From assembly GCA_021774615.1 (NCBI GenBank), contig JAJFIW010000003.1:7867-71866 (forward strand): a stretch of DNA of 64,000 nucleotides, read 5' to 3'. The translations under genes and the position numbers were made by a program. Of this stretch, positions 1-64,000 are shown piece after piece. Source of the DNA: Alphaproteobacteria bacterium (GTDB lineage: Bacteria > Pseudomonadota > Alphaproteobacteria > UBA1280 > UBA6503). Every line of letters starts with the position of its first letter. Within the stretch, counting starts at the first letter, position 1. Below the pieces are notes generated by a model that was given only the letters and a program-made list of their open reading frames with translations, ran no database searches and was not told where the DNA came from.

Positions 1-412
1 CAAAACGGTAACCGCTACGGGCATTTTTTAGTAGGTAAGGGGCGTTGGTCATGCTTTCCATACCGCCAGCAATAGCATAGTCCATATCGCCAAGTTTTAG
101 CTGGTCGTGGGCTATCATCGTGGCGCGCATGCCCGAGCCACATACTTTGTTAATGGTAGTACAAGTGGTGGCTTTGTCTAGCCCTGCACCAAGAGCAGCT
201 TGCCTTGCGGGTGCTTGCCCTTGCCCTGCGGGCAGCACACAGCCCATAAGTACATCTTGGATTTTGTCAGCATTTAAGCCCGATTTTTTAACAGCATCTT
301 TAATAGCAAAAGCGCCAAGCTCGTGCCCTGCGAAAGAAGAAAGATCGCCCTGCATCCCACCCATTGGTGTACGAGATGCTGCAAGAATTACAATGTCATT
401 TTTAGCGTTCAT
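1..412 (-). CDS. acetyl-CoA C-acetyltransferase (thiolase), N-terminal part; gene runs off the window start
   Basis: Own translation of the minus strand from ATG at 412: [99 protein letters not shown]... This is a typical thiolase N-terminus, including the active-site region NKVCGSG. Not listed in the ORF track because it is truncated at the window edge. Confidence 0.8.
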
Positions 413-504
413 GGGACTTTTTCCTGTTTTATTTTAGCTATATAACGACGGTAGTATATCACCAGTTATCTTGTTGTGGACTATAAAAATATATTGAAGT
501 GCGA

Positions 505-612
505 AGCACCTTCGACATTCCGAGTCGCCGCAAGGCGAGAGGTTGTCGACAGTCTGCGGAACGCAGCACCAAGCATCTGGCTTTGCCAGTGCGCAGGTGG
601 ATTAAAAAATTG
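505..612 (-). repeat. about 100-nt structured repeat, copy A; directly abuts the 3' end and T-run of rnpB
   Basis: Minus strand reads ATTTTTTAATCCACCTGCGCACTGGCAAAGCCAGATGCTTGGTGCTGCGTTCCGCAGACTGTCGACAACCTCTCGCCTTGCGGCGACTCGGAATG... It is about 80% identical to 8605-8705 on the plus strand. The first hairpin shows compensatory changes: CTGGC/GCCAG here versus TAGGC/GCCTA in copy B. Confidence 0.5.
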
Positions 613-958
613 CAGTTCGCCGATAAGCCGGGTTTTGTCGAGAGCTGTCATTCATCTATGGTAAATGTTGCCATTTACCTTTAGCGACCTACCCGAACGC
701 CTCCTACAAGGGGCAGTCAAACAGCGTTCCTATTTGGTCTTGCACCAGATGGGGTTTTGCGTGCCTTGGGCTGTTACCAGCCAAGCGGTGGGCTCTTACC
801 CCGACCTTTTCACCCTTACCTACCAAAGGCAGGCGGTATATTTTCTGTGCCACTTTCCCTAGGGTTACCCCCGCCAGACGTTATCTGGCATCTTCCTTTA
901 TGGTGCCCGGACTTTCCTCGTTTATGTAAACACAAACGCGACAACTTAGCGAACTGCC
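605..958 (-). ncRNA. rnpB: RNase P RNA, bacterial type A
   Basis: Minus-strand reading contains GAGGAAAGTCCGGGCACCATAAAGGAAGATGCCAGATAACGTCTGGCGGGGGTAACC...GGTAAGGGTGAAAAGGTCGGGGTAAGAGCCCACC...GGTAACAGCCCAAGGCACG...ACCCGGCTTATCGGCGAACTGCAA. These are universally conserved RNase P blocks. P1 pairing is GCAGTTCGC (5', ~957) with GCGAACTGC (3', ~620-612). Ends are approximate to about 5 nt. Confidence 0.85.
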
Positions 959-1025
959 CTTTTTTATTAGCATATTAATAAAACAAGTACTGCAAAAAAA
1001 TGTGGTTTAGTTTAAACTAAAGGGT

Positions 1026-1739
1026 ATGGGACAAGAAAATACACAACAAGTAGAACTACCAGACTATATCCTACGCCGCACCGACCGCAGGCGTAGTGTC
1101 GCCATTTTGGTGTTGGCCGATGGCAGCCTAGAGGTACGTGCGCCACAACGAGTTAGCCAACGTTTTATCGAGGAATTTATCGTAGAGCGGATGGACTGGA
1201 TCGAGCGCAAAAAAAACGAGCGCAAAAAACGCCCCCAAACAGCTGCCCGCACATGGCAAACTGGCGATATATTTTATTTAACAGGGCAACCCTACCAGCT
1301 AATAGTTAAACCTAGTAGCCGTGTGTCGGTAGAGGTTAGCGACGGTGCTTTGGTTCTTTACCAAACCGACCCTACCAACACCGAACGAGTACGCCATAAC
1401 CTAATGCAATGGTACAAAGAACAAGCCGAGCAAGAATTTAAACCTCGCCTTGCAAGGTTTGCCAACGGCATGGAAGAGAAAATCCCCGAGCTTATCATCA
1501 GCAATGCTAAGCAACGCTGGGGGAGCTGTCAGGCTAAAAAACGGATTATCCGTTTGTCGGTACGGCTGTTGATGGCATCAAAAGAAGTGCAAGACTACGT
1601 AATTATCCACGAGCTAGCCCACCTAAAGCATATGGACCACTCGTCCGACTTTTGGGGCAGGGTCGCCCAGTTCTGCAAAAACTGGAAACAGCTAGAAGAA
1701 ACCCTAGGCCACCATGCGCAGTTGTGGCGGTTTGATTAA
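1026..1739 (+). CDS. YgjP-like (DUF45) / M48-family metal-dependent hydrolase
   Basis: 237-aa ORF with a C-terminal HELAHLKHMDHS (HExxH zinc motif) typical of the DUF45/SprT-like family. An RBS-like GGGTATGGG lies upstream. Confidence 0.7.
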   Translation: MGQENTQQVELPDYILRRTDRRRSVAILVLADGSLEVRAPQRVSQRFIEEFIVERMDWIERKKNERKKRPQTAARTWQTGDIFYLTGQPYQLIVKPSSRVSVEVSDGALVLYQTDPTNTERVRHNLMQWYKEQAEQEFKPRLARFANGMEEKIPELIISNAKQRWGSCQAKKRIIRLSVRLLMASKEVQDYVIIHELAHLKHMDHSSDFWGRVAQFCKNWKQLEETLGHHAQLWRFD

Positions 1740-3169
1740 TTAACTGCTGTTGCTAATTTTTTCGAGCTTCCCGCAAGCATACTTACACCATAAAAAACAA
1801 CCAGCCCCAACAACAAAGCAGGGATTGGTGAGCCAAAGTTATATGGTATCTCGAAAAGATTAAACTCGTGCGCTAGTTGGAACGAGAAGCCTGTTAACAT
1901 CCCAGAAATTGCGCCAGATGTGGTTGCTTTGTCCCAATACAGTGGGCCAATCAGAGGAATAAGCAGTAGTGTTGCAAGACCAACTCCTTTACTTGCTAAC
2001 ATAATAATTGGGCCTTGGCTTTCAGGGAGTAGAGCAAGAACTGTAATAACAGCTACCAACACAATTACTAAATAACGCCCTAAGAGCTTACCTTTATGGG
2101 GGTTAAGTTTATTTGTCATGGCAGGGCGGATGATATCGCGGGTAAATACCGACGAAACCGTTAAAAGTTGTGAATCTGTAGTAGACATCCCTGCTGCAAA
2201 AGTTGTTAAGACTAATAATGGTACTGCCCATGGTAAGTAGGTTGCAAATAGGGTTGGTACAAGCTTGTCCGAGTCCTCTAACCCTGTAACAAAGCCAATG
2301 CTTAATACCCCAATAATAACAGTCGCAACTGCAATTATAGAAACAATAAAAGCTTGGTAATAGATCGATTGGGCAAAGTCTTTTGCAGTTTTTGCCATAT
2401 AGGTGCGTTGCCACATATGGGGTAGTAGCAAAAAGCCTAAAATCCAAGAAAAACCAATAGTTATCGGAAAGCCCATGTTTTGGCTATCCATAACAAATAA
2501 GTCTGGTCGTGCTGCAACCGAGTTTTGTAACCCTGTTATTAGCCCGCCTGATGCATAAATGGCAATCCCTGCAGAAATAATAACAACAGCTAAAAATAAA
2601 GCACCTTGGATCCAGTCGGTTAAAATGATGGCGCGCATCCCGCCCAAAAAAACATAAAATGCAGCAACAGCTCCTGCTGTGATTACTGCCATTTCATAGG
2701 AGATAATACTATTGGTAGCACCCTCAACAACTTTACCAATAGCAATAACTTGGATAAGCACATAAGGCACTAAAGATACTATCGAGATAATTGCTACCAT
2801 ATAGCCAATTGGCTTATTTTTATAAAAATCTACCAGAAGTTCCGCAGGGGTAATGTAGTTGTTCTGACTCGAGATAAGCCATAATTTGCGCCCAATAAAC
2901 CATAAAAGAAAGAGCCCAGCTAAAGTAAAGAAAATAACCCCAAAACCCCAAGCAACACCTTTAGAATAGTAAAACCCTGGCGACCCTAAAAAGGCAAATG
3001 TGCTAAACCATGTAGCAAAAGTTGTTACAGCAAGGTGCTTAGAAGAAAGCGTTCTGCTTGCTAAAAAATAGTCGGTAACAGTATCTAAACTGCTTTTATT
3101 AGCACGAAAACCTAGGTAAACGATTAATAATATATAAGCTACTATCGTTGCGATGACTGCTGTAATCAT
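1736..3169 (-). CDS. sodium:solute symporter (SSS) family transporter
   Basis: 477-aa polytopic membrane protein with about 12-13 predicted helices and the SSS-family pattern. The DUF4212-like small subunit lies immediately upstream. Confidence 0.8.
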   Translation of the reverse strand: MITAVIATIVAYILLIVYLGFRANKSSLDTVTDYFLASRTLSSKHLAVTTFATWFSTFAFLGSPGFYYSKGVAWGFGVIFFTLAGLFLLWFIGRKLWLISSQNNYITPAELLVDFYKNKPIGYMVAIISIVSLVPYVLIQVIAIGKVVEGATNSIISYEMAVITAGAVAAFYVFLGGMRAIILTDWIQGALFLAVVIISAGIAIYASGGLITGLQNSVAARPDLFVMDSQNMGFPITIGFSWILGFLLLPHMWQRTYMAKTAKDFAQSIYYQAFIVSIIAVATVIIGVLSIGFVTGLEDSDKLVPTLFATYLPWAVPLLVLTTFAAGMSTTDSQLLTVSSVFTRDIIRPAMTNKLNPHKGKLLGRYLVIVLVAVITVLALLPESQGPIIMLASKGVGLATLLLIPLIGPLYWDKATTSGAISGMLTGFSFQLAHEFNLFEIPYNFGSPIPALLLGLVVFYGVSMLAGSSKKLATAVN

Positions 3170-3174
3170 GTTTC

Positions 3175-3456
3175 TTACCTTATAGAACTATTAGAGTTGT
3201 CTTGTGCATCGAACTTTTCTGCCCATGGTTTAAAAAGTATTTTATGAGCATAAACAGCAAGAGCCAGAAAAGAAAAAATAAAGCCAAAAATTAAATAAAT
3301 GGTTAGAGGTATTCCTGCAATTTCTTGCCCCTCTGCACCTAAAACACCAACCATTGTTAGTACCATTACAGCAACATATAGTGCAAAATAATAGGCGACC
3401 TTTTTGTTGTTGCAAGCTAGTTCTTTGTCTTGTGATAAAATTTGATCTTTAATCAT
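3175..3456 (-). CDS. small two-helix membrane protein, DUF4212-like SSS-transporter accessory subunit
   Basis: 93 aa with two hydrophobic helices, translationally coupled to the SSS gene (6-nt gap). This pairing is typical of DUF4212 with an SSS permease. Confidence 0.5.
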   Translation of the reverse strand: MIKDQILSQDKELACNNKKVAYYFALYVAVMVLTMVGVLGAEGQEIAGIPLTIYLIFGFIFSFLALAVYAHKILFKPWAEKFDAQDNSNSSIR

Positions 3457-3642
3457 GATTAGCCCTAATTTGGTCGTGATATATGATATTTCGAGCTTAA
3501 TATAGACTATATTATTGTTTTCTCAAGGTATAAATAATGCTGCTGTATTAGTTAAAATTTGCTTTGCATCTGAACCCATCCTTGGATACACTCGGAAATT
3601 GTAATAGTAGATAACGCAATGTTCCGAGACCGACAATAATAA

Positions 3643-4071
3643 ATGATTTATAAACTCCGCTTAGTGTTTGACTATCCTCTTGCATTACAAGAGGTTTCTC
3701 GTTGGTCTAAGCTACGGTTAGTGATGGTGCACCATTTGCTGGCAGTTGGGTTTTTTTTGCACCCATATACTTTAGCTGCAACAGCTTTGTTGGCATCATT
3801 CTTGCTTGTATTTGAGAGTATAAAAGCCGAACCATACACAGCAGACAATATTCGTTTTGGTTGGCAACGTATTATACTGGCTATGGCCGTAAATTTTGCT
3901 TTTATGGGGCTACAAGCTAGTGGCGCTGCTGAAGTTTCGCACTGGTGGTGGGTATCTTTAGTGGGTATTACAGTTAGCTTGTACGATGGTTATTTAGTAT
4001 GGCATGGGATAACAGGTATTTTTTATATAAACATAAAGCGGAAGAAGGCTTATGTCGGCACGACTGATTAA
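3643..4071 (+). CDS. hypothetical integral membrane protein
   Basis: 142-aa ORF with three to four hydrophobic helices, overlapping the start of the downstream EAL gene by 20 nt. No recognisable motif. Confidence 0.35.
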   Translation: MIYKLRLVFDYPLALQEVSRWSKLRLVMVHHLLAVGFFLHPYTLAATALLASFLLVFESIKAEPYTADNIRFGWQRIILAMAVNFAFMGLQASGAAEVSHWWWVSLVGITVSLYDGYLVWHGITGIFYINIKRKKAYVGTTD

Positions 4072-6082
4072 TTTATTCTGGCTTGTTGTGCTTCTTGCAG
4101 GGGCATTGGTAGCTGGCGGTTGGCTGGCCGAAAAACTTATCCACCTTGAAGACAGGAATACAGACTACTGGCAATCACAGCTACAAGAAGCTAGTAAAGA
4201 GCAATCTAGTGTTATTAATAAATGGTTGGTAGACCAAATTAATATCTCTAAAGAAATTGCCAAAGACGATAGAATTTATAATTTCCTCAAAAAAGCTAAT
4301 GATAGCGGGATGCTACCCCCTAAGGCTGAAGCAGTACGAGCTATACATGAATATGCAAAGCTAAAATATGGCCTTAACCATACATATTTATTTTCTAAAG
4401 ACGGTAGGCTGCTTTTATTCCAAGAAAATGCTAGAGAACTACCGTTAAAAATCAGAAAAACTCTAGCGGCTGCATACCAAACAAACTTGGATAGGTATTC
4501 ATTTATTTCCTTGGTTGATCATAAGAAGTGGTTGTTTGTTTCGTCTCGAGTTAAGCAAGACAATAAAAACCTTGGCTATGTAGTCTATATGATCGAGGTT
4601 AGCGCCGCTGCTAATATTCTAAAAGATAGCTCTTTTCGTTGGAGATATGTTGATTTTAACCTCGCACGCCGCAATGGCGATGATGGTGTTTTTATTATTA
4701 ATTGGGGTGAAAATAAAACTAGTGCCTTTTTATATAAATTATCCCAGATAGAAATACCTCTGTTTAATGGTAAAGCTGAAGAATTTGGTCTTTATAAATT
4801 ACCAAATGGCCAGGAACGGTTTATGTTTACCTCGATTATACCAGAATTTCCATTTTGGCAGCATGTTGGCTCTGTCCAGCTTGATGTTGCATATGAGCAA
4901 GTAAACAAAACACGTAATTTTTATTTGCTTAGTGCAGCTGTAGTTTTATTGTTCTTACTTACATTAGTAGCAAGGATTATGGGGCGGATTATCAACCCTG
5001 TAGCGCCTTTATTCCCTAGTTATATAACTAAAATTACTGGGAACAAAACCAAGCATACACCAGCCCCACAAAAGCAACCACAGAGTATGAAACCACAAGA
5101 ATTATTCAAAAAAATACGTGTTGCATTTACTGGTAGTAAGTCTCGGACTCTTTCAGAAGAAGAAAAAGAACTAATAAAGAAAAGAAACCAGCCACCGCAA
5201 CAAGAGCCTGCTACTAAAACAAAGCCAGCTGCTAAAGTTGAACCGGTACAAATTGCTAAAGAAGAACCAGCAGTAGCTACAAAGGTAGAAGAGCCTATAA
5301 TTGCACAGACCGAAGAAGAAAAAGCAGAAGCTGCCGAAAGAGAACAAATAAAACAAATCCATAGATGTATCGAAAATGAGCGTTTCCGTCTTTACTTCCA
5401 ATCCATTCTTGAAACAAAGAACAAGAAAAAGGTAATGTTCGAAACCTTATTGCGCTTGGTTTCAGATAATGGTGATTTGATGCAACCTAACGAATTCATC
5501 CCCTTGGCATTTAAACACAATTTTATTGACCAAATTGACGACATGGTAATTATTGCCTCATTAAGAAGGCATATGGAAATATTGTCTCAGGGTAAAGATA
5601 TTATGCTTAGCATAAACTTGTCTTATGGCGCATTTAGTAGCGTAAACTTTAAAAATACTTTTAAAGAAGGGCTCGATAGCGGGAAAATTCGTCCTGATTT
5701 AATTAACTTCGAGCTAAGCTCTAAAGAAATAATAGAAGATGATGCCGCCATGGGTTTTGTAAGAGACATGCAAGCAAAAGGGGCTAGGTTCTCTGTGGAT
5801 TATTTTGGTAATAATAAGCAAACAGTAGAAGCGGCCAAAAAACTAAAGTTTAATTACATGAAAATTAATGCTCTTAGGTTTGATGGCCTAGACCGAGGCT
5901 TGCCCGAGCAAATAGAGAAATTTCAGGAGATTATCCTTGCAGGCCAAGAAAACAGCCTACCAATGATAGTAGAAAAAATAGAAAATAAAGCAGTGCTAGA
6001 TTTGTGCGAGAAGCTTAAAGTACCTTATGTGCAAGGTTTCTATTTAGACGAACCATCACCTAAATTAACGCTAGGTTGGTAA
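4052..6082 (+). CDS. membrane-anchored EAL-domain protein with partly degenerate motifs: two TM helices, a periplasmic domain, a K/E/P/A-rich linker and an EAL domain
   Basis: An N-terminal TM helix, a periplasmic domain of about 260 aa, a second TM helix, a low-complexity linker (about residues 330-450) and a C-terminal EAL fold. EAL-domain motifs are altered: YQPI is YFQSI here, EALLR is ETLLR, DDFGTGYSS is DYFGNN (second Asp lost), and the Glu of EGVE and the QG are retained. Confidence 0.75.
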   Translation: MSARLINLFWLVVLLAGALVAGGWLAEKLIHLEDRNTDYWQSQLQEASKEQSSVINKWLVDQINISKEIAKDDRIYNFLKKANDSGMLPPKAEAVRAIHEYAKLKYGLNHTYLFSKDGRLLLFQENARELPLKIRKTLAAAYQTNLDRYSFISLVDHKKWLFVSSRVKQDNKNLGYVVYMIEVSAAANILKDSSFRWRYVDFNLARRNGDDGVFIINWGENKTSAFLYKLSQIEIPLFNGKAEEFGLYKLPNGQERFMFTSIIPEFPFWQHVGSVQLDVAYEQVNKTRNFYLLSAAVVLLFLLTLVARIMGRIINPVAPLFPSYITKITGNKTKHTPAPQKQPQSMKPQELFKKIRVAFTGSKSRTLSEEEKELIKKRNQPPQQEPATKTKPAAKVEPVQIAKEEPAVATKVEEPIIAQTEEEKAEAAEREQIKQIHRCIENERFRLYFQSILETKNKKKVMFETLLRLVSDNGDLMQPNEFIPLAFKHNFIDQIDDMVIIASLRRHMEILSQGKDIMLSINLSYGAFSSVNFKNTFKEGLDSGKIRPDLINFELSSKEIIEDDAAMGFVRDMQAKGARFSVDYFGNNKQTVEAAKKLKFNYMKINALRFDGLDRGLPEQIEKFQEIILAGQENSLPMIVEKIENKAVLDLCEKLKVPYVQGFYLDEPSPKLTLGW

Positions 6083-6170
6083 AACTTAATAAATGTTGTA
6101 GAATATCTGTGTATAGCTGTTCCTTTAGGCGGAACTTGGCGACAACTTAAGATAAGGAAAGAGATTTTCT

Positions 6171-6440
6171 ATGGCAGAAGGTAAAAACACAGACGCTTCT
6201 AGTAAGGGCTCAGGGGTAAAGTCGCGCCGTAAAACACCACCAAAGTCTGACGCAGAGCTATACCAGCTGCCTGAATCTATTTTTACTAAATTTATCCGAG
6301 CCGAGCGCCGCCAAGACGAGCGAGAGCGCCTCGAAGACATCCAAGAGCAAAAGAAAGACTGGCAAAAAACACTAACTTTCTATGCTGTTGTTATGGTTCT
6401 GCTAGTTCTTTTGTCTATGTGGGGTCTTGTATGGAAGTGA
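6171..6440 (+). CDS. small tail-anchored protein, paralog 1
   Basis: 89 aa with a basic N-terminus, conserved ELYQLPES..FIRAERRQDE..R.....QEQK..W block and a single C-terminal TM helix. Paralogous to the next ORF; a GGAAAGAG RBS lies upstream. Confidence 0.5.
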   Translation: MAEGKNTDASSKGSGVKSRRKTPPKSDAELYQLPESIFTKFIRAERRQDERERLEDIQEQKKDWQKTLTFYAVVMVLLVLLSMWGLVWK

Positions 6441-6451
6441 GAATTTCTTAG

Positions 6452-6697
6452 ATGACAAAAAATAAAAAAACGACAAGCGCACGTCGTAAGTCTGGTACAA
6501 AGTCAGAGGCTGAGCTATACAAACTACCTAAATCCACCGTTGACGAATTCATCAAATCCGAACGCCGCCACGACGAACTAGACCGCATGCGCGAAGTCCA
6601 AGAGCAGAAACAGACTTGGCGTAGGACTATGTTTTTATGTGGACTTTTAAATCTTATTTTCCTGATATTAGCATACATTGGGTGGATGAATGGTTGA
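6452..6697 (+). CDS. small tail-anchored protein, paralog 2
   Basis: 81 aa sharing the ELYKLPKS..FIKSERRHDE..R.....QEQK..W block and C-terminal TM helix with 6171-6440. Stop overlaps the start of the GGDEF gene. Confidence 0.5.
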   Translation: MTKNKKTTSARRKSGTKSEAELYKLPKSTVDEFIKSERRHDELDRMREVQEQKQTWRRTMFLCGLLNLIFLILAYIGWMNG

Positions 6698-8366
6698 ACC
6701 ACGTAAACACTATATTGGCTGGGCACAGGCATTCTTTAGTGTGATGGTGTTATGGGGTATAAGTAATGTATTTATGAGTTACTCCACTCAAGTTCTAGAA
6801 GTCCATAAAATTATTTTTGCCTGTACAACTTTCACAAGTTGTTCTTTTTGTCTTCTTTTCTATGCAGGTAGCGGTAAGCTCTCTAAGGAAACCCTTCGTA
6901 GTATAGACACTTGGGCTTATGGCATAATTATGCTTATAAATTACTTTATTACACTTAATTTATTTAGTGTTGTTACAGCTACAGAAGCGAGTCTTTTACA
7001 AAGGTTTAGTGTTATTTTTAGCTTATTTAGTAGCTGGGTATTTCTTATGCGTAAGCCCAATAAATGGCAGCTGATTGGAGTCTTTGCAATTGCAATTGGT
7101 TTGCTTGTTATTTGCGATGCAATACCAGAAGAAAAAGCAATGACAGTTTATATTCTAATGTTCTTGGCAGGGGTATTTCAATCACTTCGCTTATTTGTTG
7201 CAGAATTTCATCGTCCTCATCAAAAAGCTGTAGAGACGAATGATATAAAATCGAGATGTCGTGTCATCGGATATATAATGTTTGTAATTACCTTAATTTT
7301 TGTGGGCATTACAGCAGGAGTAGCTTTTTTACAGTCCTCTGTTGTACCAGAGAATCGAATTCTGTTTCTTATCCAACCAGAAAATTTCTTTCACATGCCA
7401 AGTATTATAGCAGGTATGGTTATGGGAATATTTATTTACACACCTATTCGCTATCTTGAATTTGCGAGTACACATATAATTAAAACAGAGAACTATCTTA
7501 CTATTACATCTTTCTCATTCTTCTCTACACTCTTTTGGGAGTGGGCTACAATGCCCTTAACAGGTTTATCCTTAAAAGAGTTGTCTAATACGGATATCAT
7601 AGCTGGTGTCATAATTACAGCTGGGGCTCTGATTATGGCTCTAAGTAAGCTTAGGGAAATCAAGAAAGAGGATAATAGCTTTGGTAGCTATATCTACCTA
7701 GAAACCCAAAACCTCACAGCCGTAGACGACAGCCGAGAAATAACGGCGAATACACTGGAGCATTTCGGGGGTGATGTTGTAAAGGCAGCAGGGGCGTTGG
7801 ACGTACCACCTAGTGTTATTACTGCATTTTTAGACGATAAGGAAAAGGTACTAGCCTTTAAAAACCTGCCCGATATTGCCCGTATTTACCGCCATAAAGT
7901 AGCAGGTTGTGACGCTCTGACAGGGTTAATAAACCGAGCAGGGTTTATGATTACCCTGCGCAATGCGCCTGCAGAATTTAAAATTTTTAGTATTTTGTAC
8001 CTAGACCTAGATAAATTTAAACCCGTTAACGATACCCACGGCCACGATGCTGGTGACGAAGTTTTAAAAGCTGTCGCCAACCGTCTAGAAGAAGCATGCC
8101 CGACAGATGCGATTATAACTAGGATGGGAGGTGATGAATATTGCATAATACTCCCTAATTCTGACAAGAAAATGGCTGATAGTAAAGCAAACTATTTGCA
8201 ACAAGTCATAGCTAAACCATTCAAAATCAGAGGTATTGCAGAGAAAATAGAGATTGGCGCCTCAATTGGCATTGCAACCTACCCTAAAGACGGCAAAAAC
8301 GTAGAAAAACTCCTCACAATAGCTGATGGCAGCATGTACGGGGTTAAACATTTAAAAGATAATTAA
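6690..8366 (+). CDS. integral-membrane diguanylate cyclase (GGDEF domain, GGDEY variant)
   Basis: About 8 N-terminal TM helices followed by a C-terminal GGDEF fold: LDLDKFKPVNDTHGHDAGDEVL ... RMGGDEYCIIL. No RxxD I-site upstream of the GGDEY motif. Confidence 0.8.
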   Translation: MVEPRKHYIGWAQAFFSVMVLWGISNVFMSYSTQVLEVHKIIFACTTFTSCSFCLLFYAGSGKLSKETLRSIDTWAYGIIMLINYFITLNLFSVVTATEASLLQRFSVIFSLFSSWVFLMRKPNKWQLIGVFAIAIGLLVICDAIPEEKAMTVYILMFLAGVFQSLRLFVAEFHRPHQKAVETNDIKSRCRVIGYIMFVITLIFVGITAGVAFLQSSVVPENRILFLIQPENFFHMPSIIAGMVMGIFIYTPIRYLEFASTHIIKTENYLTITSFSFFSTLFWEWATMPLTGLSLKELSNTDIIAGVIITAGALIMALSKLREIKKEDNSFGSYIYLETQNLTAVDDSREITANTLEHFGGDVVKAAGALDVPPSVITAFLDDKEKVLAFKNLPDIARIYRHKVAGCDALTGLINRAGFMITLRNAPAEFKIFSILYLDLDKFKPVNDTHGHDAGDEVLKAVANRLEEACPTDAIITRMGGDEYCIILPNSDKKMADSKANYLQQVIAKPFKIRGIAEKIEIGASIGIATYPKDGKNVEKLLTIADGSMYGVKHLKDN

Positions 8367-8505
8367 GTGCAAAGTTAAACTACTATAACGTAACGTTACA
8401 TCTTTTAACAAAATGTTATAACAATTCGTTGTATTATAAAAATTGCCATAAAATACAACTACCCTAACCTATTGTTTTTATTTATAAAAACTAACTGGTA
8501 AAAGT

Positions 8506-8521
8506 TGGCACTATGCTTGCA
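8506..8521 (+). promoter_or_regulatory. sigma54 (-24/-12) promoter TGGCAC-N5-TTGCA
   Basis: TTGGCACTATGCTTGCA is an exact match to the RpoN consensus GG-N10-GC spacing. No ORF follows; a Rho-independent terminator lies about 65 nt downstream. Confidence 0.45.
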
Positions 8522-8584
8522 CCTATACTAACTATGTGACCTTGCTATTATTTTAGTGAAGTACCCGACACACACAAAACTTTT

Positions 8585-8612
8585 GAGCCGCAATTAGCGG
8601 CTCTTTTTTTTG
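8585..8612 (+). terminator. Rho-independent terminator
   Basis: GAGCCGCAATTAGCGGCTC stem-loop followed by TTTTTTTT. Confidence 0.7.
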
Positions 8613-8705
8613 GTTTTTAATCCACCTGCGGTTAGGCAAAAGCCTAACTCTTGGTGCTGCGTTGGGCAGACTGTCGACAACCTCTCGTCTAGCGGCGACT
8701 CGGGA
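8605..8705 (+). repeat. about 100-nt structured repeat, copy B; directly follows the terminator T-run
   Basis: TTTTTAATCCACCTGCGGTTAGGCAAAAGCCTAACTCTTGGTGCTGCGTTGGGCAGACTGTCGACAACCTCTCGTCTAGCGGCGACTCGGGATG. Inverted relative to copy A at 505-612. Confidence 0.5.
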
Positions 8706-8710
8706 TGTCT

Positions 8711-10078
8711 CTAGGCTTGCCATTTCTTAAGCTTACGGTCAAGCGCTGGGCGAGAGATATTTAGAATATCGCAGGTTTTGCCTTTATGGTTACCTGTTGC
8801 TTCTAGAACGTTTAAGATATGCGCTTTTTCTACTTCTTCTAAAGAAATAAGCTGTGTTGAGGCTGTAGGGGCTAGGTCAAGGTCTGTTGTGGCTGCGGCT
8901 GTTGGTAGGTTAGGGTTAATGTCTTCAACGTCTATGTATGCTTGCTGTGCGTGGGCTGCGGCTCTGGTTAAAACGTTCTCTAGCTCGCGGATATTGCCTG
9001 TCCAAGGTTGTGCTTTTAGTTGTGTCATACCATCTAAGGTAATCCCCTTAATGGTTTTACCTAGGCTGTGGTTAATCCGCATTAGTAAGTTGCTTACAAT
9101 CGCGGTGAAGTCAGACATCCGCTCTTTTAAAGTTGGGATGTAAATATCAATAACATCAAGGCGGTAAAATAAATCTTCACGGAACTTGCCCGCCGCTACC
9201 ATTTTGCGTAAATCCCGATGAGTCGCAGCAATAATCCTAGCGTTAGTAGTTAATGTTTTATTGCTACCTACACGCTCAAAGGTTTGCTCTTGTAATACTC
9301 GTAGTAATTTTGCTTGTAAATGTGGCGACATTTCGCCAATTTCGTCAAGGAACAAAGTGCCATTTTCAGCAATCTCGAAACGCCCTTGTTTGGCTTGGTC
9401 AGCACCTGTAAAAGCACCTTTTTCATGCCCAAAAAGTTCGCTCTCGAGCAATGTATCAACAATTGAGGCACAGTTTACAGCAACAAAAGGGCCTTTATGT
9501 TCGCCATGGCTATGAATGGCTTTTGCCACTAGCTCTTTACCTGTTCCTGATGCACCTTGGATAAGTACATTGGCAGTATTTTGGGTGGCAATAGCAATTT
9601 TTTTGCATACTTCAATCATCTCGGCGCTGCTGCCAGTAATTTCAGGGGTAGTATCTTCTTGGGAAGGCGCAGTATTTACCGTAGCTTTTTTAGTGTCAGC
9701 TTTAAGAGCATGGTGAATAATAGTATCAAGCTTTTGTAGGTCTATAGGCTTATGGACATAATCAAAAGCACCTGTTTTCATGGCAGTGATGACTAATTTC
9801 ATATCGTGAAAACCAGTAACCATTACAACTGGCCGCTGGTTGTTGTCTTCCAAGAGCCATTGCAATAATTTTAGACCATTTGTATCGGGCAAGTGTTGGT
9901 CAAGGAGAACAAGCTTACAAGCATTTGTATCTAAAAACTTTTTGGCTTCAGCGCCTGTGTGTGCAATGTGGGTTGTAAGGCCTATATCATCAATGTGTAG
10001 GCTTAGCATTTCAGACAAAGATTCATCATCGTCAATAATTAGAATGTCGCAGGTACTCATTATTGTGGTTGCTCCCAC
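8711..10078 (-). CDS. sigma54-dependent response regulator, NtrC/NtrX family (REC + AAA+ + Fis-type HTH)
   Basis: N-terminal receiver with ILIIDDDES and a phospho-acceptor Asp, an AAA+ domain with GASGTGKE and the ESELFGHEKGAFTGA (GAFTGA) motif, and a C-terminal HTH. Confidence 0.85.
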   Translation of the reverse strand: MGATTIMSTCDILIIDDDESLSEMLSLHIDDIGLTTHIAHTGAEAKKFLDTNACKLVLLDQHLPDTNGLKLLQWLLEDNNQRPVVMVTGFHDMKLVITAMKTGAFDYVHKPIDLQKLDTIIHHALKADTKKATVNTAPSQEDTTPEITGSSAEMIEVCKKIAIATQNTANVLIQGASGTGKELVAKAIHSHGEHKGPFVAVNCASIVDTLLESELFGHEKGAFTGADQAKQGRFEIAENGTLFLDEIGEMSPHLQAKLLRVLQEQTFERVGSNKTLTTNARIIAATHRDLRKMVAAGKFREDLFYRLDVIDIYIPTLKERMSDFTAIVSNLLMRINHSLGKTIKGITLDGMTQLKAQPWTGNIRELENVLTRAAAHAQQAYIDVEDINPNLPTAAATTDLDLAPTASTQLISLEEVEKAHILNVLEATGNHKGKTCDILNISRPALDRKLKKWQA

Positions 10079-10338
10079 TCGTGCGGCGTATAAGCACGAA
10101 TACTAACAGCATGTATTTTATGGTTAGCCAAAAATTGGTCTAACGCTTTATATACTTCTCGATGGCGTTTAATATTATTTTTATTGGCAAAAACATCGCT
10201 AACAATTAGGACGTCGTAATGCCCGCCGCCATGCTCTTTAGCACCTGCATGGTTTTTGTGAAGGTGGCTTTTGTCGACAACATCTATCATCGTTGGATTA
10301 AAAGTATTGGTTAGGATGGTTTTAATTGTATCTAGCAT
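10060..10338 (-). CDS. bolA: BolA-family protein
   Basis: HLHKNHAGAKEHGGGHYDVLIVSDVFANK...RHREVYKALDQ matches the BolA signature. Likely start is MLDTIKTIL; the ORF track starts 18 nt earlier. Confidence 0.75.
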   Translation of the reverse strand: MLDTIKTILTNTFNPTMIDVVDKSHLHKNHAGAKEHGGGHYDVLIVSDVFANKNNIKRHREVYKALDQFLANHKIHAVSIRAYTPHEWEQPQ

Positions 10339-10384
10339 GTATATAATGATACACAATTTTTAAATGAATAACAAAGGCGATATA

Positions 10385-11152
10385 ATGAAAATTACTAGTT
10401 GGAATGTTAACTCTATCCGTGCGCGGCTCGAGCATGTTTTAGATTGGCTCGAGGAGAACGACCCAGATGTATTGTGCCTACAAGAAATAAAAGTGCAAGA
10501 CGAGCATTTCCCTGAGGAGTTATTTGTAGATGCAGGCTGGGAAGTATACCTAAATGGGCAACGCACCTATAATGGGGTTGCGTTGATTAGCAAGGAGCCT
10601 TTGGCTGGTGTTGTTACCAACACAAACATAGAAATCCTCGACGAACAAAGCCGCATTATTGCTGCAGATGTTGGCGATGTGCGGGTTTATAATGTATATG
10701 CACCTAATGGTAAAGCACCAGATACCCCATCATTTGCGTTTAAAGAGGCTTGGTATGCAGCCTTTACCGATTTTATTGCAGCTAACCATAAGCCAACCGA
10801 TAAATTAGTCATTTGCGGCGATTTTAATATTGCTCCCGCCGACATTGACGTTTGGGATGCAGACAAAATGCTAGGGCATTGCTGTTTCCACCCTAGCGAG
10901 CATAAATGGTTAAAACATTTAATGGACTTTGGGCTAATAGATAGCTTCCGTAACCTTTACCCTAACGAGCAAGCCTTCACATGGTGGGATTATCGCCAAG
11001 CTAGTTTCCAGCGTAATAGCGGGATGCGTATCGACCATCATCTAGTGTCGCAAAGCTTACTGCCACTAGTAAAAGATGTTGTGCTAGATAAAGCTGAACG
11101 AGCTAAAGAGCGCCCGTCGGACCATATCCCCGTAACATTAGTACTTAAATAA
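10385..11152 (+). CDS. xthA: exodeoxyribonuclease III
   Basis: MKITSWNVNSIRARLEHVLDWL..., CLQEIKV, ICGDFNIAP and SDHIPV are ExoIII/EEP-family catalytic motifs. ATG at 10385 preferred over the track start at 10364. Confidence 0.85.
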   Translation: MKITSWNVNSIRARLEHVLDWLEENDPDVLCLQEIKVQDEHFPEELFVDAGWEVYLNGQRTYNGVALISKEPLAGVVTNTNIEILDEQSRIIAADVGDVRVYNVYAPNGKAPDTPSFAFKEAWYAAFTDFIAANHKPTDKLVICGDFNIAPADIDVWDADKMLGHCCFHPSEHKWLKHLMDFGLIDSFRNLYPNEQAFTWWDYRQASFQRNSGMRIDHHLVSQSLLPLVKDVVLDKAERAKERPSDHIPVTLVLK

Positions 11153-11153
11153 T

Positions 11154-11183
11154 AAAAAAGCGCCCCACTGGGGGCGCTTTTAA
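11154..11183. terminator. bidirectional Rho-independent terminator between convergent xthA and rpmG
   Basis: AAAAAAGCGCCCCACTGGGGGCGCTTTT. Confidence 0.6.
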
Positions 11184-11199
11184 AATATGCGTAAAAGAA

Positions 11200-11373
11200 T
11201 TAGCTTTTTAGCTTAGTTTCTTTAAATAGAACGTGCTTACGAACAACTGGATCATATTTATTGATTTCCAATTTTTCAGTTGCAGTTCTTGGGTTCTTTT
11301 TAGTTGTATAATAATAGCCTGTATCAGCTGTTGAAACTAGCTTGATGTATTGGCTGTTTGTGCGCTTTGCCAC
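11200..11373 (-). CDS. rpmG: 50S ribosomal protein L33
   Basis: (M)[55 protein letters not shown] is an L33 sequence. There is no in-frame ATG; start inferred as GTG at 11373 preceded by AGAGGG 7 nt upstream. Confidence 0.8.
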
Positions 11374-11504
11374 GGTATTACCCTCTTTAAATCTCGGTTG
11401 TGTCGCATTTTTAAGGCAATATCCATCTAAAGTCAAAAGAAAATCGTAAATAATTGTTATTTTTATTGTATATTAGGCACATATAATAAATAGAAAGCTG
11501 CACC

Positions 11505-12413
11505 ATGACTACAATCGGGCAACAATTTCTTGACGCTATCTACGCCGAAACGGCTCCATTGCTTGTTCTTGGCGCTCCCACACCTTTTGTTGCAATGCAA
11601 ATGGAGGCTAAAGGCTATAAGGCTGCATATTTGTCGGGCGCAGGGATGAGCTATTTTAGCTATGGCATCCCCGATGTAGGTATTTTAGGGCTAGATGAAG
11701 TAGCGGCCGAAGTTCGTAAATTCTGCCGAGTGTGCGACCTACCATTATTGGTAGACGTAGACACAGGTTGGAATGACCCCGAAAAAACAACCCAAACAAT
11801 TATTGCAGCAGGTGCTGCAGGTTTCCATATCGAAGACCAAACCGAGGACAAACGCTGCGGCCATTTAGACGGCAAAAGCATAGTCCCAACCACCGAAATG
11901 GCAGAACGAATTAAAGCGGCTGTAAAAGGCAAAACCTCAGGGCAAATAAAAGACCCTAACTTTATGATTATGGCACGTACCGACGCCTTTGCTATCGAAG
12001 GGTTTGAAGGTGCAATAAAACGGATTGAAGCCTACATAGATGCAGGTGCTACCGCAATTTTCGCCGAAGCCATGACAGACCTAGAGCACTACCGCAAAAT
12101 TAGAGATGTTATCGGTAAAGATATTCCACTACTTGCTAATATGACTGAATACGGCAAAACTCCGCTGTTTTCACAAAGCGAACTCGCCAGCGTGGATGTA
12201 GACATTATGCTACTACCAGTATCCCTTAACCGAGCCATGCACGGCATGACAACAACATGGCTCGACGAAATCAAAAAAACAGGCACAACCCAAGGTATGG
12301 TAGACCGTGGTGAGCTGCGCCCTCGGCACGAATATAGCGATTTAATAGACTATAACCCTCAAACTGATAGCCGTGAGACTGTGCTAGCACGTCTAAATGC
12401 ACGGCATAAATAA
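11505..12413 (+). CDS. prpB: 2-methylisocitrate lyase
   Basis: 302 aa of the ICL/PEP-mutase superfamily with a KRCGH catalytic motif, directly upstream of prpC and prpD. Confidence 0.85.
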   Translation: MTTIGQQFLDAIYAETAPLLVLGAPTPFVAMQMEAKGYKAAYLSGAGMSYFSYGIPDVGILGLDEVAAEVRKFCRVCDLPLLVDVDTGWNDPEKTTQTIIAAGAAGFHIEDQTEDKRCGHLDGKSIVPTTEMAERIKAAVKGKTSGQIKDPNFMIMARTDAFAIEGFEGAIKRIEAYIDAGATAIFAEAMTDLEHYRKIRDVIGKDIPLLANMTEYGKTPLFSQSELASVDVDIMLLPVSLNRAMHGMTTTWLDEIKKTGTTQGMVDRGELRPRHEYSDLIDYNPQTDSRETVLARLNARHK

Positions 12414-12434
12414 AACAACCAAGGAGCTTACCTT

Positions 12435-13559
12435 ATGACAGCACTACCTAAAAAGAAAACAGGCGGACTTGCAGGCATTGTAGCAGGTCAAACAGCAATC
12501 TCATCGGCTGGCGGTGCCCACGAGCTGCGTTACCGTGGCTATAGCATTTATGATCTGGCCGAACATTGCACTTTTGAGGAAGTTGCCTATCTTGTTATTT
12601 ACGGTAAACTACCCGACAAAATTGACCTTACAGCATTTAACGAGCGTTTGCATAACGAGCGCGATATTCCAGACTCGCTAAAAGAAGTGCTGGAACGTAT
12701 CCCAGCTACAGCCCACCCTATGGACGTTTTGCGTACAGGGGTTAGCTTTCTAGGTAATATCGAACCCGAAACCACAACCCACGACCAATTCGCCATTACC
12801 GAGCGCTTGCTGGCATGTTTACCAAGCATGATGCTGTATTGGTGGCACTATACCCAAAAGGGCGAGAAAATAGAGTGCATTAGCGAGGCCGACGGCATCG
12901 CCGAACATTTCTTAACCCTGCTCCACGGTAAGTACCCGTCAGAGCTACATAAAAAGATGATGAATATATCGCTAACTCTTTATGCCGAGCACGAGTTTAA
13001 CGCTTCAACTTTCACTGGCCGTATTATTACCTCAACCTTGTCCGACTTTTACTCGGCAACAGTTGGCGCAATCGGTGCATTACGAGGGCCACTGCACGGC
13101 GGCGCAAACGAAGCCGCGATGGAGCTAATCGCAAGCTATCAAACTCCAGACGAAGCTAGCAAAGGCGTGCTAGATAAACTAGCCAAAAAAGAGCTAATAA
13201 TGGGCTTCGGGCATAGGGTTTATACCGAAGCTGACCCCCGTAACCGCGTAATCAAAGAGTGCTCACGCAAACTTGCAGCCGACCACGGCGACATGACCCT
13301 GTTCGACATTTCAGCAGCAATCGAAAAAGTGCTGTGGGACGAAAAACACATGTTCCCCAACCTAGATTTTTACTCGGCCAGCACCTATAACCTAATGGGC
13401 ATTCCAACTCCACTCTTTACCCCAATTTTCGTAATGAGCCGCATCAGCGGCTGGGCAGCCCACTTTATCGAACAACGCGCCAACAACAAACTAATCCGCC
13501 CCGGCGCCGACTACATCGGGCCAAGTGAATTACCGTTTGTGGCGTTGGAGAAGCGGTAG
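12435..13559 (+). CDS. prpC: 2-methylcitrate synthase
   Basis: 374 aa of the citrate synthase family (GFGHRVY, HGGANEAAM motifs) sitting between prpB and prpD. Confidence 0.85.
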   Translation: MTALPKKKTGGLAGIVAGQTAISSAGGAHELRYRGYSIYDLAEHCTFEEVAYLVIYGKLPDKIDLTAFNERLHNERDIPDSLKEVLERIPATAHPMDVLRTGVSFLGNIEPETTTHDQFAITERLLACLPSMMLYWWHYTQKGEKIECISEADGIAEHFLTLLHGKYPSELHKKMMNISLTLYAEHEFNASTFTGRIITSTLSDFYSATVGAIGALRGPLHGGANEAAMELIASYQTPDEASKGVLDKLAKKELIMGFGHRVYTEADPRNRVIKECSRKLAADHGDMTLFDISAAIEKVLWDEKHMFPNLDFYSASTYNLMGIPTPLFTPIFVMSRISGWAAHFIEQRANNKLIRPGADYIGPSELPFVALEKR

Positions 13560-13598
13560 ATAAAATAAAATAATTAATAGAAATAATAAGGAAATAGC

Positions 13599-15056
13599 AT
13601 GAGCAACCTAGCCCACAGCCTAACTGATGACAACACTCGTAAAGATTATGACGAGGTATTGATGAAAATTGCGGATTATGTTTGTGATTTTGTGCCTAGT
13701 TCGACGGAAGATTACGACACTGCTCGTAATTGTTTGATGGACACCCTTGGGTGTGGGTTTTTAGCGTTGAAGTTCCCGCAGTGCCAAGCAATGCTGGGGG
13801 CAGTGGTTGAGGGCGCAGACTTACCTATGGATAAGGGCGGCGTGCCAGTGCCGGGGACTTCCCATACACTTGACCCAATTAAAGCTGCGTTCGACATTGG
13901 CTGCATGGTGCGTTGGCTCGACTATAACGACACGTGGCTTGCTGCCGAGTGGGGGCATCCCAGCGACAACCTTGGTGCAATTTTAGCATCTTGCGACTAC
14001 ATGACCAGAACTGGCAAGAAAAACTATACTGTCCACGATGTGCTTACTTACATGATAAAATCCCATGAAATACAGGGTATTTTAGCACTAGAAAACAGCT
14101 TTAATAAAGTAGGGCTAGACCATGTGGTATTGGTTAAGGTGGCGTCTACTGCTGTTGCAACCCACATTATGGGTGGCACAAAACAACAAGTGCTTGATGC
14201 CGTAAGCCACGCATGGCTAGACGGGCAAAGCCTACGGACTTACCGCCATTCGCCAAATACAGGTAGCCGCAAAAGCTGGGCTGCGGGCGACGCTACCAGC
14301 CGTGCAGTACGCCTTGCATTAATTGTACTAAAAGGCGAAATGGGCTACCCAAGCGTGCTAACCGCACCTACTTGGGGCTTTTATGATGTGTTGTTTAAGG
14401 GTAAAGAGTTTAAATTCCAACGGGAGTTTTCTAGCTACGTAATGGAGAATATTCTATTTAAAATTAGCTTTCCTGCCGAGTTCCATAGCCAAACAGCAGT
14501 AGAAGCTGCGGTAAAACTGCATGATGTAGTTAAAAACCGCCTTGATGATATCGAACGGATTGAGCTAATAACCCACGAGGCCGCAATTCGGATTATTAGC
14601 AAGACTGGTGCACTCCATAACTTTGCCGACCGTGACCATTGCTTGCAATATATGGTGGCAGTGCCACTAATAAAAGGTAACCTTACCGAAGATGACTACT
14701 CGGACGAGGCAGCGTCTAACCCACAAATAGATGTTTTACGAGAAAAAATGGTAGTAAGTGAGGACAAACAATACTCGGTTGACTACCATGACCCCGAAAA
14801 ACGCAGCATTGCTAATGCTATCCAAATTTTCTTTACCAATGGCACAAGCAGCGAAAAAGTAGCGATTGAATACCCAATCGGCCACCGCCGCCGCCGAGAC
14901 GAGGGGATACCAGTGCTAGAAGAAAAGTTTAAACGTAACCTACGAGTTGTTTTTGACGATACCCAAGCCAACAACATTTTCGCACTGTGTAAAGACGTGG
15001 ATAGGCTGAATAAAACACTAGTAACAGACTTTAGCGAGATGCTTATTCGCAGATAA
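13599..15056 (+). CDS. prpD: 2-methylcitrate dehydratase
   Basis: 485-aa MmgE/PrpD-family protein in the prpBCD gene order. Confidence 0.85.
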   Translation: MSNLAHSLTDDNTRKDYDEVLMKIADYVCDFVPSSTEDYDTARNCLMDTLGCGFLALKFPQCQAMLGAVVEGADLPMDKGGVPVPGTSHTLDPIKAAFDIGCMVRWLDYNDTWLAAEWGHPSDNLGAILASCDYMTRTGKKNYTVHDVLTYMIKSHEIQGILALENSFNKVGLDHVVLVKVASTAVATHIMGGTKQQVLDAVSHAWLDGQSLRTYRHSPNTGSRKSWAAGDATSRAVRLALIVLKGEMGYPSVLTAPTWGFYDVLFKGKEFKFQREFSSYVMENILFKISFPAEFHSQTAVEAAVKLHDVVKNRLDDIERIELITHEAAIRIISKTGALHNFADRDHCLQYMVAVPLIKGNLTEDDYSDEAASNPQIDVLREKMVVSEDKQYSVDYHDPEKRSIANAIQIFFTNGTSSEKVAIEYPIGHRRRRDEGIPVLEEKFKRNLRVVFDDTQANNIFALCKDVDRLNKTLVTDFSEMLIRR

Positions 15057-15474
15057 AGCTAACAACACCCCAGCCAAAGTCTTTTTTGACTTCTATTTTT
15101 AGGGGGAGTTCTAAAGTAGGTAGGTGTAGAGTTTGTTCGATAGGTAAGGTTGTAATTACTTGTGCGTAGCTAAATTCTTCAGGTGGGTTATCTATTTCTA
15201 GGGTTAGTACTTCGTCGATAATTCGTAAATGCACAGAATATCCAGGTGACGGCACAACAATTTTACCCCTGGCGTTGATTGCACCGTTCTGAAGGCGGGT
15301 TAATGACAGGCTGTTCTCGTCTTGGGCATGGTCTGGGGTGCAAATTGCAGTTTTTGTTTGTGCCATTACTATAGGCGCAACATACCAGCTACTTAAAAAA
15401 ACAAATGCTAGCAAAAACCTAGTCAATACAGACCTTGTAGCGTGATGTTCTGGCACTTGCAGGTTGTGGTGCAT
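15043..15474 (-). CDS. hypothetical secreted protein
   Basis: Signal-peptide-like segment ...FLLAFVFLSSWYVAPIVMA and two Cys residues. The start is uncertain because it overlaps the tail of the next ORF. Confidence 0.4.
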   Translation of the reverse strand: MHHNLQVPEHHATRSVLTRFLLAFVFLSSWYVAPIVMAQTKTAICTPDHAQDENSLSLTRLQNGAINARGKIVVPSPGYSVHLRIIDEVLTLEIDNPPEEFSYAQVITTLPIEQTLHLPTLELPLKIEVKKDFGWGVVSFICE

Positions 15475-15715
15475 AAACCTTTGGCTGGATAGATGCAGTG
15501 CGTTGTTGCTGCATTCTCTTATTTTTTAATTGCTGCTGTTTTGACGGTTTTATACGGTGCCCGTTAGATGTATAAGTACTTATATAAGTAGGTGCAATAG
15601 CACGTACTGCTTGTGGCTGTGCATCACTACAGCGTACTTTCATGGCATTGGCATTGGGGGTTACAAAGCCAACCATAGCAATGGTTACAATAATAATTAC
15701 GACTAGGTTCTTCAT
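15419..15715 (-). CDS. small secreted Cys-pair protein, paralog A
   Basis: Signal peptide MKNLVVIIIVTIAMVGFVTPNANA, then MKVRCSDAQPQ..., a basic Q-rich middle, and a C-terminus of YKVCID. Confidence 0.5.
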   Translation of the reverse strand: MKNLVVIIIVTIAMVGFVTPNANAMKVRCSDAQPQAVRAIAPTYISTYTSNGHRIKPSKQQQLKNKRMQQQRTASIQPKVYAPQPASARTSRYKVCID

Positions 15716-15747
15716 TTTAAGCTCTTATCTTGGAATGTTTAAATAAA

Positions 15748-16062
15748 TTAGTTGTTACAAACTTTGTAGTTAAGGTTTTTCTGGTCTGCAATCTCAAATT
15801 TCATTGGTGCGTAGCTGTCTTGAGGTTGCGTGGTACCTTTTTTACGGGCTTGTTCTCTATTCTTGCGCTGTAAATCTTTTTTCTCTCTAAGAGTAAGCCT
15901 GTTATTAGCTTTTCTTTCGGCAGCAGGGATTATATTAACGTTACCATTTGTTGTACGTGTTTGTGGGTCGCTACAACGTACTTTTAAGGCAGAAGCATCA
16001 GGGATAGAAACCATAGTAGCAATGGCTACGGTAACAATTGTAAGTATAATTTTGCTTCTCAT
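15748..16062 (-). CDS. small secreted Cys-pair protein, paralog B
   Basis: Signal peptide MRSKIILTIVTVAIATMVSIPDASA, then LKVRCSDPQT..., ending NYKVCNN. Same architecture as 15419-15715. ATG at 16062 preferred over the track start. Confidence 0.5.
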   Translation of the reverse strand: MRSKIILTIVTVAIATMVSIPDASALKVRCSDPQTRTTNGNVNIIPAAERKANNRLTLREKKDLQRKNREQARKKGTTQPQDSYAPMKFEIADQKNLNYKVCNN

Positions 16063-16140
16063 AATTTTGCCTCTAAATAAATATGTAAAATCCAATAACG
16101 CCTCATACATGGGGATGATTTATTATTTTTCAAGTGGTAG

Positions 16141-17289
16141 CTAGCAACCTATTTGCCGCGAGATAACAATTCTTTGCACTTCGCTGGTACCTTCGCCAAT
16201 CTGTAAAATCCGTTGGTCGCGCCATAGGCGCTCTACATCGTACTCGCGCATTAGGCCGTAGCCACCATGGATTTGGATTGCTTGGTCGGTAACTCTGCCT
16301 GCCATTTCGGTGCAGAATAGTTTAGCAATAGCTGCTTGTTTGGTGTAATTCTCGTCGTTGTCACGCATTTTAGCTACACTGTAAAGGTAGGTGCGGGCAA
16401 GGTCTATTTCCATTGCCATGTCGGCAAGTTTAAATGATATTGCTTGGTGTTTTGAAATAGGCTTGCCAAACTGCTTGCGTTCTTTTGCATATGCTAGTGC
16501 TAGCTCGTAGGCACCTTGTGCGTGCCCTAGGCCCATTGCAGCAATACCAAGGCGGCCATAGTCTAGTGCGGTAAACATTTGTTTGCTGCCATTGCCAATT
16601 TCACCGATGATAGCATCATCAGCTACTTCTACATTATCGAAATATACTTCGGCGGTGTCAGACGCTCGCCACATTAGTTTACCATGCATTGGTTTTACGG
16701 TTAGCCCTGGGGTATCTTTTTCGACCAGAAAGCATGTAAGCTCGGGGTTGCCATTTTCTTGGGTACCAGTGCGTGCTTGCACGGTAAGGCCGCCAGAAAG
16801 TTGGTTTGCTACATTGGTAATAAATATTTTAGCGCCATTAATAGCCCAACCACTATTAGTTTTGGTAGCAGTCGTTTCGGTTGCACGGCTGTCTGAGCCT
16901 GCATTAGGCTCGGTTAAACCGAAGCCCCATAGCATTTCGCCAGTGCACATTTTAGGTAGGTATTTTTGTTTTTGTTCTTCTGTCCCGAACATGTACAAAG
17001 GGCCAATCCCAATCGAGTTATGGGCGGTAACGGTTGCTGCTTGCGAGCCATCAATACGGCTTATTTCTTCCATAGCAATAACATAAGAAAGGCTGTCGAG
17101 ACCATGCCCACCATATTCTGGGGCAATGGTCATGCCGAATAGGCCCATTTCACCCATTTTTTTAGTAAGCTCAACCGAGAACTCTTCTTTTTCGTCTAGT
17201 TTTTGGGCAAGGGGTTTTATTTCTTCCTCGGCAAAACGGCGGATAGAGTCCCTAATCATGCGGTGTTCATCGTTTAAAAGAATATCCAT
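16141..17289 (-). CDS. acyl-CoA dehydrogenase
   Basis: ACAD-family motifs across the length (GLTEPNAGSD, YGGYG-like C-terminus). Start taken as ATG at 17289 with AAGAGG 5 nt upstream (MDILLNDEHRM...). Confidence 0.85.
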   Translation of the reverse strand: MDILLNDEHRMIRDSIRRFAEEEIKPLAQKLDEKEEFSVELTKKMGEMGLFGMTIAPEYGGHGLDSLSYVIAMEEISRIDGSQAATVTAHNSIGIGPLYMFGTEEQKQKYLPKMCTGEMLWGFGLTEPNAGSDSRATETTATKTNSGWAINGAKIFITNVANQLSGGLTVQARTGTQENGNPELTCFLVEKDTPGLTVKPMHGKLMWRASDTAEVYFDNVEVADDAIIGEIGNGSKQMFTALDYGRLGIAAMGLGHAQGAYELALAYAKERKQFGKPISKHQAISFKLADMAMEIDLARTYLYSVAKMRDNDENYTKQAAIAKLFCTEMAGRVTDQAIQIHGGYGLMREYDVERLWRDQRILQIGEGTSEVQRIVISRQIGC

Positions 17290-17305
17290 GCTAGACCTCT
17301 TTTCT

Positions 17306-20300
17306 TTAGCTAATAGCGATTTTAATTTTTTGCTTTGTTTTACTATTTGGCAAATGTGCTCCAGGGAGGTGGACTTCGCCAAGTTTTTCTATTTTATCGG
17401 GGTTCTTAAATGCTTCTAGCAGAGTATGTTGTTTTTGTAGAGCTAGTTCTATATGGCGTTCTTTTACATGCCCAAAACCGCGTATTTCTTCGGGGATACG
17501 GGCTAATGCAACGGCTAGTGTATGGTTTTTATTGTTTAGAGCCGTGCAAATTTCGCTAATTAGCTTGATGTAGTCTGTTAGCAATTTACGCTCGGTTTTG
17601 CGTTCGGCTGTATAGTTAAATATATCTAGAGGTGTTCCACGTAAGCCTTTTAATTTAGCAAGAACACGAAATGCTGGTAGCATCCACGAGTTAAACTCCA
17701 TTTTTTGTAGCTCGCCTTTGCTATTCTTTTTAGAAAGCAATGGTGGCGCTAGGTGGAATTTAAGCTTGTAGTCGCCAGTAAATGTATCTTTTAGGCGTTG
17801 CTCAAACTCGCCTGAGGTATATAGGCGTGCTACTTCGTACTCGTCTTTATAGCTCATAAGTTTAAATGCATAGCGGGCTACAGCCTCGGTAAGCATGGTG
17901 CTACCATCTATGGCTTTTTGTTCTGCCTTGGCTACTTTCTCGACTAATTCTTGGTATTTGCTGGCATAGCTAGCATCTTGGTAGCCAGTTAAGTATGTAA
18001 TACGCTTAGAGATTAAGTCCTCGAGTGTTTCAGAGATGCTGTCTTCTTCGATATTATTTGCTTTATGGACAATTTGTTTCACTTGGTTAGGGTCGTGAGC
18101 GGCAAGCCTGCCCCAATTAAACGAGCTAATGTTGCTCTCGACTGCAACCCCGTTAAGAGTAAGAGCTTCGATAATAGATTTATGTGAAACAGGGATTAAA
18201 CCTTGTTGCCAAGCATAACCAAGCATAAACATATTAGTTGCAATAGCGTCACCCATCAGAGTTGTAGCAAGGTGAGTTGCTTCTATAAAAGTGGAGCTAT
18301 CTTTACCAATAGCACCCGCAATTTTTGCCATTGTTTCAGTCTCATGGAAGTTGGTGTCCGGGTCTAGGGTAAAGTTAGCAGTTGGTGTCATGTGGCTATT
18401 AATTATTGCGGTTGTACGCTTAGCCGACATACGGCTTAATGCTTTAGAATTACCAGACACAACCATATCGCAACCTAGAACAAGGTCGGCATTACCAATT
18501 GCAATGCGTACTGCGTGTAAATCTTCTGGGTTCTCGGCAATGCGTAGATGGCTCATTACAGCACCATTTTTTTGTGCTAACCCTGTTTGGTCAAGTATAG
18601 TAACGCCTTTGCCGTCAATATGAGCAGCCATACCCAAAATAGCGCCAATGGTAATAACACCTGTACCGCCAATACCAGTAATCAGCATGTTATAGGAGCC
18701 AGATATATTAGGTATTTTTGGCTCGGGTATTTGGGTAAATTTTTGGCTGCTACTGTCTTGTTTCTCACCTTTTTTAAGTGTGCCACCTTCAACCGTAACA
18801 AAGCTAGGGCAAAAACCATTAGTACAAGAGTAATCTTTATTACAGCTAGATTGGTTAATTTGGCGTTTGCGGCCAAACTCTGTTTCCAGAGGCTCAACTG
18901 CAACACAGTTTGATTTTTCAGAACAATCGCCACAACCTTCGCAAACTAGCGGGTTAATAAAAGCACGTTTTGCTGGGTCTGGGTATTTGCCACGCTTACG
19001 GCGGCGGCGTTTTTCGGCCGCACAAGTTTGGTCATAAATAAGGATAGATGTGCCTTTGGTATCGCGTAGGTCTTTTTGCACGTCTTCTAAACTATCGCGG
19101 TGCTTAATAATAGTCCCGGCTGCAAATTCTGATTTTGAGGTATATTTCTCTGGCTCGTCAGACATTACGTAGATTTTGCTAACACCTTCAGCAGCCATTT
19201 GTTGGCTTACACGCTGTACCGATAATGGGCCTTCAACAGTTTGCCCACCTGTCATGGCGATAACATCGTTATAAAGGATTTTGTAGGTTATATTAACCCC
19301 ACTAGCAACCGCTTGGCGGACTGCTAAACTGCCCGAGTGGTAATAAGTGCCGTCACCAAGGTTTGCAAAAACATGTGGTTCGCTAGTAAATGGCGCATGG
19401 CCAACCCAGTTAACACCCTCGCCACCCATATGGGTGATGATATTAGAGCTACGGTTCATCCATTGTACCATATAGTGGCAGCCAATACCTGCAATAGCAC
19501 GGCTTCCCTCTATAACTTTGGTAGATATATTATGTGGGCAACCAGCGCAGTAATATGGCAAACGTACTACTTTGTCTTCATAGCTTATTTGCTGCTGTTT
19601 TAGAGTTTCTATGTAGGCAGCATTTTTCTTTATGTCTGTATCGTTGAACATTTTCTCGATACGCTTAGCAATAACTTCCGCCACCATTCGTGGGGTGTGT
19701 CCACCAGCAAATGGTAGTAGTTGTTCGCCGGTTTCATCGTACTTACCAACAACAATAGGTTTTTGGTTTGCAGGTAGGTTAAACATTAATGATTTTAGCT
19801 GTTGCTCAATCATTTCACGTTTTTCTTCGACTACTAAAATTTCTTCTAGGCCTTCGGCAAACTCTAGTGCTCCTTGTGGCTCAATCGGCCAGACTAGACC
19901 AACCTTATAGACACGAATACCTAATTTTTCGGCTTTTTTGTGGCTAATCCCAAGGTCATCAAAAGCTTGCAATACATCTTTATAAGATTTACCGCTAGTA
20001 ATAATGCCAAGCCGCGCTTTTTTACTGTCAATTATGGTTTGGTCAACCTTGTTTGCACGAGCATAAGCAATAGCAGCATTTGCCTTGTCTTGGAGGCGCA
20101 TTTCCTGTGCTAGTGGCGGGTCTGGCATCCGAATACTAAGCCCACCCTCGGGTATGCTATGGTCGGTAGGGGTTTGTAGTTTTATGCGGTCGGGCGATGT
20201 TTCGATGCTGGCCGAGCTTTCTACAACTTCGGTAGCGCATTTCATGCTGACCCAGCAACCTGCATAGCGGCTCATGCCCCAGCCAATAAGGCCAAAGTCG

Positions 20301-20845
20301 ATAAATTCTTGCACGGTAGATGGGTATAAAACAGGTACCATTGCTGCTATCATGTCTTGTTCAGACTGGTGGCCTAGGGTTGATGATACGCAGTCGTGGT
20401 CGTCGCCCATAAGTGCTAGCACGCCACCATATTGAGAAGTGCCAGCAGCATTGGCATGTTTAAAAACATCCATGCTGCGGTCAACACCAGGGCCTTTGCC
20501 GTACCACATACCGAATACGCCGTCGTATTTTGCACCTGGAAAAAGGGTTGTTTGCTGTGTTCCCCAAACAGCAGTAGCGCCTAAATCTTCGTTAATACCA
20601 GGGGTGAATTTAATTTGGTGGTTTTCTAGGTATTTACTGGCATAGCTTAACTGCTTGTCGAGCCCCGCTAAAGGAGAGCCACGGTAGCCGCTAACAAAGC
20701 CTGCGGTATTAAGGCCATTTGCCAAGTCCATATCCCGTTGGAGCATTGGTAGGCGGACTAGTGCTTGCGAACCTGAAACAAAAATACGCCCTTTTATGAG
20801 GGTGTATTTATCTTCTAGAGATACTTTGTGTAGACTTTGAGCCAT
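17306..20845 (-). CDS. fused indolepyruvate/2-oxoacid:ferredoxin oxidoreductase family protein (alpha-beta-gamma fusion)
   Basis: 1179 aa. N-terminus DKYTLIKGRIFVSGSQALVRLPMLQ is characteristic of the fused IOR/OFOR family. Contains a TPP-binding region, two 4Fe-4S Cys clusters (CAGCPHN..., CEGCGDCSEKSNC) and a C-terminal gamma-like domain. Confidence 0.8.
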   Translation of the reverse strand: MAQSLHKVSLEDKYTLIKGRIFVSGSQALVRLPMLQRDMDLANGLNTAGFVSGYRGSPLAGLDKQLSYASKYLENHQIKFTPGINEDLGATAVWGTQQTTLFPGAKYDGVFGMWYGKGPGVDRSMDVFKHANAAGTSQYGGVLALMGDDHDCVSSTLGHQSEQDMIAAMVPVLYPSTVQEFIDFGLIGWGMSRYAGCWVSMKCATEVVESSASIETSPDRIKLQTPTDHSIPEGGLSIRMPDPPLAQEMRLQDKANAAIAYARANKVDQTIIDSKKARLGIITSGKSYKDVLQAFDDLGISHKKAEKLGIRVYKVGLVWPIEPQGALEFAEGLEEILVVEEKREMIEQQLKSLMFNLPANQKPIVVGKYDETGEQLLPFAGGHTPRMVAEVIAKRIEKMFNDTDIKKNAAYIETLKQQQISYEDKVVRLPYYCAGCPHNISTKVIEGSRAIAGIGCHYMVQWMNRSSNIITHMGGEGVNWVGHAPFTSEPHVFANLGDGTYYHSGSLAVRQAVASGVNITYKILYNDVIAMTGGQTVEGPLSVQRVSQQMAAEGVSKIYVMSDEPEKYTSKSEFAAGTIIKHRDSLEDVQKDLRDTKGTSILIYDQTCAAEKRRRRKRGKYPDPAKRAFINPLVCEGCGDCSEKSNCVAVEPLETEFGRKRQINQSSCNKDYSCTNGFCPSFVTVEGGTLKKGEKQDSSSQKFTQIPEPKIPNISGSYNMLITGIGGTGVITIGAILGMAAHIDGKGVTILDQTGLAQKNGAVMSHLRIAENPEDLHAVRIAIGNADLVLGCDMVVSGNSKALSRMSAKRTTAIINSHMTPTANFTLDPDTNFHETETMAKIAGAIGKDSSTFIEATHLATTLMGDAIATNMFMLGYAWQQGLIPVSHKSIIEALTLNGVAVESNISSFNWGRLAAHDPNQVKQIVHKANNIEEDSISETLEDLISKRITYLTGYQDASYASKYQELVEKVAKAEQKAIDGSTMLTEAVARYAFKLMSYKDEYEVARLYTSGEFEQRLKDTFTGDYKLKFHLAPPLLSKKNSKGELQKMEFNSWMLPAFRVLAKLKGLRGTPLDIFNYTAERKTERKLLTDYIKLISEICTALNNKNHTLAVALARIPEEIRGFGHVKERHIELALQKQHTLLEAFKNPDKIEKLGEVHLPGAHLPNSKTKQKIKIAIS

Positions 20846-20922
20846 CGTAAGGAGACCTTTTAATCATTCACTTTAAAAGAAAATATACCCAAAGTAATAT
20901 AAATACAAATAATTTTAATATT

Positions 20923-22710
20923 TTAAGCTGCAGGGCACTCTTGAGCGCGAGTTAGCATTTTTTGTGGGGCGTCTATTCCAAGTAAGTCTAGGCAAACTAA
21001 TTGGTGGTGTTTTACCAATGCTGCAAGGGTTAAACGAGATTGGCGGATGGAGGTGTTTTCTTCTCCTAAAACTTGGCACGCACTATAAAAAGTAGAGAAT
21101 TTTTGTGCAACTGTATAAACCTGCTCGCATAGTGCGCTTGGCTCGAGGCGATCTATAGAACGAGTAAGAGAATCTGCAAAAGATGTTATAGCTAAAACTA
21201 GCTCACGCTCGGTTTTATGAGTAATAATAATTGGTTGGTTGTATTCGGTCTCGGAGGCTTTATCGAATAATGAGTTAACCCGTGCTACAGAATATTGTAA
21301 ATAAGGCCCTGTTTTACCTTCAAAACGAGAGAATTGCTCAAGGTCGAAGATATAATCGGTATTGCGATTATTATGTAAATCTTGGAATTTAATAGTAGCA
21401 ACACCTATTTGCTTTGCTAAATGGTCAAGATCTTTATCTGACATTTCAGGTGATGTTTCGGGGAGTCTTTCTCGTGCTTTATTAATAGCATCTTGTAATA
21501 AATCTTCTAGCTTTGGTGGGGCACCTGTACGGCTCTTTAGTGGTGTGCCGTCAGGTCCATTAATGGTACCAAATGGTGCATATGCAAGCTCGCAATTTTC
21601 TGCATATTTTGCACGTTTGCTTGCTTCAAACACTTGCTGGAAGTGCTGGCTTTGGCGACGGTCTACAACATAGATAATTTTATCTGCATGGAGTTGCTCT
21701 GTGCGCTGCTTAATAGTTGCAAGGTCGGTTGTGCCATAAGTATAGCCACCGTCAGATTTCTCTAGCATGAGGGGTGGTATATTTTCAATGTCGGCAAAAG
21801 GAAAAACAATTGCTCCTTGGCTTCTTTCGGCTAATCCTGCTGTTTGTAGCTCTGTAACCATGGGCTCGAGGATGTTGCGGGTGTCACTTTCGCCTAGCCA
21901 TAAATCAAAAAATACATTTAGGCTCGCAAAATTTTCTTTTGCGGCTGTAAAAGACTCTTTGCGTAGTAATTTCCATAAAGCCATATAGCCTGCATGCCCA
22001 TCTTGTAGGGCTGCGGCTGTTAGGCGAGCTTGTTGGCGTACTTCTTCATCTTCTTTACCACGAGCTGCAGACTTGCGGTAGATTTCGCCAATTTGATCGA
22101 TATTAAGTGGGCTAACAGTTGGGAAGTCTGTAGTGCTGTTTGTATCAAAAAATGGTAGATTTGGTTGCTCATGCTCAATTTCAGCAATAATCATACCCAT
22201 TGGCATGCCCCAGTCACCAAAGTGAACATCACCTAGTGCATCGTGGCCAGCAAAGCAAAGCATACGGCGGATGCTCTCGCCAATAATAGCAGGACGAAGA
22301 TGGCCTGTATGCATAGGTTTGCCCATATTAGGCCCACCATAGTCGATAATAATTTTGCAAGGGTCTTTTACTTTAGCAAACCCAAGAGTAGTGCTATTTA
22401 GTAGCTGTTGGGCATGCTCTACTAAAAAAGTATCGGTTAGCTTTAGGTTTATAAAGCCAGCACCAGCAATCGATACTTCAGAAAATATTTCTTTAGCTTC
22501 GGTGAGGTTATTTAATTCGTCTACTAGGGCATTAGCAATTTCACGAGGGTTTTTACCTAGTGGTTTTGCTAATGCTAGTGCACCATTACATTGATAGTCT
22601 GCCAACTCTGGGCGGTTTGATGGCACCACAACTGCGTGCTTAACGTCGAGCCCTTGGTTTTCAAAGGCAGTATGGAGGAATTTGTTTAGGGTATCTGATA
22701 TTGCTAACAT
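20923..22710 (-). CDS. argS: arginine--tRNA ligase
   Basis: 595 aa with the class I HIGH-type motif PNMGKPMHTGHLR and an anticodon-binding C-terminal domain. Confidence 0.9.
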   Translation of the reverse strand: MLAISDTLNKFLHTAFENQGLDVKHAVVVPSNRPELADYQCNGALALAKPLGKNPREIANALVDELNNLTEAKEIFSEVSIAGAGFINLKLTDTFLVEHAQQLLNSTTLGFAKVKDPCKIIIDYGGPNMGKPMHTGHLRPAIIGESIRRMLCFAGHDALGDVHFGDWGMPMGMIIAEIEHEQPNLPFFDTNSTTDFPTVSPLNIDQIGEIYRKSAARGKEDEEVRQQARLTAAALQDGHAGYMALWKLLRKESFTAAKENFASLNVFFDLWLGESDTRNILEPMVTELQTAGLAERSQGAIVFPFADIENIPPLMLEKSDGGYTYGTTDLATIKQRTEQLHADKIIYVVDRRQSQHFQQVFEASKRAKYAENCELAYAPFGTINGPDGTPLKSRTGAPPKLEDLLQDAINKARERLPETSPEMSDKDLDHLAKQIGVATIKFQDLHNNRNTDYIFDLEQFSRFEGKTGPYLQYSVARVNSLFDKASETEYNQPIIITHKTERELVLAITSFADSLTRSIDRLEPSALCEQVYTVAQKFSTFYSACQVLGEENTSIRQSRLTLAALVKHHQLVCLDLLGIDAPQKMLTRAQECPAA

Positions 22711-22771
22711 AATAGCGGTAGATTACGTCTACTCACCTACATAATCAAGACATTTTGTTAAATATCTAGTA

Positions 22772-23521
22772 GTGGTTAGATGCGATGCATCTTTTAAGTG
22801 TGAATATTATACTATACTACCAAAGGTTGAATATGCTAAACTTACTAGTATGAGGTATAATGATAGTAAAAATAATCAGCTTTTATTAAATGTAGGTCAT
22901 ATGTTGCATGATGCTATAGCTCCGCAGATTTTTATTAGTAGAATGCAGATGGAGGTATTTATTAATAGCTTTGAAGAAGACGAACTCTCAGAAAAGCAGC
23001 AGAAGGTACTTCATACTGTATGGGGTAATCTTGACTTAGGTTATAAAAATATTCGTAAGGTTATAAGCGGTATCCATGAGGGGAACATTGGAGATGAAGA
23101 TTTATTATTTCCAACAATAGAAGAGTCTATAAGCTCATTTAAAATATTATTACCTATTAAAATAGACTCAGAGTTAGATTATTTAGATGAAGTAACCAAT
23201 AAGCGTTTAGGCGTATGTTTATTTGAATTATTAACAAATGCATACAAATACACAAAGTTGTCAGATGTTGATATTTGTGTTTCTCTGCGTCATGATAATA
23301 ATATGGTTTGTATGACCGTAGCCGTTATTGGGGAAAGTGGCTACTGTGATAATACTAAAGAAGGGGGAGGAAAAGGTCTGTATTTAATGGCACAAAGAGT
23401 GTCGCAATGGCAGGGGGTTCAGACTATAACAACCGATGGTACTGCATATAGGTGTGTTGAAATTAAATTACCAATGCCAGTGGTATCTATTTGTAATATA
23501 GGATTTCTAGAAAATGAATAA
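22772..23521 (+). CDS. sensor-less histidine kinase (HisKA_3-like H-box + HATPase_c)
   Basis: H-box-like VGHMLHDAIAPQI, N-box LFELLTNAYKYT and a G-rich GGGKGLYLM segment; no TM or sensor domain. The track start is GTG; the true start is probably at MRYNDS (~22850). Overlaps the downstream response regulator by 8 nt. Confidence 0.6.
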   Translation: MVRCDASFKCEYYTILPKVEYAKLTSMRYNDSKNNQLLLNVGHMLHDAIAPQIFISRMQMEVFINSFEEDELSEKQQKVLHTVWGNLDLGYKNIRKVISGIHEGNIGDEDLLFPTIEESISSFKILLPIKIDSELDYLDEVTNKRLGVCLFELLTNAYKYTKLSDVDICVSLRHDNNMVCMTVAVIGESGYCDNTKEGGGKGLYLMAQRVSQWQGVQTITTDGTAYRCVEIKLPMPVVSICNIGFLENE

Positions 23522-24188
23522 GAATAACTCTAAGAACACAGATTTACCAAGTATCCTTATAGTGGATGATCACCGAATGCTTGCAGAAAGTATCGGTTTA
23601 TCATTAGAAGAAGAAGGGTTTGGGGAAATTAGTATTGCAAATAGCTCTGAAGAAGCTATTGCAATGATTACTGAAGACCATCCCGACATAATTATTAGCG
23701 ATGTTTCTATGCCAGAACAAGATGGGTTTAACCTTGCTCGTCAAGTCAAAAGGTATTGGCCAAATATTAAAATACTGTTTTTAACAATGCACGGCTCTAC
23801 GGATTATATTTATGATGCAATGTCTAGTGGTGCTCAGGGGTATGTAAATAAAACAGCGTCAATAAAGTCTTTAGTACGTACAATTTCGCTTATTGCTGAT
23901 GGAGAGTCTGTTTTCCCTGCTGAGTGTTTACAAAACTACCATAGTGAAAATCGGGGCAAAAATACTAATTCATTACACCTTACAGGGAGAGAACAAGAAA
24001 TTCTTGCTCAGTTAGGTGAGGGGTTATCCAATAAAGAAATAGCGCGTATGCTTGATATGGCAGAAGGTACTGTTAAGGTTCATGTAAAAACAGTTCTAAA
24101 GAAATTGGGTGCTAAAAATAGAACACAAGCAGCTATTTATGCGCATGAGCAAGGGTATAATTCATTATTAGCTATTTCTAGTAAATAG
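23514..24188 (+). CDS. LuxR/NarL-family response regulator (REC + LuxR HTH)
   Basis: ILIVDDHRML ... phospho-acceptor in IISDVSMP; C-terminal LTGREQEILAQLGEGLSNKEIARMLDMAEGTVKVHVKTVLKKLGAKNRTQA is a LuxR-type HTH. Confidence 0.8.
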   Translation: MNKNNSKNTDLPSILIVDDHRMLAESIGLSLEEEGFGEISIANSSEEAIAMITEDHPDIIISDVSMPEQDGFNLARQVKRYWPNIKILFLTMHGSTDYIYDAMSSGAQGYVNKTASIKSLVRTISLIADGESVFPAECLQNYHSENRGKNTNSLHLTGREQEILAQLGEGLSNKEIARMLDMAEGTVKVHVKTVLKKLGAKNRTQAAIYAHEQGYNSLLAISSK

Positions 24189-24250
24189 CTGCATTTTAAG
24201 TGAGTGATGTGCCTTTGTGAACATGTTTACAGAAATTACTATATCCAGAG

Positions 24251-26515
24251 TTATTTAGGCATATTAGCTATATCCTGTAGGCTTGTATTACTATCCGTTT
24301 GGCCATAATCAGGGTCATTATCCATTATATCTTCAGCATAAGATTTTAAGGAAGATGATATTGAGCGGCCTTTACGAATAGCCAAAAACCCCCCACTAAT
24401 AAGAACACTTACTATTATAACTAGTATAAATGTTTTAGCACCTTGCTCAAAAGTATCGGACGATGCAGTAATGGCAAATGCAGCCAGAGACGCTGGAATA
24501 ATAATTAAGAAGAACCACCACATCTCAGCAAATAATTTTTGTAAATAATCTTGGTTATTAGTGGACGCCTGCTGGCTTTTGTCTTGCATGTTGGTATATC
24601 TTTTCCATGCTTTGTTTTGGCGTTCTTTAATTCCATAAGTTTTGTCATATAACAGTTCATAGGCTCCTTCAAAAGCAGCTTGTATTTCTCTTGTACTGGC
24701 AAATGCCCCAGCTCTGGCACGTTGCTCTATTATATCTGAAATAAGCAGCCCTTGCGGCCGCCCTACACCCCACACTTGGTAGTGCGATTTTAATGATGGA
24801 GCCATAGGGGCAAATGTAGTTTGTGTAAAAGAACGTTTAATACCAACTTCCATTAAGTTTTCGTAATTAAATGGTGTTTGGTAATAATGGCTAAGAGACC
24901 ATTTCTCTTTATCTATTATCTTAGTTTCTTCTTGTTTTAGTTCTGCTAATGCTTTCTCATATTCTTCTAAAACAGGTTTTTCGTCTATAACTAACCAATT
25001 TGGTATTGACTCTGGCATAAAAGATGCCGCTTTAAAATTAAGCTTTGCTACCCATAAAGGCCAATATTCACCTATTTTTAGTTCTTTTTCGCGGAGTATC
25101 CGGTCTAGCGTCTCTGTTGGTCCATATTGTCTGCCATCAAGCGATGTGTTTGTTAGTATATCGCTAAGCTCTGGTATTGGGATATGCTTTATACACTCTT
25201 GTAGTAGATGTTTATTAATAGTCCACATATGTGCGGTATTTTTCTTTTCATCTTCTAAGGTGTTTTTACTAATAGTTTCATGAAAAGAGGCTAAGTTGTT
25301 TTGGATTATCCTTATAGTTTCTTGTACTTCTTTTAGTGGTTCAAATAGAATACGTGTGTCTTCTTTTTCATTAAAAAGAAGAGACAAAATCTTTTGTTCG
25401 AAAAATAAGCAGTATAATAACCCACCACCTAAAGCACATTCGGCAAACTCTTTTATGGCGATTATTTCTTCTTTTTGCCATTTATTATGGTTTGTCATAG
25501 ATAGAAGAATCATAGACTTTACATAGATAATATAATCATCATTATCTAATTCTTGTATCTCTGGTATTTTGTAAAGTGCATGTTCTCTTAATAAGCTAAT
25601 GGTTTTGTCTGGAGCAAAGGCACTGTCTGTTGCAATATAATGGTATTTAAATCGGCGCAGTATATTAGCATTAAATTTTTTGCTATCTGATGCTGCCTTT
25701 TTACCTTCTTGCCTTGCTTCTGGTAAAAATTTATTATTACCATGGGCTGTACGGTGGTACAAAATATTTGCTAGTACAAAAGATAACAACCTATTGTGCG
25801 GGTCTTCATTCCTAATATTTTTTAGAATTGTTAAAGAATCTGCTGCGCGACCTTCTTGATATACTTGGATAGCACGTTGTATTTTTTGTACAGTAATAGT
25901 TGTTGTTTGGTAATCAGAAGGGTTTGCTCGGGCTAGGTCTGTTTCATGGCTTAACATCCTAGATAATAACTGCCCATCAAGACCAATTTCTTCTTTGGTA
26001 GTATTATCAAACCTTGATAGTGCTGTTTTTGGGAAAAATTCTGATTTTAGATTAAGTCCAGCTAGGCATAAGCCTGTAGTGTGCTGTTTTTCGTTGATAG
26101 AACTAGGCAAAGGGGCAATAGCCCGTAGAATAAACTGAGTGAGAGGAGCACTTAAATCTGGAGGAGGAGGCGTTAAGTCATCCTTTTTAAGGCTTTCTAA
26201 CTCTTCATTTTCTTCAATTTCATCATCAGCAGGACTATGACTTTCTAATGTCTTTATGGTGTCTCTATGTAACTGAATTCTAGGGTCTTCAGTTGGTATA
26301 TAAGAAACTCTATCTACTTGGACTGCTGCAAGTAGCATTCTTCCAATAGCAATGCTTTCTTCTGGAAGCTCGGTGGGTATGTTCTCTATACCTGCGATTG
26401 GCTGTGCAGTACGGCGTTTAACGTAAGCAGAATGCTGCTTTTTTAGCATAACCTTTGTTTTATTTAGAGTGCTTTTAAGAGCTACCATTTTGCTACCTTT
26501 TTTGTAGCCTCGCAT
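24251..26515 (-). CDS. large hypothetical protein with C-terminal membrane anchor (two TM helices)
   Basis: 754 aa, AT-rich codon usage, a proline-rich segment (LTPPPPDLSAPL), no recognisable catalytic motif, and two hydrophobic helices near the C-terminus (WWFFLIIIPASLAAFAI...FILVIIVSVLISGGFLAI). Confidence 0.55.
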   Translation of the reverse strand: MRGYKKGSKMVALKSTLNKTKVMLKKQHSAYVKRRTAQPIAGIENIPTELPEESIAIGRMLLAAVQVDRVSYIPTEDPRIQLHRDTIKTLESHSPADDEIEENEELESLKKDDLTPPPPDLSAPLTQFILRAIAPLPSSINEKQHTTGLCLAGLNLKSEFFPKTALSRFDNTTKEEIGLDGQLLSRMLSHETDLARANPSDYQTTTITVQKIQRAIQVYQEGRAADSLTILKNIRNEDPHNRLLSFVLANILYHRTAHGNNKFLPEARQEGKKAASDSKKFNANILRRFKYHYIATDSAFAPDKTISLLREHALYKIPEIQELDNDDYIIYVKSMILLSMTNHNKWQKEEIIAIKEFAECALGGGLLYCLFFEQKILSLLFNEKEDTRILFEPLKEVQETIRIIQNNLASFHETISKNTLEDEKKNTAHMWTINKHLLQECIKHIPIPELSDILTNTSLDGRQYGPTETLDRILREKELKIGEYWPLWVAKLNFKAASFMPESIPNWLVIDEKPVLEEYEKALAELKQEETKIIDKEKWSLSHYYQTPFNYENLMEVGIKRSFTQTTFAPMAPSLKSHYQVWGVGRPQGLLISDIIEQRARAGAFASTREIQAAFEGAYELLYDKTYGIKERQNKAWKRYTNMQDKSQQASTNNQDYLQKLFAEMWWFFLIIIPASLAAFAITASSDTFEQGAKTFILVIIVSVLISGGFLAIRKGRSISSSLKSYAEDIMDNDPDYGQTDSNTSLQDIANMPK

Positions 26516-26521
26516 AAAATG

Positions 26522-27373
26522 TTACTTGTCATGAGCAGGCTCCTCAAGTGATGCAATATTGATTTTTTTACGGTGCAGCTCGTAAAGGATTAGGTCATTT
26601 AATGCATCAAATGGGATGCTAGCTCCTATCTGAATCCCATTAACAAGCATAATTGGTAGTTTCCCTAGTTTTATGGACTTATTTAGAGATGCATCAGCAT
26701 CAATCTCACGGTATACATCTCTTGCGTTTAGGCGCACCATTTGTTGTGAGTTCCTAATAGCAAGCCCTGCATTTTTTAAAGCCAGTAATAGAGTTTCATC
26801 ATCCTGAACTTTAACCTGACTAAGCTCTTCTCTGAATTTCCAAAATAGTCCATGACGATTGGCAATTTTACTATAAAAAGCAGCTAGGTTATCAGTTGCA
26901 AAAGGGTTGTCAGATGCATGTTTATGTATATGGCGAATATGGTTAGGGTATTTGTCCATTAATTCTTTAATAATAGGCGTTATATTTGAGCAGCTTGTGC
27001 AGCCTATATTACTAAATTCGATAATTGTTATAGGTGCTTTTAAGTTGCCAGCCATGGGGTTGTGTTGGTAAATAGGAACATGGATTCTTCTAATAAGACT
27101 ATCTTTTGCTGCAATGTCAGACAGCGACTTAGGTAAATTATTAAATACTTCGCCTTTATGGATCTCTTGTTTTTTTATTTCAGGGTTCTGATTAAATGAG
27201 GTAACCCTTGCTAGTACTCTTGCACGGTCTTCTTCTGTAACTGTTGGCTCTGTCTTTTTTTGTGCAGCAGCTTCTGCAAAAGGTACGTATACCATCCACG
27301 AAAATGCCACAATGGTTTGTAAAAAAATAACTTTATACATATAATTTATTTTTAACAGAACCATATCCCCCAT
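26522..27373 (-). CDS. thioredoxin-fold protein, DsbA-like (CxxC = CTSC)
   Basis: N-terminal signal/anchor, then ITIIEFSNIGCTSCSNITPIIKEL, typical of the DsbA-like thiol:disulfide oxidoreductase fold. Seven nt downstream of the 754-aa gene on the same strand. Confidence 0.5.
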   Translation of the reverse strand: MGDMVLLKINYMYKVIFLQTIVAFSWMVYVPFAEAAAQKKTEPTVTEEDRARVLARVTSFNQNPEIKKQEIHKGEVFNNLPKSLSDIAAKDSLIRRIHVPIYQHNPMAGNLKAPITIIEFSNIGCTSCSNITPIIKELMDKYPNHIRHIHKHASDNPFATDNLAAFYSKIANRHGLFWKFREELSQVKVQDDETLLLALKNAGLAIRNSQQMVRLNARDVYREIDADASLNKSIKLGKLPIMLVNGIQIGASIPFDALNDLILYELHRKKINIASLEEPAHDK

Positions 27374-27559
27374 ACTTATTCTTATTAATGTGTTTTCCCC
27401 GACAATACCTTATCAGTGTCGGCACAAATAATAAAATGTCAGATTATTAATAATAATACGTTTAATATATAAAATAGTTACGTGTAGTTGCAAAATAGCC
27501 CTATTTAAGCTAAATATAGCGATGTACTTTAATTATCTTAAGTAATAAGGAATACTGAC

Positions 27560-27904
27560 ATGACATTTGTGGTGACAGAAGAATGCATTAAATGCAAATA
27601 CACCGATTGCGTAAGCGTATGCCCTGTGGATTGCTTTTATGAGGGTGAAAACATGTTAGTTATTGACCCTGACGAATGCATAGACTGCGGTGTATGCGAG
27701 CCAGAATGCCCTGTAGAAGCTATTAAAAGCGATGAAGAGCTTGCCGCTGGTGAAGAGAAATGGCTGGTATTAAATACTAAATACTCAGCTTTATGGCCAA
27801 ACCTTACAGTAGCAAAGGCTGCACCTGCTGATGCTGATGAATGGGCGGAGAAAAAAGACAAGGCTGGTGAGTTCTCAGAAAAGCCAGGTGAAGGAAACCT
27901 TTAA
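27560..27904 (+). CDS. fdxA: 7Fe ferredoxin (FdxA type)
   Basis: [55 protein letters not shown] carries the CxxCxxxCP + CxxCxxCxxxCP cluster ligands. AAGGAATA RBS upstream. Confidence 0.85.
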
Positions 27905-29025
27905 AGGCTCTTATATAACTTATGATAAGCTTGGAGCATCTTCCCCAGAGAAAACTCTTTACGGACATAAGCCCTAGTATTAATAGAGCGACCTTGGCGG
28001 TATGATGGGTCATCGAGTAGTTTATCAAAGGCTTGTTTTGCTAAAGGGTTGTTGGGGTATAAAACCACACCACAACGGTTACCATTACTAAGCATTAAAG
28101 CATTTGCTGATGGCGCTAAAATAACTGGTAAGCCTGCGCTTTGTGCTTCTAAAATAGTAGTGTGGCGTTCTTCTATTCCACCTAGTAATATAAAAACGTC
28201 AGATGCTTTAAGGTATTCTTCAGGGTTATCTACGGCATCAATAAAATGTACAAAATCAGTCATTCTGTGCTGGGTTATAGATTTTTTTAGTTGTCTAATG
28301 TATTGTTTATCGGTGACTTTTCCAATAAAAAATAAGTGTTTACCTTCTGATAAAGGCAAACATTTTTCTAGTGTCTCTAGTTGGGCGTTATCTGGGTTTA
28401 TTTCAGCCATACAGCAAATAAGCGTTGCTTTTTCAGGTAAGCCTAATTCGCGCCTTATTGGGCGTTTTGATAATACAGGCTTAAACTGTTCGGTCTGGAT
28501 ACCGTAAGGAATATAAGCAACGTCTGACAAATTTTGTTTTCTGGCTGTCTCGAGTAAATTATTACTGCTAACAATCAATGGTTTAGATGCAAGAAGGGCT
28601 TTTTTATGAAGGCTTTTCTGCCAAAAATTTAGGGCATCCCCTGTAATGTCTTGTTCAGAGTTTGCATTAGAAATGGTTGGGATTTGTAATTTCTCAGGTA
28701 CCTTTGCAAGGAGACTGTAAGGCCATTTGCAACAAGTAAAATGTACAATATCAACAGTATGGTCTTTTGAAAGATATTTTTTAAGACGGCGCCGCATGTG
28801 TAGTGGCTGCTGAACAATATTAGGGAACCAACCATTTTTCTTGTTTATATGGATAGTGTTAATATTAGGGTGGATATTGTTAAGAGGGCTAGTGTTGACT
28901 TGCCCCACCATGATACTAACTTGTATTTCTGCAGCTGCAAAGGCAAGCGCTAACGTACCTGTTTGTTTTATCAGGTTAAAGTTATTTCCATCGGGGCATA
29001 CAAACAAAATGTGTAGTTTATCCAT
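27901..29025 (-). CDS. glycosyltransferase family 4 (GT-B fold)
   Basis: 374 aa with the C-terminal [14 protein letters not shown]... E-x7-E-like donor-binding region typical of GT4 enzymes. Confidence 0.7.
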
Positions 29026-29119
29026 CGAGGTGGAGAATAGCAGCCCGTAATCTATTCTACAATTGATTATTGGGGGGAATTTTATTATCCTGCAATTATA
29101 TAATAAAAAGGTTATCCAA

Positions 29120-29749
29120 ATGACAATTTCTGCTCAAGACTTCCGCCATTTTGCACATGATAGTTTAAACTATGTTGGGCGCATTCAAAGTGTGTCAGAC
29201 TTACTTGCATCTGATGATGAGGTAGATGCCGCTGAAAAGGCTCTTATCGAGCAAATAATTAATAAAGATGGGGCTAATATTACCAAAGCAATTCGTTTAT
29301 TTTGTTGGTGGGGGTGGGCAAGCTCAAAGCCAACATTGGAGATGTCTCAAATAGACCTAGCAATTACCATACAAGAGCTAATCCTAACCCACGCCGAGGA
29401 GAGGGTTAATACAGACATTGCTACTAATTTGCCAGAGATTAAAGCTGAAAAACAATTACTAGAAACTATATTCATGGAGCTTCTAAATAATGCTCTATTG
29501 CATCGAGAAGCCGAGTCAGAAGTTTCGCTAAAGCTAGAAAATACAGCAGGCGGAATTGCTTTATCTATTAAAAATAAAATAGTAACCCCACCACCACCAG
29601 ACTTCGAAAAACCATTTATTAAACAAGATGGTAGCACTGGTATGGGGATTGGTCTTGCCATGGTGGCAGCATCTACAGAATTATTCGGCATGCAGTTTAC
29701 TACCAAAGTTGAGGATGACAACTTTGTAGCACGGATTGTTATTAAATGA
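29120..29749 (+). CDS. minimal soluble histidine kinase (HisKA H-box + HATPase_c), orphan
   Basis: H-box FRHFAHDSLNYVGRI, N-box LLNNALLH and G-box GMGIGLAM; about 210 aa with no sensor or TM domain. ATG at 29120 with AAAGG upstream preferred over the track start. Confidence 0.55.
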   Translation: MTISAQDFRHFAHDSLNYVGRIQSVSDLLASDDEVDAAEKALIEQIINKDGANITKAIRLFCWWGWASSKPTLEMSQIDLAITIQELILTHAEERVNTDIATNLPEIKAEKQLLETIFMELLNNALLHREAESEVSLKLENTAGGIALSIKNKIVTPPPPDFEKPFIKQDGSTGMGIGLAMVAASTELFGMQFTTKVEDDNFVARIVIK

Positions 29750-29766
29750 AGTAGTATAAATTATTA

Positions 29767-29795
29767 AAGCCCAGCATTAGATGCTGGGCTTTAAT
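29767..29795. terminator. bidirectional Rho-independent terminator
   Basis: AAAGCCCAGCATTAGATGCTGGGCTTT. Confidence 0.5.
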
Positions 29796-29812
29796 AGTAA
29801 AACGTTAATAAG

Positions 29813-30058
29813 CTATTCTTTTTTCGGGAAGCATGCTTCCCGATGCTCAGGTTTGAGGTGTTCAACCTCAACCATTTCGCAAATCTTTGCTGTTGTTCTA
29901 TCTTCATGGGCATATTCCCAATACACCCAACTTACTGCATGGAACATGCCTATAATAAAGGCTATTCCAAGAGCTATGGATGCTAAGTTGATGCCGATTT
30001 TTTTTACTAAAGCTTCATTTCGGGCTAGTTTTGCTAAAGCTTCGTCTCGTGTAGACAT
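29813..30058 (-). CDS. hypothetical small membrane protein
   Basis: 81 aa with one hydrophobic helix (INLASIALGIAFIIGMFHAVSWVYW). No identifiable motif. Confidence 0.35.
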   Translation of the reverse strand: MSTRDEALAKLARNEALVKKIGINLASIALGIAFIIGMFHAVSWVYWEYAHEDRTTAKICEMVEVEHLKPEHREACFPKKE

Positions 30059-30156
30059 GGTTGTTTCCTTTGAAAAGATAAATAAGATTTCCCGTATAGG
30101 GAATAAAACAAAAAAGATATGGATATTAAAATTAATATTTCAAGGGTTATTGGATG

Positions 30157-31986
30157 CTACTCAACCGTAACCGACTTTGCGAGGTTTCGTGGTTGGTCAA
30201 CGTCAGTGCCTTTAATTACGGCCACATGGTAAGCTAGTAATTGTACTGGTAGTGCCATTAGAATTGGGGCAACAAATGGGTGGGCATCAGGGGTAATAAA
30301 TTTACCGCCGCTCATTTCTCCTGCTGTATCAGCAGCTGTTTTATCTGAGAGTAAATATACTCTGCCTTTTCTGGCTTGTACCTCGTGGATATTAGAGAGT
30401 GTTTTTTCTAGTAGCGCGCCACCAGTTGCTAATGCAATAATTGGCATTTTCTCGTCTACTAGGGCAATTAAACCGTGCTTCATTTCGCCAGCGGCAGCAC
30501 CTTCGGCGTGGATATAGCTAATCTCTTTTAACTTTAATGCGCCTTCTTGGGCAATGGGGAACAACGAATTGCGCCCTAAGTACAAGGCTGATGTTGCTGG
30601 TGCAATGGCTTCCGCCATTTCTAAAATTTCATTTTCTTTGTCTAAAATTTGCATCATCCGCTGTGGTGTTTGGATAAGTGCTTGTAGTAGGCTATGGCGA
30701 GTTTTATCGTCGAGCTTGCCCTTTGCTTCAGCTAGCTTAATTGCAAATAGTGCTAGCACTACTAGTTGGGTGGTAAACGCTTTGGTAGATGCCACGCCAA
30801 TCTCAGGGCCAGCAAAAGTTGTTAGTACTCCGCTAGCTTCTCTTGCAATAGTACTAGTTGGCACGTTTACAAGGCCTAAGGTGTGTTGGTTTTGTTCTTT
30901 AGCAAGCTCTAGCCCTGCAAGTGTGTCAGCAGTTTCGCCGCTTTGGGATATAAAAATACTAAGGCTATTTTTTATAAAAGGTGGCTTACGGTAGCGAAAC
31001 TCTGATGCTACATCTACATTAACTGGTGTGTCTGCTAATTCTTCAAACCAATAGCGGGCTACCATTGCTGCATAAGACGATGTACCACAAGCAATTAGGT
31101 TTATTTGCGCTATGTCGGCAAGGTTAAAAGGCATATTTGGTAATATAATATCTTGGTGGTTATCGCTAAGGTAGGCTTCAAGTGTTTTACTAATAGCATG
31201 TGGTTGTTCGTGGATCTCTTTAAGCATAAAATGCCGATAACCATCTTTACCAGTAATACTTGCCGATACATCTACAATGTTTTCTTGGCGAATAATTGTT
31301 TTGCCATCTGGGCGGTAAATTTTAATTTCATCGGTGCTTATAACTGCAATGTCATCGTTATCAAGATAAGTAATTTTATTGGTAAAAGGTGCTAAGGCAA
31401 TGGCGTCTGATGCAATATAGTTTGTACCATTCCCACGACCTGCTAAAAGAGGGCTACCACGGCGAGCAGCGAATAAAGTATTTGGTGTTTTATTAAAAAC
31501 AACCCCTAAAGCAAATGCACCCTCAACTTGGTTTAAGGTTTTAATAACAGCATCAAGCTCGTTCATACCATTTTTTAGGTTTTCGCTAATAAGAATTGGC
31601 AAAACTTCGGTATCAGTCTCAGACTTGAAAATATGCCCTTTAGCAATAAGTTTATCTTTAATCTCTTGGTAGTTTTCGATAATGCCATTGTGTACTACAG
31701 CGCATTTTTCAGACATATGGGGGTGGGCATTTTCTGTGGTTGGCTCACCATGGGTTGCCCAACGGGTGTGGCCAATAGCTAAAGAGCTACCTGCAGTAAA
31801 GGGGTTTTCAATAAATGCTTGCTTAAGGTTTAGTAATTTACCAACTCGGCGTGTTACGTCTATATTACCATTATGGATAGTGGCAATCCCAGCCGAGTCG
31901 TAACCACGGTATTCTAGCCGTTCTAAGCCAGTTAGAACATCATCGGTTGGATGGTCTGAACCTACAACACCAAAAATCCCGCACAT
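30157..31986 (-). CDS. glmS: glutamine--fructose-6-phosphate aminotransferase
   Basis: Starts MCGIFGVVG (N-terminal Cys nucleophile) and ends ...VDQPRNLAKSVTVE, both GlmS hallmarks. ATG at 31986; the track shows an upstream TTG. Confidence 0.9.
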   Translation of the reverse strand: MCGIFGVVGSDHPTDDVLTGLERLEYRGYDSAGIATIHNGNIDVTRRVGKLLNLKQAFIENPFTAGSSLAIGHTRWATHGEPTTENAHPHMSEKCAVVHNGIIENYQEIKDKLIAKGHIFKSETDTEVLPILISENLKNGMNELDAVIKTLNQVEGAFALGVVFNKTPNTLFAARRGSPLLAGRGNGTNYIASDAIALAPFTNKITYLDNDDIAVISTDEIKIYRPDGKTIIRQENIVDVSASITGKDGYRHFMLKEIHEQPHAISKTLEAYLSDNHQDIILPNMPFNLADIAQINLIACGTSSYAAMVARYWFEELADTPVNVDVASEFRYRKPPFIKNSLSIFISQSGETADTLAGLELAKEQNQHTLGLVNVPTSTIAREASGVLTTFAGPEIGVASTKAFTTQLVVLALFAIKLAEAKGKLDDKTRHSLLQALIQTPQRMMQILDKENEILEMAEAIAPATSALYLGRNSLFPIAQEGALKLKEISYIHAEGAAAGEMKHGLIALVDEKMPIIALATGGALLEKTLSNIHEVQARKGRVYLLSDKTAADTAGEMSGGKFITPDAHPFVAPILMALPVQLLAYHVAVIKGTDVDQPRNLAKSVTVE

Positions 31987-31990
31987 GGTA

Positions 31991-32758
31991 TTATGCCTCT
32001 TTTTTAACAAGGCAGCGTTGCTGGTAAATGGCTTCTGCTTCTTTTAATTGGCTTGGAGAGTTAACCCCTAATAATGCAAGCCCATCATCAACATGCAAAG
32101 TGTTTACGGCTAAGCCTCGGTCGCTAGCTAAAGCAATAATATCGGTAAGGTAAAACTCGCCACTGGCATTATCGTTAGATACATCTTTTAATAATTCAAA
32201 AATTAGGGGTGCTTTTACCATGTAAATCCCTGTGTTGATCTCATGGATTTGGCGTTGGGTTTCACTAGCGTCCCTATGTTCAATGATTTTTTTGAAATTA
32301 CCATTCTTATCGCGGATAATTCTACCAAGGCCTGTAGCATCATCAAGAGTGGTCGTGAGTACGGTAATAGCTTCGTTTTTAGAAATATGTTGAGTTTGCA
32401 AGTTTCTAACAAGGTGTGGCGTTACTAGCGGTACATCACCACTAAGGATGATTACATCACCAACAAAACCTTTAAGAGCTTGTTCTGTTTGTTGTACGGC
32501 GTGGCCTGTGCCTAATTGCTCGGCTTGGTACGCAAATTTAACTCCAGGGAAAGTAGCAGCAACATTACTTTTAACAGCATCTGCCTGATGGCCTACAATC
32601 ATAACAATTGGCTCTAGCCCTTTTGCAGCTTCTAGTACGTGGTGCACCATTGGGGTGTCTGCTAATGGGTGTAATACTTTAGCAAGGTCAGACTCCATAC
32701 GGCGCCCTTTGCCACCAGCAAGTACAATAACAGCTGTTGGGTGGTTTGATGTATTCAT
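31991..32758 (-). CDS. glmU: UDP-N-acetylglucosamine pyrophosphorylase: GlmU N-terminal uridyltransferase domain only, LbetaH acetyltransferase domain absent
   Basis: AVIVLAGGKGRRMESDLAKVLHPLADTPMVHHV..., QAEQLGTGHA, LSGDVPLV, EHRDASETQRQIHEINTGIY and GEFYLTDIIAL are collinear with the GlmU pyrophosphorylase domain (established family knowledge). The protein stops after the linker helix at residue 255. The glmS ATG follows 4 nt later. Confidence 0.8.
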   Translation of the reverse strand: MNTSNHPTAVIVLAGGKGRRMESDLAKVLHPLADTPMVHHVLEAAKGLEPIVMIVGHQADAVKSNVAATFPGVKFAYQAEQLGTGHAVQQTEQALKGFVGDVIILSGDVPLVTPHLVRNLQTQHISKNEAITVLTTTLDDATGLGRIIRDKNGNFKKIIEHRDASETQRQIHEINTGIYMVKAPLIFELLKDVSNDNASGEFYLTDIIALASDRGLAVNTLHVDDGLALLGVNSPSQLKEAEAIYQQRCLVKKEA

Positions 32759-32887
32759 ATAATTATCTATTTCCTATACTTTATAAAAAACGTGTTGGCA
32801 TCATACCGCACTGGAAGATTATTTTAAACATTAAACCCACTATTGTTGACAGCGTACTATAGGTTGTGCGATAAAATCAGGAGATAT

Positions 32888-33018
32888 AGTCAATTCTGGT
32901 TCAAACTGAATTGACTATGACTACAAGCCATCTTGTAGTCCATTAGCGAGTCTAAATGTAGCTTTGCTGCATTTTAAACGAGTGTAGTGCAATTTCAAAT
33001 GTGTAGCATTTGAAATTG
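32888..33018. promoter_or_regulatory. cluster of three perfect palindromes upstream of the methyltransferase gene (candidate operators)
   Basis: AGTCAATTC-N11-GAATTGACT (32888-32916), CTACAAG-N4-CTTGTAG (32921-32938) and CAATTTCAAAT-N7-ATTTGAAATTG (32990-33018). Confidence 0.3.
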
Positions 33019-33046
33019 ATATTTATATAATTAATGGTAGGTTGCA

Positions 33047-33637
33047 ATGCATCAGCACACACAAGATTACTACAATACAAACGCAGAAGAGTACTCCAAG
33101 CGGACATTAGCTATTAGTATGTCGGATGAGATTGACAGATTTGTTCCATATTTAAAGCATGGGGTAAGTATTCTTGATATTGGCTGCGGCTCTGGGCGAG
33201 ACTTACAAGCATTTGCAGATAAAGGCTTTGATGCTGCAGGTGTAGATGGCTCTAAAGAAATGTGCCAAATTGCTCGCCTTTTTACAGGGCGCAGGGTTTA
33301 TAACTACAAGTTTGAAGATTTCACCCCACCACGCCAATTTGATGGTCTTTGGGCTGGTGGCTCGCTAGTGCATACCCTAGATACTGACCTACCTGCATTG
33401 TTAACCAAAGTCTGGTCATGGTTAAAGCCGGGTGGCGTAATGTACGCCTCATTTAAAGATAGTAACGCCGCAGGTGTCGCAGCAGATGGCCGCTTTTTTA
33501 ATGGCTTTTCTCTTGACGAGCTAAAGCAATTATTTAGTACCCTTGAAGGTGTAGAAATTGTAGAAGTGTGGTCGGCTGCATCAAAAGTTAAAGAAAAAAT
33601 GTGGCATAACATTATTCTCCGTAAGAAAATATCATAG
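33047..33637 (+). CDS. class I SAM-dependent methyltransferase
   Basis: ILDIGCGSGRDLQAFADKGFDAAGVDGSKEM is a Rossmann-fold motif I (GxGxG) followed by an acidic motif II residue. 196 aa. Confidence 0.7.
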   Translation: MHQHTQDYYNTNAEEYSKRTLAISMSDEIDRFVPYLKHGVSILDIGCGSGRDLQAFADKGFDAAGVDGSKEMCQIARLFTGRRVYNYKFEDFTPPRQFDGLWAGGSLVHTLDTDLPALLTKVWSWLKPGGVMYASFKDSNAAGVAADGRFFNGFSLDELKQLFSTLEGVEIVEVWSAASKVKEKMWHNIILRKKIS

Positions 33638-33750
33638 TTTTGCCTTTCGTAAATTCTATTGTACATAAGCATCGAATATGTTTATAAGAAGGTAATGATT
33701 TAGTCGTTACCTTCCTTTCCTTTTTCTTCTTACTTTTTTGGAGACTTTTT

Positions 33751-34362
33751 ATGGAACCTGTATCCTTAGCTTTAGGGTTAGTGTTATCCTTAATTTTGGC
33801 CACTATGTTGGCAGTATTCATTCTAATACCAAACCCAATTAGAGATTTAATAATTGTTACCACAATTCTTTTTGTAAAAGCGCACGAGCGAGATGTCCCC
33901 AGCAATATGGTACATGTTGTGTACTACCATTGGTTTGGTAAAATAAAAACTTATTTAGGTGGCAGTAGCTATTATTATTTTACATCACGGTATTTACCAT
34001 TTCTTAGGGTTAAGAGAGTAATTAATTTGTCTATAAAAGAACCTCTCTCTCTTTCTACCTCTATGACTCAAGGTGGTAGAACTACAGAGTTAGAGACAAC
34101 ATTAAAAGTTATAGATTACATACTCTTAGCTAACCATGCTCGGAAGGTTCTCAAACAAGATGGTTGTCATGACGACATATACCGAGGTTATGATATCTCA
34201 GCAATTTTTATAAAAAGTATAGAATTAATAAGATCTATAACGCCAGAGTTATTAAACGCACACCACCTTAGTGGTTGCGTAAAAAATGAATTAGCAGCTA
34301 TAGGGCTCGCAATAGATGGCGAGCTAACTATTACTATTAAAGAAGATGAAGCTAGCAAGTAA
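33751..34362 (+). CDS. hypothetical protein with N-terminal hydrophobic segment
   Basis: 203 aa with GGAGAC RBS 7 nt upstream, an N-terminal TM-like segment and no recognisable motif; AT-rich. Confidence 0.35.
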   Translation: MEPVSLALGLVLSLILATMLAVFILIPNPIRDLIIVTTILFVKAHERDVPSNMVHVVYYHWFGKIKTYLGGSSYYYFTSRYLPFLRVKRVINLSIKEPLSLSTSMTQGGRTTELETTLKVIDYILLANHARKVLKQDGCHDDIYRGYDISAIFIKSIELIRSITPELLNAHHLSGCVKNELAAIGLAIDGELTITIKEDEASK

Positions 34363-34381
34363 ATATTAAAATTAGCGAAGC

Positions 34382-34415
34382 AAAAGAGCCATGTGTAACC
34401 CACATGGCTCTTTTG
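34382..34415. terminator. bidirectional Rho-independent terminator
   Basis: AAAAGAGCCATGTGTAACCCACATGGCTCTTTTG. Confidence 0.6.
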
Positions 34416-34419
34416 TTAT

Positions 34420-36555
34420 TTAAAATTTGAAAGATGCCTTAACTTGCCCAGTATGGCTTAAAAATTCGTCTTTAATCTGGGCATCATAACCAAATTGCAG
34501 AGTTATCATTTTATTTGCCGACTCAAAAGTAAAAGACGTACCTAGGTTAAGCGATTCTTCAGCTATTTGTACCTGTTGGTCAGACACAAACGCGCCACCA
34601 CCAAAAGCACGAGTGCTTTGTACTTCATCGCTAGCAAAGTCGTACATTAGGTTGGCATGTATTTCGGGGCGGTATGTATTCATATTGTATTTGTATGACC
34701 CCTCTAACCTAGCACCTATTTTACCTACCAAGGAATTTTTACTAGAGATAAGGTCTTGCACAGTGTTTACATTATCGCGCAGGGTAACTTTATCTTTGGT
34801 AATATGGGTGTAGTTTAAACCAGCCTCTGGGATAATATAAGTAGTATTTGCTACGTTAAACTTTTTACCAAACTTAATGTCAGCTCCATATTGATTGGTC
34901 GAGTAATCCCCCGACATCCGCCCAAAACCAAGTACATTTTGTGCTGTATTAACATCGTTAATACCAAAATGAACTGACCCTGTTATAAATGAGTCATCTA
35001 TTGTTTTGTCGCCATATAAAGCTAAAATATAGGTATTAACTTTAGCGTCAGAGTTTGCAAAGCTTTCGCCATTAATATCGGCATAGTTATAGCTAAATGC
35101 TAAGCCTGCACGGGTCCCTGTAGTAACTTCGTTATCGTAACCAATTGTGCCGCCAATGCTGTTGGCCTCGTAGCCTGCAATTCCTTTGCGTGCTCCTTGG
35201 TCAAGGGTGCTTGCAGTGCCTTGGAACCACATTTTATTATTTGCAGTAATATCACCTGCAGAAACACCTAAACTACCACCTCGTAAACTAGCAAGGCGAT
35301 TAGCAATACTTGTAGTAGTCACATGGAAAACTTCTGTCGCAGCATTGTTAATAGCACCTGCAACAACGTTTGCATCCCCTAGTTTGCCTACAGCTTCTTG
35401 AATTTGGGAGGGCGTACCAGCAACAGCAGTGTTTATAGCAGTTTGAACCGTAGCAGGAAGAGTAGCACCACTAGTAAGTTGGATTATTTTACCTGCATCA
35501 GTAGTGCTAACGCCTAAAGTTGTAGCAATTTGAGTTGTTGGTTTAGCAGCTCCTGCTGTAATTTCAACATTGGTACCATTAACAGCAACTGTGAAATTAC
35601 GAAACAAGTTATCAGCGTTAATGTTAGCTACATTTTCATCGGCATTACCAACTAGGTTATCAACTAGCACAACTGTCCCTGAACCAAAAGCAACATCAGG
35701 AATAACTGCAACATTACCTGTCATGTTTAAGGTTGTGCCTGTAAATACAGTTGTTGCATTAATAAATCCATCGCCAAGGTTAAGAGTACCCGTTTGTAAA
35801 GCAACGCTTGATAGGTCAACAGTTCCATTAAATGAAGCCGATGCCGCAGGGTTAGAAATATTAATTGTACCTGAATTATTTAGTATGCTTCCTGCCGTAA
35901 TGCCGTAAGTTCCTGCAGTTAGGTTGCCATTATTATTTATAATAGTGTTTGAAGTGGTAGCTAATGAATTTACAATAGAGGTTGTTCCACCAAGATCAAT
36001 CTGAGCAACAGCTGTAGCTGAATTACCAACCAAAGTAATACCTCCAGTTGTAATATCTCCTGAGACTAATAACGATGCATCTTTATCTGCTATTGTATTA
36101 TTAGATATAATAGTAATAAATCCTTCTCCAAGGTTTAGATCACCAGTAACATCAACAATAATGTCACTATTAGCTGCACCAAACCCACCTATTGCGGCTA
36201 TAGTTAAATTTAAATCCTGTCCAGTAGCTGCATTAATATTACCAATAACTTGTAAGGTTTGTGGCATAGCTACAGCTGATTGTAGTATGCTTAGGGATGA
36301 TGGCCCTGTATTGAAAAGCGTATTAATAGCATCAGGATCAACAGCTGTTTCACCAACAGTTCTATTGTTATCTATAAATATGGTTTCACCAGCGCCTGTA
36401 ATATTTAAATCTTTATTCTCATCACCAGCAATAAGTGGGGAATTAACAGCGAGCATCGCATCATCTACAACATCAGCAAAAGCTATGCTTGGCAAAGTGC
36501 TTATACCAATAAGAGCTGTTGTTGCTAGCAGTAGTGGCATTTGCTTAATTTTCAT
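34420..36555 (-). CDS. autotransporter (type Va) outer-membrane protein with T/N/G-rich passenger
   Basis: Signal peptide MKIKQMPLLLATTALIGISTLPSIAFA, a repetitive T/G/N/A-rich passenger of about 400 aa, and a C-terminal beta-barrel translocator ending ...GQVKASFKF (terminal aromatic residue). Confidence 0.75.
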   Translation of the reverse strand: MKIKQMPLLLATTALIGISTLPSIAFADVVDDAMLAVNSPLIAGDENKDLNITGAGETIFIDNNRTVGETAVDPDAINTLFNTGPSSLSILQSAVAMPQTLQVIGNINAATGQDLNLTIAAIGGFGAANSDIIVDVTGDLNLGEGFITIISNNTIADKDASLLVSGDITTGGITLVGNSATAVAQIDLGGTTSIVNSLATTSNTIINNNGNLTAGTYGITAGSILNNSGTINISNPAASASFNGTVDLSSVALQTGTLNLGDGFINATTVFTGTTLNMTGNVAVIPDVAFGSGTVVLVDNLVGNADENVANINADNLFRNFTVAVNGTNVEITAGAAKPTTQIATTLGVSTTDAGKIIQLTSGATLPATVQTAINTAVAGTPSQIQEAVGKLGDANVVAGAINNAATEVFHVTTTSIANRLASLRGGSLGVSAGDITANNKMWFQGTASTLDQGARKGIAGYEANSIGGTIGYDNEVTTGTRAGLAFSYNYADINGESFANSDAKVNTYILALYGDKTIDDSFITGSVHFGINDVNTAQNVLGFGRMSGDYSTNQYGADIKFGKKFNVANTTYIIPEAGLNYTHITKDKVTLRDNVNTVQDLISSKNSLVGKIGARLEGSYKYNMNTYRPEIHANLMYDFASDEVQSTRAFGGGAFVSDQQVQIAEESLNLGTSFTFESANKMITLQFGYDAQIKDEFLSHTGQVKASFKF

Positions 36556-36967
36556 TGGTAGTCTCCTGAATATTGTTTACTTCGTGAGACTTTTGCCAGT
36601 CTTCGTAGGTTTTATCAAGGTCGCCAAAAAACCAGACTGAAAATAATATTTGGGCAAAAAACAATATCCACATCGGGATAATAAAGCCCATTTTACTGGT
36701 TTTGTGGTTAAAAAACTTGCGCCCAACCAAAATAGCAGGGAAGCCACCTAGTAAGCCTAAGGTATGGAATGTCATCTCAGGGGTGCGGCTACCACCAAAT
36801 TTCGCGAATAGTTTATCAACCCCAAAACTAACAAACACAATAATGTTAATGGCAAAAAACCAACTGTAGATATATTCGATAATGATTACTTCAGACGCCA
36901 CCCAAGCTAAAAGAGCCACCAAGGTTAGGTGGTAGATAAGGGATCTGATTTTAAGACTTGTTAACAT
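36545..36967 (-). CDS. DUF1294-family membrane protein
   Basis: VDKLFAKFGGSRTPEMTFHTLGLLGGFPAILVGRKFFNHKTSKMGF matches the DUF1294 core (RIPE/GG.PGA...F.HKT.K). Confidence 0.6.
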   Translation of the reverse strand: MLTSLKIRSLIYHLTLVALLAWVASEVIIIEYIYSWFFAINIIVFVSFGVDKLFAKFGGSRTPEMTFHTLGLLGGFPAILVGRKFFNHKTSKMGFIIPMWILFFAQILFSVWFFGDLDKTYEDWQKSHEVNNIQETTNEN

Positions 36968-37035
36968 GATACGTAGTATAAACGAAAAATAGTTTTTTAT
37001 AAAGATAGAGTGTCTAATTATATGTATTTATTTAC

Positions 37036-37962
37036 TTATATTGTGACTTTTTCGTCAAGAGTAAGGGTGGTCTTATTGGTTCCAACACTAAGGGTTGCTT
37101 GTGCACCTAGAGGGAAGGTTGCCATGTGTTTGCCGTGGCCACAGGGGGCATTGCCTACAATCGGCAGGTCTCGACCTTCGGTTAACTCTTGGATAACATC
37201 ATGGAGGTGTAATACGTAAGGGGGTGTTCCGTCGGTAGAGTCATTAATATCGGTTAACTCGCCAACTATAACCCCTTTAACATTTTGTAGTTTGCCAGCA
37301 CGGTGCAAATGCCATATGAGGCGGTCTACTTTGTATAGTTCTTCGCCAATATCTTCGATAAATAATAAAGTGTTATCGGTAGAAAAATCGTGTTGTGTAC
37401 CAAGTAGAGTACTTAATAAACTTAGGCTGCCACCAATTAGCTGCCCACTAGCTGTACCTGTTGCAAGGGGTATAGCCTCGGGGAAGGTAAGCTCGGGCTG
37501 CTTCCCTGCTGCAACTGCCATAAAGTGGTTAAAAGAATATTCGTCACTCTCTTGAAAGCTGGTTAACATTGGGCCGTGGAAAGTTGTTAGGTCTGTTTCA
37601 GACTCGATTGCATGTAAAAGTAGGGTTACATCGCTATAGCCACAAAAGAATTTTGGATTATATCTAATAATATCATAGTCAATATGGTGCTCGGTGCGCA
37701 TACAGCCGCTGCCACCACGAGTGCACATAATGCCGTCAATTTCTGGGTCTTCGAACATATCCATTAAAGCTGCAGCTCGTTCTATGTCGGTACCTGCAAA
37801 ACGATGGTGGTTGGCAAAACATTGAGGGTGAACCACAACGTTAAAGCCATGAGCTTCTAATTCGGTAACGCCACGCTTTATTTCGTCATCAGCCATGCGC
37901 GAGCCCGGCGAGACAATACCCACCGTGCTCCCCACATGTAATGATTTTGGCTTAATAAGCAC
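37036..37962 (-). CDS. LD-carboxypeptidase (peptidase S66)
   Basis: LHVGSTVGIVSPGS N-terminus, with the Ser/His/Glu-containing regions at typical S66 spacing (GYSDVTLL, ...GHGKHMATFPLG). Confidence 0.75.
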   Translation of the reverse strand: MLIKPKSLHVGSTVGIVSPGSRMADDEIKRGVTELEAHGFNVVVHPQCFANHHRFAGTDIERAAALMDMFEDPEIDGIMCTRGGSGCMRTEHHIDYDIIRYNPKFFCGYSDVTLLLHAIESETDLTTFHGPMLTSFQESDEYSFNHFMAVAAGKQPELTFPEAIPLATGTASGQLIGGSLSLLSTLLGTQHDFSTDNTLLFIEDIGEELYKVDRLIWHLHRAGKLQNVKGVIVGELTDINDSTDGTPPYVLHLHDVIQELTEGRDLPIVGNAPCGHGKHMATFPLGAQATLSVGTNKTTLTLDEKVTI

Positions 37963-37969
37963 GTTTAAA

Positions 37970-38473
37970 CTAAGCCTTCTTTGCCGCAGCTTGTTGGGCT
38001 TGGGCTTGTTGTTGTGCTGTTACCATCATTTGGTTAAGCAGTTGGTGCCTGAACCAGTCAACACAGAAGCTTGTCATCATAAAGTTAACATCTTTAGATG
38101 TTGCCATTGTTAGCTCTTGGTCTTCAGTTAGGCCTGCAACAATAACATGCTCGATGTTTTGCATTTGTTTTACTGCTTGGGCTGTAACAGGGTGCTGTTG
38201 GCTCTCGTCTGTAAGAGCATCACCCATGTTTTTATAAGTTTCTTCTAAAAGTGGCATTGGGTCTTCAGATTCGGCAATAGCGTCCCAGTCCATAGCTTTC
38301 AAAATCCACATTAATGACATTGGCGTAGAGTTGCTTGTAAAAAGTGTTCCAACACTGCCATTTTCAAAAACAGCAAAAACAATAAGGTTTTGCAGGTCTT
38401 TATATAAATGACCAGCTGCTTTTAGAGTTTGTTCAGGCGATAAAGCTGCCCATGATTGATCTTTTTCTGACAT
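37970..38473 (-). CDS. hypothetical protein
   Basis: 167-aa acidic protein with a Q/A-rich C-terminal tail; possibly YbjN-like, but I cannot confirm it. Confidence 0.4.
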   Translation of the reverse strand: MSEKDQSWAALSPEQTLKAAGHLYKDLQNLIVFAVFENGSVGTLFTSNSTPMSLMWILKAMDWDAIAESEDPMPLLEETYKNMGDALTDESQQHPVTAQAVKQMQNIEHVIVAGLTEDQELTMATSKDVNFMMTSFCVDWFRHQLLNQMMVTAQQQAQAQQAAAKKA

Positions 38474-38494
38474 AATATCTCTTCCTTTTCCTAT

Positions 38495-41461
38495 TTAGTC
38501 ATTTTTTGGTGCAAAGCCGCGGCGCATTGTATTTTCAGTTACAACACGGGGCTCTACAAAGTTTAGAAGGTAATCTTTCCCCCCGGCTTTTGTGCCAGTA
38601 CCAGACAGCCCACCGCCACCAAAAGGTTGGCGAGCTACTAATGCACCAGTACTACCACGATTTATATATAAATTACCAACCCGAAAATGCTCTTTTACGT
38701 AACTAATTGTATTAGGATTACGAGTAAACACAGCTCCGGTTAGGCGGTAATTAGAGTTTAATGCCATTTTTACTGCTTGCTCGACTGTTTTGGCACGATG
38801 AATGGTTAGCACAGGGCCAAATATTTCGTCGCTAGCAACGGTGCTATCTTCATTTAGGTCAACAAATACACTCGGCGCGATAAAATGCCCTTGGGTTGCA
38901 GTGTTCTCATCAAGGAAAGCTTGTGCCAAAAGTCTGCCATCTTCTTTCCCTATTTTAATGTAACTTTCAATTTTATCTCTAGCATCCATGTCAATAACAG
39001 CGTTAGTGTCATTGGTTGGCTCGTCAGCTCCTCCAACTCGTAAGTCAACTACTGTTTCCGAAAGCCTCTTAATAAAAGTGTCATAAGCACTACCAACCAC
39101 AATTACTCGTGAAGTAGCAGAACATTTCTGCCCTTGGAAACCAAATGCAGCATGTACTACAGCGGGGATAGCTTCGTCTAGGTCAGCATCAGCATCAATG
39201 ATGGTAGCATTTTTGCCGCCCATTTCGATGACACATTTTTTGATTTGTCCTTGGTTGTCGGTTACTTTGCCTGCTTGCTCTAAAATTTTTAAGCCAACTT
39301 CTTTTGAACCAGTAAAAGTAATAGATGCTACATCAGGGTGTTCTACAAGCCTAGCTCCAACTTCGGCTCCGTCACCAGGTAAGAAATGCAGAACTCCTTG
39401 GGGGACACCAGCTTCACGCAAGATAGAATACATTTGTAAACCAATCCCCGAGGTTTGCTCGGCTGGTTTATAAATTACAGGGTTTCCTGCAACTAAGTTA
39501 GCCGCAGTCATCCCTACAGAAATAGCTAATGGAAAGTTCCATGGTGCAATTACGGCAGCTACACCTCTTGGCTCGTAACGTAAAGTGTTATTCTCACCCC
39601 ATACGCTGTTTGGCTGGAAGTCTTCCTCTAAAGTGCGGGCTTGTTGGGCGTAGTAACGTAAGAAATCGGTAGCTTCGGCAATGTCTCCATCGGCAGAAGC
39701 CCAGTCTTTACCAGCCTCGTAAACTTGCATGGCGAATAATTCTTGCCAGTTTTGTTGCATAATGTCGGCGGCTTTATCGAGGATGTCAGCTCGGGCAGCA
39801 AAACCCATTTTATGCCATGCAGGTAAAGCTTCTTTTGCAATAGCAACAGCTTGGTCGGCATGTTGGGCTGTAGCGCAAGTAACTCGTGTTACCAAAGTAT
39901 TGGTTTGCCATGGGCAGGTGTGGTCTATGGTGGTGTTAGTTTTGGTAACTTTACCATTTAAAACAGGCTCGGCACTAAATGGGAGTTTTTGTTTTATATC
40001 TTCAATCGCATCTTCTGCGTTTGCACGGTCTAATATTCTAGAGAAATCGCGTAGAGGTTGGTTTGTAAAAGAAGATCTTTCTTTACCAACAATAACCTCT
40101 GGCATTTGCGGCGGGGCTAGTAAGGTGTCTACGTCAACCTCACCTTTTGCTTTTTGTGCTACGAATGATTGGTTAGCAGTGTTCTCTAGCAGTCTTCTAA
40201 CTAAATAGCTCATCCCGGGGATAAATGCACCCACAGGGCAATATTGCCGCACTCTATAGCCCATATCACGTAATGCATCGCGGAAATTAGGTGCCATACC
40301 GTTTAGCACTTGGAATTCTATATCTTGCTTTTCTAGGCCAAATTCTCTTTGTAAAGTAATAGCTACAGCTAAGCTCCTAGCATTGTGGCTACCTATTAAA
40401 GGACGTACTGTAGGGAAGGCTTCTATAAGTACTCTTAGTAATTTCTCATAGTTAATATCGGTTTCCTCTTTGTAGTCAAAAACTGGGCAGTCCCAGCCCA
40501 TTTGCTCGGCATAAGCTTGTTCATAGTCCCAATAAGCACCTTTAACTAGGCGGATTGAAAACGGTGTGCCTCGTTGTTGGGCAAGGTCTATTAATGTTTG
40601 TAAAAATTTATCACTCTCACGCAGGTAAGCTTGGCAAACAATACCAACATGGGGGTAATCGCGGAAACGTTCGTCCATTAATACATTGTGGAATACTTCG
40701 GTAGTAATTGGCAGTAGCTCCCATTGCTCAGTATCGATATGGACATAAGCATTGTGGATTTTTGCATTTGCCATAAGGTCGGCAAAACGTTGGGTAAGAA
40801 CTTCTACCGAGTGGTCATGCGCCATTGGTGATATATGCTCGTAAAGTGCAGATAATTTAACCGACACATTAGCACGGGCAATTATTCCGATTTTATCTTG
40901 CTCGGGGTATTTAGCACCACCCCATTTTTGGGTGGCTTTTGCAATTTGCTCAATAGCATCATGGTAAGACTGGGTAAATGCTTCGGCTTCGGTTTTGCTG
41001 ATGACTGCTTCCCCTAATAAATCAATAGAGCAAGCAAGCCCATCAGAGTGCAGGCCTTTAAATGTTTTAATGCCATCGGCAATTGTTTCGCCAGCAATAA
41101 ACGTACCTGCCATACCACGGATATTTTGCCGCACAACTGGTGCAATAACTTTGCCTAAAAATTTCCCTGCAGGGATGCCGTTACCTAAAAATTTCTCCAT
41201 ACCATCTATTTGGCCATAATAGGCTGTTAGATGCTCCATAAAATCACCATCGTTACGCAGAGTAGGGGCAACATCGGTAAATCGTAAAGATGCAACGCGG
41301 AATGGTTCGCTGCCCATCATTTTATCAAGCAATGCTTGGCTCCATTTATGAGGGCTTAGAAAGCCAAAGCCCTTAGCCCCATCATAAGAGAGAAGCGACT
41401 TACCAGTTTGTAATACTTGTGATTCGAAATTGTCATTAGAGCTCATGGGCACAATCCTCAT
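38495..41461 (-). CDS. putA: bifunctional proline dehydrogenase / L-glutamate gamma-semialdehyde dehydrogenase
   Basis: 988 aa with an N-terminal PRODH TIM-barrel region and a C-terminal ALDH domain with catalytic Cys (FGFQGQKCSATSR) and Glu (CVIEMGGKNA). No N-terminal ribbon-helix-helix DNA-binding domain is evident. Confidence 0.85.
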   Translation of the reverse strand: MRIVPMSSNDNFESQVLQTGKSLLSYDGAKGFGFLSPHKWSQALLDKMMGSEPFRVASLRFTDVAPTLRNDGDFMEHLTAYYGQIDGMEKFLGNGIPAGKFLGKVIAPVVRQNIRGMAGTFIAGETIADGIKTFKGLHSDGLACSIDLLGEAVISKTEAEAFTQSYHDAIEQIAKATQKWGGAKYPEQDKIGIIARANVSVKLSALYEHISPMAHDHSVEVLTQRFADLMANAKIHNAYVHIDTEQWELLPITTEVFHNVLMDERFRDYPHVGIVCQAYLRESDKFLQTLIDLAQQRGTPFSIRLVKGAYWDYEQAYAEQMGWDCPVFDYKEETDINYEKLLRVLIEAFPTVRPLIGSHNARSLAVAITLQREFGLEKQDIEFQVLNGMAPNFRDALRDMGYRVRQYCPVGAFIPGMSYLVRRLLENTANQSFVAQKAKGEVDVDTLLAPPQMPEVIVGKERSSFTNQPLRDFSRILDRANAEDAIEDIKQKLPFSAEPVLNGKVTKTNTTIDHTCPWQTNTLVTRVTCATAQHADQAVAIAKEALPAWHKMGFAARADILDKAADIMQQNWQELFAMQVYEAGKDWASADGDIAEATDFLRYYAQQARTLEEDFQPNSVWGENNTLRYEPRGVAAVIAPWNFPLAISVGMTAANLVAGNPVIYKPAEQTSGIGLQMYSILREAGVPQGVLHFLPGDGAEVGARLVEHPDVASITFTGSKEVGLKILEQAGKVTDNQGQIKKCVIEMGGKNATIIDADADLDEAIPAVVHAAFGFQGQKCSATSRVIVVGSAYDTFIKRLSETVVDLRVGGADEPTNDTNAVIDMDARDKIESYIKIGKEDGRLLAQAFLDENTATQGHFIAPSVFVDLNEDSTVASDEIFGPVLTIHRAKTVEQAVKMALNSNYRLTGAVFTRNPNTISYVKEHFRVGNLYINRGSTGALVARQPFGGGGLSGTGTKAGGKDYLLNFVEPRVVTENTMRRGFAPKND

Positions 41462-41636
41462 TTAGAAATTTGTGGTTTATAGAGTACAGCGTTTATCAAA
41501 TGGTTTCAAAATGTTTCGTGCTTTATAATAGTGTTTGATATGCAACATACGTTACCTCTCTTTATTGGGGGAGCAACAACTGTTGGTGTACTTAAATGGG
41601 AGTATCAGTTATCGTGTGTAAGGGAGATATATACCA

Positions 41637-42368
41637 ATGAATTTTAAAATGTTTGTTTTCTTGTTAGGTCTGAGTGCTATGTTTGGTAGCATTTCTGCGT
41701 ATGCTCAAGAAGAACAAGATTTATTGCCACCACCATTGCCAAGTTCTTTGGAGGTTGCAAGTAAACCTGTTGTTGAATACCTCCCAGAACAAGATTTAGA
41801 AAAACTGTTTGAAGATGCACACCGTAATTTTGGACAGGATTTTGGCGAATTAAAAGGGGAGCTCCCTGTTAATAATATTCAAGAAGATATAAAAGTAGAA
41901 GATGCTAAACCTACTGTTATTCCAGAGCCAACAGCCATTGTTAAAAAAGATGAGGTAGATAGCGCTGCTCCTAAACCTGCTATAGTTAAGAAAGCTGAAC
42001 AACCTAAAGCTAGGCAGCTTGATAAAAAGCAGGATGTTAAAATGGTTAGAGGTAGGAATATAAAACAAGATTTTATCTCGCTTGGGGATGTGCGTGTTAA
42101 CGTATCGCTTGAGAATATTACTTTAGAAGAAGTTATATCGTCAGTTGTTAGCAAGGCTGAAAAACAAACAGGGCCATGGAAAGTTCGTTGGAGATTAAAA
42201 GATGAAAACCAAGTATTGAGGCATGAGCGGGTTAACATTAATGCTGAGAGCGACTTTGAAACATTTATGGCAAACCTGATGGCTAAAGTAAATAATACTA
42301 CTGGAACAAAATTATTTATTAAAGTATTTGAAACATCACGAATTATTATAATAGCTGATAATTTTTAG
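41637..42368 (+). CDS. secreted protein, possible TcpQ/BfpG-like secretin partner
   Basis: Signal peptide MNFKMFVFLLGLSAMFGSISAYA, an acidic P/K-rich linker, and a conserved C-terminal domain (~110 aa; ...GPWKVRWRLKDENQVL...). Lies 17 nt upstream of the liposecretin. The family assignment is inference only. Confidence 0.4.
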   Translation: MNFKMFVFLLGLSAMFGSISAYAQEEQDLLPPPLPSSLEVASKPVVEYLPEQDLEKLFEDAHRNFGQDFGELKGELPVNNIQEDIKVEDAKPTVIPEPTAIVKKDEVDSAAPKPAIVKKAEQPKARQLDKKQDVKMVRGRNIKQDFISLGDVRVNVSLENITLEEVISSVVSKAEKQTGPWKVRWRLKDENQVLRHERVNINAESDFETFMANLMAKVNNTTGTKLFIKVFETSRIIIIADNF

Positions 42369-42384
42369 GGAGAAATTTAGTATA

Positions 42385-44148
42385 ATGCGAGGGTTATTTA
42401 CACCAATTAAGAGTATTTTACTTTATACGGTTCTTATTGTATCGGCTGTATACTTGTCTGCTTGTACGGCTATTTACCGTGATACTGTTAAAGCCCCTAC
42501 AAAACAAGAAATTGTAGAATTAAAAACAATGCAACCGCGTAGTGTTCTTAAAAAAGGCACATTCCATATGCAAAGAGTTAGTGACCGCTCGAGCGTTTTG
42601 GTTGACCCTGCTATTAAGCTGAAACGGCCAGAACTACCACCGTTTGATGTAGTATATATTTCGCAACCTGTAGAAGATATCCTTATTGAGCTTGCAAACA
42701 CTGCTGGCGAATCTATTGTGATTCCATCAAGCGTACGAGAGCAAACAATTACTGTTGTTCACTCTGGCTCTAACTTTAAGGGTATGCTCGATATTGTATT
42801 GTCTAAGGTAGGCTATCATTATAACTATGTAGAAGGTGTATGGTATATTACCCGTTTCCCAGTTCGTAATTACCAGCTTGAGATATCGCAGTCAGACAGA
42901 GGTGGTTCTCTTAATACTGCTTTAGAACCTAAACAGATTATAAGCGATGCTGCTACAGTAGAAGCTAGTGGTGGTATTGAAGAATTATCAACTTCTTATA
43001 CTGATGAGTTGTGGGAACAAGTTTCTGATACTTTAGAGCAGCTTGTTTTGGTAGGTACGGGCTCGTCTGCATTAGCAGACTCTGGAAGTGATGAAACATT
43101 TGGCGGAGTTAGCGCTGCTTCTGGATCTGTAGTCGGTTCAAATACAGAGCAAAGCAGGCTTATCCCTGAAGCAGGTTTTTCGGGTGGAAGTGGTGATACA
43201 ACCCGTCCTGAAGATTTGCCAGCAGTACAAGGTAGTGACCATTTATCTTCTGGCGATGATGCACAGCCTTTCTTACAAATAACACCTAGTGCAGGTATTA
43301 TTACAGTTAGGACTTCTCCTGAAGCACACCGGATGATTGAAACATACCTTGAGCAAGTTCAACAATCACTATTACGTCAAATATTTGTTGAAGCAAGGAT
43401 TGTTGCAATTGTGACGGATAAAGAAACTAACCGTGGGAGTAACTTATCTGGTAGTTCTTTAGATTTAGGTATTCCGGGGCTTAAATCTTTAGGTGGTGCG
43501 CTTGGGTTTAGTGGCCAGCCTGCTGTACCAACTGGTGTTAACGAGCAATTGGGTGGGTTCTTAAACCTAACGTTTAATAATAATAATATTCAATCGGTAG
43601 TACAAATGCTTAACCAAGTTGGTGATGTTTATACTATTTCTAGCCCATCTCTTCTTGCTAGAAATAACCAAATATCACGAGTGGCGATTACCCAACAAAT
43701 TGGTTATGCAGAAACAACTGTTGAAACTAACACAAACTCTGACGGTAATGTTGTTATTGGTCAGCGTACAGATGAAGCGCAGTTCCGTAATGCGGGTACA
43801 GTTTTGTCAATTATCCCATTTATTGGTAAAAATAAAGTACAAATGCGGATGCGCCTCTCCATATCTAACCAGTCTGGGGCTGTTTCTATCTTTACTGCTG
43901 TGGGTGTTGGTGACCCTGTAAGAAATGATGTACCAGAGTTAAGCACAAACTTAATCGACCAAGACATGATCATGGACTACGGCCGTGTGCATGCAATTGG
44001 TGGTGTTATCCAATCTAGTACAAACCTAGATAGTTCGTATGTTCCTGGGTTTAACCATGTACCAGGCTTACGCGAGATATTCTCAACTGCAAATAATAAG
44101 AAAACAAATACCGAGTTTATGGTATTAATGCGGGTGTCTAGATCATAA
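42385..44148 (+). CDS. secretin (GspD/PilQ superfamily) with lipoprotein signal (liposecretin)
   Basis: Lipobox LSAC at the signal-peptide end, an N0/STN-like domain, a 120-aa G/S/D-rich disordered linker, and a C-terminal secretin domain ending ...VPGFNHVPGLREIFSTANNKKTNTEFMVLMRV. Confidence 0.75.
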   Translation: MRGLFTPIKSILLYTVLIVSAVYLSACTAIYRDTVKAPTKQEIVELKTMQPRSVLKKGTFHMQRVSDRSSVLVDPAIKLKRPELPPFDVVYISQPVEDILIELANTAGESIVIPSSVREQTITVVHSGSNFKGMLDIVLSKVGYHYNYVEGVWYITRFPVRNYQLEISQSDRGGSLNTALEPKQIISDAATVEASGGIEELSTSYTDELWEQVSDTLEQLVLVGTGSSALADSGSDETFGGVSAASGSVVGSNTEQSRLIPEAGFSGGSGDTTRPEDLPAVQGSDHLSSGDDAQPFLQITPSAGIITVRTSPEAHRMIETYLEQVQQSLLRQIFVEARIVAIVTDKETNRGSNLSGSSLDLGIPGLKSLGGALGFSGQPAVPTGVNEQLGGFLNLTFNNNNIQSVVQMLNQVGDVYTISSPSLLARNNQISRVAITQQIGYAETTVETNTNSDGNVVIGQRTDEAQFRNAGTVLSIIPFIGKNKVQMRMRLSISNQSGAVSIFTAVGVGDPVRNDVPELSTNLIDQDMIMDYGRVHAIGGVIQSSTNLDSSYVPGFNHVPGLREIFSTANNKKTNTEFMVLMRVSRS

Positions 44149-44162
44149 GATTTTTCTAACAA

Positions 44163-44195
44163 ATAAAAAAAGCCCCGCAATATGCGGGGCTTTTT
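44163..44195. terminator. bidirectional Rho-independent terminator between secretin and rpsD
   Basis: AAAAAAAGCCCCGCAATATGCGGGGCTTTTT. Confidence 0.65.
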
Positions 44196-44211
44196 GCAGT
44201 AGTAACTCAAC

Positions 44212-44829
44212 TTATCGTGAGTAGAACTCAATAACTAGGTTCGGGTTCATTTGTACTGGGTATGGCACTTCGTCTGCTTGTGGCATACGGTTAAAAGTAC
44301 CTTTAAATGTTCTAGCATCAAAAGTGATGTAGTCTGGTAGCTCACGCTCTGTTTTAGCTACAGCTTCAATAACTTGTGGTAATTGACGAGAACGTTCACG
44401 TACTTCGATAACGTCACCAGGTTTACAACGGTATGATGGAATGTTTACAACTTTACCATTAACCATAACGTGTTTGTGGTTAACTAGTTGGCGAGCAGCA
44501 AATACAGTTGCTACTATGTTCATGCGGTAAACAAGTGCATCAAGACGAGACTCAAGAAGTCTCAACAAGTTTTCAGACTTATCGCCCTTCATCCGTGATG
44601 CTTTGTCGTAAATAGTGCGGAATTGGCTTTCGCTAACGTTACCGTAGTAACCTTTAAGCTTTTGCTTCTCGCGTAATTGGATACCGTAATCGGTCATTTT
44701 TTTGCGGCGAGCACCGTGCATACCTGGGCCTGTTGGCTTGGTATTGGTTGGCGACTTGTCGCGTCCCCATAGGTTTTCACCCATGCGGCGGCAAATTTTA
44801 TACTTAGAATGTTGGCGTTTATTTGGCAT
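44212..44829 (-). CDS. rpsD: 30S ribosomal protein S4
   Basis: 205 aa; [20 protein letters not shown]...[13 protein letters not shown]... is an alphaproteobacterial-type S4. Confidence 0.9.
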
Positions 44830-45140
44830 ATCTGCTCTCCTGAATCCACGCTGTTTTAATAAATTAAAGGCTGACCATTCACCCTTTAATGTTGCGGTTG
44901 TCTAAGGTAAAAAACTTTACCTCTGGCGTGACAGCTACCAGCGTCTGGAGTTAAGACACGTCGATATCTGTACCACAACGGCGAATTATTAAGACATTTC
45001 AAAGTATTCGTCAAGTAATTTATCATTAATACAATATTTTACTTGAAACTACAGCAATCAGTAGTTAACTTGTTTATTACATAGTAATTTTTCTTACTTT
45101 TCTTTTCCTATTCTTTTTTCTCTCTTTTGGAGAACACATT

Positions 45141-46319
45141 ATGAATACTTTTCTTAAAATTTTAAGAAGCTTTAAGAAATTAGCATTTTATGTACCATTA
45201 ATTATTTTAGTGGTTTTCTTGAGCAACCAAGCGATTGACTTTATCAAGCTAACGCTTGAAAAACAAATTCCACAAGTACCAATTAGGGTTTATAACCAAA
45301 ACCCAGAACCAGTAAAGTTTACGCCATTGGCGGAAATTGACATGAGCCAAAGCACCGCTGCTGAAGGGTTAACCCCTGATGAACGCATGGAGCGGATGTT
45401 GCGTGCTACTGTAGAAGTAAACGTATCCTTGCAAGTTTCTAATATGCAGGGCATGGGTAATGGCTCTGGGTTTATTATTGATAACCAACAGTGCTTAGTT
45501 TTAACTAATGAGCATGTTACAGCAGTTGATGGCGACATTATGGTAAGAGTTATTGATGAGATTTTGCCAAATGGCGACCAGATTGCTCGCAACATTGAAG
45601 CAAAGATCGTTGGCTTGCCAAACCGAGATGATGATCTGGCACTTTTAAAAATGGAAAGCTGCGAAGGCCTTCCTTGGGCAGCTATTGGTGACAGTTCCTT
45701 GTTGAAATATGGGGATGCCTTGTATGCTTTTGGCCAGCCATACGGTTTAGGCTGGACTTTAACAAAAGGTATTGTCTCTAACCCTAATAGATACTGGCTA
45801 GATTTTAGCAATGGCTCAGGCTATTCACTAATTCAGACAGATGCAGCTATTAACAAAGGTAATTCTGGCGGCCCACTATTTACTGAAAATGGTGTGTTGG
45901 TTGGGGTTAATAGCATGATTAATGATAATTCCAATAACCTTGGGTTTGCTCGCTCAAGTAATTTACTTACAGCTTTTTTAGGTCACATGGCTGTTTATGG
46001 CCAAGTGTACTCACGAGACCTTGGTATAGAGGTTGAGGAAGTTGAGCTTGCAGATGGCAATGGAGTATTAGAAGTAACAAATATTCCAGAGTCAAGTAAT
46101 GCAAACCGAGTAGGTATCGAAGTTGGCGACAAAATATTTGCCGTTAATGATGAACCTATTATTCATGTTATGGACTTTAAGCGTAAGCTTTATAGTGACT
46201 TGGATGGTATTGTAACTATATCGTTATTACGCGGCGACAAGGTGATGAAAGCAACCATGTCGTTTGCACCATTACCTGAAGAACCCGAAGTTGAAACTGA
46301 ACCAGAACCAGCTAGCTAA
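45141..46319 (+). CDS. periplasmic trypsin-like serine protease, DegP/HtrA family (protease + PDZ)
   Basis: N-terminal anchor, catalytic-triad regions (LTNEHV, DDDLALLK, GNSGGPLF) and one C-terminal PDZ domain. Confidence 0.8.
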   Translation: MNTFLKILRSFKKLAFYVPLIILVVFLSNQAIDFIKLTLEKQIPQVPIRVYNQNPEPVKFTPLAEIDMSQSTAAEGLTPDERMERMLRATVEVNVSLQVSNMQGMGNGSGFIIDNQQCLVLTNEHVTAVDGDIMVRVIDEILPNGDQIARNIEAKIVGLPNRDDDLALLKMESCEGLPWAAIGDSSLLKYGDALYAFGQPYGLGWTLTKGIVSNPNRYWLDFSNGSGYSLIQTDAAINKGNSGGPLFTENGVLVGVNSMINDNSNNLGFARSSNLLTAFLGHMAVYGQVYSRDLGIEVEEVELADGNGVLEVTNIPESSNANRVGIEVGDKIFAVNDEPIIHVMDFKRKLYSDLDGIVTISLLRGDKVMKATMSFAPLPEEPEVETEPEPAS

Positions 46320-46339
46320 GCTAGCCTAGAAACGAGAGG

Positions 46340-46368
46340 AACCCCGTGCAGTTTGCATGGGGTTTCCT
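46340..46368 (+). terminator. Rho-independent terminator
   Basis: GGAACCCCGTGCAGTTTGCATGGGGTTTCC followed by TTTTTTG. Confidence 0.5.
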
Positions 46369-46391
46369 TTTTTGTTAGACTGCGCAGCATT

Positions 46392-48407
46392 ATGCCAACA
46401 AAATTTAAATTATCTAGCTCTTACGCGCCTGCTGGCGACCAGCCACAGGCGATAGATTTTTTGACCCATAGCATTGACGATGGTAATCGTGACCAAGTAC
46501 TACTTGGGGTTACAGGCTCGGGCAAAACTTTTACTATGGCAAATATTATTGCCAATACTGGTAGGCCTGCCTTGATTATGGCGCATAATAAGGTACTTGC
46601 AGGGCAGTTGTATGAAGAATTTAAAGAGTTTTTCCCCGATAGCGCAGTTGAATATTTCGTGTCGTACTACGACTATTACCAGCCCGAGGCTTACGTGCCT
46701 CGGAGCAGCACTTTTATCGAGAAAGAAGCCACAGTTAACGAACAAATCGACCGGATGCGCCATAGCGCAACCCGTGCGCTTTTAGAACGGCGCGATGTTA
46801 TTATTGTGGCGTCAGTATCATGCATTTATGGTATCGGCAGCCCTGAGGGGTACTCGAGCATGATAGTGCCCATCGCCATTGGTGACAGCTTAGATAGACA
46901 ATCGCTATTGCATCGCTTAGTAGAGCTCCAATACAGCCGTAATGATTTATATTTAACTCGTGGTACGTTCAGAGCTAGAGGCGACACGGTGGAAATTTTC
47001 CCCAGCCATTTAGAAGACGCCGCATGGCGGATATATATGTTTGATGATGAAATAGAGCGAATAACTGTTTTTGACCCCCTAACAGGCAAAGTTTTTGAAG
47101 AGCTAAACAAAACCGTAATTTATCCAAACAGCCATTATGTCGTGCCAAAACCACAGATAAAAAGTGCGATAGAGTCGATTAAGGCTGAGCTTTCCGAACG
47201 CCTCGCATTTTTGGAAAGCAATAACCAACTAGTAGAAGCACAACGCCTAAACGAGCGCACTAGCTTTGATTTGGAAATGATGAAAACCACAGGGTATTGT
47301 AACGGGATTGAGAATTACTCTCGGCATTTACTAGGGCGCAACACTGGCGAGCCTCCGTCTACATTGTTCGATTATTTACCCCCTGATGCTTTGCTTTTTG
47401 TAGACGAGTCGCACGTAAGTGTGCCCCAAGTCCGAGGGATGAGCAAAGGCGACAGAGCGCGTAAGGAAACACTAGTTAATTATGGCTTTAGGCTGCCGTC
47501 GGCAATAGATAACCGCCCACTTACTTTTGAAGAATGGTTTGCCCGCCGCCCACAAACTGTTTACGTATCGGCTACACCTGCCGCTTTCGAGCTAGAGCAA
47601 GCAGGAGAACAAGTGGTAGAACAAATTATTCGTCCAACTGGCTTAGTTGACCCTGTGGTGGAAATCCACCCTGCAGGACAACAAGTAGATGACCTGATGG
47701 CAGAGATTAAGCTAACTACAGCTAAAGGTTTTAGAACACTAGTAACAACCCTTACCAAAAAAATGGCGGAACAGCTTACAGAGTACCTTGACGAAAACGG
47801 GATGAAAGTACGTTACATGCACGCCGATATCGAAACACTAGAGCGTGCCGAGCTCGTCCGAGAACTGCGTTTGGGTAGTTACGATGTGCTAGTAGGGATT
47901 AACTTACTTAGAGAAGGGTTAGATATCCCAGAAGTAGCATTAGTTGCGGTATTGGATGCCGATAAGGAAGGTTATTTACGTTCAGCAACTTCGCTTATTC
48001 AAACAATTGGTAGGGCAGCACGCAATGCTGAGGGCCGAGTGATATGCTACGCCGACCATATAACAAACTCGCTTAATGTTGCAATAAGCGAAACCGAGCG
48101 CCGCCGTAGTAAGCAGCTATCATATAATAAAGAACATAACATTACCCCCACAACTATTAATAAAAAGGTTCGGAATTACCTTGAAAAAGATAGCCAAGAA
48201 AACGAACAAAAAGCGAACGAAAAAAGCCTCAGCCAATTTGCTTCACGGGTGAATGAGGAAAAATCGTTATTAGCAGATTTGCCAAGTAATCTTGCGACTC
48301 TTAAAAAGCAAATGCAAGAGGCGTCAGAAAATCTAGAATTTGAACGAGCAGCAGCCTTGCGTGACCGAATTAAAGATCTTGAAAAAGTAGAGCTAAAATT
48401 TAAGTAA
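46392..48407 (+). CDS. uvrB: excinuclease ABC subunit B
   Basis: [24 protein letters not shown]..., Walker A GVTGSGKT, helicase motifs and the C-terminal UvrC-interaction coiled coil. ATG at 46392 preferred over the earlier track start. Confidence 0.9.
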
Positions 48408-48450
48408 TTGATACATTTTGTTGTAATTGTTGACTAATATTTCTATCTGC

Positions 48451-48638
48451 TTATCCACACCTATGGCAAGATAAATAAAAATTAATTTTTAAGTGCGTTA
48501 ACTGCTTGTGTTTACTAGTTAACTATTTGTATTTAAATAGTAAAAAAAGTATGGTCAATTTTTGGGCAATATGCAGAATAGGTGGCTAGGTGTCGTTTAT
48601 TTGCCATACAAAGTTACTTGTGCACAGAGTTATCCACA
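48451..48638 (+). promoter_or_regulatory. two perfect DnaA-box 9-mers (TTATCCACA) in the uvrB-uvrC intergenic region
   Basis: TTATCCACA at 48451-48459 and again at 48630-48638, same orientation, about 179 bp apart in a 277-bp AT-rich intergenic spacer. Confidence 0.35.
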
Positions 48639-48684
48639 TCTTTGGGGGATAAGTGTATAACAAGCTGTTTTTATAGGAAAATTT

Positions 48685-50538
48685 ATGAGTAAAGATGGAA
48701 TAGCTTTTATTAAAGATAAAGTGCAGCACCTGCCACAACGGCCGGGCGTATACCGTATGTATGGGGAAAATGGCGAACTTTTGTATGTGGGTAAAGCTGC
48801 AAACCTGAAGAATAGAGTTAGCCAATATACCCAAGCAAATGGTTTAAGCCGTCGTATTCGGCAAATGGTTTATTTAACTAGGCAGCTAGAAGTGTTCGAG
48901 ACTACGTCGGAAGCTGAAGCATTATTACTTGAAGCAAATCTAATTAAAGAGCTAAAACCTCGTTATAATATTAGGCTTAAAGACGACAGCAGCTACCCCA
49001 GTATTGTCATCACTGCCCCTGTTGACGGTGGAATTGCGCCACAACTAAGGCTACATCGTGGTAAAAAGCCAAAAAATGGTTGGTGCTTTGGGCCGTACCC
49101 ATCGGCGCAAAGTGTGCGGCAAATGCTAGACCTTTTAGAGCAGATATTTAACCTGCGGACTTGCAGTGACGGTTTTTATAAAGCACGTAAACGCCCTTGC
49201 CTTAAATACCATATCAAGCGTTGTTCTGCACCTTGTGTGGGGAAGGTTTCTTTAGTTGAATACCAGCACCAAGTAGAGGAAGCAGTGCTATTTTTACAAG
49301 GCAAAGCAAAGCACATCCAGCAGCAAATACAAAATAAGATGTTACTTGCCGCTGAAACAGAAGATTTTGAACTAGCAGCCCGTCAACGTGACCGCTTAGC
49401 ATTGTTGGCTAAAAATACATCTAGCCAAACTGTTATAACCGAAGGCCTTAAGGATGTGGATGTTATCGCACTACTACAAAAAGCAGATTGCACAGTTGTG
49501 CAGATATTTTCGTATCGGCATGGATACCATGTAGGTAATTTACGCCTGTTCCCCGAACAAATTGACGAGCTAGCAGCAGCTGATGCCATGCAGGCTTTTT
49601 TATCTATATATTATGCCGACAAACCCCTTCCGCATGATTTATTGTTAAATGTCATGCCGACTCAGAAAGATATTGTCATAGAGGTATTGCAGCAGCGTAG
49701 GGGTGGGGTAGTGTCACTGGCTGTTCCTAAACGTGGGCAAAAAGCAGAAATTATTAAACAAGCCGAAAGTAATGCATTAGCCGAGGTTGCCCGCCGCCAG
49801 TCTGAAACTAGGCAACAACAACAGGTGTTGGCCGAGTTTGCAACCTTACTAGAGCTTGATACAAAAATAGAACGGATAGAATGTTTTGATGTGTCAAACA
49901 CTCAAGGGCAACAGCCTGTAGCAAGTATGGTAGTTGCAGGGGGCGAGGGGATGGTTAAAAATCAATCTCGTAAATTTGCAGTTAAAAGTAAAAATACCCC
50001 CGACGATTATGCCATGATGCGCGAAATACTAACCCGCCGTTATGGACGACTGCTTAAAGAAAACCCTGACGGGGCAAATTGGCCCCAAGTAATAATGGTC
50101 GATGGCGGTAAAGGGCATCTGCGGGTACTAGTAGAAGTTTTTGCCACACTTAATATAGACCCATCTGCTTATGGTGTTGCTTTATGCGCAATAGCCAAAG
50201 GCAAAGAGCGAGACAAAGGTCTAGAGCGGATATTTATACCAAATAAGCCCCAGCCTTTGGCTGTAGAGTATAACTCGCCACTTATATTTATGCTGCAACG
50301 AATCAGAGACGAATCGCACCGAGTAGCAATTGGCTACCACCGGTTAAAACGTGCCAAAAACCTAGTTAAGTCAGAGCTGGATGAAATTGCAGGTATTGGC
50401 AGTAAGCGTAAAAAAGCATTGCTCCACCACTTTGGCTCGGTAGCACAAATTAAGAAAGCCTCTATCATTGATCTTGCGCAGGTTGAGGGTATATCAAGCA
50501 CATTAGCGCAACAAATTTATAATTTCTTTGCGGAATAA
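48685..50538 (+). CDS. uvrC: excinuclease ABC subunit C
   Basis: An N-terminal GIY-YIG domain (PGVYRMYGENGELLYVGKAANLKNRVSQY), a central Cys cluster, and C-terminal RNaseH-like and (HhH)2 domains (LDEIAGIGSKRKKALLHHFGS). Confidence 0.9.
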   Translation: MSKDGIAFIKDKVQHLPQRPGVYRMYGENGELLYVGKAANLKNRVSQYTQANGLSRRIRQMVYLTRQLEVFETTSEAEALLLEANLIKELKPRYNIRLKDDSSYPSIVITAPVDGGIAPQLRLHRGKKPKNGWCFGPYPSAQSVRQMLDLLEQIFNLRTCSDGFYKARKRPCLKYHIKRCSAPCVGKVSLVEYQHQVEEAVLFLQGKAKHIQQQIQNKMLLAAETEDFELAARQRDRLALLAKNTSSQTVITEGLKDVDVIALLQKADCTVVQIFSYRHGYHVGNLRLFPEQIDELAAADAMQAFLSIYYADKPLPHDLLLNVMPTQKDIVIEVLQQRRGGVVSLAVPKRGQKAEIIKQAESNALAEVARRQSETRQQQQVLAEFATLLELDTKIERIECFDVSNTQGQQPVASMVVAGGEGMVKNQSRKFAVKSKNTPDDYAMMREILTRRYGRLLKENPDGANWPQVIMVDGGKGHLRVLVEVFATLNIDPSAYGVALCAIAKGKERDKGLERIFIPNKPQPLAVEYNSPLIFMLQRIRDESHRVAIGYHRLKRAKNLVKSELDEIAGIGSKRKKALLHHFGSVAQIKKASIIDLAQVEGISSTLAQQIYNFFAE

Positions 50539-50540
50539 AT

Positions 50541-52445
50541 TTATTTACCCAAAAACCCGCCTAAAGCTTTCTGTAAGTCTTTAACAGGGTTGACCTCTTC
50601 TTGAGGGGGTGTGTCTTCTGTAGGTTCTGTATTGTTAGTATTGGTTATATTTTTAATAATACCGCCTAATACGCCCATAGCACTGCTGCCTGATTCCGCA
50701 GCTTTTTGTAATATTTTTTTTGCACCAGACTTAGCTGTTTGTTTGATAACTTCTTTAGCAATGGCATCTTTATTGGGTTTAATAGCAATGTCATTAAATG
50801 GCCCACGGATAAAAAATGGTAGTGTAATGTCTTGTATGGCTCCTTTAAGGGTGGGTTTCATGTTTAGGCTAATATTAGCTGACGATAAATTTATTGGGCC
50901 TTTACCACCACCTTGCAAAACTGGTCCTGCAAAAGAAATAGTAGTTGCAGCAACGCCCTTTTCAATTGTAGACATAACCGCAGCAGTTGTTACACGATCT
51001 TTAATAAAAGCCACCATTTCTGGCGATATCTTGCTAGCAACAATAGGGCCTAGTTCTCCAAATTGCTGTTGGGCAAACTCTTTAGGCTCGATATTAGCTA
51101 CACCAATTTCGGTGGTTTTTATTTCTAGTGAGCCTGCCATTGCATCCATAAGTGTTTTAATGCTACGGCCTTGTGTTTCTAAATTAATAGTACCATTAAT
51201 AATACTAGATATGCCGTATGGTTTGAGGCTTTCGGGCATGGCATAATTACCGTTAATGTTTTCTATGTCATAAGAAATAGTACCTGACAAAGGCCAATTG
51301 CGGCCATTAGCAACCATTTTACCAGTAATACTACCACCAAAAATATCAAACTCTTTAAGGGTTACTGTAAGTAGTTTATTTTGTAGTAATATATTAGTTT
51401 TTAACGGGCCAAGAGCTTTCCCTGATATATGGATGCTATCGACAATTATGTTAATGTTAGTGTCAGCTGCTGCTAGTACTCCAATATTTAATGGTTCTTC
51501 TGGCCATATTATTGGAGTTGGGGTTTTGGCTATTGCTTCTGCTGTTGGTGCAGTTTTTATATCTTCAAAGTCAATATGGTTTAGGTTCAGTTTAGCTTTT
51601 ATCTCAGGGCGAGTGCTGCCCATAATAACCTGCATAATACCTGTCCCAGCAATATTAATAGTGGGGCTAGCAAAGTTTATTTGGGTTAATTTAGCCTCTA
51701 ATACAGGGGCATTGAACGAGAATAAGCCCTCGCTAATAATATCGCCAAATGGGGTGCTAGCATCGACATGTAATAATGTAGCTTCACCTGTAATTAACTT
51801 GGCGACAGAGTCCAGCGTAAGGTTACCACTTACTGGTTGGCCATTTAACTTTGCTTGCCCTGACATGGTAAGTAGGTCTCTCATGGTGGGCATAGTTAGT
51901 TCTACATTAATACTGTTGATTTGTTGTTTATCACCGCTGGTACGGTCTTGGTAGCTTAACCGCCCATTCTTGATAGCAACCTTACCAATGCGTAGCTCGC
52001 TAAGTGGTAGCTCTGCTGCTGGTAATTCTTGCTCGGGGTTTATAGGGGTAGGGGCTGGTGCGCCTAATACCCAATTTGGTTCGCCTTTTGTTGGCTTAAT
52101 AAGGAAAAATTCTGGTTGATATAAAATAAATTGTGATATTTCCACACTCCCACCAAGAAGTGGCAATACTGCAATTGCTACGTCAACCTTACTAATATTA
52201 ACCATGTGTTTAGGGCTCATCTTTGGTGCATTTGCAACAGAGACTTGCTCTAGTGATATACCAAAATTAGGAAAAAGTTCTAGACCAATATCGCCATTAA
52301 TTTTAACTTCTCTGCCCAATGCGTCAGACAATGTTGGTAATATAGATGTTTTAACCCGCTCGGGTGTTAGCCACAAGCCTAGTGATGAAACTATAACAAC
52401 TACTAAAGCTATAAATACACCTAAGGAAATCAATACTTTTTTCAT
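50541..52445 (-). CDS. AsmA-family outer-membrane assembly protein
   Basis: N-terminal anchor MKKVLISLGVFIALVVVIVSSLG followed by a long beta-rich periplasmic region typical of the AsmA family. Confidence 0.7.
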   Translation of the reverse strand: MKKVLISLGVFIALVVVIVSSLGLWLTPERVKTSILPTLSDALGREVKINGDIGLELFPNFGISLEQVSVANAPKMSPKHMVNISKVDVAIAVLPLLGGSVEISQFILYQPEFFLIKPTKGEPNWVLGAPAPTPINPEQELPAAELPLSELRIGKVAIKNGRLSYQDRTSGDKQQINSINVELTMPTMRDLLTMSGQAKLNGQPVSGNLTLDSVAKLITGEATLLHVDASTPFGDIISEGLFSFNAPVLEAKLTQINFASPTINIAGTGIMQVIMGSTRPEIKAKLNLNHIDFEDIKTAPTAEAIAKTPTPIIWPEEPLNIGVLAAADTNINIIVDSIHISGKALGPLKTNILLQNKLLTVTLKEFDIFGGSITGKMVANGRNWPLSGTISYDIENINGNYAMPESLKPYGISSIINGTINLETQGRSIKTLMDAMAGSLEIKTTEIGVANIEPKEFAQQQFGELGPIVASKISPEMVAFIKDRVTTAAVMSTIEKGVAATTISFAGPVLQGGGKGPINLSSANISLNMKPTLKGAIQDITLPFFIRGPFNDIAIKPNKDAIAKEVIKQTAKSGAKKILQKAAESGSSAMGVLGGIIKNITNTNNTEPTEDTPPQEEVNPVKDLQKALGGFLGK

Positions 52446-52460
52446 AACTAATATACTTCT

Positions 52461-53156
52461 TTACATCATAATTGATCGTTGTTGCTTGCGGCGAATAAGC
52501 GATGGCTGGACTTGCTTTGCCTCGCCACTTTTTTTACTACGACGGTAAGAAAAGAAACGTTTATCGGAGAATGTGTCAATCCCGCAGTCAAATATATTAA
52601 GGTCAAGGACGCCTACATCTTTAGCCTGCTGGCGGGCGATAGCGGGTAAGTCCATTAATAGGTGCCCTTTTTTTGTAGAAGGTTTAAAAAACTTATCATC
52701 AAATATTGTGGCAAAGCTTTCTTCTACTTCGTAGTTATATTGGCGAATGCACGGCCCTACAGATAGGAAAACTTTGGTAGGGTCTTGGGCAAACTCTTCC
52801 ATAATCATTAATAAAGTTTTTGGTAGTAACTCTTTTTGTAAACCTCTCCATCCTGCGTGGACAACTGCAATAGCTTCAGGGGATGAAATTAGTATCGGTA
52901 AACAATCGGCAGTATTAACTGCAAGCCATATGTCGGGGCGATCAGTAAATAGGGCATCTGTCTCTTCATAGATGCCAGGCTTTGCTGCATACTGTAGTTT
53001 TGAACCATGCACTTGGCGCATGTAGGCAATTGGGCCTAGTTTGTCTACCAGCATCGGGATGTTATCTTCAATACTAGGTTTTGCGCCTTCTGTAGTACCA
53101 AATTGGTACTCAGCATGAGGTGCTGATGGTTTTGTTAGGTCATCAATAGTTAGCAT
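52461..53156 (-). CDS. pgeF: peptidoglycan editing factor PgeF / YfiH (DUF152, laccase-domain) family
   Basis: AVVHAGWRG, with conserved His/Cys regions at typical YfiH spacing. Confidence 0.75.
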   Translation of the reverse strand: MLTIDDLTKPSAPHAEYQFGTTEGAKPSIEDNIPMLVDKLGPIAYMRQVHGSKLQYAAKPGIYEETDALFTDRPDIWLAVNTADCLPILISSPEAIAVVHAGWRGLQKELLPKTLLMIMEEFAQDPTKVFLSVGPCIRQYNYEVEESFATIFDDKFFKPSTKKGHLLMDLPAIARQQAKDVGVLDLNIFDCGIDTFSDKRFFSYRRSKKSGEAKQVQPSLIRRKQQRSIMM

Positions 53157-53314
53157 AATGTAGTAAGTCCTAATTTTATTTCAATATTTTTCAGTCCCAA
53201 AAAGCATGATATTTCCCATTGCTCATCAGTCATAGAGTGTATGCTATATTCTTTCTTCCTAATAAAAAACTTCATAATTTTGGGATAGTTTCCTACAAAA
53301 TCACCTAAATAAAA

Positions 53315-54376
53315 TTAGGATTTACTACAGTGATTAAATCCCGATAGCTGTTGTTGTTTATTACTCCGCCAACCAATAACCTTAAAGTGGTGCCCCATCA
53401 TGTTGGGGTCAAGTAGGCGGCGTGTAGTTTGCTCTATATGCTCTTTTTGTTCGCTTGTTGCTGCTGCTCTATGAGCTTGCTCTGCTCGTATTGGTAGGCC
53501 AAGTTCGGTCAAAAACAATGACATATCAGCTACTGGTGTTGCATGTTGCCCTAGTATATCACAAACTTCGGTAAAATTAATATGCCATGTAAGGTCTGCA
53601 TGTGCTGGAGTTGCAAATATATCTTCGTAAATGTGGTTACGCATTGCTTGTAGGGTTTCGCCTGTACCTTGTGGGGTTTGCGAGGTGCCATAGTCTAGCA
53701 GTAATAAAGCACCTTGTTTTATGTTGCTAGTAATTGTTTTTAAGAAATTAACCATTACTGGGCTATGCTCTACAATATCTGTACTAGTTTTATTTATAGG
53801 TGTTGGTTTGTCGGCATTTATAAAGAACAAGGAGTTACCATCGGTTGTTATAAGCCTCTCATAGTGGTTACCTTCTATTTTTTCGTATTGATGAACAGGC
53901 AATGCATCTAATATTTCGTTACCAATAACAATAGTGGGGAGGGTAAAGTCAGCATTCTCGATACTTTTATGCCATTGTAAAGGGCAGGGGGTGTTTACTA
54001 AGGTTTGCTGCTGTATTTTGGTTAATAAGGGGCTTATTTCAACAATTTGCCCCCGACATGCCTCTAGACAAGTAGGTAAAGCTTTATTTATCGCGCGGAG
54101 CATATCTAAAAACAAAGTTCCTTTTCCTGCGCCTATCTCTAGTAAGGTAAATTCTTTTGGTGAGCCCATTTTCTGCCAAGTATCTGCTACCCATAAACCT
54201 AGCATTTCACCAAATAGTGGGGTTAGCTCGGGGGCGGTAATAAAGTCGCCATCTTTACCAAAGGGTTGTTTGGTCATATAGTAGCCTTGCTTTGGGTCGT
54301 AAAGGCACATAGACATATATTCGGCAACGGTAATAGCACCATGGCTACTGATATGTTTAATAATTTTATTGCGCAT
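53315..54376 (-). CDS. MidA/NDUFAF7-like class I SAM-dependent methyltransferase
   Basis: HGAITVAEYMSMCLYDPKQGYYMTKQPFGKDGDFITAPELTPLFGEMLGLW is the COG1565/MidA signature. Overlaps lgt by 11 nt, as in the conserved alphaproteobacterial lgt-MidA-pgeF arrangement. Confidence 0.7.
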   Translation of the reverse strand: MRNKIIKHISSHGAITVAEYMSMCLYDPKQGYYMTKQPFGKDGDFITAPELTPLFGEMLGLWVADTWQKMGSPKEFTLLEIGAGKGTLFLDMLRAINKALPTCLEACRGQIVEISPLLTKIQQQTLVNTPCPLQWHKSIENADFTLPTIVIGNEILDALPVHQYEKIEGNHYERLITTDGNSLFFINADKPTPINKTSTDIVEHSPVMVNFLKTITSNIKQGALLLLDYGTSQTPQGTGETLQAMRNHIYEDIFATPAHADLTWHINFTEVCDILGQHATPVADMSLFLTELGLPIRAEQAHRAAATSEQKEHIEQTTRRLLDPNMMGHHFKVIGWRSNKQQQLSGFNHCSKS

Positions 54377-55169
54377 ATTGGGTAGGGTTCTTTCGTGACC
54401 AATTCCATATCAGCATTCCTACAATTACCATTGGTAGGCTTAGTAACTGCCCCATAGTGATAGATGTAAATATCCCCTCATGAAGATGGGTAATGTTGTC
54501 GGGTTGGCGAACAAACTCGATACCAAACCTAGATAAACCATAGCCAATTAAAAATAAGCCCGATACTTCGCCTTTTTTAAGGCGTTTACTTATTACAAGG
54601 TGGAGGATAACAAATAGTAATACACCTTCTAAAAAAGCTTCATAAAGCTGTGAAGGGTGGCGAGGTAAATACCCACCTGCAGGAAATGCCACTGCCCACG
54701 GAACATCTGTTACACGGCCATAAAGCTCGCCATTAATAAAGTTTGCAATTCTGCCTAAAAACAACCCAATACAAACCCCAGGTGCAAGCCGGTCTGAAAT
54801 AGTAAATAAGCTAACATTATGGCTTCTTGCAAAAACTGCCATCGCCAGAATAACCCCTAACATACCACCATGGTACGACATACCACCTTGCCATGTTTTG
54901 AATATTTCAACAGGGTTAGCAAAATAAAAAGAAGGATTGTAAAACAGTGTGTACCCAAGCCTACCACCAATAATTACACCTAAAACTAACCAAATAAATA
55001 AGTTGTCTAGGTGGTCTTTAGTAAGTGGTGAGGGGTAGCGTTTATTTTGCCAAGCTAAGTACTGCATAGCACTAAAAAATGCTGCAATGTAGGCAATCCC
55101 ATACCAATGCACATCAACCTGAGCAATTGAAAAAGCCACGGGGTCTATATTAGGGAATGCTAACGTCAT
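54366..55169 (-). CDS. lgt: prolipoprotein diacylglyceryl transferase
   Basis: Lgt signature region GGRLGYTLFYNP...WQGGMSYHGGMLG...GRIANFINGELYG. Confidence 0.85.
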   Translation of the reverse strand: MTLAFPNIDPVAFSIAQVDVHWYGIAYIAAFFSAMQYLAWQNKRYPSPLTKDHLDNLFIWLVLGVIIGGRLGYTLFYNPSFYFANPVEIFKTWQGGMSYHGGMLGVILAMAVFARSHNVSLFTISDRLAPGVCIGLFLGRIANFINGELYGRVTDVPWAVAFPAGGYLPRHPSQLYEAFLEGVLLFVILHLVISKRLKKGEVSGLFLIGYGLSRFGIEFVRQPDNITHLHEGIFTSITMGQLLSLPMVIVGMLIWNWSRKNPTQYAQ

Positions 55170-55361
55170 AAGTTAAAAACCTTATGCAAGCTGGGGCTAA
55201 TTTCTGTTACTGCTTGTAATCGCATTTAGTATATTGTCCATATATAGTATATTTATACAAGCAACTACTATACTCTAATTTGTTAATAGTTTCATTAGTT
55301 ATTGCCTTTTTTATTTCATAGGCTTAACTTAACTTAAGCAGAAAATACTGGGGAATACAAC

Positions 55362-56177
55362 ATGATACATAGCGCACGAATTGCCATCATCGGTTTTGGT
55401 AATATGGGAAAAGCCTTGGCTGAGGGGTTTATTAATAATGGTATCAACAAAAGCCGCATTCATGCTGTAGACCCTAGCGAGAAAGCTGAAAAATTAGCTA
55501 AAGAACTAGGTATTGATTTTTCTTATGGAATAAAAGGTCTGGCCCGCCCTCCGAGTGTATTCATCCTTGCAGTTAAACCACAAATAATGGCAGAAACTCT
55601 ATTGGAACTTAAAGACAGAGTGTCTGAAACAACTTGTTTCTTGTCAATAGCAGCGGGGGTTAGTATCAAAACCTTGCAGAATAATCTGGGTGATGATGCA
55701 AGAATTATACGTGCTATGCCAAATACACCAGTTTCAGTAGGGCTTGGTGCAACAGGTTTGTGTCATTCTGGTAATTTAGCCTTTGAGCAAATGGCATTGG
55801 CTGAAATGCTAATGCAATGTGTAGGCAGATGTGACTGGGTTGATGATGAGTCTCTAATAGATGTAGTTACTGCTATTTCTGGTTCTGGGACAGCGTATTT
55901 CTTTTTATTAATGGAAGAAATGATAGCAGCAGCTATTACTAAAGGGATGGATGAAGAACTAGCTCGTAAACTAGTTGTAGAGACTTGCCGTGGTGCAGGA
56001 GAGTTAGCCAAGGTTAAAAGCAGTGAAATGACGGTTTCAGAACTACGTGAGTCGGTTACAAGTAAAGGTGGAACCACTGAAGCTGCATTAAAAGTATTCG
56101 AAGACAGTAAATTTAAGGTTGTAGTTAATAAAGCAATAACTGCAGCAGTTGATCGGTGTAAGCAATTGAATTCATAG
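55362..56177 (+). CDS. proC: pyrroline-5-carboxylate reductase
   Basis: RIAIIGFGNMGKALAEGF NADP-binding N-terminus and a P5CR C-terminal dimerisation domain. Confidence 0.85.
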   Translation: MIHSARIAIIGFGNMGKALAEGFINNGINKSRIHAVDPSEKAEKLAKELGIDFSYGIKGLARPPSVFILAVKPQIMAETLLELKDRVSETTCFLSIAAGVSIKTLQNNLGDDARIIRAMPNTPVSVGLGATGLCHSGNLAFEQMALAEMLMQCVGRCDWVDDESLIDVVTAISGSGTAYFFLLMEEMIAAAITKGMDEELARKLVVETCRGAGELAKVKSSEMTVSELRESVTSKGGTTEAALKVFEDSKFKVVVNKAITAAVDRCKQLNS

Positions 56178-56387
56178 AATAAACCCCCACCTGTATACCT
56201 ATTAAGGTGTAATAGAAATACTAATTATTATCTTTTATTGCACCTATTTTGCTTGTTTTACACAACTAGTAATTGTATGGTTGAATGCAATACAACGTAA
56301 ATTAGTATTATAATCTGCTGTTTGATAAACACACATTTATTGCTAATACCTTATTATAAAATATAAAATAGATTTAAGGATGTATAA

Positions 56388-57089
56388 TTGATGCGCGAAA
56401 CTGTAAACCTCCCAGAAGTAGAAAAACACCAAAAAGTAAGAAGATCAGCTGTAATTGCTGAGCATTTAAGAGGAATGATTAGCTCAGGGCAATTAAAACC
56501 AGGTGATAGATTACCAACAGAAGAAAAATTATGTACCCATTTGGGTGTTTCCAGAACAACATTGCGTGAGTCCATCCAGATGCTGCGTGTTTCTGGTATA
56601 CTGGAGGTTACCCCTGGTCGTGGTAGCTTTATCCGTTCTCCAAATTTAGATGATATGATGCGTGATTTGTCTCTTGCTGGCCAACATGCTGATATTGACA
56701 GCTTAGAAATAGATTATTTAGTGTCAGTACTATGCCAAGAGGTTGTGATGCTAGCTTGCAGAGCAAGCCAAGGTAGTAAAAGATCATTGCACAGCTCTGT
56801 TATCGAGCGTGACACTGACGCTGAAACCAACGAAAAGCTAGAGTCTCGCTGGCATAGAGATATTGCTATTCTTGCTGGTAAAGAAATGACAGCACGCCTT
56901 ATTGAAGCATTCTTAGGCATGAAAATAAACGAACGCCTAGAAATGTTCTCTGATAGAGATGCTATTATGCGCTTAATGCAGCTACAAATTCGGATTAATG
57001 CTGCGATTGAAAGCTGTGATGAAGAAGGTGCTGCTAGACTAATGAAGAGCTACACTCGTTCAGGTATATACGGGAATGTTAATAACTAA
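56388..57089 (+). CDS. GntR-family transcriptional regulator, FadR/FCD subfamily
   Basis: N-terminal winged HTH (PGDRLPTEEKLCTHLGVSRTTLRESIQMLRVSGILEV) and a C-terminal all-helical FCD-like domain. Confidence 0.75.
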   Translation: MMRETVNLPEVEKHQKVRRSAVIAEHLRGMISSGQLKPGDRLPTEEKLCTHLGVSRTTLRESIQMLRVSGILEVTPGRGSFIRSPNLDDMMRDLSLAGQHADIDSLEIDYLVSVLCQEVVMLACRASQGSKRSLHSSVIERDTDAETNEKLESRWHRDIAILAGKEMTARLIEAFLGMKINERLEMFSDRDAIMRLMQLQIRINAAIESCDEEGAARLMKSYTRSGIYGNVNN

Positions 57090-57091
57090 TG

Positions 57092-57676
57092 CTACTTTTG
57101 CCTTTGGGCATAAGTAAGTAGAATTTTATATGCGTCATTAATGCGCTGGATGCGCTCAACAGCATCTGGCGCATTTTGATGTAAATCTGGGTGATATTTT
57201 TTAGCTAATTGGCGATAAGCAGTTTTAACCTTATTAAGGTCTCGAGGTGTAGAAATACCTAAAGTTTGGCATGCTTTACGGATCTGCCCGGGCACCATAT
57301 CTTGTTTTGGCTCGGGCTTATGAGTATCTTGTTGGCGCATATGTTCACCAAAAACACGGTAGGGGTCTGTTATTTTCTCGTCTATAGTTGCGCTTTTGTA
57401 AGAGTGGCTCCCGACGCCCATTTTCCAAGTTGGTCTATTCCAGTAACCACCTTGTTGCATGGTGAATATCTCATCGCTAGATAGGCCTTCAAGCCCATTC
57501 CAATGTTTATTATATTCTTTTACGTGCTCTAGGCAGAAATAAATACGTTGCCCTAGTTTTTGGGCATCACGTGGCGCTGGAAATTCGCCTTCTTTTCCAC
57601 AATCTGGATAAGCACAAATGCGTTTGAAAGTCATGCAGCTACCTCTTTTTAAAAACAACGAAGTATAAGAGAGCAA
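57092..57676 (-). CDS. J-domain protein with N-terminal Cys/His zinc-ribbon-like segment
   Basis: C-terminal J domain with HPD (AYRQLAKKYHPDLHQ); N-terminal C-x2-C ... C-x2-H (CAYPDCGKEG...FCLEH). Confidence 0.65.
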   Translation of the reverse strand: MLSYTSLFLKRGSCMTFKRICAYPDCGKEGEFPAPRDAQKLGQRIYFCLEHVKEYNKHWNGLEGLSSDEIFTMQQGGYWNRPTWKMGVGSHSYKSATIDEKITDPYRVFGEHMRQQDTHKPEPKQDMVPGQIRKACQTLGISTPRDLNKVKTAYRQLAKKYHPDLHQNAPDAVERIQRINDAYKILLTYAQRQK

Positions 57677-57694
57677 ATGGTTTAAAGCAAGTAC

Positions 57695-58309
57695 TTATCC
57701 TAAAATAAAGAATATCATATCCATGAGTGGTTGTTGTAGAGTAACCATAACCCATAAGCCAATGCTTAGCCCAAAGCCAAAGGGAATAGCCTGCCCACGT
57801 GGTATTACTAGCGATAATACTAGGTTGCTCATAAAAGCAATTGCAAGTGCAAAGGGTAGTGCTGGTAAGCCCACCCATGCGCCTAGTACGGCAAGCATTT
57901 TTACATCGCCAAAGCCTAAGTCACCTTCACCTTTGTGCAAAGCTTTAAGGATAAGGTCTATCACAACTCCAATGCTAGCAGCTACCAATATACCAAGTAT
58001 ACTTTCGATGATTGTAACTTCTAGAATTAAAGGCGCATAAATCAGACCTAAAATTAAGAGAGGGATAGTATAGATATTTAGAAGTAAAAAATGGCATAAA
58101 TCAACAGCAGTCATCCGCCCTAGTAGTACTGCAATTGGTATAAGTAATATAGACTGTAGTGCTGTTAATCCACCATAAATAAACCCTGCCAATAAAAGGC
58201 TACAAAGCCCAACACTTAATAATGCCCAAGCTCGATTTATAAAGCGTACAGGTAGTATGCCGTCGTCAATTTCCTCAGGCAGCACATACCTTTTTTCTAG
58301 TTCCCACAT
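57695..58309 (-). CDS. A24-family prepilin peptidase, short form with no N-terminal Zn/methyltransferase domain
   Basis: Multi-pass membrane protein with the two catalytic Asp motifs (RMTAVDLCHF and GEGDLGFGDVKMLAVLGAWVG). About 200 aa, so comparable to the TadV/CpaA-type. Confidence 0.75.
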   Translation of the reverse strand: MWELEKRYVLPEEIDDGILPVRFINRAWALLSVGLCSLLLAGFIYGGLTALQSILLIPIAVLLGRMTAVDLCHFLLLNIYTIPLLILGLIYAPLILEVTIIESILGILVAASIGVVIDLILKALHKGEGDLGFGDVKMLAVLGAWVGLPALPFALAIAFMSNLVLSLVIPRGQAIPFGFGLSIGLWVMVTLQQPLMDMIFFILG

Positions 58310-58335
58310 GGCTTATGTTATTTGTCCTATTATGG

Positions 58336-59376
58336 TTATGGGCAGTTTGTGACATAGCTAATTTTAACTGTAAATGGTGCTTTTAGCACATTATTATAGT
58401 TTGATCTGTAGCATAATCTCCTTAGATCTGGGAATGTATTATATTTTGAGGGTGGTAGGTTTAATAAAGTAAGTAAATCACTATCGTTAACCTCGTCTAG
58501 CTCTGGCGCAACTGCTGCTCTTCCATGAGGGATATAATAATAATTATTTGGTGCAATAACCCCGTCATTAGCATCATGAATAGAATTAGGGAAATAATTT
58601 AGATTTTGCTCCTCCCCAGGCTGGTAAGCACCATCATTATTAAAGTCACAACGAGGGTGTAATAATTCTGGGTTTGCAGTTGTGGCACAGAATATTTTAT
58701 TTTCAATACGAAGAGTTCTCTCGTACTCTTGGAGACGTTTTTGTACGGTTGCAGCTCTTCTATGAGTTTCTAGTGCAGCTTTCTTAACATGTTCAATTGT
58801 AGAGAATTTAACACCAATATCATCACTCATAGGTTTCCAGTTTGTATAATCTGTAATACAGTTAGCTTCAGTATCTTTTCTTAGTATTACACTAGTAGTA
58901 CCGTCATCAGAGCTAATTCCCGAGTCATAGTTTTTATCAGGTCCAGAAGAGTATATAACTACATTATCAACACCAAATAATGTCCCTCCCACATTAATAG
59001 TAGTGTTGCACATACCGAACATCCAGTCATGTCCCCAAGGGTCTTTCTCTAAGGATGAATCCTTTAGATAGTCAACGTCATTTCCTGTAACAACTCTTCC
59101 ATTTACCCAGTCCCTAAGGTTAACTGTAGTCCTAGGTATTAATACGGTATAATTAACGAAATTAGTCCTATCAATGCCTGGGGTAGAAATAAACATTTCT
59201 TCAAGGGCATCAGCTATTTTTTGTACGCCAATATCTGATGACTCAACCCGATTTTTTTCTATTTTACTAACTACTTGTGTTCCGACAACACCAGCCAATA
59301 CACTTACAATTACAAGGGCAACACGAGTGTCCATCGAGAACATCGCACCTCTTTGTGAAGACAGTAATTTAAACAT
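58336..59376 (-). CDS. large prepilin-like protein (class III signal peptide), paralog 1
   Basis: Leader MFKLLSSQRG followed by AMFSMDTRVALVIVSVLAGVVGTQVV (a basic residue + Gly cleavage context, then a 22-aa hydrophobic helix). A Cys-rich C-terminal half shares blocks with the next ORF (DDIG.KFSTI, PRCDFNNDGAYQ.GEE, PNNYYYIP.GRAA). Confidence 0.5.
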   Translation of the reverse strand: MFKLLSSQRGAMFSMDTRVALVIVSVLAGVVGTQVVSKIEKNRVESSDIGVQKIADALEEMFISTPGIDRTNFVNYTVLIPRTTVNLRDWVNGRVVTGNDVDYLKDSSLEKDPWGHDWMFGMCNTTINVGGTLFGVDNVVIYSSGPDKNYDSGISSDDGTTSVILRKDTEANCITDYTNWKPMSDDIGVKFSTIEHVKKAALETHRRAATVQKRLQEYERTLRIENKIFCATTANPELLHPRCDFNNDGAYQPGEEQNLNYFPNSIHDANDGVIAPNNYYYIPHGRAAVAPELDEVNDSDLLTLLNLPPSKYNTFPDLRRLCYRSNYNNVLKAPFTVKISYVTNCP

Positions 59377-59394
59377 TATATTACTATTCCTTGT

Positions 59395-60432
59395 TTATGG
59401 TGTTGGGCAAACTGCCGCATAACTTAATTTAATTGTAAAAGGGGACTGCATATTGCCAGTACGGTTTGACTCGTAGCACAATAATTTACCCCATGGGTCA
59501 GTTGCATAGCTTGCATCTAGACCTAAAGAAATAACAAAAGCTTGCATGCCTGCAAGGTTAAATGCTACATCACCAACCTCGGTACCAGCTGCTGCTCTGC
59601 CATAAGGTATATAGTAATAATTGTTTGGAGGTACCGCTGTATCTACTGTATCAGTAGCCGAACGAGGGAAATAATTTGACCCTATTTCTTCACCTGTTTG
59701 GTAGGCTCCATCATTATTAAAATCGCAGCGTGGGTTTAAAGTCTCAGGGTTTAGTGTAGTAGAACAAAAATCTTGGTTTTCCATAACTTTTGTTGCTTCA
59801 TATGCTTGTAAGGATTCTTGTATAATAATAAGCTTATTCTTCATTTCAGTAATATAAGCTCGCTCAATATCTATAGTGCTAAATTTCATACCAATATCGT
59901 CATTAATTGTGTTCCAAGCTGCAAAATTTGCTACACAAGTAGCATTAGCAAGGATATCACCTGTTCCAGAACTAAGTGTTCGGTCTGGGCCACCAGAATA
60001 TATAACGGCATAATGTACGGTTACTTGAACTCCTTCAATAGTTTGTGTAGCTACACATTTATCAAACGCCCAAGTTTGCCCCCAAGGCTCTTCTACTAAG
60101 GCTGCAGATACTAACCCTGCGTCTATAACTCTGGTTTGGTAGCTACCTAAACCTGTATTAAAGTTAGTTGGTAGAGGGACCAGGGCTGTGTGGCCAGCAG
60201 GTAAACCATTAAGAGCAGTTACAGTAGGTTGAGATTTATAATAGGTCTCAAGCCCATCAACAAGTGCACTTACACTAATTTCGGCTGCTTCTACCCGATT
60301 ACGCTCAACCTTTTGGATAACCTGAGTCCCCACTACGCCAGCTAGCACGCTTGCAATTATTAATGCAATCCGAGCGTCCATCGAGAACATCGCACCTTTT
60401 TGTAGTTTTATTAGGTTTTCAATCATCTTCAT
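59395..60432 (-). CDS. large prepilin-like protein (class III signal peptide), paralog 2
   Basis: Leader MKMIENLIKLQKG then AMFSMDARIALIIASVLAGVVGTQVI. C-terminal conserved Cys-containing blocks are shared with 58336-59376. Confidence 0.5.
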   Translation of the reverse strand: MKMIENLIKLQKGAMFSMDARIALIIASVLAGVVGTQVIQKVERNRVEAAEISVSALVDGLETYYKSQPTVTALNGLPAGHTALVPLPTNFNTGLGSYQTRVIDAGLVSAALVEEPWGQTWAFDKCVATQTIEGVQVTVHYAVIYSGGPDRTLSSGTGDILANATCVANFAAWNTINDDIGMKFSTIDIERAYITEMKNKLIIIQESLQAYEATKVMENQDFCSTTLNPETLNPRCDFNNDGAYQTGEEIGSNYFPRSATDTVDTAVPPNNYYYIPYGRAAAGTEVGDVAFNLAGMQAFVISLGLDASYATDPWGKLLCYESNRTGNMQSPFTIKLSYAAVCPTP

Positions 60433-60447
60433 GCCTTTTTATAAGAG

Positions 60448-61656
60448 TTAATTACCTTTTCTAACGCAACGTGTATTGATACCTAGGCTGCCTTTACCAG
60501 ACTGATAGATAAGCCCGTCACCGAAAGATACTGTGTTTGCAGCACTGTCAGTAGCTTCAGTTGATGTCCAGTATAATTCCCAATCGGTAAATCCACCAAT
60601 AGTGGCTTTGTTTGTATAAAGAGTGCTTAGTTCATTTCTTGATGGTAAGTACCAGTCATCAAAACCATTTAAAACAAGGTTGTGGCATAGTGCTGCTACT
60701 GGGTATTTGGCTGCACCAAGCCCTATATAAGTATCAGTATTTGCTGCACCATCTAGTAGGCTAGTTGCACCAGTTATAACATTCTCAGTAGAAAATACAG
60801 GTGTGCCTGCTTCATCTTGTTCTGCAGATACTAAAGCACCTACACCAGCTGCAAGGCAAATGCCTCCTTGGGCATTGTTGCCTAGGCCTGCACATGAATC
60901 TGGCATTACTATAACGTTATCCATATTCATCGGTACAGTTAAAACTTGTGCCCATGGGGTTGTAGCTTGAAGCTGCGCTATGTTGTCTGAAGTAATAGCA
61001 TAGGTAAATGCTCCTCCCCAGAAATCAGTAGTACTTGATTGTGCTGCAATAGCGGGGTATTCTACAAGTGTTGGGAATCTACCATTCTTTCCCCAGAACG
61101 AATATAATATTTCAGAATATTTTTCCATTCTATCTATAGTTTCTGCAATTTGCTTAGTTCTAATTCCAGATGTATCAATGGTTATAACATCATCACGATT
61201 GTTTATTGTGTCAGCTGCCATTGCAGCTGCATCACCAGCAGTTTCTAGAGCAGTTATTTGTGTGCGAACAAGGTTGTCATCACTTGTTGAAATTATAATT
61301 TGCTGAGAATTGGTACCAACATCTGTTGTAATTGTACCTATAGCAATATTTTGACCAGACCTAGTGCCACCACCAATACTTTTTGCAACAAAGCTATTAA
61401 TAGCGTTGGTATCAACAGCTCCAAATGTACCTGTTGTTTCTGCCATTAGTGCGCCTTCAACGGCTCTTCGGTAAGTATCAGCTGTTTCTTTTGAACGCTG
61501 CTCTTGCTGCTCTTGGATACGCTTCATTTCTAGGTCTGCTTGTATTTTTATACCACCAGAAAGCACTGCCACACCAGCAAGCATACCAAATAGGAACGGA
61601 GAAACCGCCCCTCTTTGACGCACAATAGCGCATTTAATGTAATTTATTAGATCCAA
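60448..61656 (-). CDS. prepilin-like N-terminus fused to a C-terminal DUF1566 (Lcl C-terminal) domain
   Basis: Leader ...IVRQRG then AVSPFLFGMLAGVAVLSGG. C-terminus DWYLPSRNELSTLY...WELYWTSTEATDSAANTVSFGDG...INTRCVRKG matches the DUF1566 consensus (W.LP...EL..L ... YWSST ... VRCVR). Confidence 0.55.
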   Translation of the reverse strand: MDLINYIKCAIVRQRGAVSPFLFGMLAGVAVLSGGIKIQADLEMKRIQEQQEQRSKETADTYRRAVEGALMAETTGTFGAVDTNAINSFVAKSIGGGTRSGQNIAIGTITTDVGTNSQQIIISTSDDNLVRTQITALETAGDAAAMAADTINNRDDVITIDTSGIRTKQIAETIDRMEKYSEILYSFWGKNGRFPTLVEYPAIAAQSSTTDFWGGAFTYAITSDNIAQLQATTPWAQVLTVPMNMDNVIVMPDSCAGLGNNAQGGICLAAGVGALVSAEQDEAGTPVFSTENVITGATSLLDGAANTDTYIGLGAAKYPVAALCHNLVLNGFDDWYLPSRNELSTLYTNKATIGGFTDWELYWTSTEATDSAANTVSFGDGLIYQSGKGSLGINTRCVRKGN

Positions 61657-61682
61657 AATTCCCCCAAACTACTTCTTTTGCT

Positions 61683-62522
61683 TTATAAAGCCATCTTGAT
61701 TGGTAGCACATATTCCACACCATCAACTGACAACATAACTTTACGATGCTTTATAGCAGTTATTGTCACACTTATATTATGTGCATTAGCATTAGAATCT
61801 GCCTGACGTTTTGCTTTCTCTATCCTGTAGTTATTGATTGCTTCATCTCTCAATAATTCAAATTGTTTGTATGTTTTTTCTGAGATGTTCTCACTCGAGG
61901 GCATTTGTGCATTTATAAGTTCGATTATTTTAGGCTCATTATCGGTAATGTGGATTGGCATTAAGAATCTGTCACCAATAGAGAAACGTTGGTTGTTTAT
62001 AACTACATAAGGTGTTGGTGTAACCATCATTGACGATATAACAATTTTGCTTAAATCTTTCTTAAAATCCCTTTGAACTACCTCTGGAGAGGATTGTAGA
62101 GATTCTGTTGTAACAATTGTTCTTAGATAATTACGAAATTCTTCTAAATCCAATTTTTCTTGAATAAATTCCATTGGTAGATCTGGTACCGTAATATCTA
62201 CAGGTAATTGCGGTAATAAAGGTAAAGTTTCTTGTTTCTCTTCAATATTAAATGGATCTATTAAGTCGCGCCTAATAAGCATAGACATTGTTGGCGTGCC
62301 GATCTCTCTGGCGGTTACCTTACCTCTTGCCGCAGGAGTTATGGTGGTAGTATCAGCTTTATCTAGATCTTTTCTTGTAAACTCGAACTCAGCTTGTCCA
62401 GAAGTAAATGAAGACGGCCAGTCAATAGCATTAACCGTTGGTACAGTTATAATAATAAGTAGTAGTATAAAACTACCATTTACTATAGTTGTTTTATTAA
62501 GCTTTATCTGGGTTAGATACAT
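61683..62522 (-). CDS. bitopic periplasmic protein, possible GspC/PilP-like assembly component
   Basis: N-terminal TM/signal segment (SFILLLIIITVPTVNA) and a small beta-rich C-terminal domain (NISVTITAIKHRKVMLSVDGVEYVLPI). The assignment is inferred from position only. Confidence 0.35.
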   Translation of the reverse strand: MYLTQIKLNKTTIVNGSFILLLIIITVPTVNAIDWPSSFTSGQAEFEFTRKDLDKADTTTITPAARGKVTAREIGTPTMSMLIRRDLIDPFNIEEKQETLPLLPQLPVDITVPDLPMEFIQEKLDLEEFRNYLRTIVTTESLQSSPEVVQRDFKKDLSKIVISSMMVTPTPYVVINNQRFSIGDRFLMPIHITDNEPKIIELINAQMPSSENISEKTYKQFELLRDEAINNYRIEKAKRQADSNANAHNISVTITAIKHRKVMLSVDGVEYVLPIKMAL

Positions 62523-62997
62523 AAATTAGCCCTCTAATTAAGATAGGATATTTTCCTTCTTCTTTTGCTACTCCCGACAAACCACATTTAAAACATATAT
62601 GAGTTATAATAAAGCCTGGTGTATTTTCCATTTTCTGCATAAGTTTTATGGTTTCAAAGTAACTAGCATTTCCTCTTATATTAAATTCATGAATATAGAA
62701 AAATCTATTTGCAGGAGCATCTGGTTTTATGTTGGAAGAAAATCTAAATGATAAACTAGTACCACCAAGCTCCAGTGTTCTTTCTATATTTGCTTTTTGG
62801 TCATCACCAGTACGCATTACTAAATTATCTATTTTCGCCTTTCTTTTTTCAAGGTGCTTCATTTCGTCTATTTGGCTTTGCATATGTTTGAACATTTGCT
62901 GCGATTTGTATAAGGCGTCTTTGTCCTCAAAAAATTGGAATGAGCCAATTATTATTGATAAAATAAGCAATGATAATCCTAAAGGAAATTTTATCAT
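62497..62997 (-). CDS. bitopic protein, GspM/PilO-like (TM + coiled coil + periplasmic domain)
   Basis: N-terminal TM helix LGLSLLILSIIIGSF, a coiled-coil region, and a periplasmic domain of about 90 aa. Overlaps neighbouring genes on both sides (operon). Confidence 0.4.
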   Translation of the reverse strand: MIKFPLGLSLLILSIIIGSFQFFEDKDALYKSQQMFKHMQSQIDEMKHLEKRKAKIDNLVMRTGDDQKANIERTLELGGTSLSFRFSSNIKPDAPANRFFYIHEFNIRGNASYFETIKLMQKMENTPGFIITHICFKCGLSGVAKEEGKYPILIRGLIYVSNPDKA

Positions 62998-63977
62998 TTC
63001 GAACTACCTTTACTTGTTGCTGGCTGCTTTGTAGCACCTTGAATTGAGAGGAAATCCAAATACGACTTAGCTACTTTTTCTAATGGTATAAGCCCCTCAA
63101 TCATAAAATCTGTGGGGTTACCTGTAATTGGTGGTTTTCTAATTTTATTTATAGTTAGGCTTGAAGATAGAAACTTCTTGGCAATAGGCTCTTGCTCTTC
63201 ATATGTTGCATAATGTTTTGTACTTGATTTAATCTTCGTTATAAATGCATCAGGCGGTGTTTTCGGATTTGGGTTCTCAAGAATATAGCTAGTTACAACA
63301 AAATTGGTATCTGCTAAAGCAAGGCTTATATCTTTAAAAATTAGAGAGAACAAAGATTGGTATTTTGAATAGCTCTCAATAGTTTGGATATGGTTTACAA
63401 TTGTTCTAAAATCTGGGTTTTGATTGGTCTGAGTTGATAATTTCTTTATTGCATAAGATGATTTTATAATTTGCTGTTGTTGGTATTCAGACACTGTATA
63501 TGCTAATGCTGCTGCTAAAACTCCAGCTAGTAGCATGTAGTCGCCGTATTTCTCTTGTAGGGTAGGTCTATTTATCCACATGTTTGTATTAATAGGCATG
63601 CTTAATAAAGGGTGGAGCTCAATATCCTGTATATCTTTTGCTGGCGATGTGTCCCAATTTGTATAAATATTTTTTTTTGTTGTTCTTGGGTAAGTTTTTA
63701 AAATTAGCTCTAAATCTTGAGGCCAAGTTTCTGGCGATGTGGGCTGTATATAATTATCTTGGCTATCCCAGTGGAAGATAACATCAGCAACAATAATCGC
63801 ATACATAGTATTAGGCGCAGATCTTCCTGAACGACAAAAGTCAAACATAGAAATAGACTTCATTTCTTGAAGCATTTGCTGAGTAGTAATGTCGTCAAGG
63901 TCATCACCAATAATGGTAGATGCAGGGTCCATAGGTTCACCATGAAGGTCTCGAGGAGAGAAAAACCCGAGCATCAT
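62994..63977 (-). CDS. bitopic protein, GspL/PilN-like (cytoplasmic domain, central TM, periplasmic domain); start may lie at or beyond the window edge
   Basis: A cytoplasmic segment of about 140 aa, a TM helix YGDYMLLAGVLAAALAYTV, and a periplasmic domain of about 170 aa. The gene order resembles gspL-M-(C)-pseudopilins-O. Confidence 0.4.
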   Translation of the reverse strand: MMLGFFSPRDLHGEPMDPASTIIGDDLDDITTQQMLQEMKSISMFDFCRSGRSAPNTMYAIIVADVIFHWDSQDNYIQPTSPETWPQDLELILKTYPRTTKKNIYTNWDTSPAKDIQDIELHPLLSMPINTNMWINRPTLQEKYGDYMLLAGVLAAALAYTVSEYQQQQIIKSSYAIKKLSTQTNQNPDFRTIVNHIQTIESYSKYQSLFSLIFKDISLALADTNFVVTSYILENPNPKTPPDAFITKIKSSTKHYATYEEQEPIAKKFLSSSLTINKIRKPPITGNPTDFMIEGLIPLEKVAKSYLDFLSIQGATKQPATSKGSSK

Positions 63978-64000
63978 ATTACGCCGTGACTGCTCATCTG

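Follow-up and report, generated by a model that had tools for sequence, protein, structure and literature searches.

Two inverted structured repeats beside rnpB as probable members of a lineage-specific, non-autonomous repeat family in an uncultured clade related to Alphaproteobacteria

By definition, a REP element is one palindrome of 20-40 nt that carries an unpaired GTAG or CGTC tag on one side (PMC3733652). The YPAL/RU-2 repeats of Yersinia, about 168 bp long, are intergenic, not A+T-rich and free of a terminal TA or terminal inverted repeats; they contain internal dyad symmetries, are co-transcribed with upstream genes, and show variable duplications of 3-26 bp at targets located at dyad symmetries (review PMC2229807). 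We analysed a stretch of 64,000 nucleotides (the window), in which the initial annotation had singled out an inverted pair of look-alike sequences, here called copies A and B. The evidence presented below makes it probable that both belong to a lineage-specific, non-autonomous family of structured repeats of the REP/BIME-ERIC-YPAL kind, whose host clade is uncultured and related to Alphaproteobacteria. The window features on which the argument draws are the following:

510 to 612, minus strand: copy A of the repeat unit, in the short form (T-rich linker, H1, H2 and H3), directly 3' of rnpB
8612 to 8710, plus strand: copy B of the repeat unit, also in the short form, flanked by a terminator T-run and by the stop codon of a convergent sigma-54 activator gene
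608 to 957, minus strand: rnpB (RNase P RNA, class A; Rfam RF00010, 314 bits)
497 to 511, minus strand: small hairpin GAAGGTGCTTCGCACTTC after copy A, from folding and a terminator-like scan; not the H4 of the family
8506 to 8611, plus strand: neighbouring module outside the repeat, running from a sigma-54-type promoter to an intrinsic terminator, from sequence and a terminator scan
8711 to 10078, minus strand: sigma-54 enhancer-binding response regulator (EBP; Pfam Sigma54_activat, Response_reg and HTH_8)

The pair is real: 510-612 on the minus strand and 8612-8710 on the plus strand are 85.4% identical over 96 nt in blastn, with a mean column identity of 80% over the padded stretch in MAFFT. 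A repeat search of the window recovers them as inverted arms at 514-584/8639-8709 (71 nt, 87% complementary), with a second arm pair at 582-608/8614-8640. All the shared sequence blocks named at the outset are present in both copies, and the 21-mer CAGACTGTCGACAACCTCTCG occurs in the window only at 536-556 on the minus strand and 8667-8687 on the plus strand, against a chance expectation of 0.01 matches. Copy A is matched by the family profile (nhmmer) at 510-609 and by the covariance model (CM R1) at 474-610 with 89.6 bits, copy B at 8613-8724 and at 8612-8738 with 72.8 bits, respectively. Even when its filters are switched off, the covariance model recovers A and B as the only copies in the 64-kb window; a candidate third copy at 29793-29886 (14 bits) was rejected as unrelated terminator-like hairpins. 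The minimum free energy fold of copy A places H1 at 567-599, H2 at 554-566 and H3 at 512-549, and that of copy B places the same hairpins at 8623-8656, 8657-8669 and 8676-8709. The compensatory difference claimed for the first hairpin is indeed seen, copy A reading CTGGC-AAA-GCCAG and copy B TTAGGC-AAAA-GCCTAA, and over all paired positions the two copies differ by three double substitutions and one single substitution. Single-base indels within H1 and H2 also distinguish members of the family, so that no reading frame is common to the whole family; the open reading frames overlapping the copies (476-664, 481-651 and 8553-8723) were rejected as protein-coding given the indels and the compensatory-pair variation.

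Each unit consists of a T-rich linker (about TTTTTAATA), H1 (loop GGC-AAA-GCC), H2 and a composite hairpin H3, which together make up the short form of about 100 nt; an optional fourth hairpin brings the long form to about 135 nt in total, the extension reading GTCCTAC, H4 and CAGTGCC in many copies. The units are G+C-rich and non-coding, the consensus of 14-15 units shows neither a closing helix nor a terminal inverted repeat, and the ends are the T-rich linker on one side and GGGAYNNCG or CAGTGCC on the other. A pseudoknot between the H2 loop and the 3' tail (GGCAC with GTGCC), seen by eye only, was dropped because its support is inconsistent among copies. Compensatory changes are found by RNAalifold in 15 of 20 predicted pairs. 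In an unfitted MAFFT alignment (A3) read against a hand-drawn structure, 85.2% of pair cells are paired versus 30-41% with slid partners, double substitutions occur in 26 of the 39 pairs, and the observed covariation score is reached by none of 500 shuffles. Comparisons at orthologous sites likewise yield more double than single changes, for instance seven versus two between L010_exo and L008_exo. These compensatory substitutions, including those between same-site orthologous copies, demonstrate that the hairpins of the family are maintained by selection, and compensatory change between same-site copies suggests a constraint still acting in place. The proposal of structural selection rather than recent duplication thus stands, with strong covariation over 14 units. 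G-U cells outnumber A-C cells by 18 to 9 in the orientation shared with rnpB and the small RNA discussed below (the E orientation), which provides weak evidence as to the strand.

Searches with the profile and the covariance model identified about 20 further units in related metagenome-assembled genomes, at both syntenic and unrelated loci, which supports the option of a REP/RPE-type repeat family raised in the initial annotation. Units were found by nhmmer in L005, L006, L008, L010 and L011, and the covariance model added L062. They are single or stand in arrays of two to three, such as the tandem array of three units at 4641-5017 in L010 and arrays of at least two units in L011 and L008, and all arrays seen are head-to-tail. 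As in dispersed repeat families generally, there are at least six independent intergenic sites, with both filled and empty orthologous sites:

Downstream of the small-RNA terminator beside the EBP gene: occupied in the window, L010 and L011
Spacer between peptidase S9 and tRNA-Met genes: occupied in L005, L006, L008 and L010
Spacer between DUF1294 and Exo genes: occupied in L008 and L010
3' end of rnpB: occupied in the window only
5' end of rnpB: occupied in L005 only
Spacer between PrpC and EAL genes: occupied in L062
After a secretin stop codon: a 32-nt remnant in L063 (7654-7685)

L006 lacks both the rnpB copy and the EBP copy, the EBP site is also empty in L005 and L008, and the number of units at one site varies from 0 to 3 between close relatives. 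Besides the L063 remnant, a partial copy lies at 4497-4548 in L006. The copy number of the family looks modest: the 64-kb window has two copies, and unbiased related DNA yielded one full copy and one remnant over about 80 kb. As to the lineage, PrpC and UvrB are about 70% and 65% identical, respectively, to proteins of Alphaproteobacteria metagenome-assembled genomes (named best hits). An exact scan of genome contigs of species representatives with the 19-mer GACTGTCGACAACCTCTCG returned only four chance matches in unrelated taxa, a two-block degenerate pattern gave 49 matches in metagenome contigs, none confirmed by the family profile (best E 0.019), and a pattern scan of viral contigs gave three chance matches only. 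Searches of plasmids and phages by blastn with an array and with copy A found nothing. Above the gathering score RNase P was the sole Rfam match, and permissive Rfam scans of copy A, copy B and the L010 array were at chance level on the units.

Contacts with gene ends are tight. Copy A starts at the 3' T-run of rnpB, as had been claimed, since Rfam places the RNase P RNA at 608-957 on the minus strand; the T-run merges into the linker of the unit. The hairpin at 497-511, beyond the far end of copy A, may have been left behind by a duplication of the rnpB 3' end. A degenerate copy of that end to the right of copy A had been suggested by eye, and was discarded as the flank-versus-flank alignment is not significant. 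Copy B does abut a terminator T-run, as proposed, and its other end meets the convergent EBP gene precisely at the stop codon (8711-8713). The assignment of that terminator to the GGDEF-domain gene is probably wrong, the hairpin at 8585-8603 lying 220 nt past the GGDEF stop codon at 8366. Ahead of the hairpin a sigma-54-type promoter (TGGCAC-N5-TTGCA) is found at 8506-8521, and the roughly 60 nt between this promoter and the terminator (8585-8603 plus T-run) carry a conserved GTACCCGA box. Five related genomes (L005, L006, L008, L010 and L011, the L011 sequence stopping at the module) retain the module from promoter to terminator, and in four of them (L005, L006, L008 and L010) no GGDEF-domain gene adjoins it. 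Because of this conservation in relatives without an adjacent GGDEF gene, the module's own promoter and the 220-nt gap, the terminator before copy B most likely ends a separate small transcript and not the GGDEF mRNA; the module at 8506-8611 is a candidate sigma-54-dependent small RNA. Elsewhere, units abut the 5' end of tRNA-Met in three genomes, the EAL stop codon at the L062 site, and the first 8 nt of rnpB or the duplicated 3' end of a protein gene at others. An outward sigma-70 promoter within the unit, considered as a driver of tRNA-Met, was rejected for want of an acceptable -35/-10 pair. In the E orientation, units at about five of eight sites come after the 3' end of a co-directional gene or RNA; to say that they always follow a terminator would be too strong.

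Several insertions are flanked by direct duplications of target DNA. They measure 73 nt at L010_exo, where they take in the final codons of the Exo gene together with its stop codon, 40 nt at L008_exo, 28 nt at L005_rnpB, where they span the rnpB -10 box and first 8 nt, and 16 nt at L005_pepS9; each of the four is significant (0 of 300 shuffles), and together they represent three independent sites. At seven other flank pairs no duplication was detectable, and none is seen at either window copy, at L062 or around arrays, so that the insertion signature rests on those three sites. To our knowledge, no classical transposase makes duplications as long and as variable as these (16-73 nt). The duplications could alternatively reflect Campbell-type recombination, or a tandem duplication that arose locally and was then partly deleted. 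Long, variable duplications that re-create gene ends are uncommon among small bacterial repeats and hint at an unusual insertion route.

We infer from these observations that the repeat would be a non-autonomous mobile or amplifying element, copies of which land in intergenic DNA at or adjoining gene ends and dyad symmetries. Several insertions would have produced a duplicated target stretch of variable and unusual length (16-73 nt), preserving an intact gene end on one side, and this would explain the tight abutment of units on genes; subsequent local multiplication would yield the head-to-tail arrays. Selection on the hairpins could come from a mobilisation machinery that recognises folded single strands, from a role at the RNA level, or from both. 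Copy A would have inserted at the terminator of rnpB, on the upstream side of the thiolase promoter, and copy B between the terminator of the putative sigma-54-dependent small transcript and the convergent activator stop codon; their inverted orientation and 8-kb spacing would be coincidental. If transcribed by read-through, both would supply stable 3' hairpins to the upstream transcripts and might act as stabilisers or insulators. About 250 kb of loci showed neither a transposase nor a RAYT or other partner gene, and no transposase domain occurs among the called genes of the relatives' loci.

The units could instead be multicopy structured small-RNA genes or conserved 3'-UTR modules kept for a host function, such as 3'-end protection, termination or insulation between convergent genes, or processing sites, and not mobile DNA, which we consider unlikely. 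The strong covariation, extending to orthologous copies, and the G-U excess on the strand co-oriented with rnpB and the small RNA would be expected of such elements, as would the location of both window copies directly 3' of a same-strand RNA gene. The copy at the L005 rnpB site is probably transcribed, because it lies behind a duplicate of the rnpB promoter and first 8 nt, and, should tRNA-Met lack a promoter of its own (none was found), transcription must pass through the units upstream of it. However, the units have no consistent promoter or terminator, their loops are short and tetraloop-like with no conserved single-stranded seed, their orientation relative to neighbouring genes is not uniform, and no Rfam family matches them, while variable occupancy and unit number (0-3) at the same site in close relatives, target duplications around some units and the existence of truncated remnants all speak against this reading. 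That structure is conserved in place at orthologous sites is nonetheless also compatible with an RNA element that benefits its host, as opposed to a selfish one.

Rather doubtful in our judgement is that the family represents a new type of mobile element, which would insert at the ends of protein and stable-RNA genes by way of a folded intermediate, a single strand of RNA or DNA, and regenerate the interrupted gene ends by long, variable duplications; if true, its mechanism would set it apart from known transposases, RAYTs and group II introns. Spread via an RNA or single-stranded copy, by retroposition-like or template-switch insertion and not by a cut-and-paste transposase, seems very unlikely: the long and variable duplications (16-73 nt), the missing terminal inverted repeats, the insertions at ends of highly transcribed RNA genes (rnpB, tRNA and small RNA) and the invariably A/T-rich unit end, which is A-rich on the reverse strand and kept in both partial copies, point that way, but the A-rich end is both short and impure, the folded strand is, from the G-U bias, more likely the opposite one, short and long forms stop at one discrete point after H3 instead of at random truncation points, and no reverse transcriptase was seen in the loci. 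That copies A and B represent the terminal inverted repeats, since diverged, of some transposon or island which delivered the 8-kb rnpB/c-di-GMP block, an option raised in the initial annotation, is extremely improbable: they are inverted and bracket 8 kb, and two genes of the block (the SSF symporter at 1736-3169 and the GGDEF gene at 6690-8366) are absent from relatives, yet the "block" contains the essential, single-copy rnpB and no transposase, units of the same family occur at unrelated sites both singly and in direct arrays, and the proposal fails because relatives retain the thiolase-rnpB-YgjP...EAL...EBP synteny without the repeats (with the small RNA and BolA also syntenic in relatives missing one or both copies), L006 keeping the neighbourhood with neither repeat and L005, L010 and L011 having one in one place only or in a different place.

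The favoured reading, a lineage-specific repeat family, is a fresh example of the familiar "junk-or-regulatory" class of bacterial repeats, not the ends of an 8-kb insertion, and alters no major open question. What it offers, for a poorly sampled clade related to Alphaproteobacteria, is a covariance-model-ready description of a structured repeat not previously described, a model that avoids mistaking units for small-RNA genes, terminators or transposon ends, and repeats that mark a rearrangement-prone neighbourhood around rnpB.

Compared with described systems, the family recalls the 113-bp tandem repeats behind E. coli rnpB, repeated DNA which starts inside the rnpB 3' end and re-duplicates the terminator region. 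In L066, Tandem Repeats Finder reports 3.5 copies of 113 bp at 1347-1739, overlapping the rnpB 3' end at 1717, which we take to be the E. coli repeat described in the early 1980s. That repeat is a local tandem array in which our covariance model finds no match, whereas the present family is dispersed. With ERIC/IRU, Correia/NEMIS, RUP and other bacterial MITEs it shares the size class of about 100-170 bp, non-coding and intergenic character, stable RNA folding and variable occupancy between strains, but it lacks their terminal inverted repeats, and its duplications of 16, 28, 40 and 73 nt differ from their fixed short ones (often TA). Like REP/BIME, the units are structured extragenic repeats, clustered into composite arrays and often found between convergent genes or after stop codons, with hairpins kept by compensatory change, and long-form units carry a reverse-strand GTAG (GTCCTAC) beside the H3 palindrome. 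They differ in having 100-135 nt and three to four distinct hairpins instead of a single 20-40-nt palindrome, in the confinement of the GTAG-like tag to long-form copies (it is missing from short forms, including both window copies), in head-to-tail arrays instead of inverted head-to-head or tail-to-tail dimers, and in a low copy density with no RAYT gene seen in the loci. These loci also contain separate, genuine CGTC-tagged REPs that fit the published description (PMC3733652), such as CGTCATTACACGC...GCGTGTAAT at about 1630-1660 in L010. From YPAL/RU-2, compared here by description only, the family departs in host lineage, in having three to four separate hairpins rather than one long palindrome, in duplications that reach 73 nt instead of 3-26 bp, and in the frequency of head-to-tail arrays. 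Both are nevertheless intergenic, not A+T-rich and free of terminal inverted repeats, with internal dyads, and both show target duplications of variable length (16-73 nt at three sites here) and targets at or adjoining dyad symmetries, those abutted by the present units being terminators, the P1 stem of rnpB and a tRNA end.

The two stretches that the initial annotation had described as an inverted pair are indeed similar: a repeat search of the window recovers inverted arms at 514-584/8639-8709 (71 nt, 87%) and 582-608/8614-8640, blastn aligns the two copies at 85.4% identity over 96 nt, and the 21-mer CAGACTGTCGACAACCTCTCG is common to both and occurs nowhere else, against a chance expectation of 0.01 matches. 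The units and their immediate surroundings are as follows.

510-612, minus strand: copy A, 3' of rnpB
608-957, minus strand: RNase P RNA (rnpB), Rfam
8367-8611, plus strand: candidate sigma-54-dependent small RNA
8506-8521, plus strand: its candidate promoter, TGGCAC-N5-TTGCA
8585-8603, followed by a T-run: its candidate terminator
8612-8710, plus strand: copy B
8711-10078, minus strand: sigma-54 enhancer-binding activator gene (EBP), stop codon 8711-8713

Given the Rfam placement of RNase P RNA, copy A starts at the rnpB 3' T-run, as had been proposed; copy B also follows an intrinsic terminator (the hairpin and T-run listed), but most likely that of a conserved small transcript and not of the GGDEF gene, and copy B's 3' limit is the stop codon of the convergent EBP gene. 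Both copies fold into three hairpins, and the compensatory differences noted earlier in the first hairpin are confirmed. R1, a covariance model of the repeat family, run over the whole 64-kb window with filters off, retrieves copies A and B as sole members; a 14-bit match near 29.8 kb was rejected as a third copy, consisting of unrelated hairpins. Read on the strand co-oriented with rnpB (E orientation), the unit comprises the parts below.

Linker (5' end): T-rich, about TTTTTAATA
H1: long stem with cap GGC-AAA-GCC
H2: CTGGGGGCACACCCCCAG in most relatives, CTGCGTTCCGCAG in the window
H3: outer stem, CC/GG step and inner stem TCGCC-UUGC-GGCGA
Long-form extension only: GTCCTAC, hairpin H4, CAGTGCC

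Copies A and B are both of the short form, ending right after H3, and the element has a G+C content of about 57% versus about 40% for the genome.

Copies A and B are members of a family and not an isolated pair. Syntenic contigs of related metagenome-assembled genomes (L005-L011), reached via homologues of the YgjP-like protein adjoining rnpB, were searched with a profile made from the copies and then with R1, yielding two units in L005, two to three in L006, three in L008, five in L010 (three of them forming a head-to-tail array) and at least two in L011. Two of four further same-clade loci, independently chosen, were also positive, one (L062) with a full copy and one (L063) with a 32-nt remnant. 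Searches of plasmids, phages and viral contigs yielded no family member, nor did pattern scans of species-representative genomes and JGI metagenomes, and no Rfam family matches the unit. Units occupy the following independent sites.

After the terminator of the conserved small transcript beside EBP: one unit in the window, three in L010, at least two in L011; none in L005, L006 and L008
Peptidase S9/tRNA-Met spacer: in three genomes the 5' end of the tRNA is abutted by the linker
DUF1294/Exo spacer
rnpB 3' end: window only; empty in L005 and L006
rnpB 5' end: L005 only
Immediately 3' of an EAL stop codon
Immediately 3' of a secretin stop codon: a remnant

What the sites share is that a unit closely adjoins the end of a gene or RNA gene; the orientation with respect to the neighbours varies. 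The spacer between the EBP gene and the small-RNA terminator seems to be a repeat hotspot: copy B's site is occupied by other short direct repeats in L005 (~13300-13560; TCTCATCCCAA(G/A)TTAAGA(T/C)GTAAAAA twice, among others) and in L008 (~5940-6250; AAAAAATTCATC(C/T)GAAAACG...CTTAAACTAATTTGAG twice).

Several comparisons show that the structure is constrained. Of 20 pairs predicted by RNAalifold, 15 have compensatory changes; when a five-helix structure specified by hand was scored on a plain MAFFT alignment fitted to no structure, 85.2% of pair cells were paired, versus 30-41% with partners slid by 1-3 columns, double substitutions were present in 26 of 39 pairs, and none of 500 shuffles reached the observed covariation. 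Double substitutions likewise predominate when units occupying one orthologous site are compared between genomes (seven double and two single changes between the Exo-site units of L010 and L008), so the structure is either kept in place or refreshed by conversion. Single-base indels inside H1 and H2 distinguish copies, so no reading frame is common to the whole family. The excess of G-U over A-C cells in the E orientation (18 versus 9) weakly hints that this is the folded strand.

Aligning 90 nt from each side of a unit or array and comparing scores with 300 shuffles revealed significant flank duplications in four cases at three independent sites, all direct; those at the Exo and rnpB sites flank single units.

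L010, Exo-site unit: 73 nt, 1699-1771 and 1857-1929
L008, Exo-site unit, same site as in L010: 40 nt, ~3265-3305 and ~3436-3475
L005, rnpB-site unit: 28 nt (rnpB -10 box and first 8 nt), ~8937-8964 and ~8767-8794
L005, peptidase-site unit: 16 nt

In the Exo_endo_phos and rnpB duplications one gene end is left intact and the other is a pseudo-end; in L010 the right copy is the true Exo_endo_phos end (its final codons, the stop codon and the 16 nt that follow) and the left copy the pseudo-end. Nothing significant was detected by this test at copies A and B, L062 or the arrays.

We consider it likely that the family is a non-autonomous, structure-dependent dispersed repeat, which would insert at gene ends and dyad symmetries or next to them, in some cases duplicating a long target stretch, and then expand into local arrays. 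Two reasons, not mutually exclusive, may account for the retention of its hairpins: the folded strand may be what a mobilising activity recognises, or the hairpins, once transcribed, may serve a purpose where transcripts end; read-through from rnpB and the sigma-54 small transcript would add the window hairpins to those RNAs, where a stabiliser or insulator role is conceivable. A multicopy sRNA or 3'-UTR module maintained by the host is an unlikely alternative, and spread by a retroposition-like route appears very improbable. That the copies are the ends of a transposon that delivered the 8-kb block, as their inverted arrangement had suggested, is scarcely credible: relatives that lack the repeats have the same thiolase-rnpB-YgjP...EAL...sRNA-EBP-BolA neighbourhood, and no mobility gene lies within the block.

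The candidate small RNA preceding copy B is convergent with the EBP gene and has a body of about 60 nt in which the GTACCCGA box is invariant; the repeated TGTAACG-N3-CGTTACA-like dyads upstream are probably where the activator binds. Six of six genomes have the module (the window, L005 ~13165-13285, L006 ~14335-14445 and the EBP downstream spacers of L008, L010 and L011), and Rfam searches with the window and L010 versions gave only sub-threshold suhB/mmgR (RF00519, 18.9 bits versus a cut-off of 41) and BjrC1505 matches. Separately, two groups of genomes carry the rnpB-YgjP pair in opposite orientations with respect to its flanks (window 608-1739 versus L008 9507-10633, L010 and L011): the window, L005 and L006 have the rnpB 3' end toward the thiolase gene, and L008, L010 and L011 have it toward the 125-aa/EAL genes, with YgjP beside the thiolase gene. 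The window's 142-aa/EAL module is inverted too relative to relatives, and no repeat could be linked to either inversion. The EAL-GGDEF spacer carries a 112-nt direct repeat (6241-6352 and 6498-6609, 71% identity, 257 nt apart). An ORF with an Lcl C-terminal domain (Legionella collagen-like protein family; 60448-61656, minus strand) and an autotransporter (34420-36555) are surface-protein genes amid an otherwise housekeeping stretch.

Among known systems, the family is not a classical MITE, since it has neither terminal inverted repeats nor a fixed short duplication. A REP, defined as a single tagged 20-40-nt palindrome in inverted dimers (PMC3733652), was rejected in the strict sense, although long-form units do resemble REPs in having GTAG beside H3 on the reverse strand. 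A separate small repeat in L010 (~1625-1660 and the EBP spacer, about 4520-4560; CGTC, ATTAC-stem, loop and GTAAT-stem, e.g. CGTCATTACACGCCTCCGAGCGTGTAATC) fits the description of the CGTC-tagged REPs typical of Alphaproteobacteria (PMC3733652). In E. coli K-12 (NC_000913.3, 3269846-3270238; L066), a 113-bp unit is repeated 3.5 times in tandem from inside the rnpB 3' end, an analogue of the duplicated rnpB ends that has no sequence kinship with the family. YPAL/RU-2 of Yersinia is reported to have targets at dyad symmetries and variable duplications of 3-26 bp (PMC2229807), whereas the duplications of the present family are longer. The repeat belongs to a well-known kind, the small structured intergenic repeats, of which it is a clade-restricted and undescribed member; its two more unusual features are duplications that are long and variable and the conservation of its structure in place.

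Follow-up and report, generated by a model that had tools for sequence, protein, structure and literature searches.

A candidate small tail-anchored partner of a DMT/EamA-GGDEF diguanylate cyclase, encoded beside an apparently separate EAL sensor unit in an Alphaproteobacteria genome

Does a run of tightly packed genes encoding an EAL sensor, two very small membrane proteins and a diguanylate cyclase constitute a single c-di-GMP module, or do separate units lie side by side? The question was raised by a 64,000-nucleotide stretch from an Alphaproteobacteria bacterium (GenBank assembly GCA_021774615.1, contig JAJFIW010000003.1), referred to here as the window. A preliminary description had reported four co-directional, tightly spaced ORFs, all of which are present on the + strand. 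That count was incomplete, as a fifth co-directional gene, encoding a 142-aa protein, shares its last 20 nt with the beginning of the EAL gene. The features of the region are as follows.

3643-4071, +, gene for a 142-aa polytopic membrane protein (ORF)
4052-6082, +, gene for the 676-aa EAL sensor protein (ORF)
4121-4924, +, periplasmic dCache-like sensor domain, EAL protein residues 24-291 (AlphaFold2 model and Foldseek)
4994-5347, +, predicted disordered, low-complexity cytoplasmic linker, EAL protein residues 315-432 (composition and pLDDT)
5354-6055, +, EAL domain, residues 435-668 (Pfam and alignments)
6171-6440, +, s1, gene for the diverged small tail-anchored copy, 89 aa (ORF)
6452-6697, +, s2, gene for the canonical small tail-anchored copy, 81 aa (ORF)
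6690-8366, +, cyclase gene, 558 aa (ORF)
6690-7679, +, predicted ten-helix DMT/EamA-fold membrane module, cyclase residues 1-330 (fold)
7680-7907, +, predicted cytoplasmic helical linker domain, cyclase residues 331-406 (likeness to a Fis-type helix-turn-helix)
7908-8366, +, GGDEF domain of the cyclase (Pfam, TIGR00254 and alignments)

The EAL gene and s1 are separated by 88 nt and s1 and s2 by 11 nt, and s2 overlaps the cyclase gene by 8 nt. Our reading, to which as a whole we assign a probability of roughly 0.6, is that the region holds two independent conserved units juxtaposed by a lineage-specific rearrangement. One unit (A) would consist of the 142-aa polytopic membrane protein and the EAL sensor protein, and the other (B) of the small membrane protein and the DMT/EamA-GGDEF cyclase. 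Structures were predicted protein by protein, as monomers only.

The EAL protein carries two hydrophobic helices, at residues 5-23 (TM1) and 292-310 (within TM2, which spans about 292-314), in keeping with the two-TM periplasmic-sensor topology first proposed for it. Its periplasmic part was modelled by AlphaFold2 with a pLDDT of about 80-93, and Foldseek matched this domain to the ligand-binding domains of PctA and Mlp24 with a TM-score of 0.62-0.69 on target. As modelled, the domain is dCache-like in fold; Pfam Cache was matched in 0/13 members of the EAL family. The K/E/P/A-rich low-complexity linker of the preliminary description was also recovered at residues 315-432, where K/E/P/A/Q/T account for 69% of positions and pLDDT values below 50 (326-368 and 379-417) predict disorder. 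Twelve full-length homologues, 41-55% identical to the window protein, were aligned with it (n=13), and among them the linker varies in length and sequence except for an R-x-L-S-E-E-E-K patch. Homologues of the 142-aa protein (54-60% identity) are encoded directly upstream of an EAL homologue in five loci (L005-L009). This polytopic protein, of 132-142 aa across the family and with no Pfam or NCBIfam match, is a conserved partner encoded upstream of the EAL gene.

The EAL domain itself was matched by Pfam at residues 435-668 (E 8.7e-38), and its residues were compared one by one with those of FimX and of the active phosphodiesterase RbdA. Both motifs on which degeneracy had been argued, FETLLRL and SVDYFGNN, are present. 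The change of EAL to ETL had been counted as a lost residue; the catalytic Glu is kept in ETL, so nothing is lost there. Degeneracy does hold for the DD pair, whose second Asp is replaced by Tyr or Phe in 13/13 members, for the second, loop-6-stabilising Glu of E-x-x-E (Ser, Asn or Pro in the family) and for loop 6, which departs from DFG(T/A)GYSS in 13/13 members. It does not hold for the other signature residues. Without exception, the 13 homologues keep both the Glu and the Arg of ExLxR, together with the Asn, Lys and Gln, the first Glu, the first Asp and the catalytic-base Glu (EKIE). The earlier suggestion of c-di-GMP binding rather than hydrolysis thus agrees with the key residues that are gone and sits less well with retention of the catalytic base and most metal ligands. 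Since most signature residues are invariant, loss of activity is likely but not certain, and the protein probably acts as a receptor for c-di-GMP or as a weak phosphodiesterase. Its EAL domain would most likely bind c-di-GMP as a receptor, with hydrolysis at most weak or conditional. It is possible, though somewhat unlikely, that the protein is instead an active ligand-gated phosphodiesterase which merely opposes the neighbouring cyclase in this genome. The invariant residues favour this, as does a published classification that reserves the label inactive for EAL domains without the EGVE catalytic base and treats all others as uncertain (PMC12900916). Against it, three features are missing throughout the family (the second DD Asp, the Glu that stabilises loop 6 and the loop-6 motif itself), and of the solved structures the one closest in sequence is the EAL domain of FimX, which is non-catalytic (E 1.1e-16).

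The two small proteins had been described as paralogous and tail-anchored, and both points were borne out. They share 41% identity over 68 residues (E 9e-22, far above chance), and each has a single C-terminal hydrophobic helix, at residues 69-87 of s1 and 59-77 of s2. Neither matches a Pfam or NCBIfam model, so that the profile search agreed with the earlier remark that they belong to no obvious family. Among 1.84 billion proteins, 66 cluster representatives of the family were found; apart from a 1054-aa protein that was matched spuriously, all of them are standalone proteins of 40-110 aa. An alignment of 22 sequences revealed invariant R20, E45, R47, Q60 and G85, a conserved cytoplasmic helix of the form FI-x-x-ERR-x-DELDRL-x-EV-x-x-QK-x-x-W, and a conserved C-x-x-L-N ... 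L-A-x-x-G pattern in the membrane helix. The window's s2 is the top match to the family profile (3.8e-41). In s1, DERER stands where the family has DELDR and the membrane helix lacks the C-x-x-L-N motif; a tandem second copy occurs only in the window genome and in locus L001, which comes from the same organism. Thus, s1 is a diverged tandem duplicate limited to this genome. The preliminary description had left room for the small ORFs being unconserved; they are kept across loci at a steady length of about 72-94 aa, and the closest pairs give dN/dS of 0.10-0.25. Judged from these alignments, the small proteins are a real family under purifying selection. This undescribed family is the novel part of the finding, and its hosts are uncultured marine Proteobacteria.

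The cyclase was matched by Pfam GGDEF at residues 407-557 (E 3.8e-34) and by TIGR00254, and its GGDEF domain was aligned to the MorA and T. maritima cyclases. As first described, the active site reads RMGGDEY and there is no I-site, the RxxD motif being absent from the window cyclase and from all 104 family members examined (0/104). At the GGDEF site these members carry GGDEF (64), GGDEY (35), AGDEF (4) or GCDEF (1), and the GGDEF/GGDEY domain of the window cyclase is, on its motifs, catalytically intact. The eight TM helices originally counted proved too few, as the modelled membrane module is a complete ten-helix DMT/EamA transporter fold. The linker domain that follows, with predicted helices at 342-358, 363-370, 374-382 and 393-405, resembles a three-helix, Fis-type HTH; Pfam HTH_8 matched it in 5/25 family members (best E 2.5e-6) and did not match the window protein.

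The association between small protein and cyclase was assessed from both sides. When GTDB genomes were searched with the membrane-module alignment alone, 19 cyclase loci were obtained, and a small-protein homologue lay immediately upstream of the cyclase in 17 of them. When metagenomes were searched with the ERRxDEL motif, 16 loci were obtained, every one with an EamA-GGDEF gene directly downstream of the small gene (16/16), as is also the case in L002 and L004. Even distant cyclases (28-37% identity) are preceded by an ORF of 67-84 aa whose product is basic at the N-terminus and carries a TM helix at the C-terminus. Overlap of stop and start is usual, the distances including -4 (ATGA), -8, -11, -14, -19 and +1, and in the window GGGTGG lies just 5' of the cyclase ATG. 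The small gene is absent from cyclase loci L010 and L024, and in L025 a 100-aa ORF, whose N-terminal hydrophobic stretch followed by Cys looks lipoprotein-like by eye, separates it from the cyclase; the partner therefore seems dispensable in some paralogues. Co-divergence of the small proteins with their cyclases was moderate (r 0.32-0.55), and a test for association of the membrane-helix Asn with cyclase columns was confounded by phylogeny.

This two-way genomic linkage, together with coupled translation and purifying selection, indicates that, most likely, the small protein is a single-pass partner dedicated to the cyclase. Anchored at its C-terminus, with a cytoplasmic N-terminus and its translation coupled to that of the cyclase, it would pack its membrane helix, with the conserved Cys, Asn and Gly, against the DMT module, and its charged cytoplasmic helix would probably contact the linker or the GGDEF domain. 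Such contact would set the dimerisation-dependent activity of the cyclase, and the DMT module would serve as the ligand sensor, a transporter turned receptor. An unlikely alternative is that the small protein serves a functional DMT transporter as accessory subunit, like AcrZ, KdpF or CydX, and acts on folding, stability or transport and not on the cyclase. Coupled translation fits this, as do the conserved polar and small residues within the membrane helix. However, it is the charged cytoplasmic helix of about 35 residues, not the membrane helix, that is most conserved, which points to a cytoplasmic contact, and the family is seen only beside GGDEF-fused DMT proteins. The two proposals differ only in the activity that is modulated.

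In the preliminary description the four genes made up one c-di-GMP module, and the small proteins were possible adaptors between EAL protein and cyclase; as such they would tether the cyclase and the receptor-like protein together for local signalling. We consider this improbable. The genes are indeed co-directional and tightly spaced, with the sole strong terminator (8585-8603) 3' of the cyclase gene; s1, the diverged extra copy, is placed precisely between the EAL gene and s2 and exists only here, so that a new role could be envisaged; and GcbC and LapD of Pseudomonas fluorescens provide a known example of direct contact between cyclase and receptor. The co-occurrence data tell against it, however. 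The four-gene arrangement was found in no other genome (L001 being of the same organism), about 40 other loci have the small-protein/cyclase pair without an EAL gene, and three related genomes have the EAL gene without the pair, the gene being flanked there by the 142-aa homologue and by a different, unrelated 125-aa 4-TM protein. As the EAL gene never adjoins the pair elsewhere, the module and the adaptor role are unsupported; across its family, the small protein is partnered with the cyclase. Synteny indicates that the region is rearranged in this genome, and a 96-nt inverted repeat lies on both sides of the block. That the small ORFs are leader ORFs whose translation sets the cyclase level, the peptides being functionless, is highly improbable, for while overlapping stop and start is the classic layout for coupled translation, conservation is at the protein level with synonymous sites near saturation and the dN/dS given above, charged residues are invariant, the membrane-helix pattern and the length are maintained, and the ORF persists where its sequence has diverged past profile detection.

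Two independent units remain our preferred reading, and each can be set beside known systems. The EAL protein is similar to the degenerate EAL receptors FimX and LapD in its incomplete catalytic set and intact nucleotide-contacting residues, and to LapD in having an inner-membrane anchor and a periplasmic domain. It differs from both in having no GGDEF, HAMP or S-helix, in a dCache-like sensor joined to the EAL domain by a disordered linker of about 120 residues, and in its conserved 132-142-aa polytopic membrane partner; it also keeps more catalytic residues than FimX, in which the metal-binding Asn aligns as His. Small single-pass proteins that bind larger membrane proteins include MgrB and SafA (with PhoQ), AcrZ (with AcrB), KdpF and CydX. 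The window's small proteins likewise have fewer than 100 aa and one membrane helix and are encoded beside their partner, as those often are with coupled translation, but they show no sequence kinship with them (no Pfam or NCBIfam match), have a long conserved charged cytoplasmic helix, and their putative partner is a diguanylate cyclase. Control of a GGDEF enzyme by a separate small protein is seen in SiaC-SiaD (PDB 7e6g) and YfiR-YfiN/TpbB; SiaC, however, is soluble and cytoplasmic and YfiR periplasmic, and neither is tail-anchored or related in sequence. In Sd-Amt1 (Amt-HAMP-GGDEF; PDB 8qj3) a transporter module drives the cyclase as an ammonium receptor (PMC11152129). The window cyclase resembles it in joining an entire transporter-fold membrane module to a cytoplasmic GGDEF domain, suggesting a transporter repurposed as a receptor. 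It differs in its DMT/EamA fold, in a Fis-type HTH-like three-helix connector in place of HAMP, in lacking an I-site and in the apparently dedicated small tail-anchored partner encoded upstream.

The preliminary description had recognised four genes in the same direction on the + strand, and the ORF list confirmed all four as real, but a fifth gene had been overlooked. Its product is a polytopic membrane protein of 142 aa, and its 3' end runs 20 nt into the start of the gene for the EAL protein, a membrane sensor with a partly degenerate EAL domain. The features of the region are as follows.

Features of the region under study (window coordinates)
3643-4071: gene for the 142-aa polytopic membrane protein
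4052-6082, + strand: gene for the EAL protein, 676 aa
6171-6440, + strand: gene for s1, a small tail-anchored protein of 89 aa
6452-6697, + strand: gene for s2, its paralogue of 81 aa
6690-8366, + strand: gene for the cyclase, an EamA/DMT-GGDEF protein of 558 aa
7680-7907: domain linking the DMT module to the GGDEF domain (cyclase residues 331-406), Fis-type helix-turn-helix-like
8506-8612, + strand: candidate sigma-54-dependent small RNA element, promoter and terminator
8711-10078, - strand: gene for an NtrC-type response regulator

On the 5' side of this region, a 93-aa membrane protein (3175-3456, - strand) is encoded directly upstream of a PanF/PutP-type sodium/solute symporter (1736-3169, - strand), with 5 nt between them. 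The stretch 1736-3456 is thus another pairing of a small-membrane-protein gene with a transporter gene, and Pfam and NCBIfam assigned no family to the 93-aa protein.

The small-protein gene and the EamA-GGDEF gene were found to be linked in both directions. A cyclase-side scan of one genome per GTDB species, using an alignment of the membrane module only as query, recovered 19 loci, all from MAGs of uncultured marine Proteobacteria, and in 17 of these a homologue of the small protein was encoded directly 5' of the cyclase. The remaining two (L010 and L024) carried the cyclase without the small gene; L024 has a different 127-aa ORF about 300 nt upstream of the cyclase. When metagenomes were scanned from the side of the small protein with the motif ERRxDEL, an EamA-GGDEF gene lay directly 3' of the small gene at every locus (16/16). 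Distant cyclases (28-37% identity) were likewise preceded by an ORF, here of 67-84 aa, whose product is basic at its N-terminus and carries a TM helix at its C-terminus. Translation of the two genes is coupled: the distances from the stop of the small gene to the start of the cyclase include -4, -8, -11, -14, -19 and +1, and in the window the end of s2 overlaps the cyclase start by 8 nt, with GGGTGG immediately 5' of the cyclase ATG. The sole strong intrinsic terminator of the region, at 8585-8603, follows the cyclase gene.

Several genomes harbour more than one such locus, the genome scan giving four in MAG UBA12223 (L012, L023, L025 and L026), and KhW_metabat.34 and MarineProteo1_Bin2 have three each. 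Pairs may also lie close together, and one of the 17 loci carries an insertion.

Arrangements at other pair loci (locus coordinates)
L046, 352-4213: small ORF and EamA-GGDEF gene in two tandem copies
L021, 3-1834 and 4323-4785: two pairs inside 4.8 kb
L025, 4496-6740: variant in which an additional 100-aa ORF separates the small gene from the cyclase

The product of the 100-aa ORF looks lipoprotein-like by eye, with Cys following a hydrophobic stretch at its N-terminus. A mirror-tree comparison of small-protein and cyclase identities over 28 pairs gave r of only 0.32-0.55, which does not suffice to demonstrate co-evolution over and above common ancestry. Similarly, the cyclase columns that best followed the membrane-helix Asn of the small protein (49, 82, 163, 273 and others) agreed with it in 23 of 26 pairs, an association confounded because these columns track one subclade. 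We favour the reading that the small protein would be a physical, single-pass partner of the cyclase. A rival reading, in which it is purely an accessory subunit of a transporter, is less probable.

Over 68 residues s1 and s2 share 41% identity (E 9e-22), and hydropathy gave each a single C-terminal TM helix, so that both the paralogy and the topology proposed for them earlier hold. The lone hydrophobic helix stops 2-4 residues from the C-terminus in s1 and s2 (2-6 across the family), it is immediately preceded by Arg/Lys, and the N-terminal part is basic; the proteins are accordingly classed by prediction as tail-anchored, with a single extreme C-terminal helix and a cytoplasmic N-terminal domain. 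A word-indexed search with the small protein returned three relatives only, and an exhaustive profile search of 1.84 billion representatives returned 66, which were standalone proteins of 40-110 aa bar one spurious match to a 1054-aa protein. That they belong to no known family was upheld by profile searches, since Pfam gave no family match and the signals from Pfam and NCBIfam were sub-threshold noise such as 2TM, CrgA and DUF7539, as they were for the 142-aa protein. In an alignment of 22 sequences, a basic RRK patch is followed by a (D/E)LYK motif, a charged helix with the consensus FI-x-KERR-x-DELDRL-x-EV-x-x-QK-x-x-W, and a membrane helix in which the pattern C-x-x-L-N ... L-A-x-x-G is conserved. 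Invariant positions of the charged helix correspond to E45 and R47 of s1, and the membrane-helix Gly to its G85.

The closest small-protein pairs are under purifying selection, with dN/dS of 0.10-0.25 and synonymous sites near saturation, so that selection acts on the small peptide itself. These values argue against the small ORF being a leader ORF whose peptide has no function, and this alternative is disfavoured. Of the two small proteins, s2 is the canonical copy. In s1, DERER replaces DELDR and the C-x-x-L-N pattern is missing, and a tandem second copy was found only in the window and in L001, which comes from the same organism. In this genome s1 may have acquired a new target, which could be the EAL receptor encoded next to it.

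In the cyclase, the Pfam matches are EamA (residues 14-141) and GGDEF (residues 407-557; PF00990, 118.2 bits; TIGR00254, 120.8 bits), and NCBIfam gave nothing more specific. The AlphaFold2 model, built on 104 homologues, has a pLDDT of 94.2 and consists of ten membrane helices, a helical domain (342-405) and the GGDEF domain; the EamA profile and the ten-helix (5+5) fold place the protein in the DMT superfamily. The GGDEF domain carries the usual motifs GG(D/E)EF, D-x-L-T-G-L-x-N-R and D-x-D-x-F-K-x-x-N-D. Across the 104 homologues R478, D482 and E483 are invariant, and G480 and G481 are kept in 100 and 103. The active-site motif reads GGDEF in 64, GGDEY in 35, AGDEF in four and GCDEF in one, its final residue being Phe in 69 and Tyr in 35, and because GGDEY is carried by so many (35/104) we regard the Tyr form, on this alignment, as a normal variant within the family. 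The I-site, which the preliminary description had found wanting, is indeed missing: PTDA stands at its position in the window cyclase, and RxxD, five residues before GG(D/E)EF, occurs in 0/104 family members. By prediction, the cyclase is active and escapes inhibition by its product.

Pfam HTH_8 (Fis-type HTH) matched the linker that follows the DMT module in five of 25 relatives (best E 2.5e-6), with no match in the window protein at E <= 0.1, and residues 342-405 form a small helical bundle in the predicted model. This domain may be a mere helical connector or a dimerisation element. A DNA-binding-type domain within a membrane cyclase is unusual.

The four genes had been taken for one c-di-GMP module, in which the small proteins could act as adaptors between the EAL protein and the cyclase. 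The underlying observation was largely right, and this interpretation was unsupported by the co-occurrence check. The EAL gene was absent near the pair at 19 genome, 16 metagenome and 5 further loci (about 40 in total), and neither small protein nor cyclase was present at the EAL loci L005-L009 of three related genomes (0/5). The four-gene arrangement is thus unconserved, and the adaptor model is disfavoured. In the three related genomes, the order is exonuclease, BolA, sigma-54 response regulator, a gap, a 132-aa membrane protein, the EAL protein, a 125-aa 4-TM protein, RNase P RNA and YgjP, so that the EAL protein is flanked there by two small polytopic membrane proteins. The 125-aa protein was considered as a homologue of the small proteins and rejected as an unrelated 4-TM protein. 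Its gene is absent from the 64-kb window.

Conserved gene for the 125-aa four-helix membrane protein, following the EAL gene
L005, 12101-12478
L008, 12180-12557

Compared with these genomes, the block in the window is rearranged with respect to the response regulator. The stretch from the RNase P RNA (608-957, - strand) through the cyclase gene is bracketed by the two arms, 85% identical, of a 96-nt inverted repeat (514-609, + strand, and 8614-8709, - strand); a simple inversion between the repeats fails on its own to give the gene order of the relatives. Because the EAL gene and the pair are never together elsewhere, the 125-aa gene is absent and the block is rearranged and repeat-flanked, comparative gene order indicates that they are neighbours through a lineage-specific rearrangement. 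The conserved units are two, one of the 142-aa protein with the EAL protein and one of the small protein with the cyclase. This is also a caution, as close spacing in one direction within one genome had pointed to a four-gene module that the comparative data did not bear out.

The EAL protein matched PF00563 at residues 435-668 (E 8.7e-38; 130.4 bits against a gathering cutoff of 31.3), as did all 13 members of its family, 12 full-length homologues having been found. Hydropathy placed membrane helices at residues 5-23 and 292-310. The periplasmic part between them is confident in an AlphaFold2 model built on 13 homologues, where a long helix leads into two alpha/beta modules, a secondary structure compatible with a dCache (double Cache) sensor; Foldseek matched it to the ligand-binding domains of PctA and Mlp24, which are of dCache type (E ~1e-8, TM-score 0.62-0.69), and Pfam Cache models matched 0/13 family members. 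Residues 315-432 are 69% K/E/P/A/Q/T, are variable in length and sequence across the 13-member alignment, and are predicted to be disordered.

Catalytic residues were assigned by aligning the domain with that of FimX (inactive), with RbdA (an active phosphodiesterase, PDB 8pps) and with the 13-member family, across which FETLLRL, INLS, NFEL, SVD, MK, EK(I/V)E and QGFY are invariant. The earlier view that ETL marks a lost EAL residue was mistaken, as FETLLRL keeps the Glu and Arg of E-x-L-x-R. The metal-binding Asn, the first Glu of E-x-x-E, the first Asp of DD, the Lys, the catalytic-base Glu (EGVE; here EKIE) and the Gln are also kept in 13/13. The claim of degeneracy nevertheless stands for three elements. 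The second Asp of the DD(F/Y)G pair, a metal ligand, is Tyr in the window protein and Tyr/Phe in 13/13 members; the loop-6-stabilising second Glu of E-x-x-E is Ser, with ELSS replacing E-x-T-E (Asn/Pro in relatives); and the loop-6 motif DFG(T/A)GYSS, which reads YFGNNKQT in the window protein, is absent from every member (roles of the latter two from PMC12900916). By the classification of that paper, the domain is neither clearly active nor clearly dead. FimX is its top sequence match among solved structures, and because of this match and the intermediate residue set we favour a c-di-GMP receptor or a weak phosphodiesterase.

Beyond the cyclase, the only perfect sigma-54 promoter in the window (TGGCAC-N5-TTGCA) lies about 65 nt 5' of the strong terminator with its run of eight T. 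Promoter, core (AGTACCCGA...ACAC) and terminator hairpin, the latter with compensatory changes, are kept in three related genomes, always just 3' of, and convergent with, the gene for the sigma-54-dependent NtrC-type response regulator.

The same promoter/terminator element in relatives
L005, ~9222-9328, - strand
L007, ~9230-9341, - strand
L008, ~9198-9309, - strand

We regard the element as a candidate sigma-54-dependent small RNA (~75 nt) whose logic recalls Qrr/LuxO. Rfam gave no match to it, no known RNA families were found within 3300-8900, and the window contains no target site complementary to it.

Of the many membrane-bound c-di-GMP enzymes, few have a known means of control, and small membrane proteins are systematically under-annotated. 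The EAL domain, GGDEF domain, DMT fold and dCache-like sensor are all of known kinds. The small tail-anchored family, its strict coupling to DMT-GGDEF cyclases and the paralogous multiplication of the pair are undescribed in the libraries and literature searched, where nothing relevant was found on EamA-GGDEF fusions or on small membrane proteins acting on cyclases. A clean, testable pair is thereby defined, a 70-90-aa tail-anchored family strictly linked to cyclases with a complete DMT-fold sensor. Our most far-reaching reading, to which we give a probability of roughly 0.4, is that the small proteins are obligate single-pass subunits of a new family, able to turn a DMT-fold sensor cyclase on or off, and would be the first small integral membrane proteins to control c-di-GMP synthesis. 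The pair has multiplied as a unit, and genomes of an uncultured lineage of marine Proteobacteria carry three to five or more paralogous pairs; on this reading they would have a battery of transporter-like receptors, specific for different ligands and each served by a matched mini-partner. In the favoured partner reading, the membrane helix of the small protein would pack on the DMT module, and its charged helix would contact the linker or the GGDEF domain, tuning dimerisation-dependent activity, with the DMT module acting as a ligand sensor. If the small protein is a subunit or regulator, small-protein control would reach second-messenger synthesis, beyond sensor kinases and transporters; there would also be a new class of transporter-derived receptor. 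For a DMT module as sensor the precedent is the Sd-Amt1 ammonium receptor (PMC11152129), whose cyclase is driven by an Amt transporter module, and for control of a cyclase by a protein it is SiaC-SiaD (PDB 7e6g).

Follow-up and report, generated by a model that had tools for sequence, protein, structure and literature searches.

The question raised by this locus is whether a sigma-54 promoter core followed by a Rho-independent terminator, with no gene in between, forms a transcription unit of its own. The original prediction had read it as the gene of a sigma54-dependent small RNA (sRNA) of about 80 nt, and this reading of the predicted transcript is supported by comparison with seven further loci. 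We consider it probable that positions 8384-8611 of the window (the whole stretch of DNA analysed, 64 kb in length) constitute a self-contained sigma-54-dependent gene of a ~80-nt sRNA, with the convergently encoded NtrC-family enhancer-binding response regulator (EBP) as its likely activator and pairing in trans as its likely mode of action. The comparison set consisted of the window and the loci L081, L082, L083, L084, L088, L090 and L095, L085 being the L084 sequence in a second assembly; these eight loci represent about five independent sequence types.

Promoter, upstream sites and predicted transcript

The -24/-12 element TTGGCACTATGCTTGCA occupies 8505-8521 of the + strand (TGGCAC, 8506-8511; TTGCA, 8517-8521), and the exact agreement with the consensus that had been claimed for it is confirmed. 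When both strands of the 64 kb were scanned for TGGCAC-N5-TTGCW, this was the one exact match, and when one mismatch was allowed there were five matches against 3.5 expected. In dinucleotide shuffles of the window, exact matches averaged 0.16 and 14 out of 100 shuffles held at least one, and therefore the motif by itself is only mildly improbable. This frequency lends some weight to the view that a chance sigma-54-like motif stands before a terminator which merely ends the GGDEF and/or EBP transcripts, as does the lack of any other terminator from the GGDEF stop codon (8366) up to 8585. The main evidence against chance is comparative: the entire predicted module recurs at seven further loci, where promoter, geometry, RNA core and terminator are kept with no GGDEF gene upstream, and the chance explanation, effectively refuted, retains next to no probability. 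As regards its position, the promoter lies 140 nt downstream of the GGDEF stop codon and is therefore intergenic; its earlier placement in the 3' region of the diguanylate cyclase gene was wrong, this neighbourhood being specific to the present genome.

At sigma-54 promoters, an EBP binds upstream dyads, IHF bends the DNA and the sigma-54 polymerase opens the promoter. A search for EBP palindromes had been proposed for 8380-8500, and this region turned out to hold a dyad (UAS1), a weaker second one (UAS2) and an IHF-like site (Table 1); on sequence, putative activator dyads at -140 and -107 are thus combined with an intervening IHF-like site at -61. UAS1 is the sole match to the dyad TGTAACG-N3-CGTTACA with three or fewer mismatches in the 64 kb, and its centre falls between -139 and -141 in six loci (the window, L081, L082, L083, L084 and L095) and at about -120 in L088 and L090. 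A second site is found 32-33 bp, or three helical turns, from UAS1 in the window, L084, L088 and L090, its position being about -87 in the last two, and the UAS2 block is partly conserved in the upstream alignment, which comprises 185 nt ending with, and including, the promoter core. The IHF-like pattern stands at exactly -61 in the same six loci and at -50 in L088 and L090. Throughout this alignment, the invariant columns cluster in UAS1, in the IHF-like site (where the TAA and TTG columns are invariant) and in the -24/-12 core, the remainder having diverged, and the positions of the UAS and IHF-like sites are conserved to within 1-2 bp. The DNA elements, their conservation and their fixed geometry are shown in silico.

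Table 1. Positions in the window of the predicted sRNA gene, its control elements and selected neighbours
Feature	Position	Strand	Remarks
RNase P RNA gene	608-957	-	
GGDEF gene, EamA-like membrane domain + GGDEF	6690-8366	+	Pfam
UAS1, dyad TATAACG-TAA-CGTTACA	8384-8400		Centre -140; 1 mismatch to TGTAACG-N3-CGTTACA
Putative UAS2, weaker, TATAACAATTCGTTGTA	8417-8433		Centre -107; 33 bp from UAS1; 4 mismatches to the dyad
IHF-like site TAACCTATTGTTT	8465-8477		Pattern YAA-N4-TTGATW, 1 mismatch; centre -61
Sigma-54 -24/-12 promoter core TGGCAC-TATGC-TTGCA	8506-8521	+	Unique exact match in window; kept in 8 loci
Predicted sRNA, ~80 nt	8532-8611	+	5' end inferred from -12 position; 3' end from T-run
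5' stem-loop SL1, CCUUGCUA ... UAGUGAAG	8540-8561	+	Predicted in each homologue and by RNAalifold
Conserved single-stranded core AGUACCCGACACACACA, putative seed	8560-8576	+	Unpaired in consensus structure
Rho-independent terminator GAGCCGC-AATTA-GCGGCTC + T8	8585-8611 (hairpin 8585-8603, T8 8604-8611)	+	7-bp G+C-rich stem, 5-nt loop
Orphan NtrC-family enhancer-binding response regulator (EBP)	8711-10060	-	Receiver, AAA+ sigma-54 activation, HTH_8; putative cognate activator

Promoter and terminator were found as originally described, but the coordinates first given were off by one base; with C8520 taken as -12, the predicted start moves to ~8532, and the terminator to 8585-8603 plus T8. The strength of this terminator (7-bp stem and T8) and the absence of an ORF before it were both borne out, no ORF of at least 30 aa being present on the + strand between predicted start and terminator, where the sole ATG immediately meets TGA. 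What is predicted is, in short, a non-coding unit that stands alone, having a promoter of its own and ending in a Rho-independent terminator and U-tail, and the sRNA gene is very probably real.

The sRNA region folds more stably than shuffled controls (z-score of -4.3), and single-sequence folds and RNAalifold agree on a 5' hairpin, a single-stranded stretch of ~24 nt and the terminator. A trimmed alignment was used for the RNA, since MAFFT places the 5' arm of SL1 wrongly if the promoter forms part of the input. For the terminator, compensatory changes occur in four of the eight helix pairs and 98% of cells pair, and across the loci its hairpin has 7-9 G+C-rich pairs followed by 6-9 T/U. For SL1, one G-C to A-U compensatory change was found and 81% of cells are paired when the register is held fixed, the window and L084 requiring a shift by one; given this shift, the single exchange and the small number of independent sequence types, support for the 5' hairpin is thin, and SL1 may be regarded as weakly to moderately supported. 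Downstream of it, AGTACCCGA is invariant in six of the eight loci; in these, the core AGUACCCGA is invariant, unpaired in the consensus fold and followed by a CA-rich tract. The core has diverged in L088 (GGUAUCCCCGUACAC) and in L090 (GGUAUACCG...CACACAC).

A seed, a U-rich stretch, a hairpin and a U-tail form the layout of chaperone-dependent base-pairing sRNAs, and AGUACCCGA, conserved and predicted to be accessible, would provide the seed region of such an RNA; the chances that the sRNA acts by base pairing in trans are put at about even. That the RNA titrates a protein or encodes a micropeptide instead is very improbable. In fact, the CA-rich tract of the window RNA would suit titration, and sigma-54-dependent sRNAs do include protein sponges or decoys such as CrcZ (PMC6296734), but GGA motifs are lacking from the window RNA, in which the conserved motif occurs only once. 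Concerning a micropeptide, there is no conserved ORF among the loci: in the window there is nothing but ATG-TGA, and the L081 group has an ATG, within the 5' hairpin loop, that the window, L083 and L084 do not share.

When the sRNA region was compared with Rfam at gathering and permissive thresholds (E up to 10), no family matched, Qrr included, and the best weak matches, mmgR and BjrC1505 (E 0.18-0.34), aligned to the terminator only. An nhmmer profile run on the window and 104 compared sequences detected no second copy or paralogue, the window having one copy.

Related loci and the adjacent gene of the putative activator

In each of the seven metagenomic loci, the EBP orthologue is 56-67% identical to that of the window and the module is placed tail-to-tail with its gene: the element TTGGCA[CT]-N5-TTGC[AT], unchanged across all eight loci, is followed by 55-82 nt of non-coding sequence with a 5' stem-loop, and then by a G+C-rich hairpin and a T-run. 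The gene order xth / bolA-EBP is also common to the window and the seven loci, the EBP gene following bolA and xth being divergent. Upstream of the sRNA, none of the seven has a GGDEF gene or any co-directional gene; a gene for a small membrane protein and an EAL gene are found there in divergent orientation, and the explanation of a long GGDEF 3'-UTR is therefore removed. The original prediction had proposed looking for TGGCAC-N5-TTGCA and the terminator in relatives, and had set two outcomes against itself, namely a motif not conserved there and a terminator that only ends the GGDEF 3'-UTR. Promoter and terminator are both present beside the orthologous EBP gene at the seven loci, the module as a whole is kept, and no upstream gene is available for the terminator to end, so that neither objection holds.

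A metagenome scan with the DNA pattern gave 11 matches, L095 being the only true homologue; the other 10 were set aside as unrelated sigma-54 promoters of mRNAs or as coding sequence. A scan of genome contigs with the EBP protein returned paralogues only (35-44% identity), because the peptide patterns matched the generic AAA+ core. The closest EBP homologues, with 53-67% identity, are all metagenomic, and the UvrB of the window shows at most 76% identity to others in the collection, the nearest named MAGs (with Alphaproteobacteria, Magnetococcales and Pseudomonadota labels) standing at 63-66%. Judging from these values, the source is an uncultured, poorly sampled Pseudomonadota lineage.

The EBP had been described as the sole sigma54 activator of the window, encoded convergently with the promoter, and a scan for the GAFTGA/ELFGH signature confirmed it as the only such protein. 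Pfam assigns it receiver, Sigma54_activat, AAA_lid_14 and HTH_8 domains, and GAFTGA is present; an EBP with a GAFTGA AAA+ domain and a DNA-binding domain therefore accompanies the sigma-54 promoter, its putative cognate status following from co-occurrence. It misses all the NCBIfam equivalog cut-offs to which it was compared (AtoC with 412 of 714 bits; NtrC, LuxO and GlrR as given below). Neither rpoN nor hfq is located within the 64-kb window, and both genes are assumed to be present elsewhere.

The dyad provides a link between this EBP and the promoter. Among all sequence compared, dyads with no more than one mismatch were found only beside EBPs of this group; in the remaining 716 kb, including 80 paralogous EBP loci, there were eight matches, all with two or three mismatches and none close to a sigma-54 motif. 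Moreover, the dyad was detected in a cultured organism, Sedimenticola thiotaurini (L103, CP011412.1), whose EBP is 49% identical and has different neighbours. Within 5430-5600 of that sequence, TTTAACGTTTCGTTACA at 5443 overlaps a second site at 5456, and TGGCACGGCGCCTGCT at 5527 (TGGCAC-GGCGC-CTGCT core) lies directly downstream of the EBP gene. There, nhmmer gave no sRNA match, and dyad and promoter stand before two genes of the same strand, coding for an ECF/PhyR-like sigma factor and a response regulator, an arrangement predicted to be a sigma-54-dependent sigma-factor cascade. Since the dyad accompanies the EBP gene in Sedimenticola though the target differs, the neighbouring EBP is the likely activator, and no stronger argument for this pairing of EBP and promoter emerged. 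A different situation is met in three marine relatives (Tara), whose EBPs show 53-55% identity: an Hpt-domain gene convergent with the EBP gene takes the sRNA position (L086 5345-5689, L087 5361-5702 and L091 5347-5706, all on the - strand), and no sRNA (nhmmer), sigma-54 core or good dyad was found nearby.

The assignment of the EBP to the promoter, based on adjacency and co-occurrence, is likely, and in our judgement the neighbouring EBP probably does activate the sRNA promoter. It is quite improbable that the sRNA, real and sigma-54 dependent, answers to another EBP encoded elsewhere and that the adjacency is historical. The HTH_8 recognition helix, which is alike in many EBPs and is conserved also in the Hpt-type lineages, would allow for this, as would the existence of these sister lineages, with a similar EBP and no adjacent sRNA; however, the dyad co-occurs with this EBP group over 49-67% identity and with two kinds of downstream target, and it is absent beside the 80 paralogous EBP loci.

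The tail-to-tail arrangement, found in eight of eight loci, could also be understood as a device acting mainly in cis, where EBP-driven convergent transcription, or antisense pairing through a shared bidirectional terminator, would repress the EBP gene and the short RNA would be a by-product. In L088 and L090 the U-tail of the sRNA abuts or overlaps the EBP stop codon, from which 19 nt separate it in L084; furthermore, the hairpin has a poor U-tract on the EBP strand, so that transcription of the EBP gene may continue across the sRNA in antisense. Such an effect in cis is nevertheless unlikely: the terminator is strong, with 7-9 G+C-rich pairs and 7-9 U, the module is retained in the window, L081, L082 and L083 in spite of gaps to the EBP gene of 98-668 nt, partly filled by repeat elements, and interference needs no conserved single-stranded core.

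Possible targets and neighbouring genes

With the preferred reading of an sRNA pairing in trans, the question of its targets was approached in three ways. Scanning every ORF start of the window for duplexes returned mostly spurious ORFs, exact matching to the core's complement gave nothing consistent, and a scan of the translation-initiation regions of neighbouring genes against local background, in the eight loci, favoured no gene consistently. Pairing with the start regions of the adjacent TM-EAL, GGDEF, bolA, EBP or xth genes gave no signal above background and was rejected for want of a conserved complementarity signal. A glmS gene, with glutamine amidotransferase and SIS domains, is found 20 kb away in the window, at 30157-32010 (-), and did not rank among the predicted pairings; enterobacterial glmS is the classic target of the sigma-54-dependent GlmY and GlmZ.

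Genes of c-di-GMP turnover recur nearby, EAL in all the loci and GGDEF additionally in the window, an association which hints at a lifestyle decision. In the window, the TM-EAL operon is co-directional with the sRNA and about 2.5-5 kb upstream of it, and 4052-8366 carries the EAL gene, then two small ORFs and the EamA-GGDEF gene, whereas in the L081-L090 relatives the operon is divergent; this genome therefore has an inversion or insertion, with the sRNA promoter and its upstream sites left intact. The two small ORFs, in tandem at 6171-6440 (+) and 6452-6697 (+) and coding for 89 and 81 aa, are related to each other (K-S-[DE]-A-E-L-Y-[QK]-L-P ... ERR-x-DE ... and a C-terminal hydrophobic helix); they have no Pfam match and are not present in the related loci.

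In the window, a repeat of ~100 nt, at 8613-8712 (+), fills the space that separates the sRNA terminator from the EBP stop codon. A second copy at 514-608 (-), 92% identical over 60 nt plus 17/17, directly follows the RNase P RNA gene at its 3' end, and in L083 three related repeat units with ACTCGGGATGCCGTCCTAC lie between sRNA and EBP gene (5680-6000). In appearance, this repeat is a REP/MITE-type element inserting next to terminators.

A second sigma-54-like core, TGGCATCATTCTTGCT, was noted at 3791-3806 (+), inside the small membrane-protein ORF (3643-4071) that precedes the EAL gene. Perfect TGGCAC-N5-TTGCT cores are located inside the corresponding ORF of L081 (6171), L082 (6008) and L088 (5979), and none is present in L083, L084 and L090. 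Where found, the core runs in the sense direction, 116-293 nt before the EAL start codon, and it falls at homologous codons (LALxLL) in the window, L081 and L082 and elsewhere in the ORF in L088. It could simply reflect the coding of a membrane helix. In the relatives, the dyad pair lies between the TM-EAL operon and the sRNA promoter, so that one enhancer might serve both. Taking this further, an independently evolved LuxU-LuxO-Qrr-like circuit may be imagined in uncultured, deep-branching marine Pseudomonadota, with an orphan EBP fed by Hpt, one sRNA as its main direct output and, in most lineages, an enhancer shared with a divergent promoter in the membrane-protein ORF before EAL. We regard this circuit as rather unlikely; if it were true, a signal would be coupled to c-di-GMP turnover both transcriptionally and post-transcriptionally.

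Proposed mechanism and known systems

We infer from the elements described that the sRNA is transcribed, that the EBP activates it, where its 5' end lies and that it works by pairing with targets, and the following sequence of events may be proposed. The EBP would be phosphorylated by a kinase or a phosphorelay, the Hpt gene at the sRNA position in sister lineages suggesting that it stands at the end of a phosphorelay. It would then bind both dyads (TGTAACG-N3-CGTTACA), located near -140 and -107, and be brought to the sigma-54 RNA polymerase at TGGCAC-N5-TTGCA by an IHF-type bend at -61. Hydrolysis of ATP would open the promoter and give rise to an RNA of ~80 nt ending at the intrinsic terminator. 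In this RNA, a 5' hairpin, a single-stranded stretch of 24 nt (AGUACCCGA plus the CA-rich tract) and a U-tailed hairpin would make up the layout of a chaperone-assisted trans-acting sRNA, whose AGUACCCGA core would most likely pair with mRNAs encoded elsewhere in the genome.

To our knowledge, sigma-54-dependent sRNAs are few and each well-studied one heads a major decision. Qrr is concerned with quorum sensing, CrcZ with carbon catabolite repression, GlmY/Z with the supply of cell-envelope sugars, and NrsZ with nitrogen and motility. The present sRNA gene, as predicted, comes with a precisely positioned promoter, a candidate activator and a candidate binding motif, in a lineage represented by metagenomes only. 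Furthermore, the output of one activator and its site would be an sRNA in one lineage and, in Sedimenticola, an operon with a sigma-factor gene, a case of rewired signalling output. The new RNA family could be used in the annotation of MAGs, with no concept being overturned.

A close parallel to the mechanism proposed is found in the Vibrionaceae, where one qrr gene adjoins luxO and LuxU is an Hpt protein. In the LuxO-Qrr system, a phosphorylated NtrC-family regulator, together with sigma-54, activates short, terminator-ended, trans-acting sRNAs (PMC13501541). As in LuxU-LuxO-Qrr, an Hpt gene is placed beside the EBP gene in the sister lineages analysed here. On the other hand, the sRNA gives no match to the Qrr family of Rfam (RF00378), and the EBP, at 329 bits, falls short of the 800 required for LuxO (NF041946). 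The dyad is TGTAACG-N3-CGTTACA, and the LuxO-type site TTGCA-N3-TGCAA was not found in 8300-8505 even with one mismatch allowed. Unlike Qrr, moreover, the sRNA gene is convergent with the EBP gene and downstream of it, rather than divergent and upstream, is present in a single copy and belongs to a non-vibrio lineage.

In Pseudomonas, crcZ is immediately downstream of cbrB, and CrcZ, of about 400 nt, sequesters Hfq/Crc through repeated A-rich motifs. Its promoter depends on sigma-54 and IHF and is served by an NtrC-family activator through TGTTAC/GTAACA-type hexamers, the CbrB subsites being non-palindromic and of variable spacing (PMC6296734). The hexamers of the present dyad (TGTAAC/GTTACA) look similar; unlike the CbrB subsites, they form a compact dyad of 17 bp. 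The predicted RNA also differs from CrcZ, being of ~80 nt with a single core motif, convergent with its putative activator gene rather than co-directional, and with no match to the CrcZ family of Rfam.

The promoters of GlmY and GlmZ are likewise sigma-54 dependent, with multiple activator sites and IHF, and glmY is situated beside its own two-component system (GlrR/QseF). In contrast with that system, the EBP reaches 295 bits against 763 for GlrR, no GlmY/GlmZ match was obtained in Rfam and the binding motif is different. Sigma-54-type sRNA genes adjoining NtrC-like activator genes are known as well in NrsZ (Pseudomonas, with NtrC) and in Pxr beside nla19 (Myxococcus). From these the present case is distinguished by an EBP score of 383 bits against 559 for NtrC, by the lack of sequence or Rfam similarity, and by another orientation and lineage. 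Since the RNA models, the equivalog thresholds and the binding sites all fail to fit, the predicted sRNA is set apart from Qrr, CrcZ, GlmY and NrsZ, and it would represent a new family of sRNAs in a circuit of known type, where an NtrC-family activator and sigma-54 drive an adjacent sRNA gene.

Follow-up and report, generated by a model that had tools for sequence, protein, structure and literature searches.

In the window, the whole 64,000-nucleotide stretch of contig JAJFIW010000003.1 (UBA6503) analyzed here, three small minus-strand genes that we call A, B and C follow genes for an acyl-CoA dehydrogenase (ACAD) and a fused 2-oxoacid:ferredoxin oxidoreductase (IOR) (Table 1). A sequence-only reading had proposed three minus-strand ORFs spanning 15043-16110. 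All three were found where it placed them, but the end at 16110, taken as the start of A, did not hold. The ATG at 16110 would yield a 120-aa product and is out of frame, by a 4-nt indel, in the closest relative (L001). Because the upstream ATG is frame-shifted there, the start of A was fixed at ATG 16062 (MRSK...), which has AGAGG 8 nt upstream. A B ortholog (MKNLVVTIIVTIAMVGSITPDAHALKV) also begins at the end of the L001 contig. Gene C can be read from TTG 15426, preceded by AAGG 6 nt upstream, as a 127-aa product overlapping the B stop by 8 nt (TTGACTAG), or from an alternative ATG at 15474 as a 143-aa product with a 56-nt overlap with B; the predicted mature protein is identical for both. 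Two gene starts are corrected by this analysis.

Table 1. Features of the A/B/C locus and its upstream genes (a slash marks a predicted cleavage site).
Feature	Coordinates	Strand	Description	Basis
Gene A	15748..16062	-	A-type small exported protein (predicted), 104 aa	ORF, dN/dS, orthologs
Gene A signal peptide (predicted)	codons 1-25 = 15988-16062	-	...PDASA/LKVRCSD	composition and cleavage motif
ACAD-A spacer, 78 nt	16063..16140	-	holds the A Shine-Dalgarno AGAGG	
Gene B	15419..15715	-	tandem paralog of A, 98 aa	ORF, BLASTP, Smith-Waterman
Gene B signal peptide (predicted)	codons 1-24 = 15644-15715	-	...PNANA/MKVRCSD	
Gene C	15043..15426 (TTG start) or 15474 (ATG start)	-	C-type exported acidic beta-sandwich (predicted)	
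ACAD	16141..17292, ATG 17292	-	acyl-CoA dehydrogenase, 383 aa	Pfam Acyl-CoA_dh_N/M/1, synteny
IOR	17306..20845	-	fused indolepyruvate/2-oxoacid:ferredoxin oxidoreductase family, 1179 aa	Pfam POR, TPP_enzyme_C, DUF6537

Comparison with related contigs identifies which part of this arrangement is conserved. IOR, which opens the catabolic part of the inferred operon, ends 13 nt ahead of the ACAD start, and the IOR-ACAD order is the same in L089 and L092. ACAD lies directly upstream of the module at every related locus, with the order ACAD-A-C seen in seven related contigs (L003, L085, L086, L089, L090, L091 and L092). The gap between ACAD and A measures 11-12 nt and includes a Shine-Dalgarno sequence in five of six related contigs; in the window it is 78 nt. 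No stable terminator or regulatory RNA was detected in this longer spacer, which folds no better than its shuffles (z = +2.05), and an Rfam scan of the window returned only RNase P, outside the spacer. The A-type and C genes overlap by 17 nt in the relatives, against 8 nt for B and C in the window, and an overlapping A-type gene precedes every C homolog whose contig extends upstream. To judge from these contigs, what is conserved is the combination of a single A-type gene with an overlapping C gene directly behind IOR-ACAD, and not the paralog pair. Two points of the sequence-only reading therefore change: the cluster it placed 'after prpD' is the tail of the minus-strand IOR-ACAD operon, and the third ORF, which it described as overlapping the tail of the pair, always accompanies the A-type gene. 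We infer that the module is co-transcribed with ACAD; in a compact genome, closely packed genes are by themselves no proof of a functional link. The A/B/C region has slightly lower GC than its surroundings (0.39-0.42 versus 0.43-0.48). Horizontal transfer or a genomic island was considered and rejected, as the conserved synteny argues against recent acquisition.

Genes A and B share an architecture that the sequence-only reading had described correctly: a signal segment ending in ASA or ANA, the motif [LM]KVRCSD[PA]Q, a basic middle rich in Gln, Arg and Lys, and a C-terminal YKVC[NI][ND]. Its tandem paralog pair is borne out by full-length BLASTP (30% identity, E = 3e-12) and by Smith-Waterman alignment of the mature parts, which scores 72 against a shuffled mean of 26.7 (sd 5.1, maximum 51; z = 8.9). 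The likeness of the mature parts therefore goes beyond that of two signal peptides. The same reading had proposed looking for further proteins with KVRCSD/YKVC termini; none beyond A and B was found in the window by tblastn and motif scan, or among the source-contig proteins in a collection of 5.8 billion proteins. Two A-type copies occur only in the window lineage, with a single A-type gene at all other loci, which shows the A/B pair to be a recent duplication within an older two-gene unit. A distant paralogy of A and C was rejected: MAFFT lined up their Cys residues, yet hhalign gave a probability of only 0.13%.

The impression that no known family is recognizable also withstood systematic searching. 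A, B, C and their homologs gave nothing above cut-off in Pfam or NCBIfam, no PHROGs or PADLOC match with E below 0.1, and only chance matches in sequence-profile searches of the PDB. Weak matches to RXLR, TadE, ComGC, YhcN and DotG were far below cut-offs and mostly began within the first few residues, so that they include the hydrophobic N-terminus; NCBIfam YhcN, for example, aligned to residues 4-63, signal-peptide region included, at E = 0.15. Exhaustive phmmer against 1.84e9 representative proteins found seven relatives, all restricted to one clade, and a search of 5.8e9 protein clusters found 12. About a dozen relatives are seen in all, and every one comes from a marine MAG or metagenome that bears the label Magnetococcales. 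A metagenome scan for more members recovered the UBA6503-type contig again and one fragment, and in the next relatives (L004-L007) the module is missing behind ACAD. Across these searches, both families lack a detectable relative outside a small clade of uncultured marine proteobacteria. A literature search on UBA6503 found no paper naming it. Conservation in related genomes had been named as a check on the sequence-only reading; homologs are kept there, so it does not fall for want of them.

The A-type and C-type families are under purifying selection and their genes are coding. Comparing A of the window with its L001 ortholog gives a dN/dS of 0.20 at dS 0.74; A-type and C-type orthologs in the other contigs range from 0.09 to 0.22, against 0.02-0.06 for ACAD. 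Both families evolve about ten times faster than ACAD, and the middle region of the A-type proteins is fast-evolving and unconserved. Synonymous sites are saturated among the lineages that share the position of the module.

All three proteins very likely carry Sec signal peptides, as the sequence-only reading had supposed for A and B. They have the features used in a heuristic test for Sec/signal peptidase I substrates, namely a positive n-region, an h-region of 7-15 or more residues and small residues at -3/-1. The n/h/c regions are MRSK / IILTIVTVAIATMVSI / PDASA for A, MKN / LVVIIIVTIAMVGFV / TPNANA for B and MTR / FLLAFVFLSSWYVAPIV / MA for C, whose signal peptide ends ...PIVMA/QTKTAIC. 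The -3/-1 alanines of A (A23 and A25) are invariant in eight diverged A-type sequences whose hydrophobic cores differ, and the predicted cleavage motifs of the C homologs are AQA, AWA, AYA, AFA or SWA. No twin-arginine motif occurs in A, B or C, and a lipobox ([LVI][ASTVI][GAS]C with Cys at +1) is absent from A, B and the C-type sequences: the first Cys sits 5-9 residues or more past the AxA site and is preceded by K-V-R in A/B and by A-I, I-T, I-N, L-N or L-D in the C-type proteins. The two conserved cysteines noted earlier in A and B are invariant across the eight A-type sequences. The C-type family also has two invariant Cys, and in both families one lies near each end of the mature protein. 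Mature A is predicted at 79 aa (net charge +10, pI 10.1, Cys5 and Cys77), mature B at 74 aa (+12, pI 10.6, Cys5 and Cys72) and mature C at 105 aa (pI 4.9, Cys7 and Cys104). A surface or envelope association of these proteins is possible.

Protein C models with confidence as a small domain that resembles known folds only weakly. Modelled alone it reaches a pLDDT of 88.3, with eight strands, Cys7 on strand 1 and Cys104 on the last strand. Foldseek returned nothing significant (best E = 0.38, TM <= 0.35). When C is compared with the Greek-key beta-barrel of Cu,Zn superoxide dismutase and CCS domain 2 (SodC-like), the Z score is below the usual homology level for 105 residues and identity is 7-12%. 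None of eight C-family members matches Pfam Sod_Cu, and the family has no invariant His or Asp, and therefore no Cu/Zn site. The PliC/MliC lysozyme inhibitors and the Inh/AprI protease inhibitor are acidic periplasmic proteins of about 100 aa with an eight-stranded all-beta fold and one disulfide. C resembles them in size, predicted periplasmic location, eight-stranded all-beta fold, putative disulfide and acidity, but lacks their family motifs and has no Pfam match; PliC ranks 50th among the Foldseek matches of C, which is not significant (E = 3.3, TM 0.29-0.34).

We propose, at a probability of about 45%, that A/B/C is the window version of a lineage-restricted two-family module that encodes a co-translated periplasmic polycation (A/B) and an acidic binder (C). 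All three proteins would leave the cytoplasm through Sec, with signal peptidase I cleaving behind the invariant AxA. In the oxidizing periplasm, the N-proximal Cys of each would then pair with the C-proximal one in a single disulfide. In A/B, this bond would tie N-terminal xVxCxDxQ to C-terminal [YF]xP...Cx[ND], the sole conserved segments, as a small 'clasp' closing a variable, hydrophilic and basic loop, about 65 residues long and for the most part disordered. C would be an acidic Greek-key beta-sandwich whose own disulfide probably staples the first strand to the last. Through translational coupling, polycationic A/B and acidic C would arrive in the periplasm at the same time, and there C may bind A/B via the clasp, by electrostatics or by both, as a holder or neutralizing partner. 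The pair would work on the cell envelope and not on the cytoplasmic chemistry of IOR and ACAD, having only the expression signal in common with it. Net charges run from +2 to +12 in A-type and from -2 to -7 in C-type proteins, and charge complementarity is weak at some loci (A-type +2).

There are other possible explanations for the module. First, A/B and C could be independent periplasmic proteins with no specific complex: A/B would be disordered, basic, envelope-stress or chaperone-like proteins supporting outer-membrane integrity in the way of E. coli Asr, C an unrelated beta-sandwich, and their co-location operon hitch-hiking in a compact genome. This is doubtful, though several observations are consistent with it. 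Mature A and B are strongly basic and hydrophilic (pI 10-10.6, GRAVY -0.9 to -1.4), with the unconserved middle described above. A fusion model of A and C, joined by a linker taken from the IOR of the window, shows no sign of docking and no confident arrangement (pTM 0.48). The A part of this AF2 model has a pLDDT of 37-55, except for a helix at residues 33-49 at about 80; the low values may reflect an alignment only two sequences deep rather than disorder. Asr itself is a precedent, being a periplasmic, intrinsically disordered chaperone (PMC10746267). Like Asr, A/B have a Sec signal peptide (predicted for A/B), a precursor of about 100 aa, a basic, hydrophilic mature part that may be disordered and a predicted periplasmic location. 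Unlike in Asr, the termini of A-type proteins are conserved and joined by a putative disulfide, and Asr has neither a Cys pair nor a coupled partner gene. Neither Pfam, NCBIfam nor exhaustive phmmer gave any homology of A, B or C to Asr, nor is there sequence similarity to any stress family, and the A-type proteins of most lineages carry just a mild positive charge (+2 to +6). Against independence stands the linkage itself: A-type and C-type genes are together, overlapping by 8-17 nt, at every locus seen, and such strict linkage across saturated dS exceeds usual hitch-hiking.

A second hypothesis, that A/B are Sec-exported cationic antimicrobials of a bacteriocin-like kind, with C the producer's periplasmic immunity or neutralizing protein and the tandem duplication diversifying the toxin, is unlikely. 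The Sec-dependent class II bacteriocins belong to Gram-positive hosts, where the proteins that confer immunity are usually helical and sit in the membrane or the cytoplasm. The resemblance lies in a small, cationic, fast-evolving protein with a putative disulfide and a Sec-type leader, a lineage-specific tandem duplication, and a translationally coupled small acidic partner gene downstream. The differences are that the partner here is a beta-sandwich predicted to be exported and that the locus keeps a fixed place in a catabolic operon; the searches gave no homology to those systems and no match to bacteriocin, immunity or defence models. The neighbors of the module are argS, IOR, ACAD, prpBCD, exonuclease III and an NtrC-type regulator, and within about 7 kb there is no outer-membrane exporter, ABC/peptidase C39 transporter, lysis, immunity or mobility gene. 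Selection is purifying and not diversifying, most A-type proteins are weakly cationic, and the chromosomal position in the core catabolic operon is fixed in all lineages, not patchy by strain. The fixed position across dS-saturated lineages, together with the missing export, immunity and mobility genes, argues against a bacteriocin or effector cassette, two of the functions that the sequence-only reading had suggested. Finally, it is improbable that the N-terminal segments of A/B are uncleaved signal anchors. In that case A/B would be bitopic in the inner membrane, with a basic tail on its periplasmic (or cytoplasmic) side, for example as small regulatory membrane proteins, beside a soluble periplasmic C. 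In favor of this, the hydrophobic core is 16-18 residues long, and the Lys/Arg residues at mature positions +2 and +4 of both proteins are somewhat unfavorable to Sec export and can impair cleavage. Against it, AxA is invariant across diverged sequences and its c-region has a Pro or Asp that breaks helices, as expected only of a site used by signal peptidase I, and the invariant Cys pair suits an oxidizing compartment.

At present, the module is one of many lineage-specific orphan modules. If the polycation-binder reading is true, two new protein families without Pfam or PDB relatives could be defined, with export signals, invariant residues and gene partnership already clear, from abundant but uncultured mesopelagic marine bacteria. 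As a long shot, the module would be an undescribed periplasmic two-protein system, a disulfide-closed, end-clasped polycationic loop held by a new-fold acidic beta-sandwich and wired to the IOR/ACAD operon, that links amino-acid or branched-chain acid catabolism to envelope function (for example outer-membrane stabilization, cation or polyanion buffering, or a self-neutralized antimicrobial). It is unusual for exported proteins to be tied so strictly to a cytoplasmic catabolic operon, and this suggests a testable link between catabolism and the cell envelope.

Comparison with related contigs defined the conserved context of A, B and C, three minus-strand genes for small predicted-exported proteins. 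In each contig with a C homolog and enough upstream sequence, a gene resembling A or B (A-type) lies directly ahead of the C-type gene and overlaps it by 17 nt (...CATGAATGyrTTAACTAA...). On all contigs that are long enough, an acyl-CoA dehydrogenase gene (ACAD) and a fused IOR-type 2-oxoacid:ferredoxin oxidoreductase gene (IOR) are found upstream. In five of six related contigs, 11-12 nt containing a Shine-Dalgarno sequence separate the ACAD stop from the A-type start; contig L086 has 264 nt here and the window 78 nt, and the window spacer forms no stable hairpin (z = +2.05 versus shuffles). The conserved entity is therefore IOR-ACAD-A-C, for which we infer a single transcript with translational coupling. 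Only the window and L001, its closest relative, have two A-type genes, and B is thus a tandem duplicate specific to their lineage. The gene 3′ of C differs by locus, prpD in some and a 4HBT thioesterase in others, so the linkage to prpD is incidental.

The flanks of the module show further variation. The window, L089, L090 and L091 have the methylcitrate genes prpBCD between C and exonuclease III; in UBA6503-type contigs (L003, L092, L088) that position lacks them and is taken by the 4HBT thioesterase, with rpmG also present in L088. Presence of prpBCD beside the module is thus polymorphic. In L089 (9954-11832), prpD and prpC are separated by two inserted genes, one DndB-like (PF14072) and the other of 179 aa, a possible defence-gene insertion within the prp cluster. 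In the RI_95 MAG (L004, 7052-7684), whose ACAD is 83% identical, an unrelated Cys-rich secreted-looking ORF takes the place of A-C behind ACAD; its signal peptide, MRTALFIPLILPLTAQA, is followed by ~12 Cys. The sole Rfam match within the window is a full-length bacterial class A RNase P RNA (608-957, minus strand, 314 bits).

Small predicted-exported protein genes of the module (window positions)
Gene	Position	Strand	Description
A	15748-16062	minus	ORF, 104 aa, between prpD and ACAD
B	15419-15715	minus	ORF, 98 aa, between prpD and ACAD
C	15043-15426	minus	ORF, 127 aa from TTG; 143 aa from ATG 15474

The sequence-only reading had described three ORFs including an A/B pair, an observation that was confirmed and is here extended to a conserved A-C unit. 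Its architecture for A and B also holds: the N-terminus is hydrophobic and ends in ASA or ANA, [LM]KVRCSD[PA]Q follows, and a hydrophilic basic stretch leads to a terminal YKVC[NI][ND]. The two are paralogs (full-length BLASTP E = 3e-12), the mature parts scoring 72 against 26.7 +/- 5.1 for 2000 shuffles (z = 8.9). We place the start of A at 16062, preceded by AGAGG, because the frame from ATG 16110, which would give a 120-aa protein, is lost in the nearest relative through a 4-nt indel. For C, either the ATG or the TTG could be the start, the latter overlapping the B stop as TTGACTAG with AAGG 6 nt upstream; mature C is identical with either. C and the convergent prpD (plus strand, end 15056) share 14 nt at their 3′ ends (15043-15056), so a terminator of either gene must lie within the other. 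The mechanical ACAD start, TTG 17382 (minus strand; window 17292-17382), would run into IOR; since homologs begin MDxLLNEEH, the real start is ATG 17292, 13 nt past the IOR stop.

Both small gene types are real and constrained. Between A and its ortholog on the 1-kb Logan contig L001 (73% identity), dN/dS is 0.20 with dS 0.74, compared with 0.027 for the neighbouring ACAD. At more distant loci, dN/dS is ~0.09-0.12 for A-type genes (where dS is measurable), 0.10-0.22 for C-type genes and 0.02-0.06 for ACAD. The two small gene types are therefore under constraint, yet the proteins they encode change ~10x faster than ACAD (dN ~0.27 versus 0.03). Plus-strand antisense ORFs are not conserved in length. 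DNA for the A signal peptide and KVRCSDPQ (window 15988-16062 versus L001 618-692) has ~6 differences in 80 nt, noticeably better kept than the remainder of A, synonymous sites included.

In A-type proteins, the Ala residues at -3 and -1 relative to predicted cleavage never vary and the hydrophobic core drifts, the pattern expected of signal peptidase I substrates; the sequences carry neither lipobox nor twin-arginine motif. Mature A-type invariants are V3, C5, D7 and Q9 at one end, and a [YF]xP motif and a Cys three residues from the end at the other. The ~60-residue middle is hydrophilic, basic and variable in sequence and length; the two window proteins have net charges of +10 and +12, against +2 to +6 for A-type proteins at other loci. 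When A was modelled by AF2 as part of an A-linker-C fusion, its pLDDT was 37-55 except in one helix at residues 33-49 (pLDDT ~80); the apparent disorder is provisional because only two sequences cover A in the alignment. C-type proteins are acidic (pI 4.9, net -2 to -7), with an invariant Cys near either end and a conserved core whose motifs include PSPxY, DQT..PPL and K.F.WG..F.C. The C model (pLDDT 88.3, pTM 0.80, high confidence from eight sequences only) has eight beta strands, with the two Cys on the first and last. It returned no PDB or viral match in Foldseek, and the fold searches point to a generic likeness to Greek-key folds that lacks the metal ligands. Relatedness of A and C to each other was ruled out (hhalign probability 0.13%).

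A, B, C and all homologs gave no family match in Pfam, NCBIfam, PHROGs or PADLOC, and PDB sequence profiles returned only noise. Exhaustive phmmer with A+B+C against 1.84 billion representatives found seven proteins, comprising the clusters of the window itself, P0003 (the A ortholog) and four homologs of C (31-38% identity). A paired A+C alignment, searched as a profile against 5.8 billion clusters, found twelve. The only names attached were 'hypothetical protein [Magnetococcales bacterium]' (MBA44053.1, MBA44054.1) and Tara Oceans mesopelagic gene identifiers. By ACAD, the nearest GTDB genomes are uncultured MAGs (UBA6503 86%, RI_95 83%), followed by Magnetococcales- and Alphaproteobacteria-labelled MAGs at 68-73%. 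Among these, the module is present in UBA6503 only, being absent from RI_95 and the 68-73% group; a metagenome scan added no new members.

In the best-supported reading, the module encodes two periplasmic proteins that are co-translated. The A-type partner would form a largely unstructured polycationic loop, closed by a disulfide between its conserved ends, and its constant companion, the C-type partner, would be an acidic beta-sandwich that may bind or neutralise A (and B) in the periplasm, with the pair proposed to serve an envelope function; export, disulfides and A/C binding are what we infer here. Asr, a disordered periplasmic protein (PMC10746267), is a reasonable functional analogue, although an Asr-like stand-alone protein would leave the obligatory partner gene unexplained. 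The sequence-only interpretation is partly supported, its bacteriocin or effector proposal being weakened by the constant location in a core catabolic operon, shared by lineages so diverged that synonymous sites are saturated, the lack of nearby export, release, immunity or mobility genes, selection that is purifying rather than diversifying, and a charge that is modest in most A-type proteins. There is so far no sign of an unusual mechanism; the module is real, is conserved inside a narrow clade of uncultured marine bacteria and is unrelated to described families.
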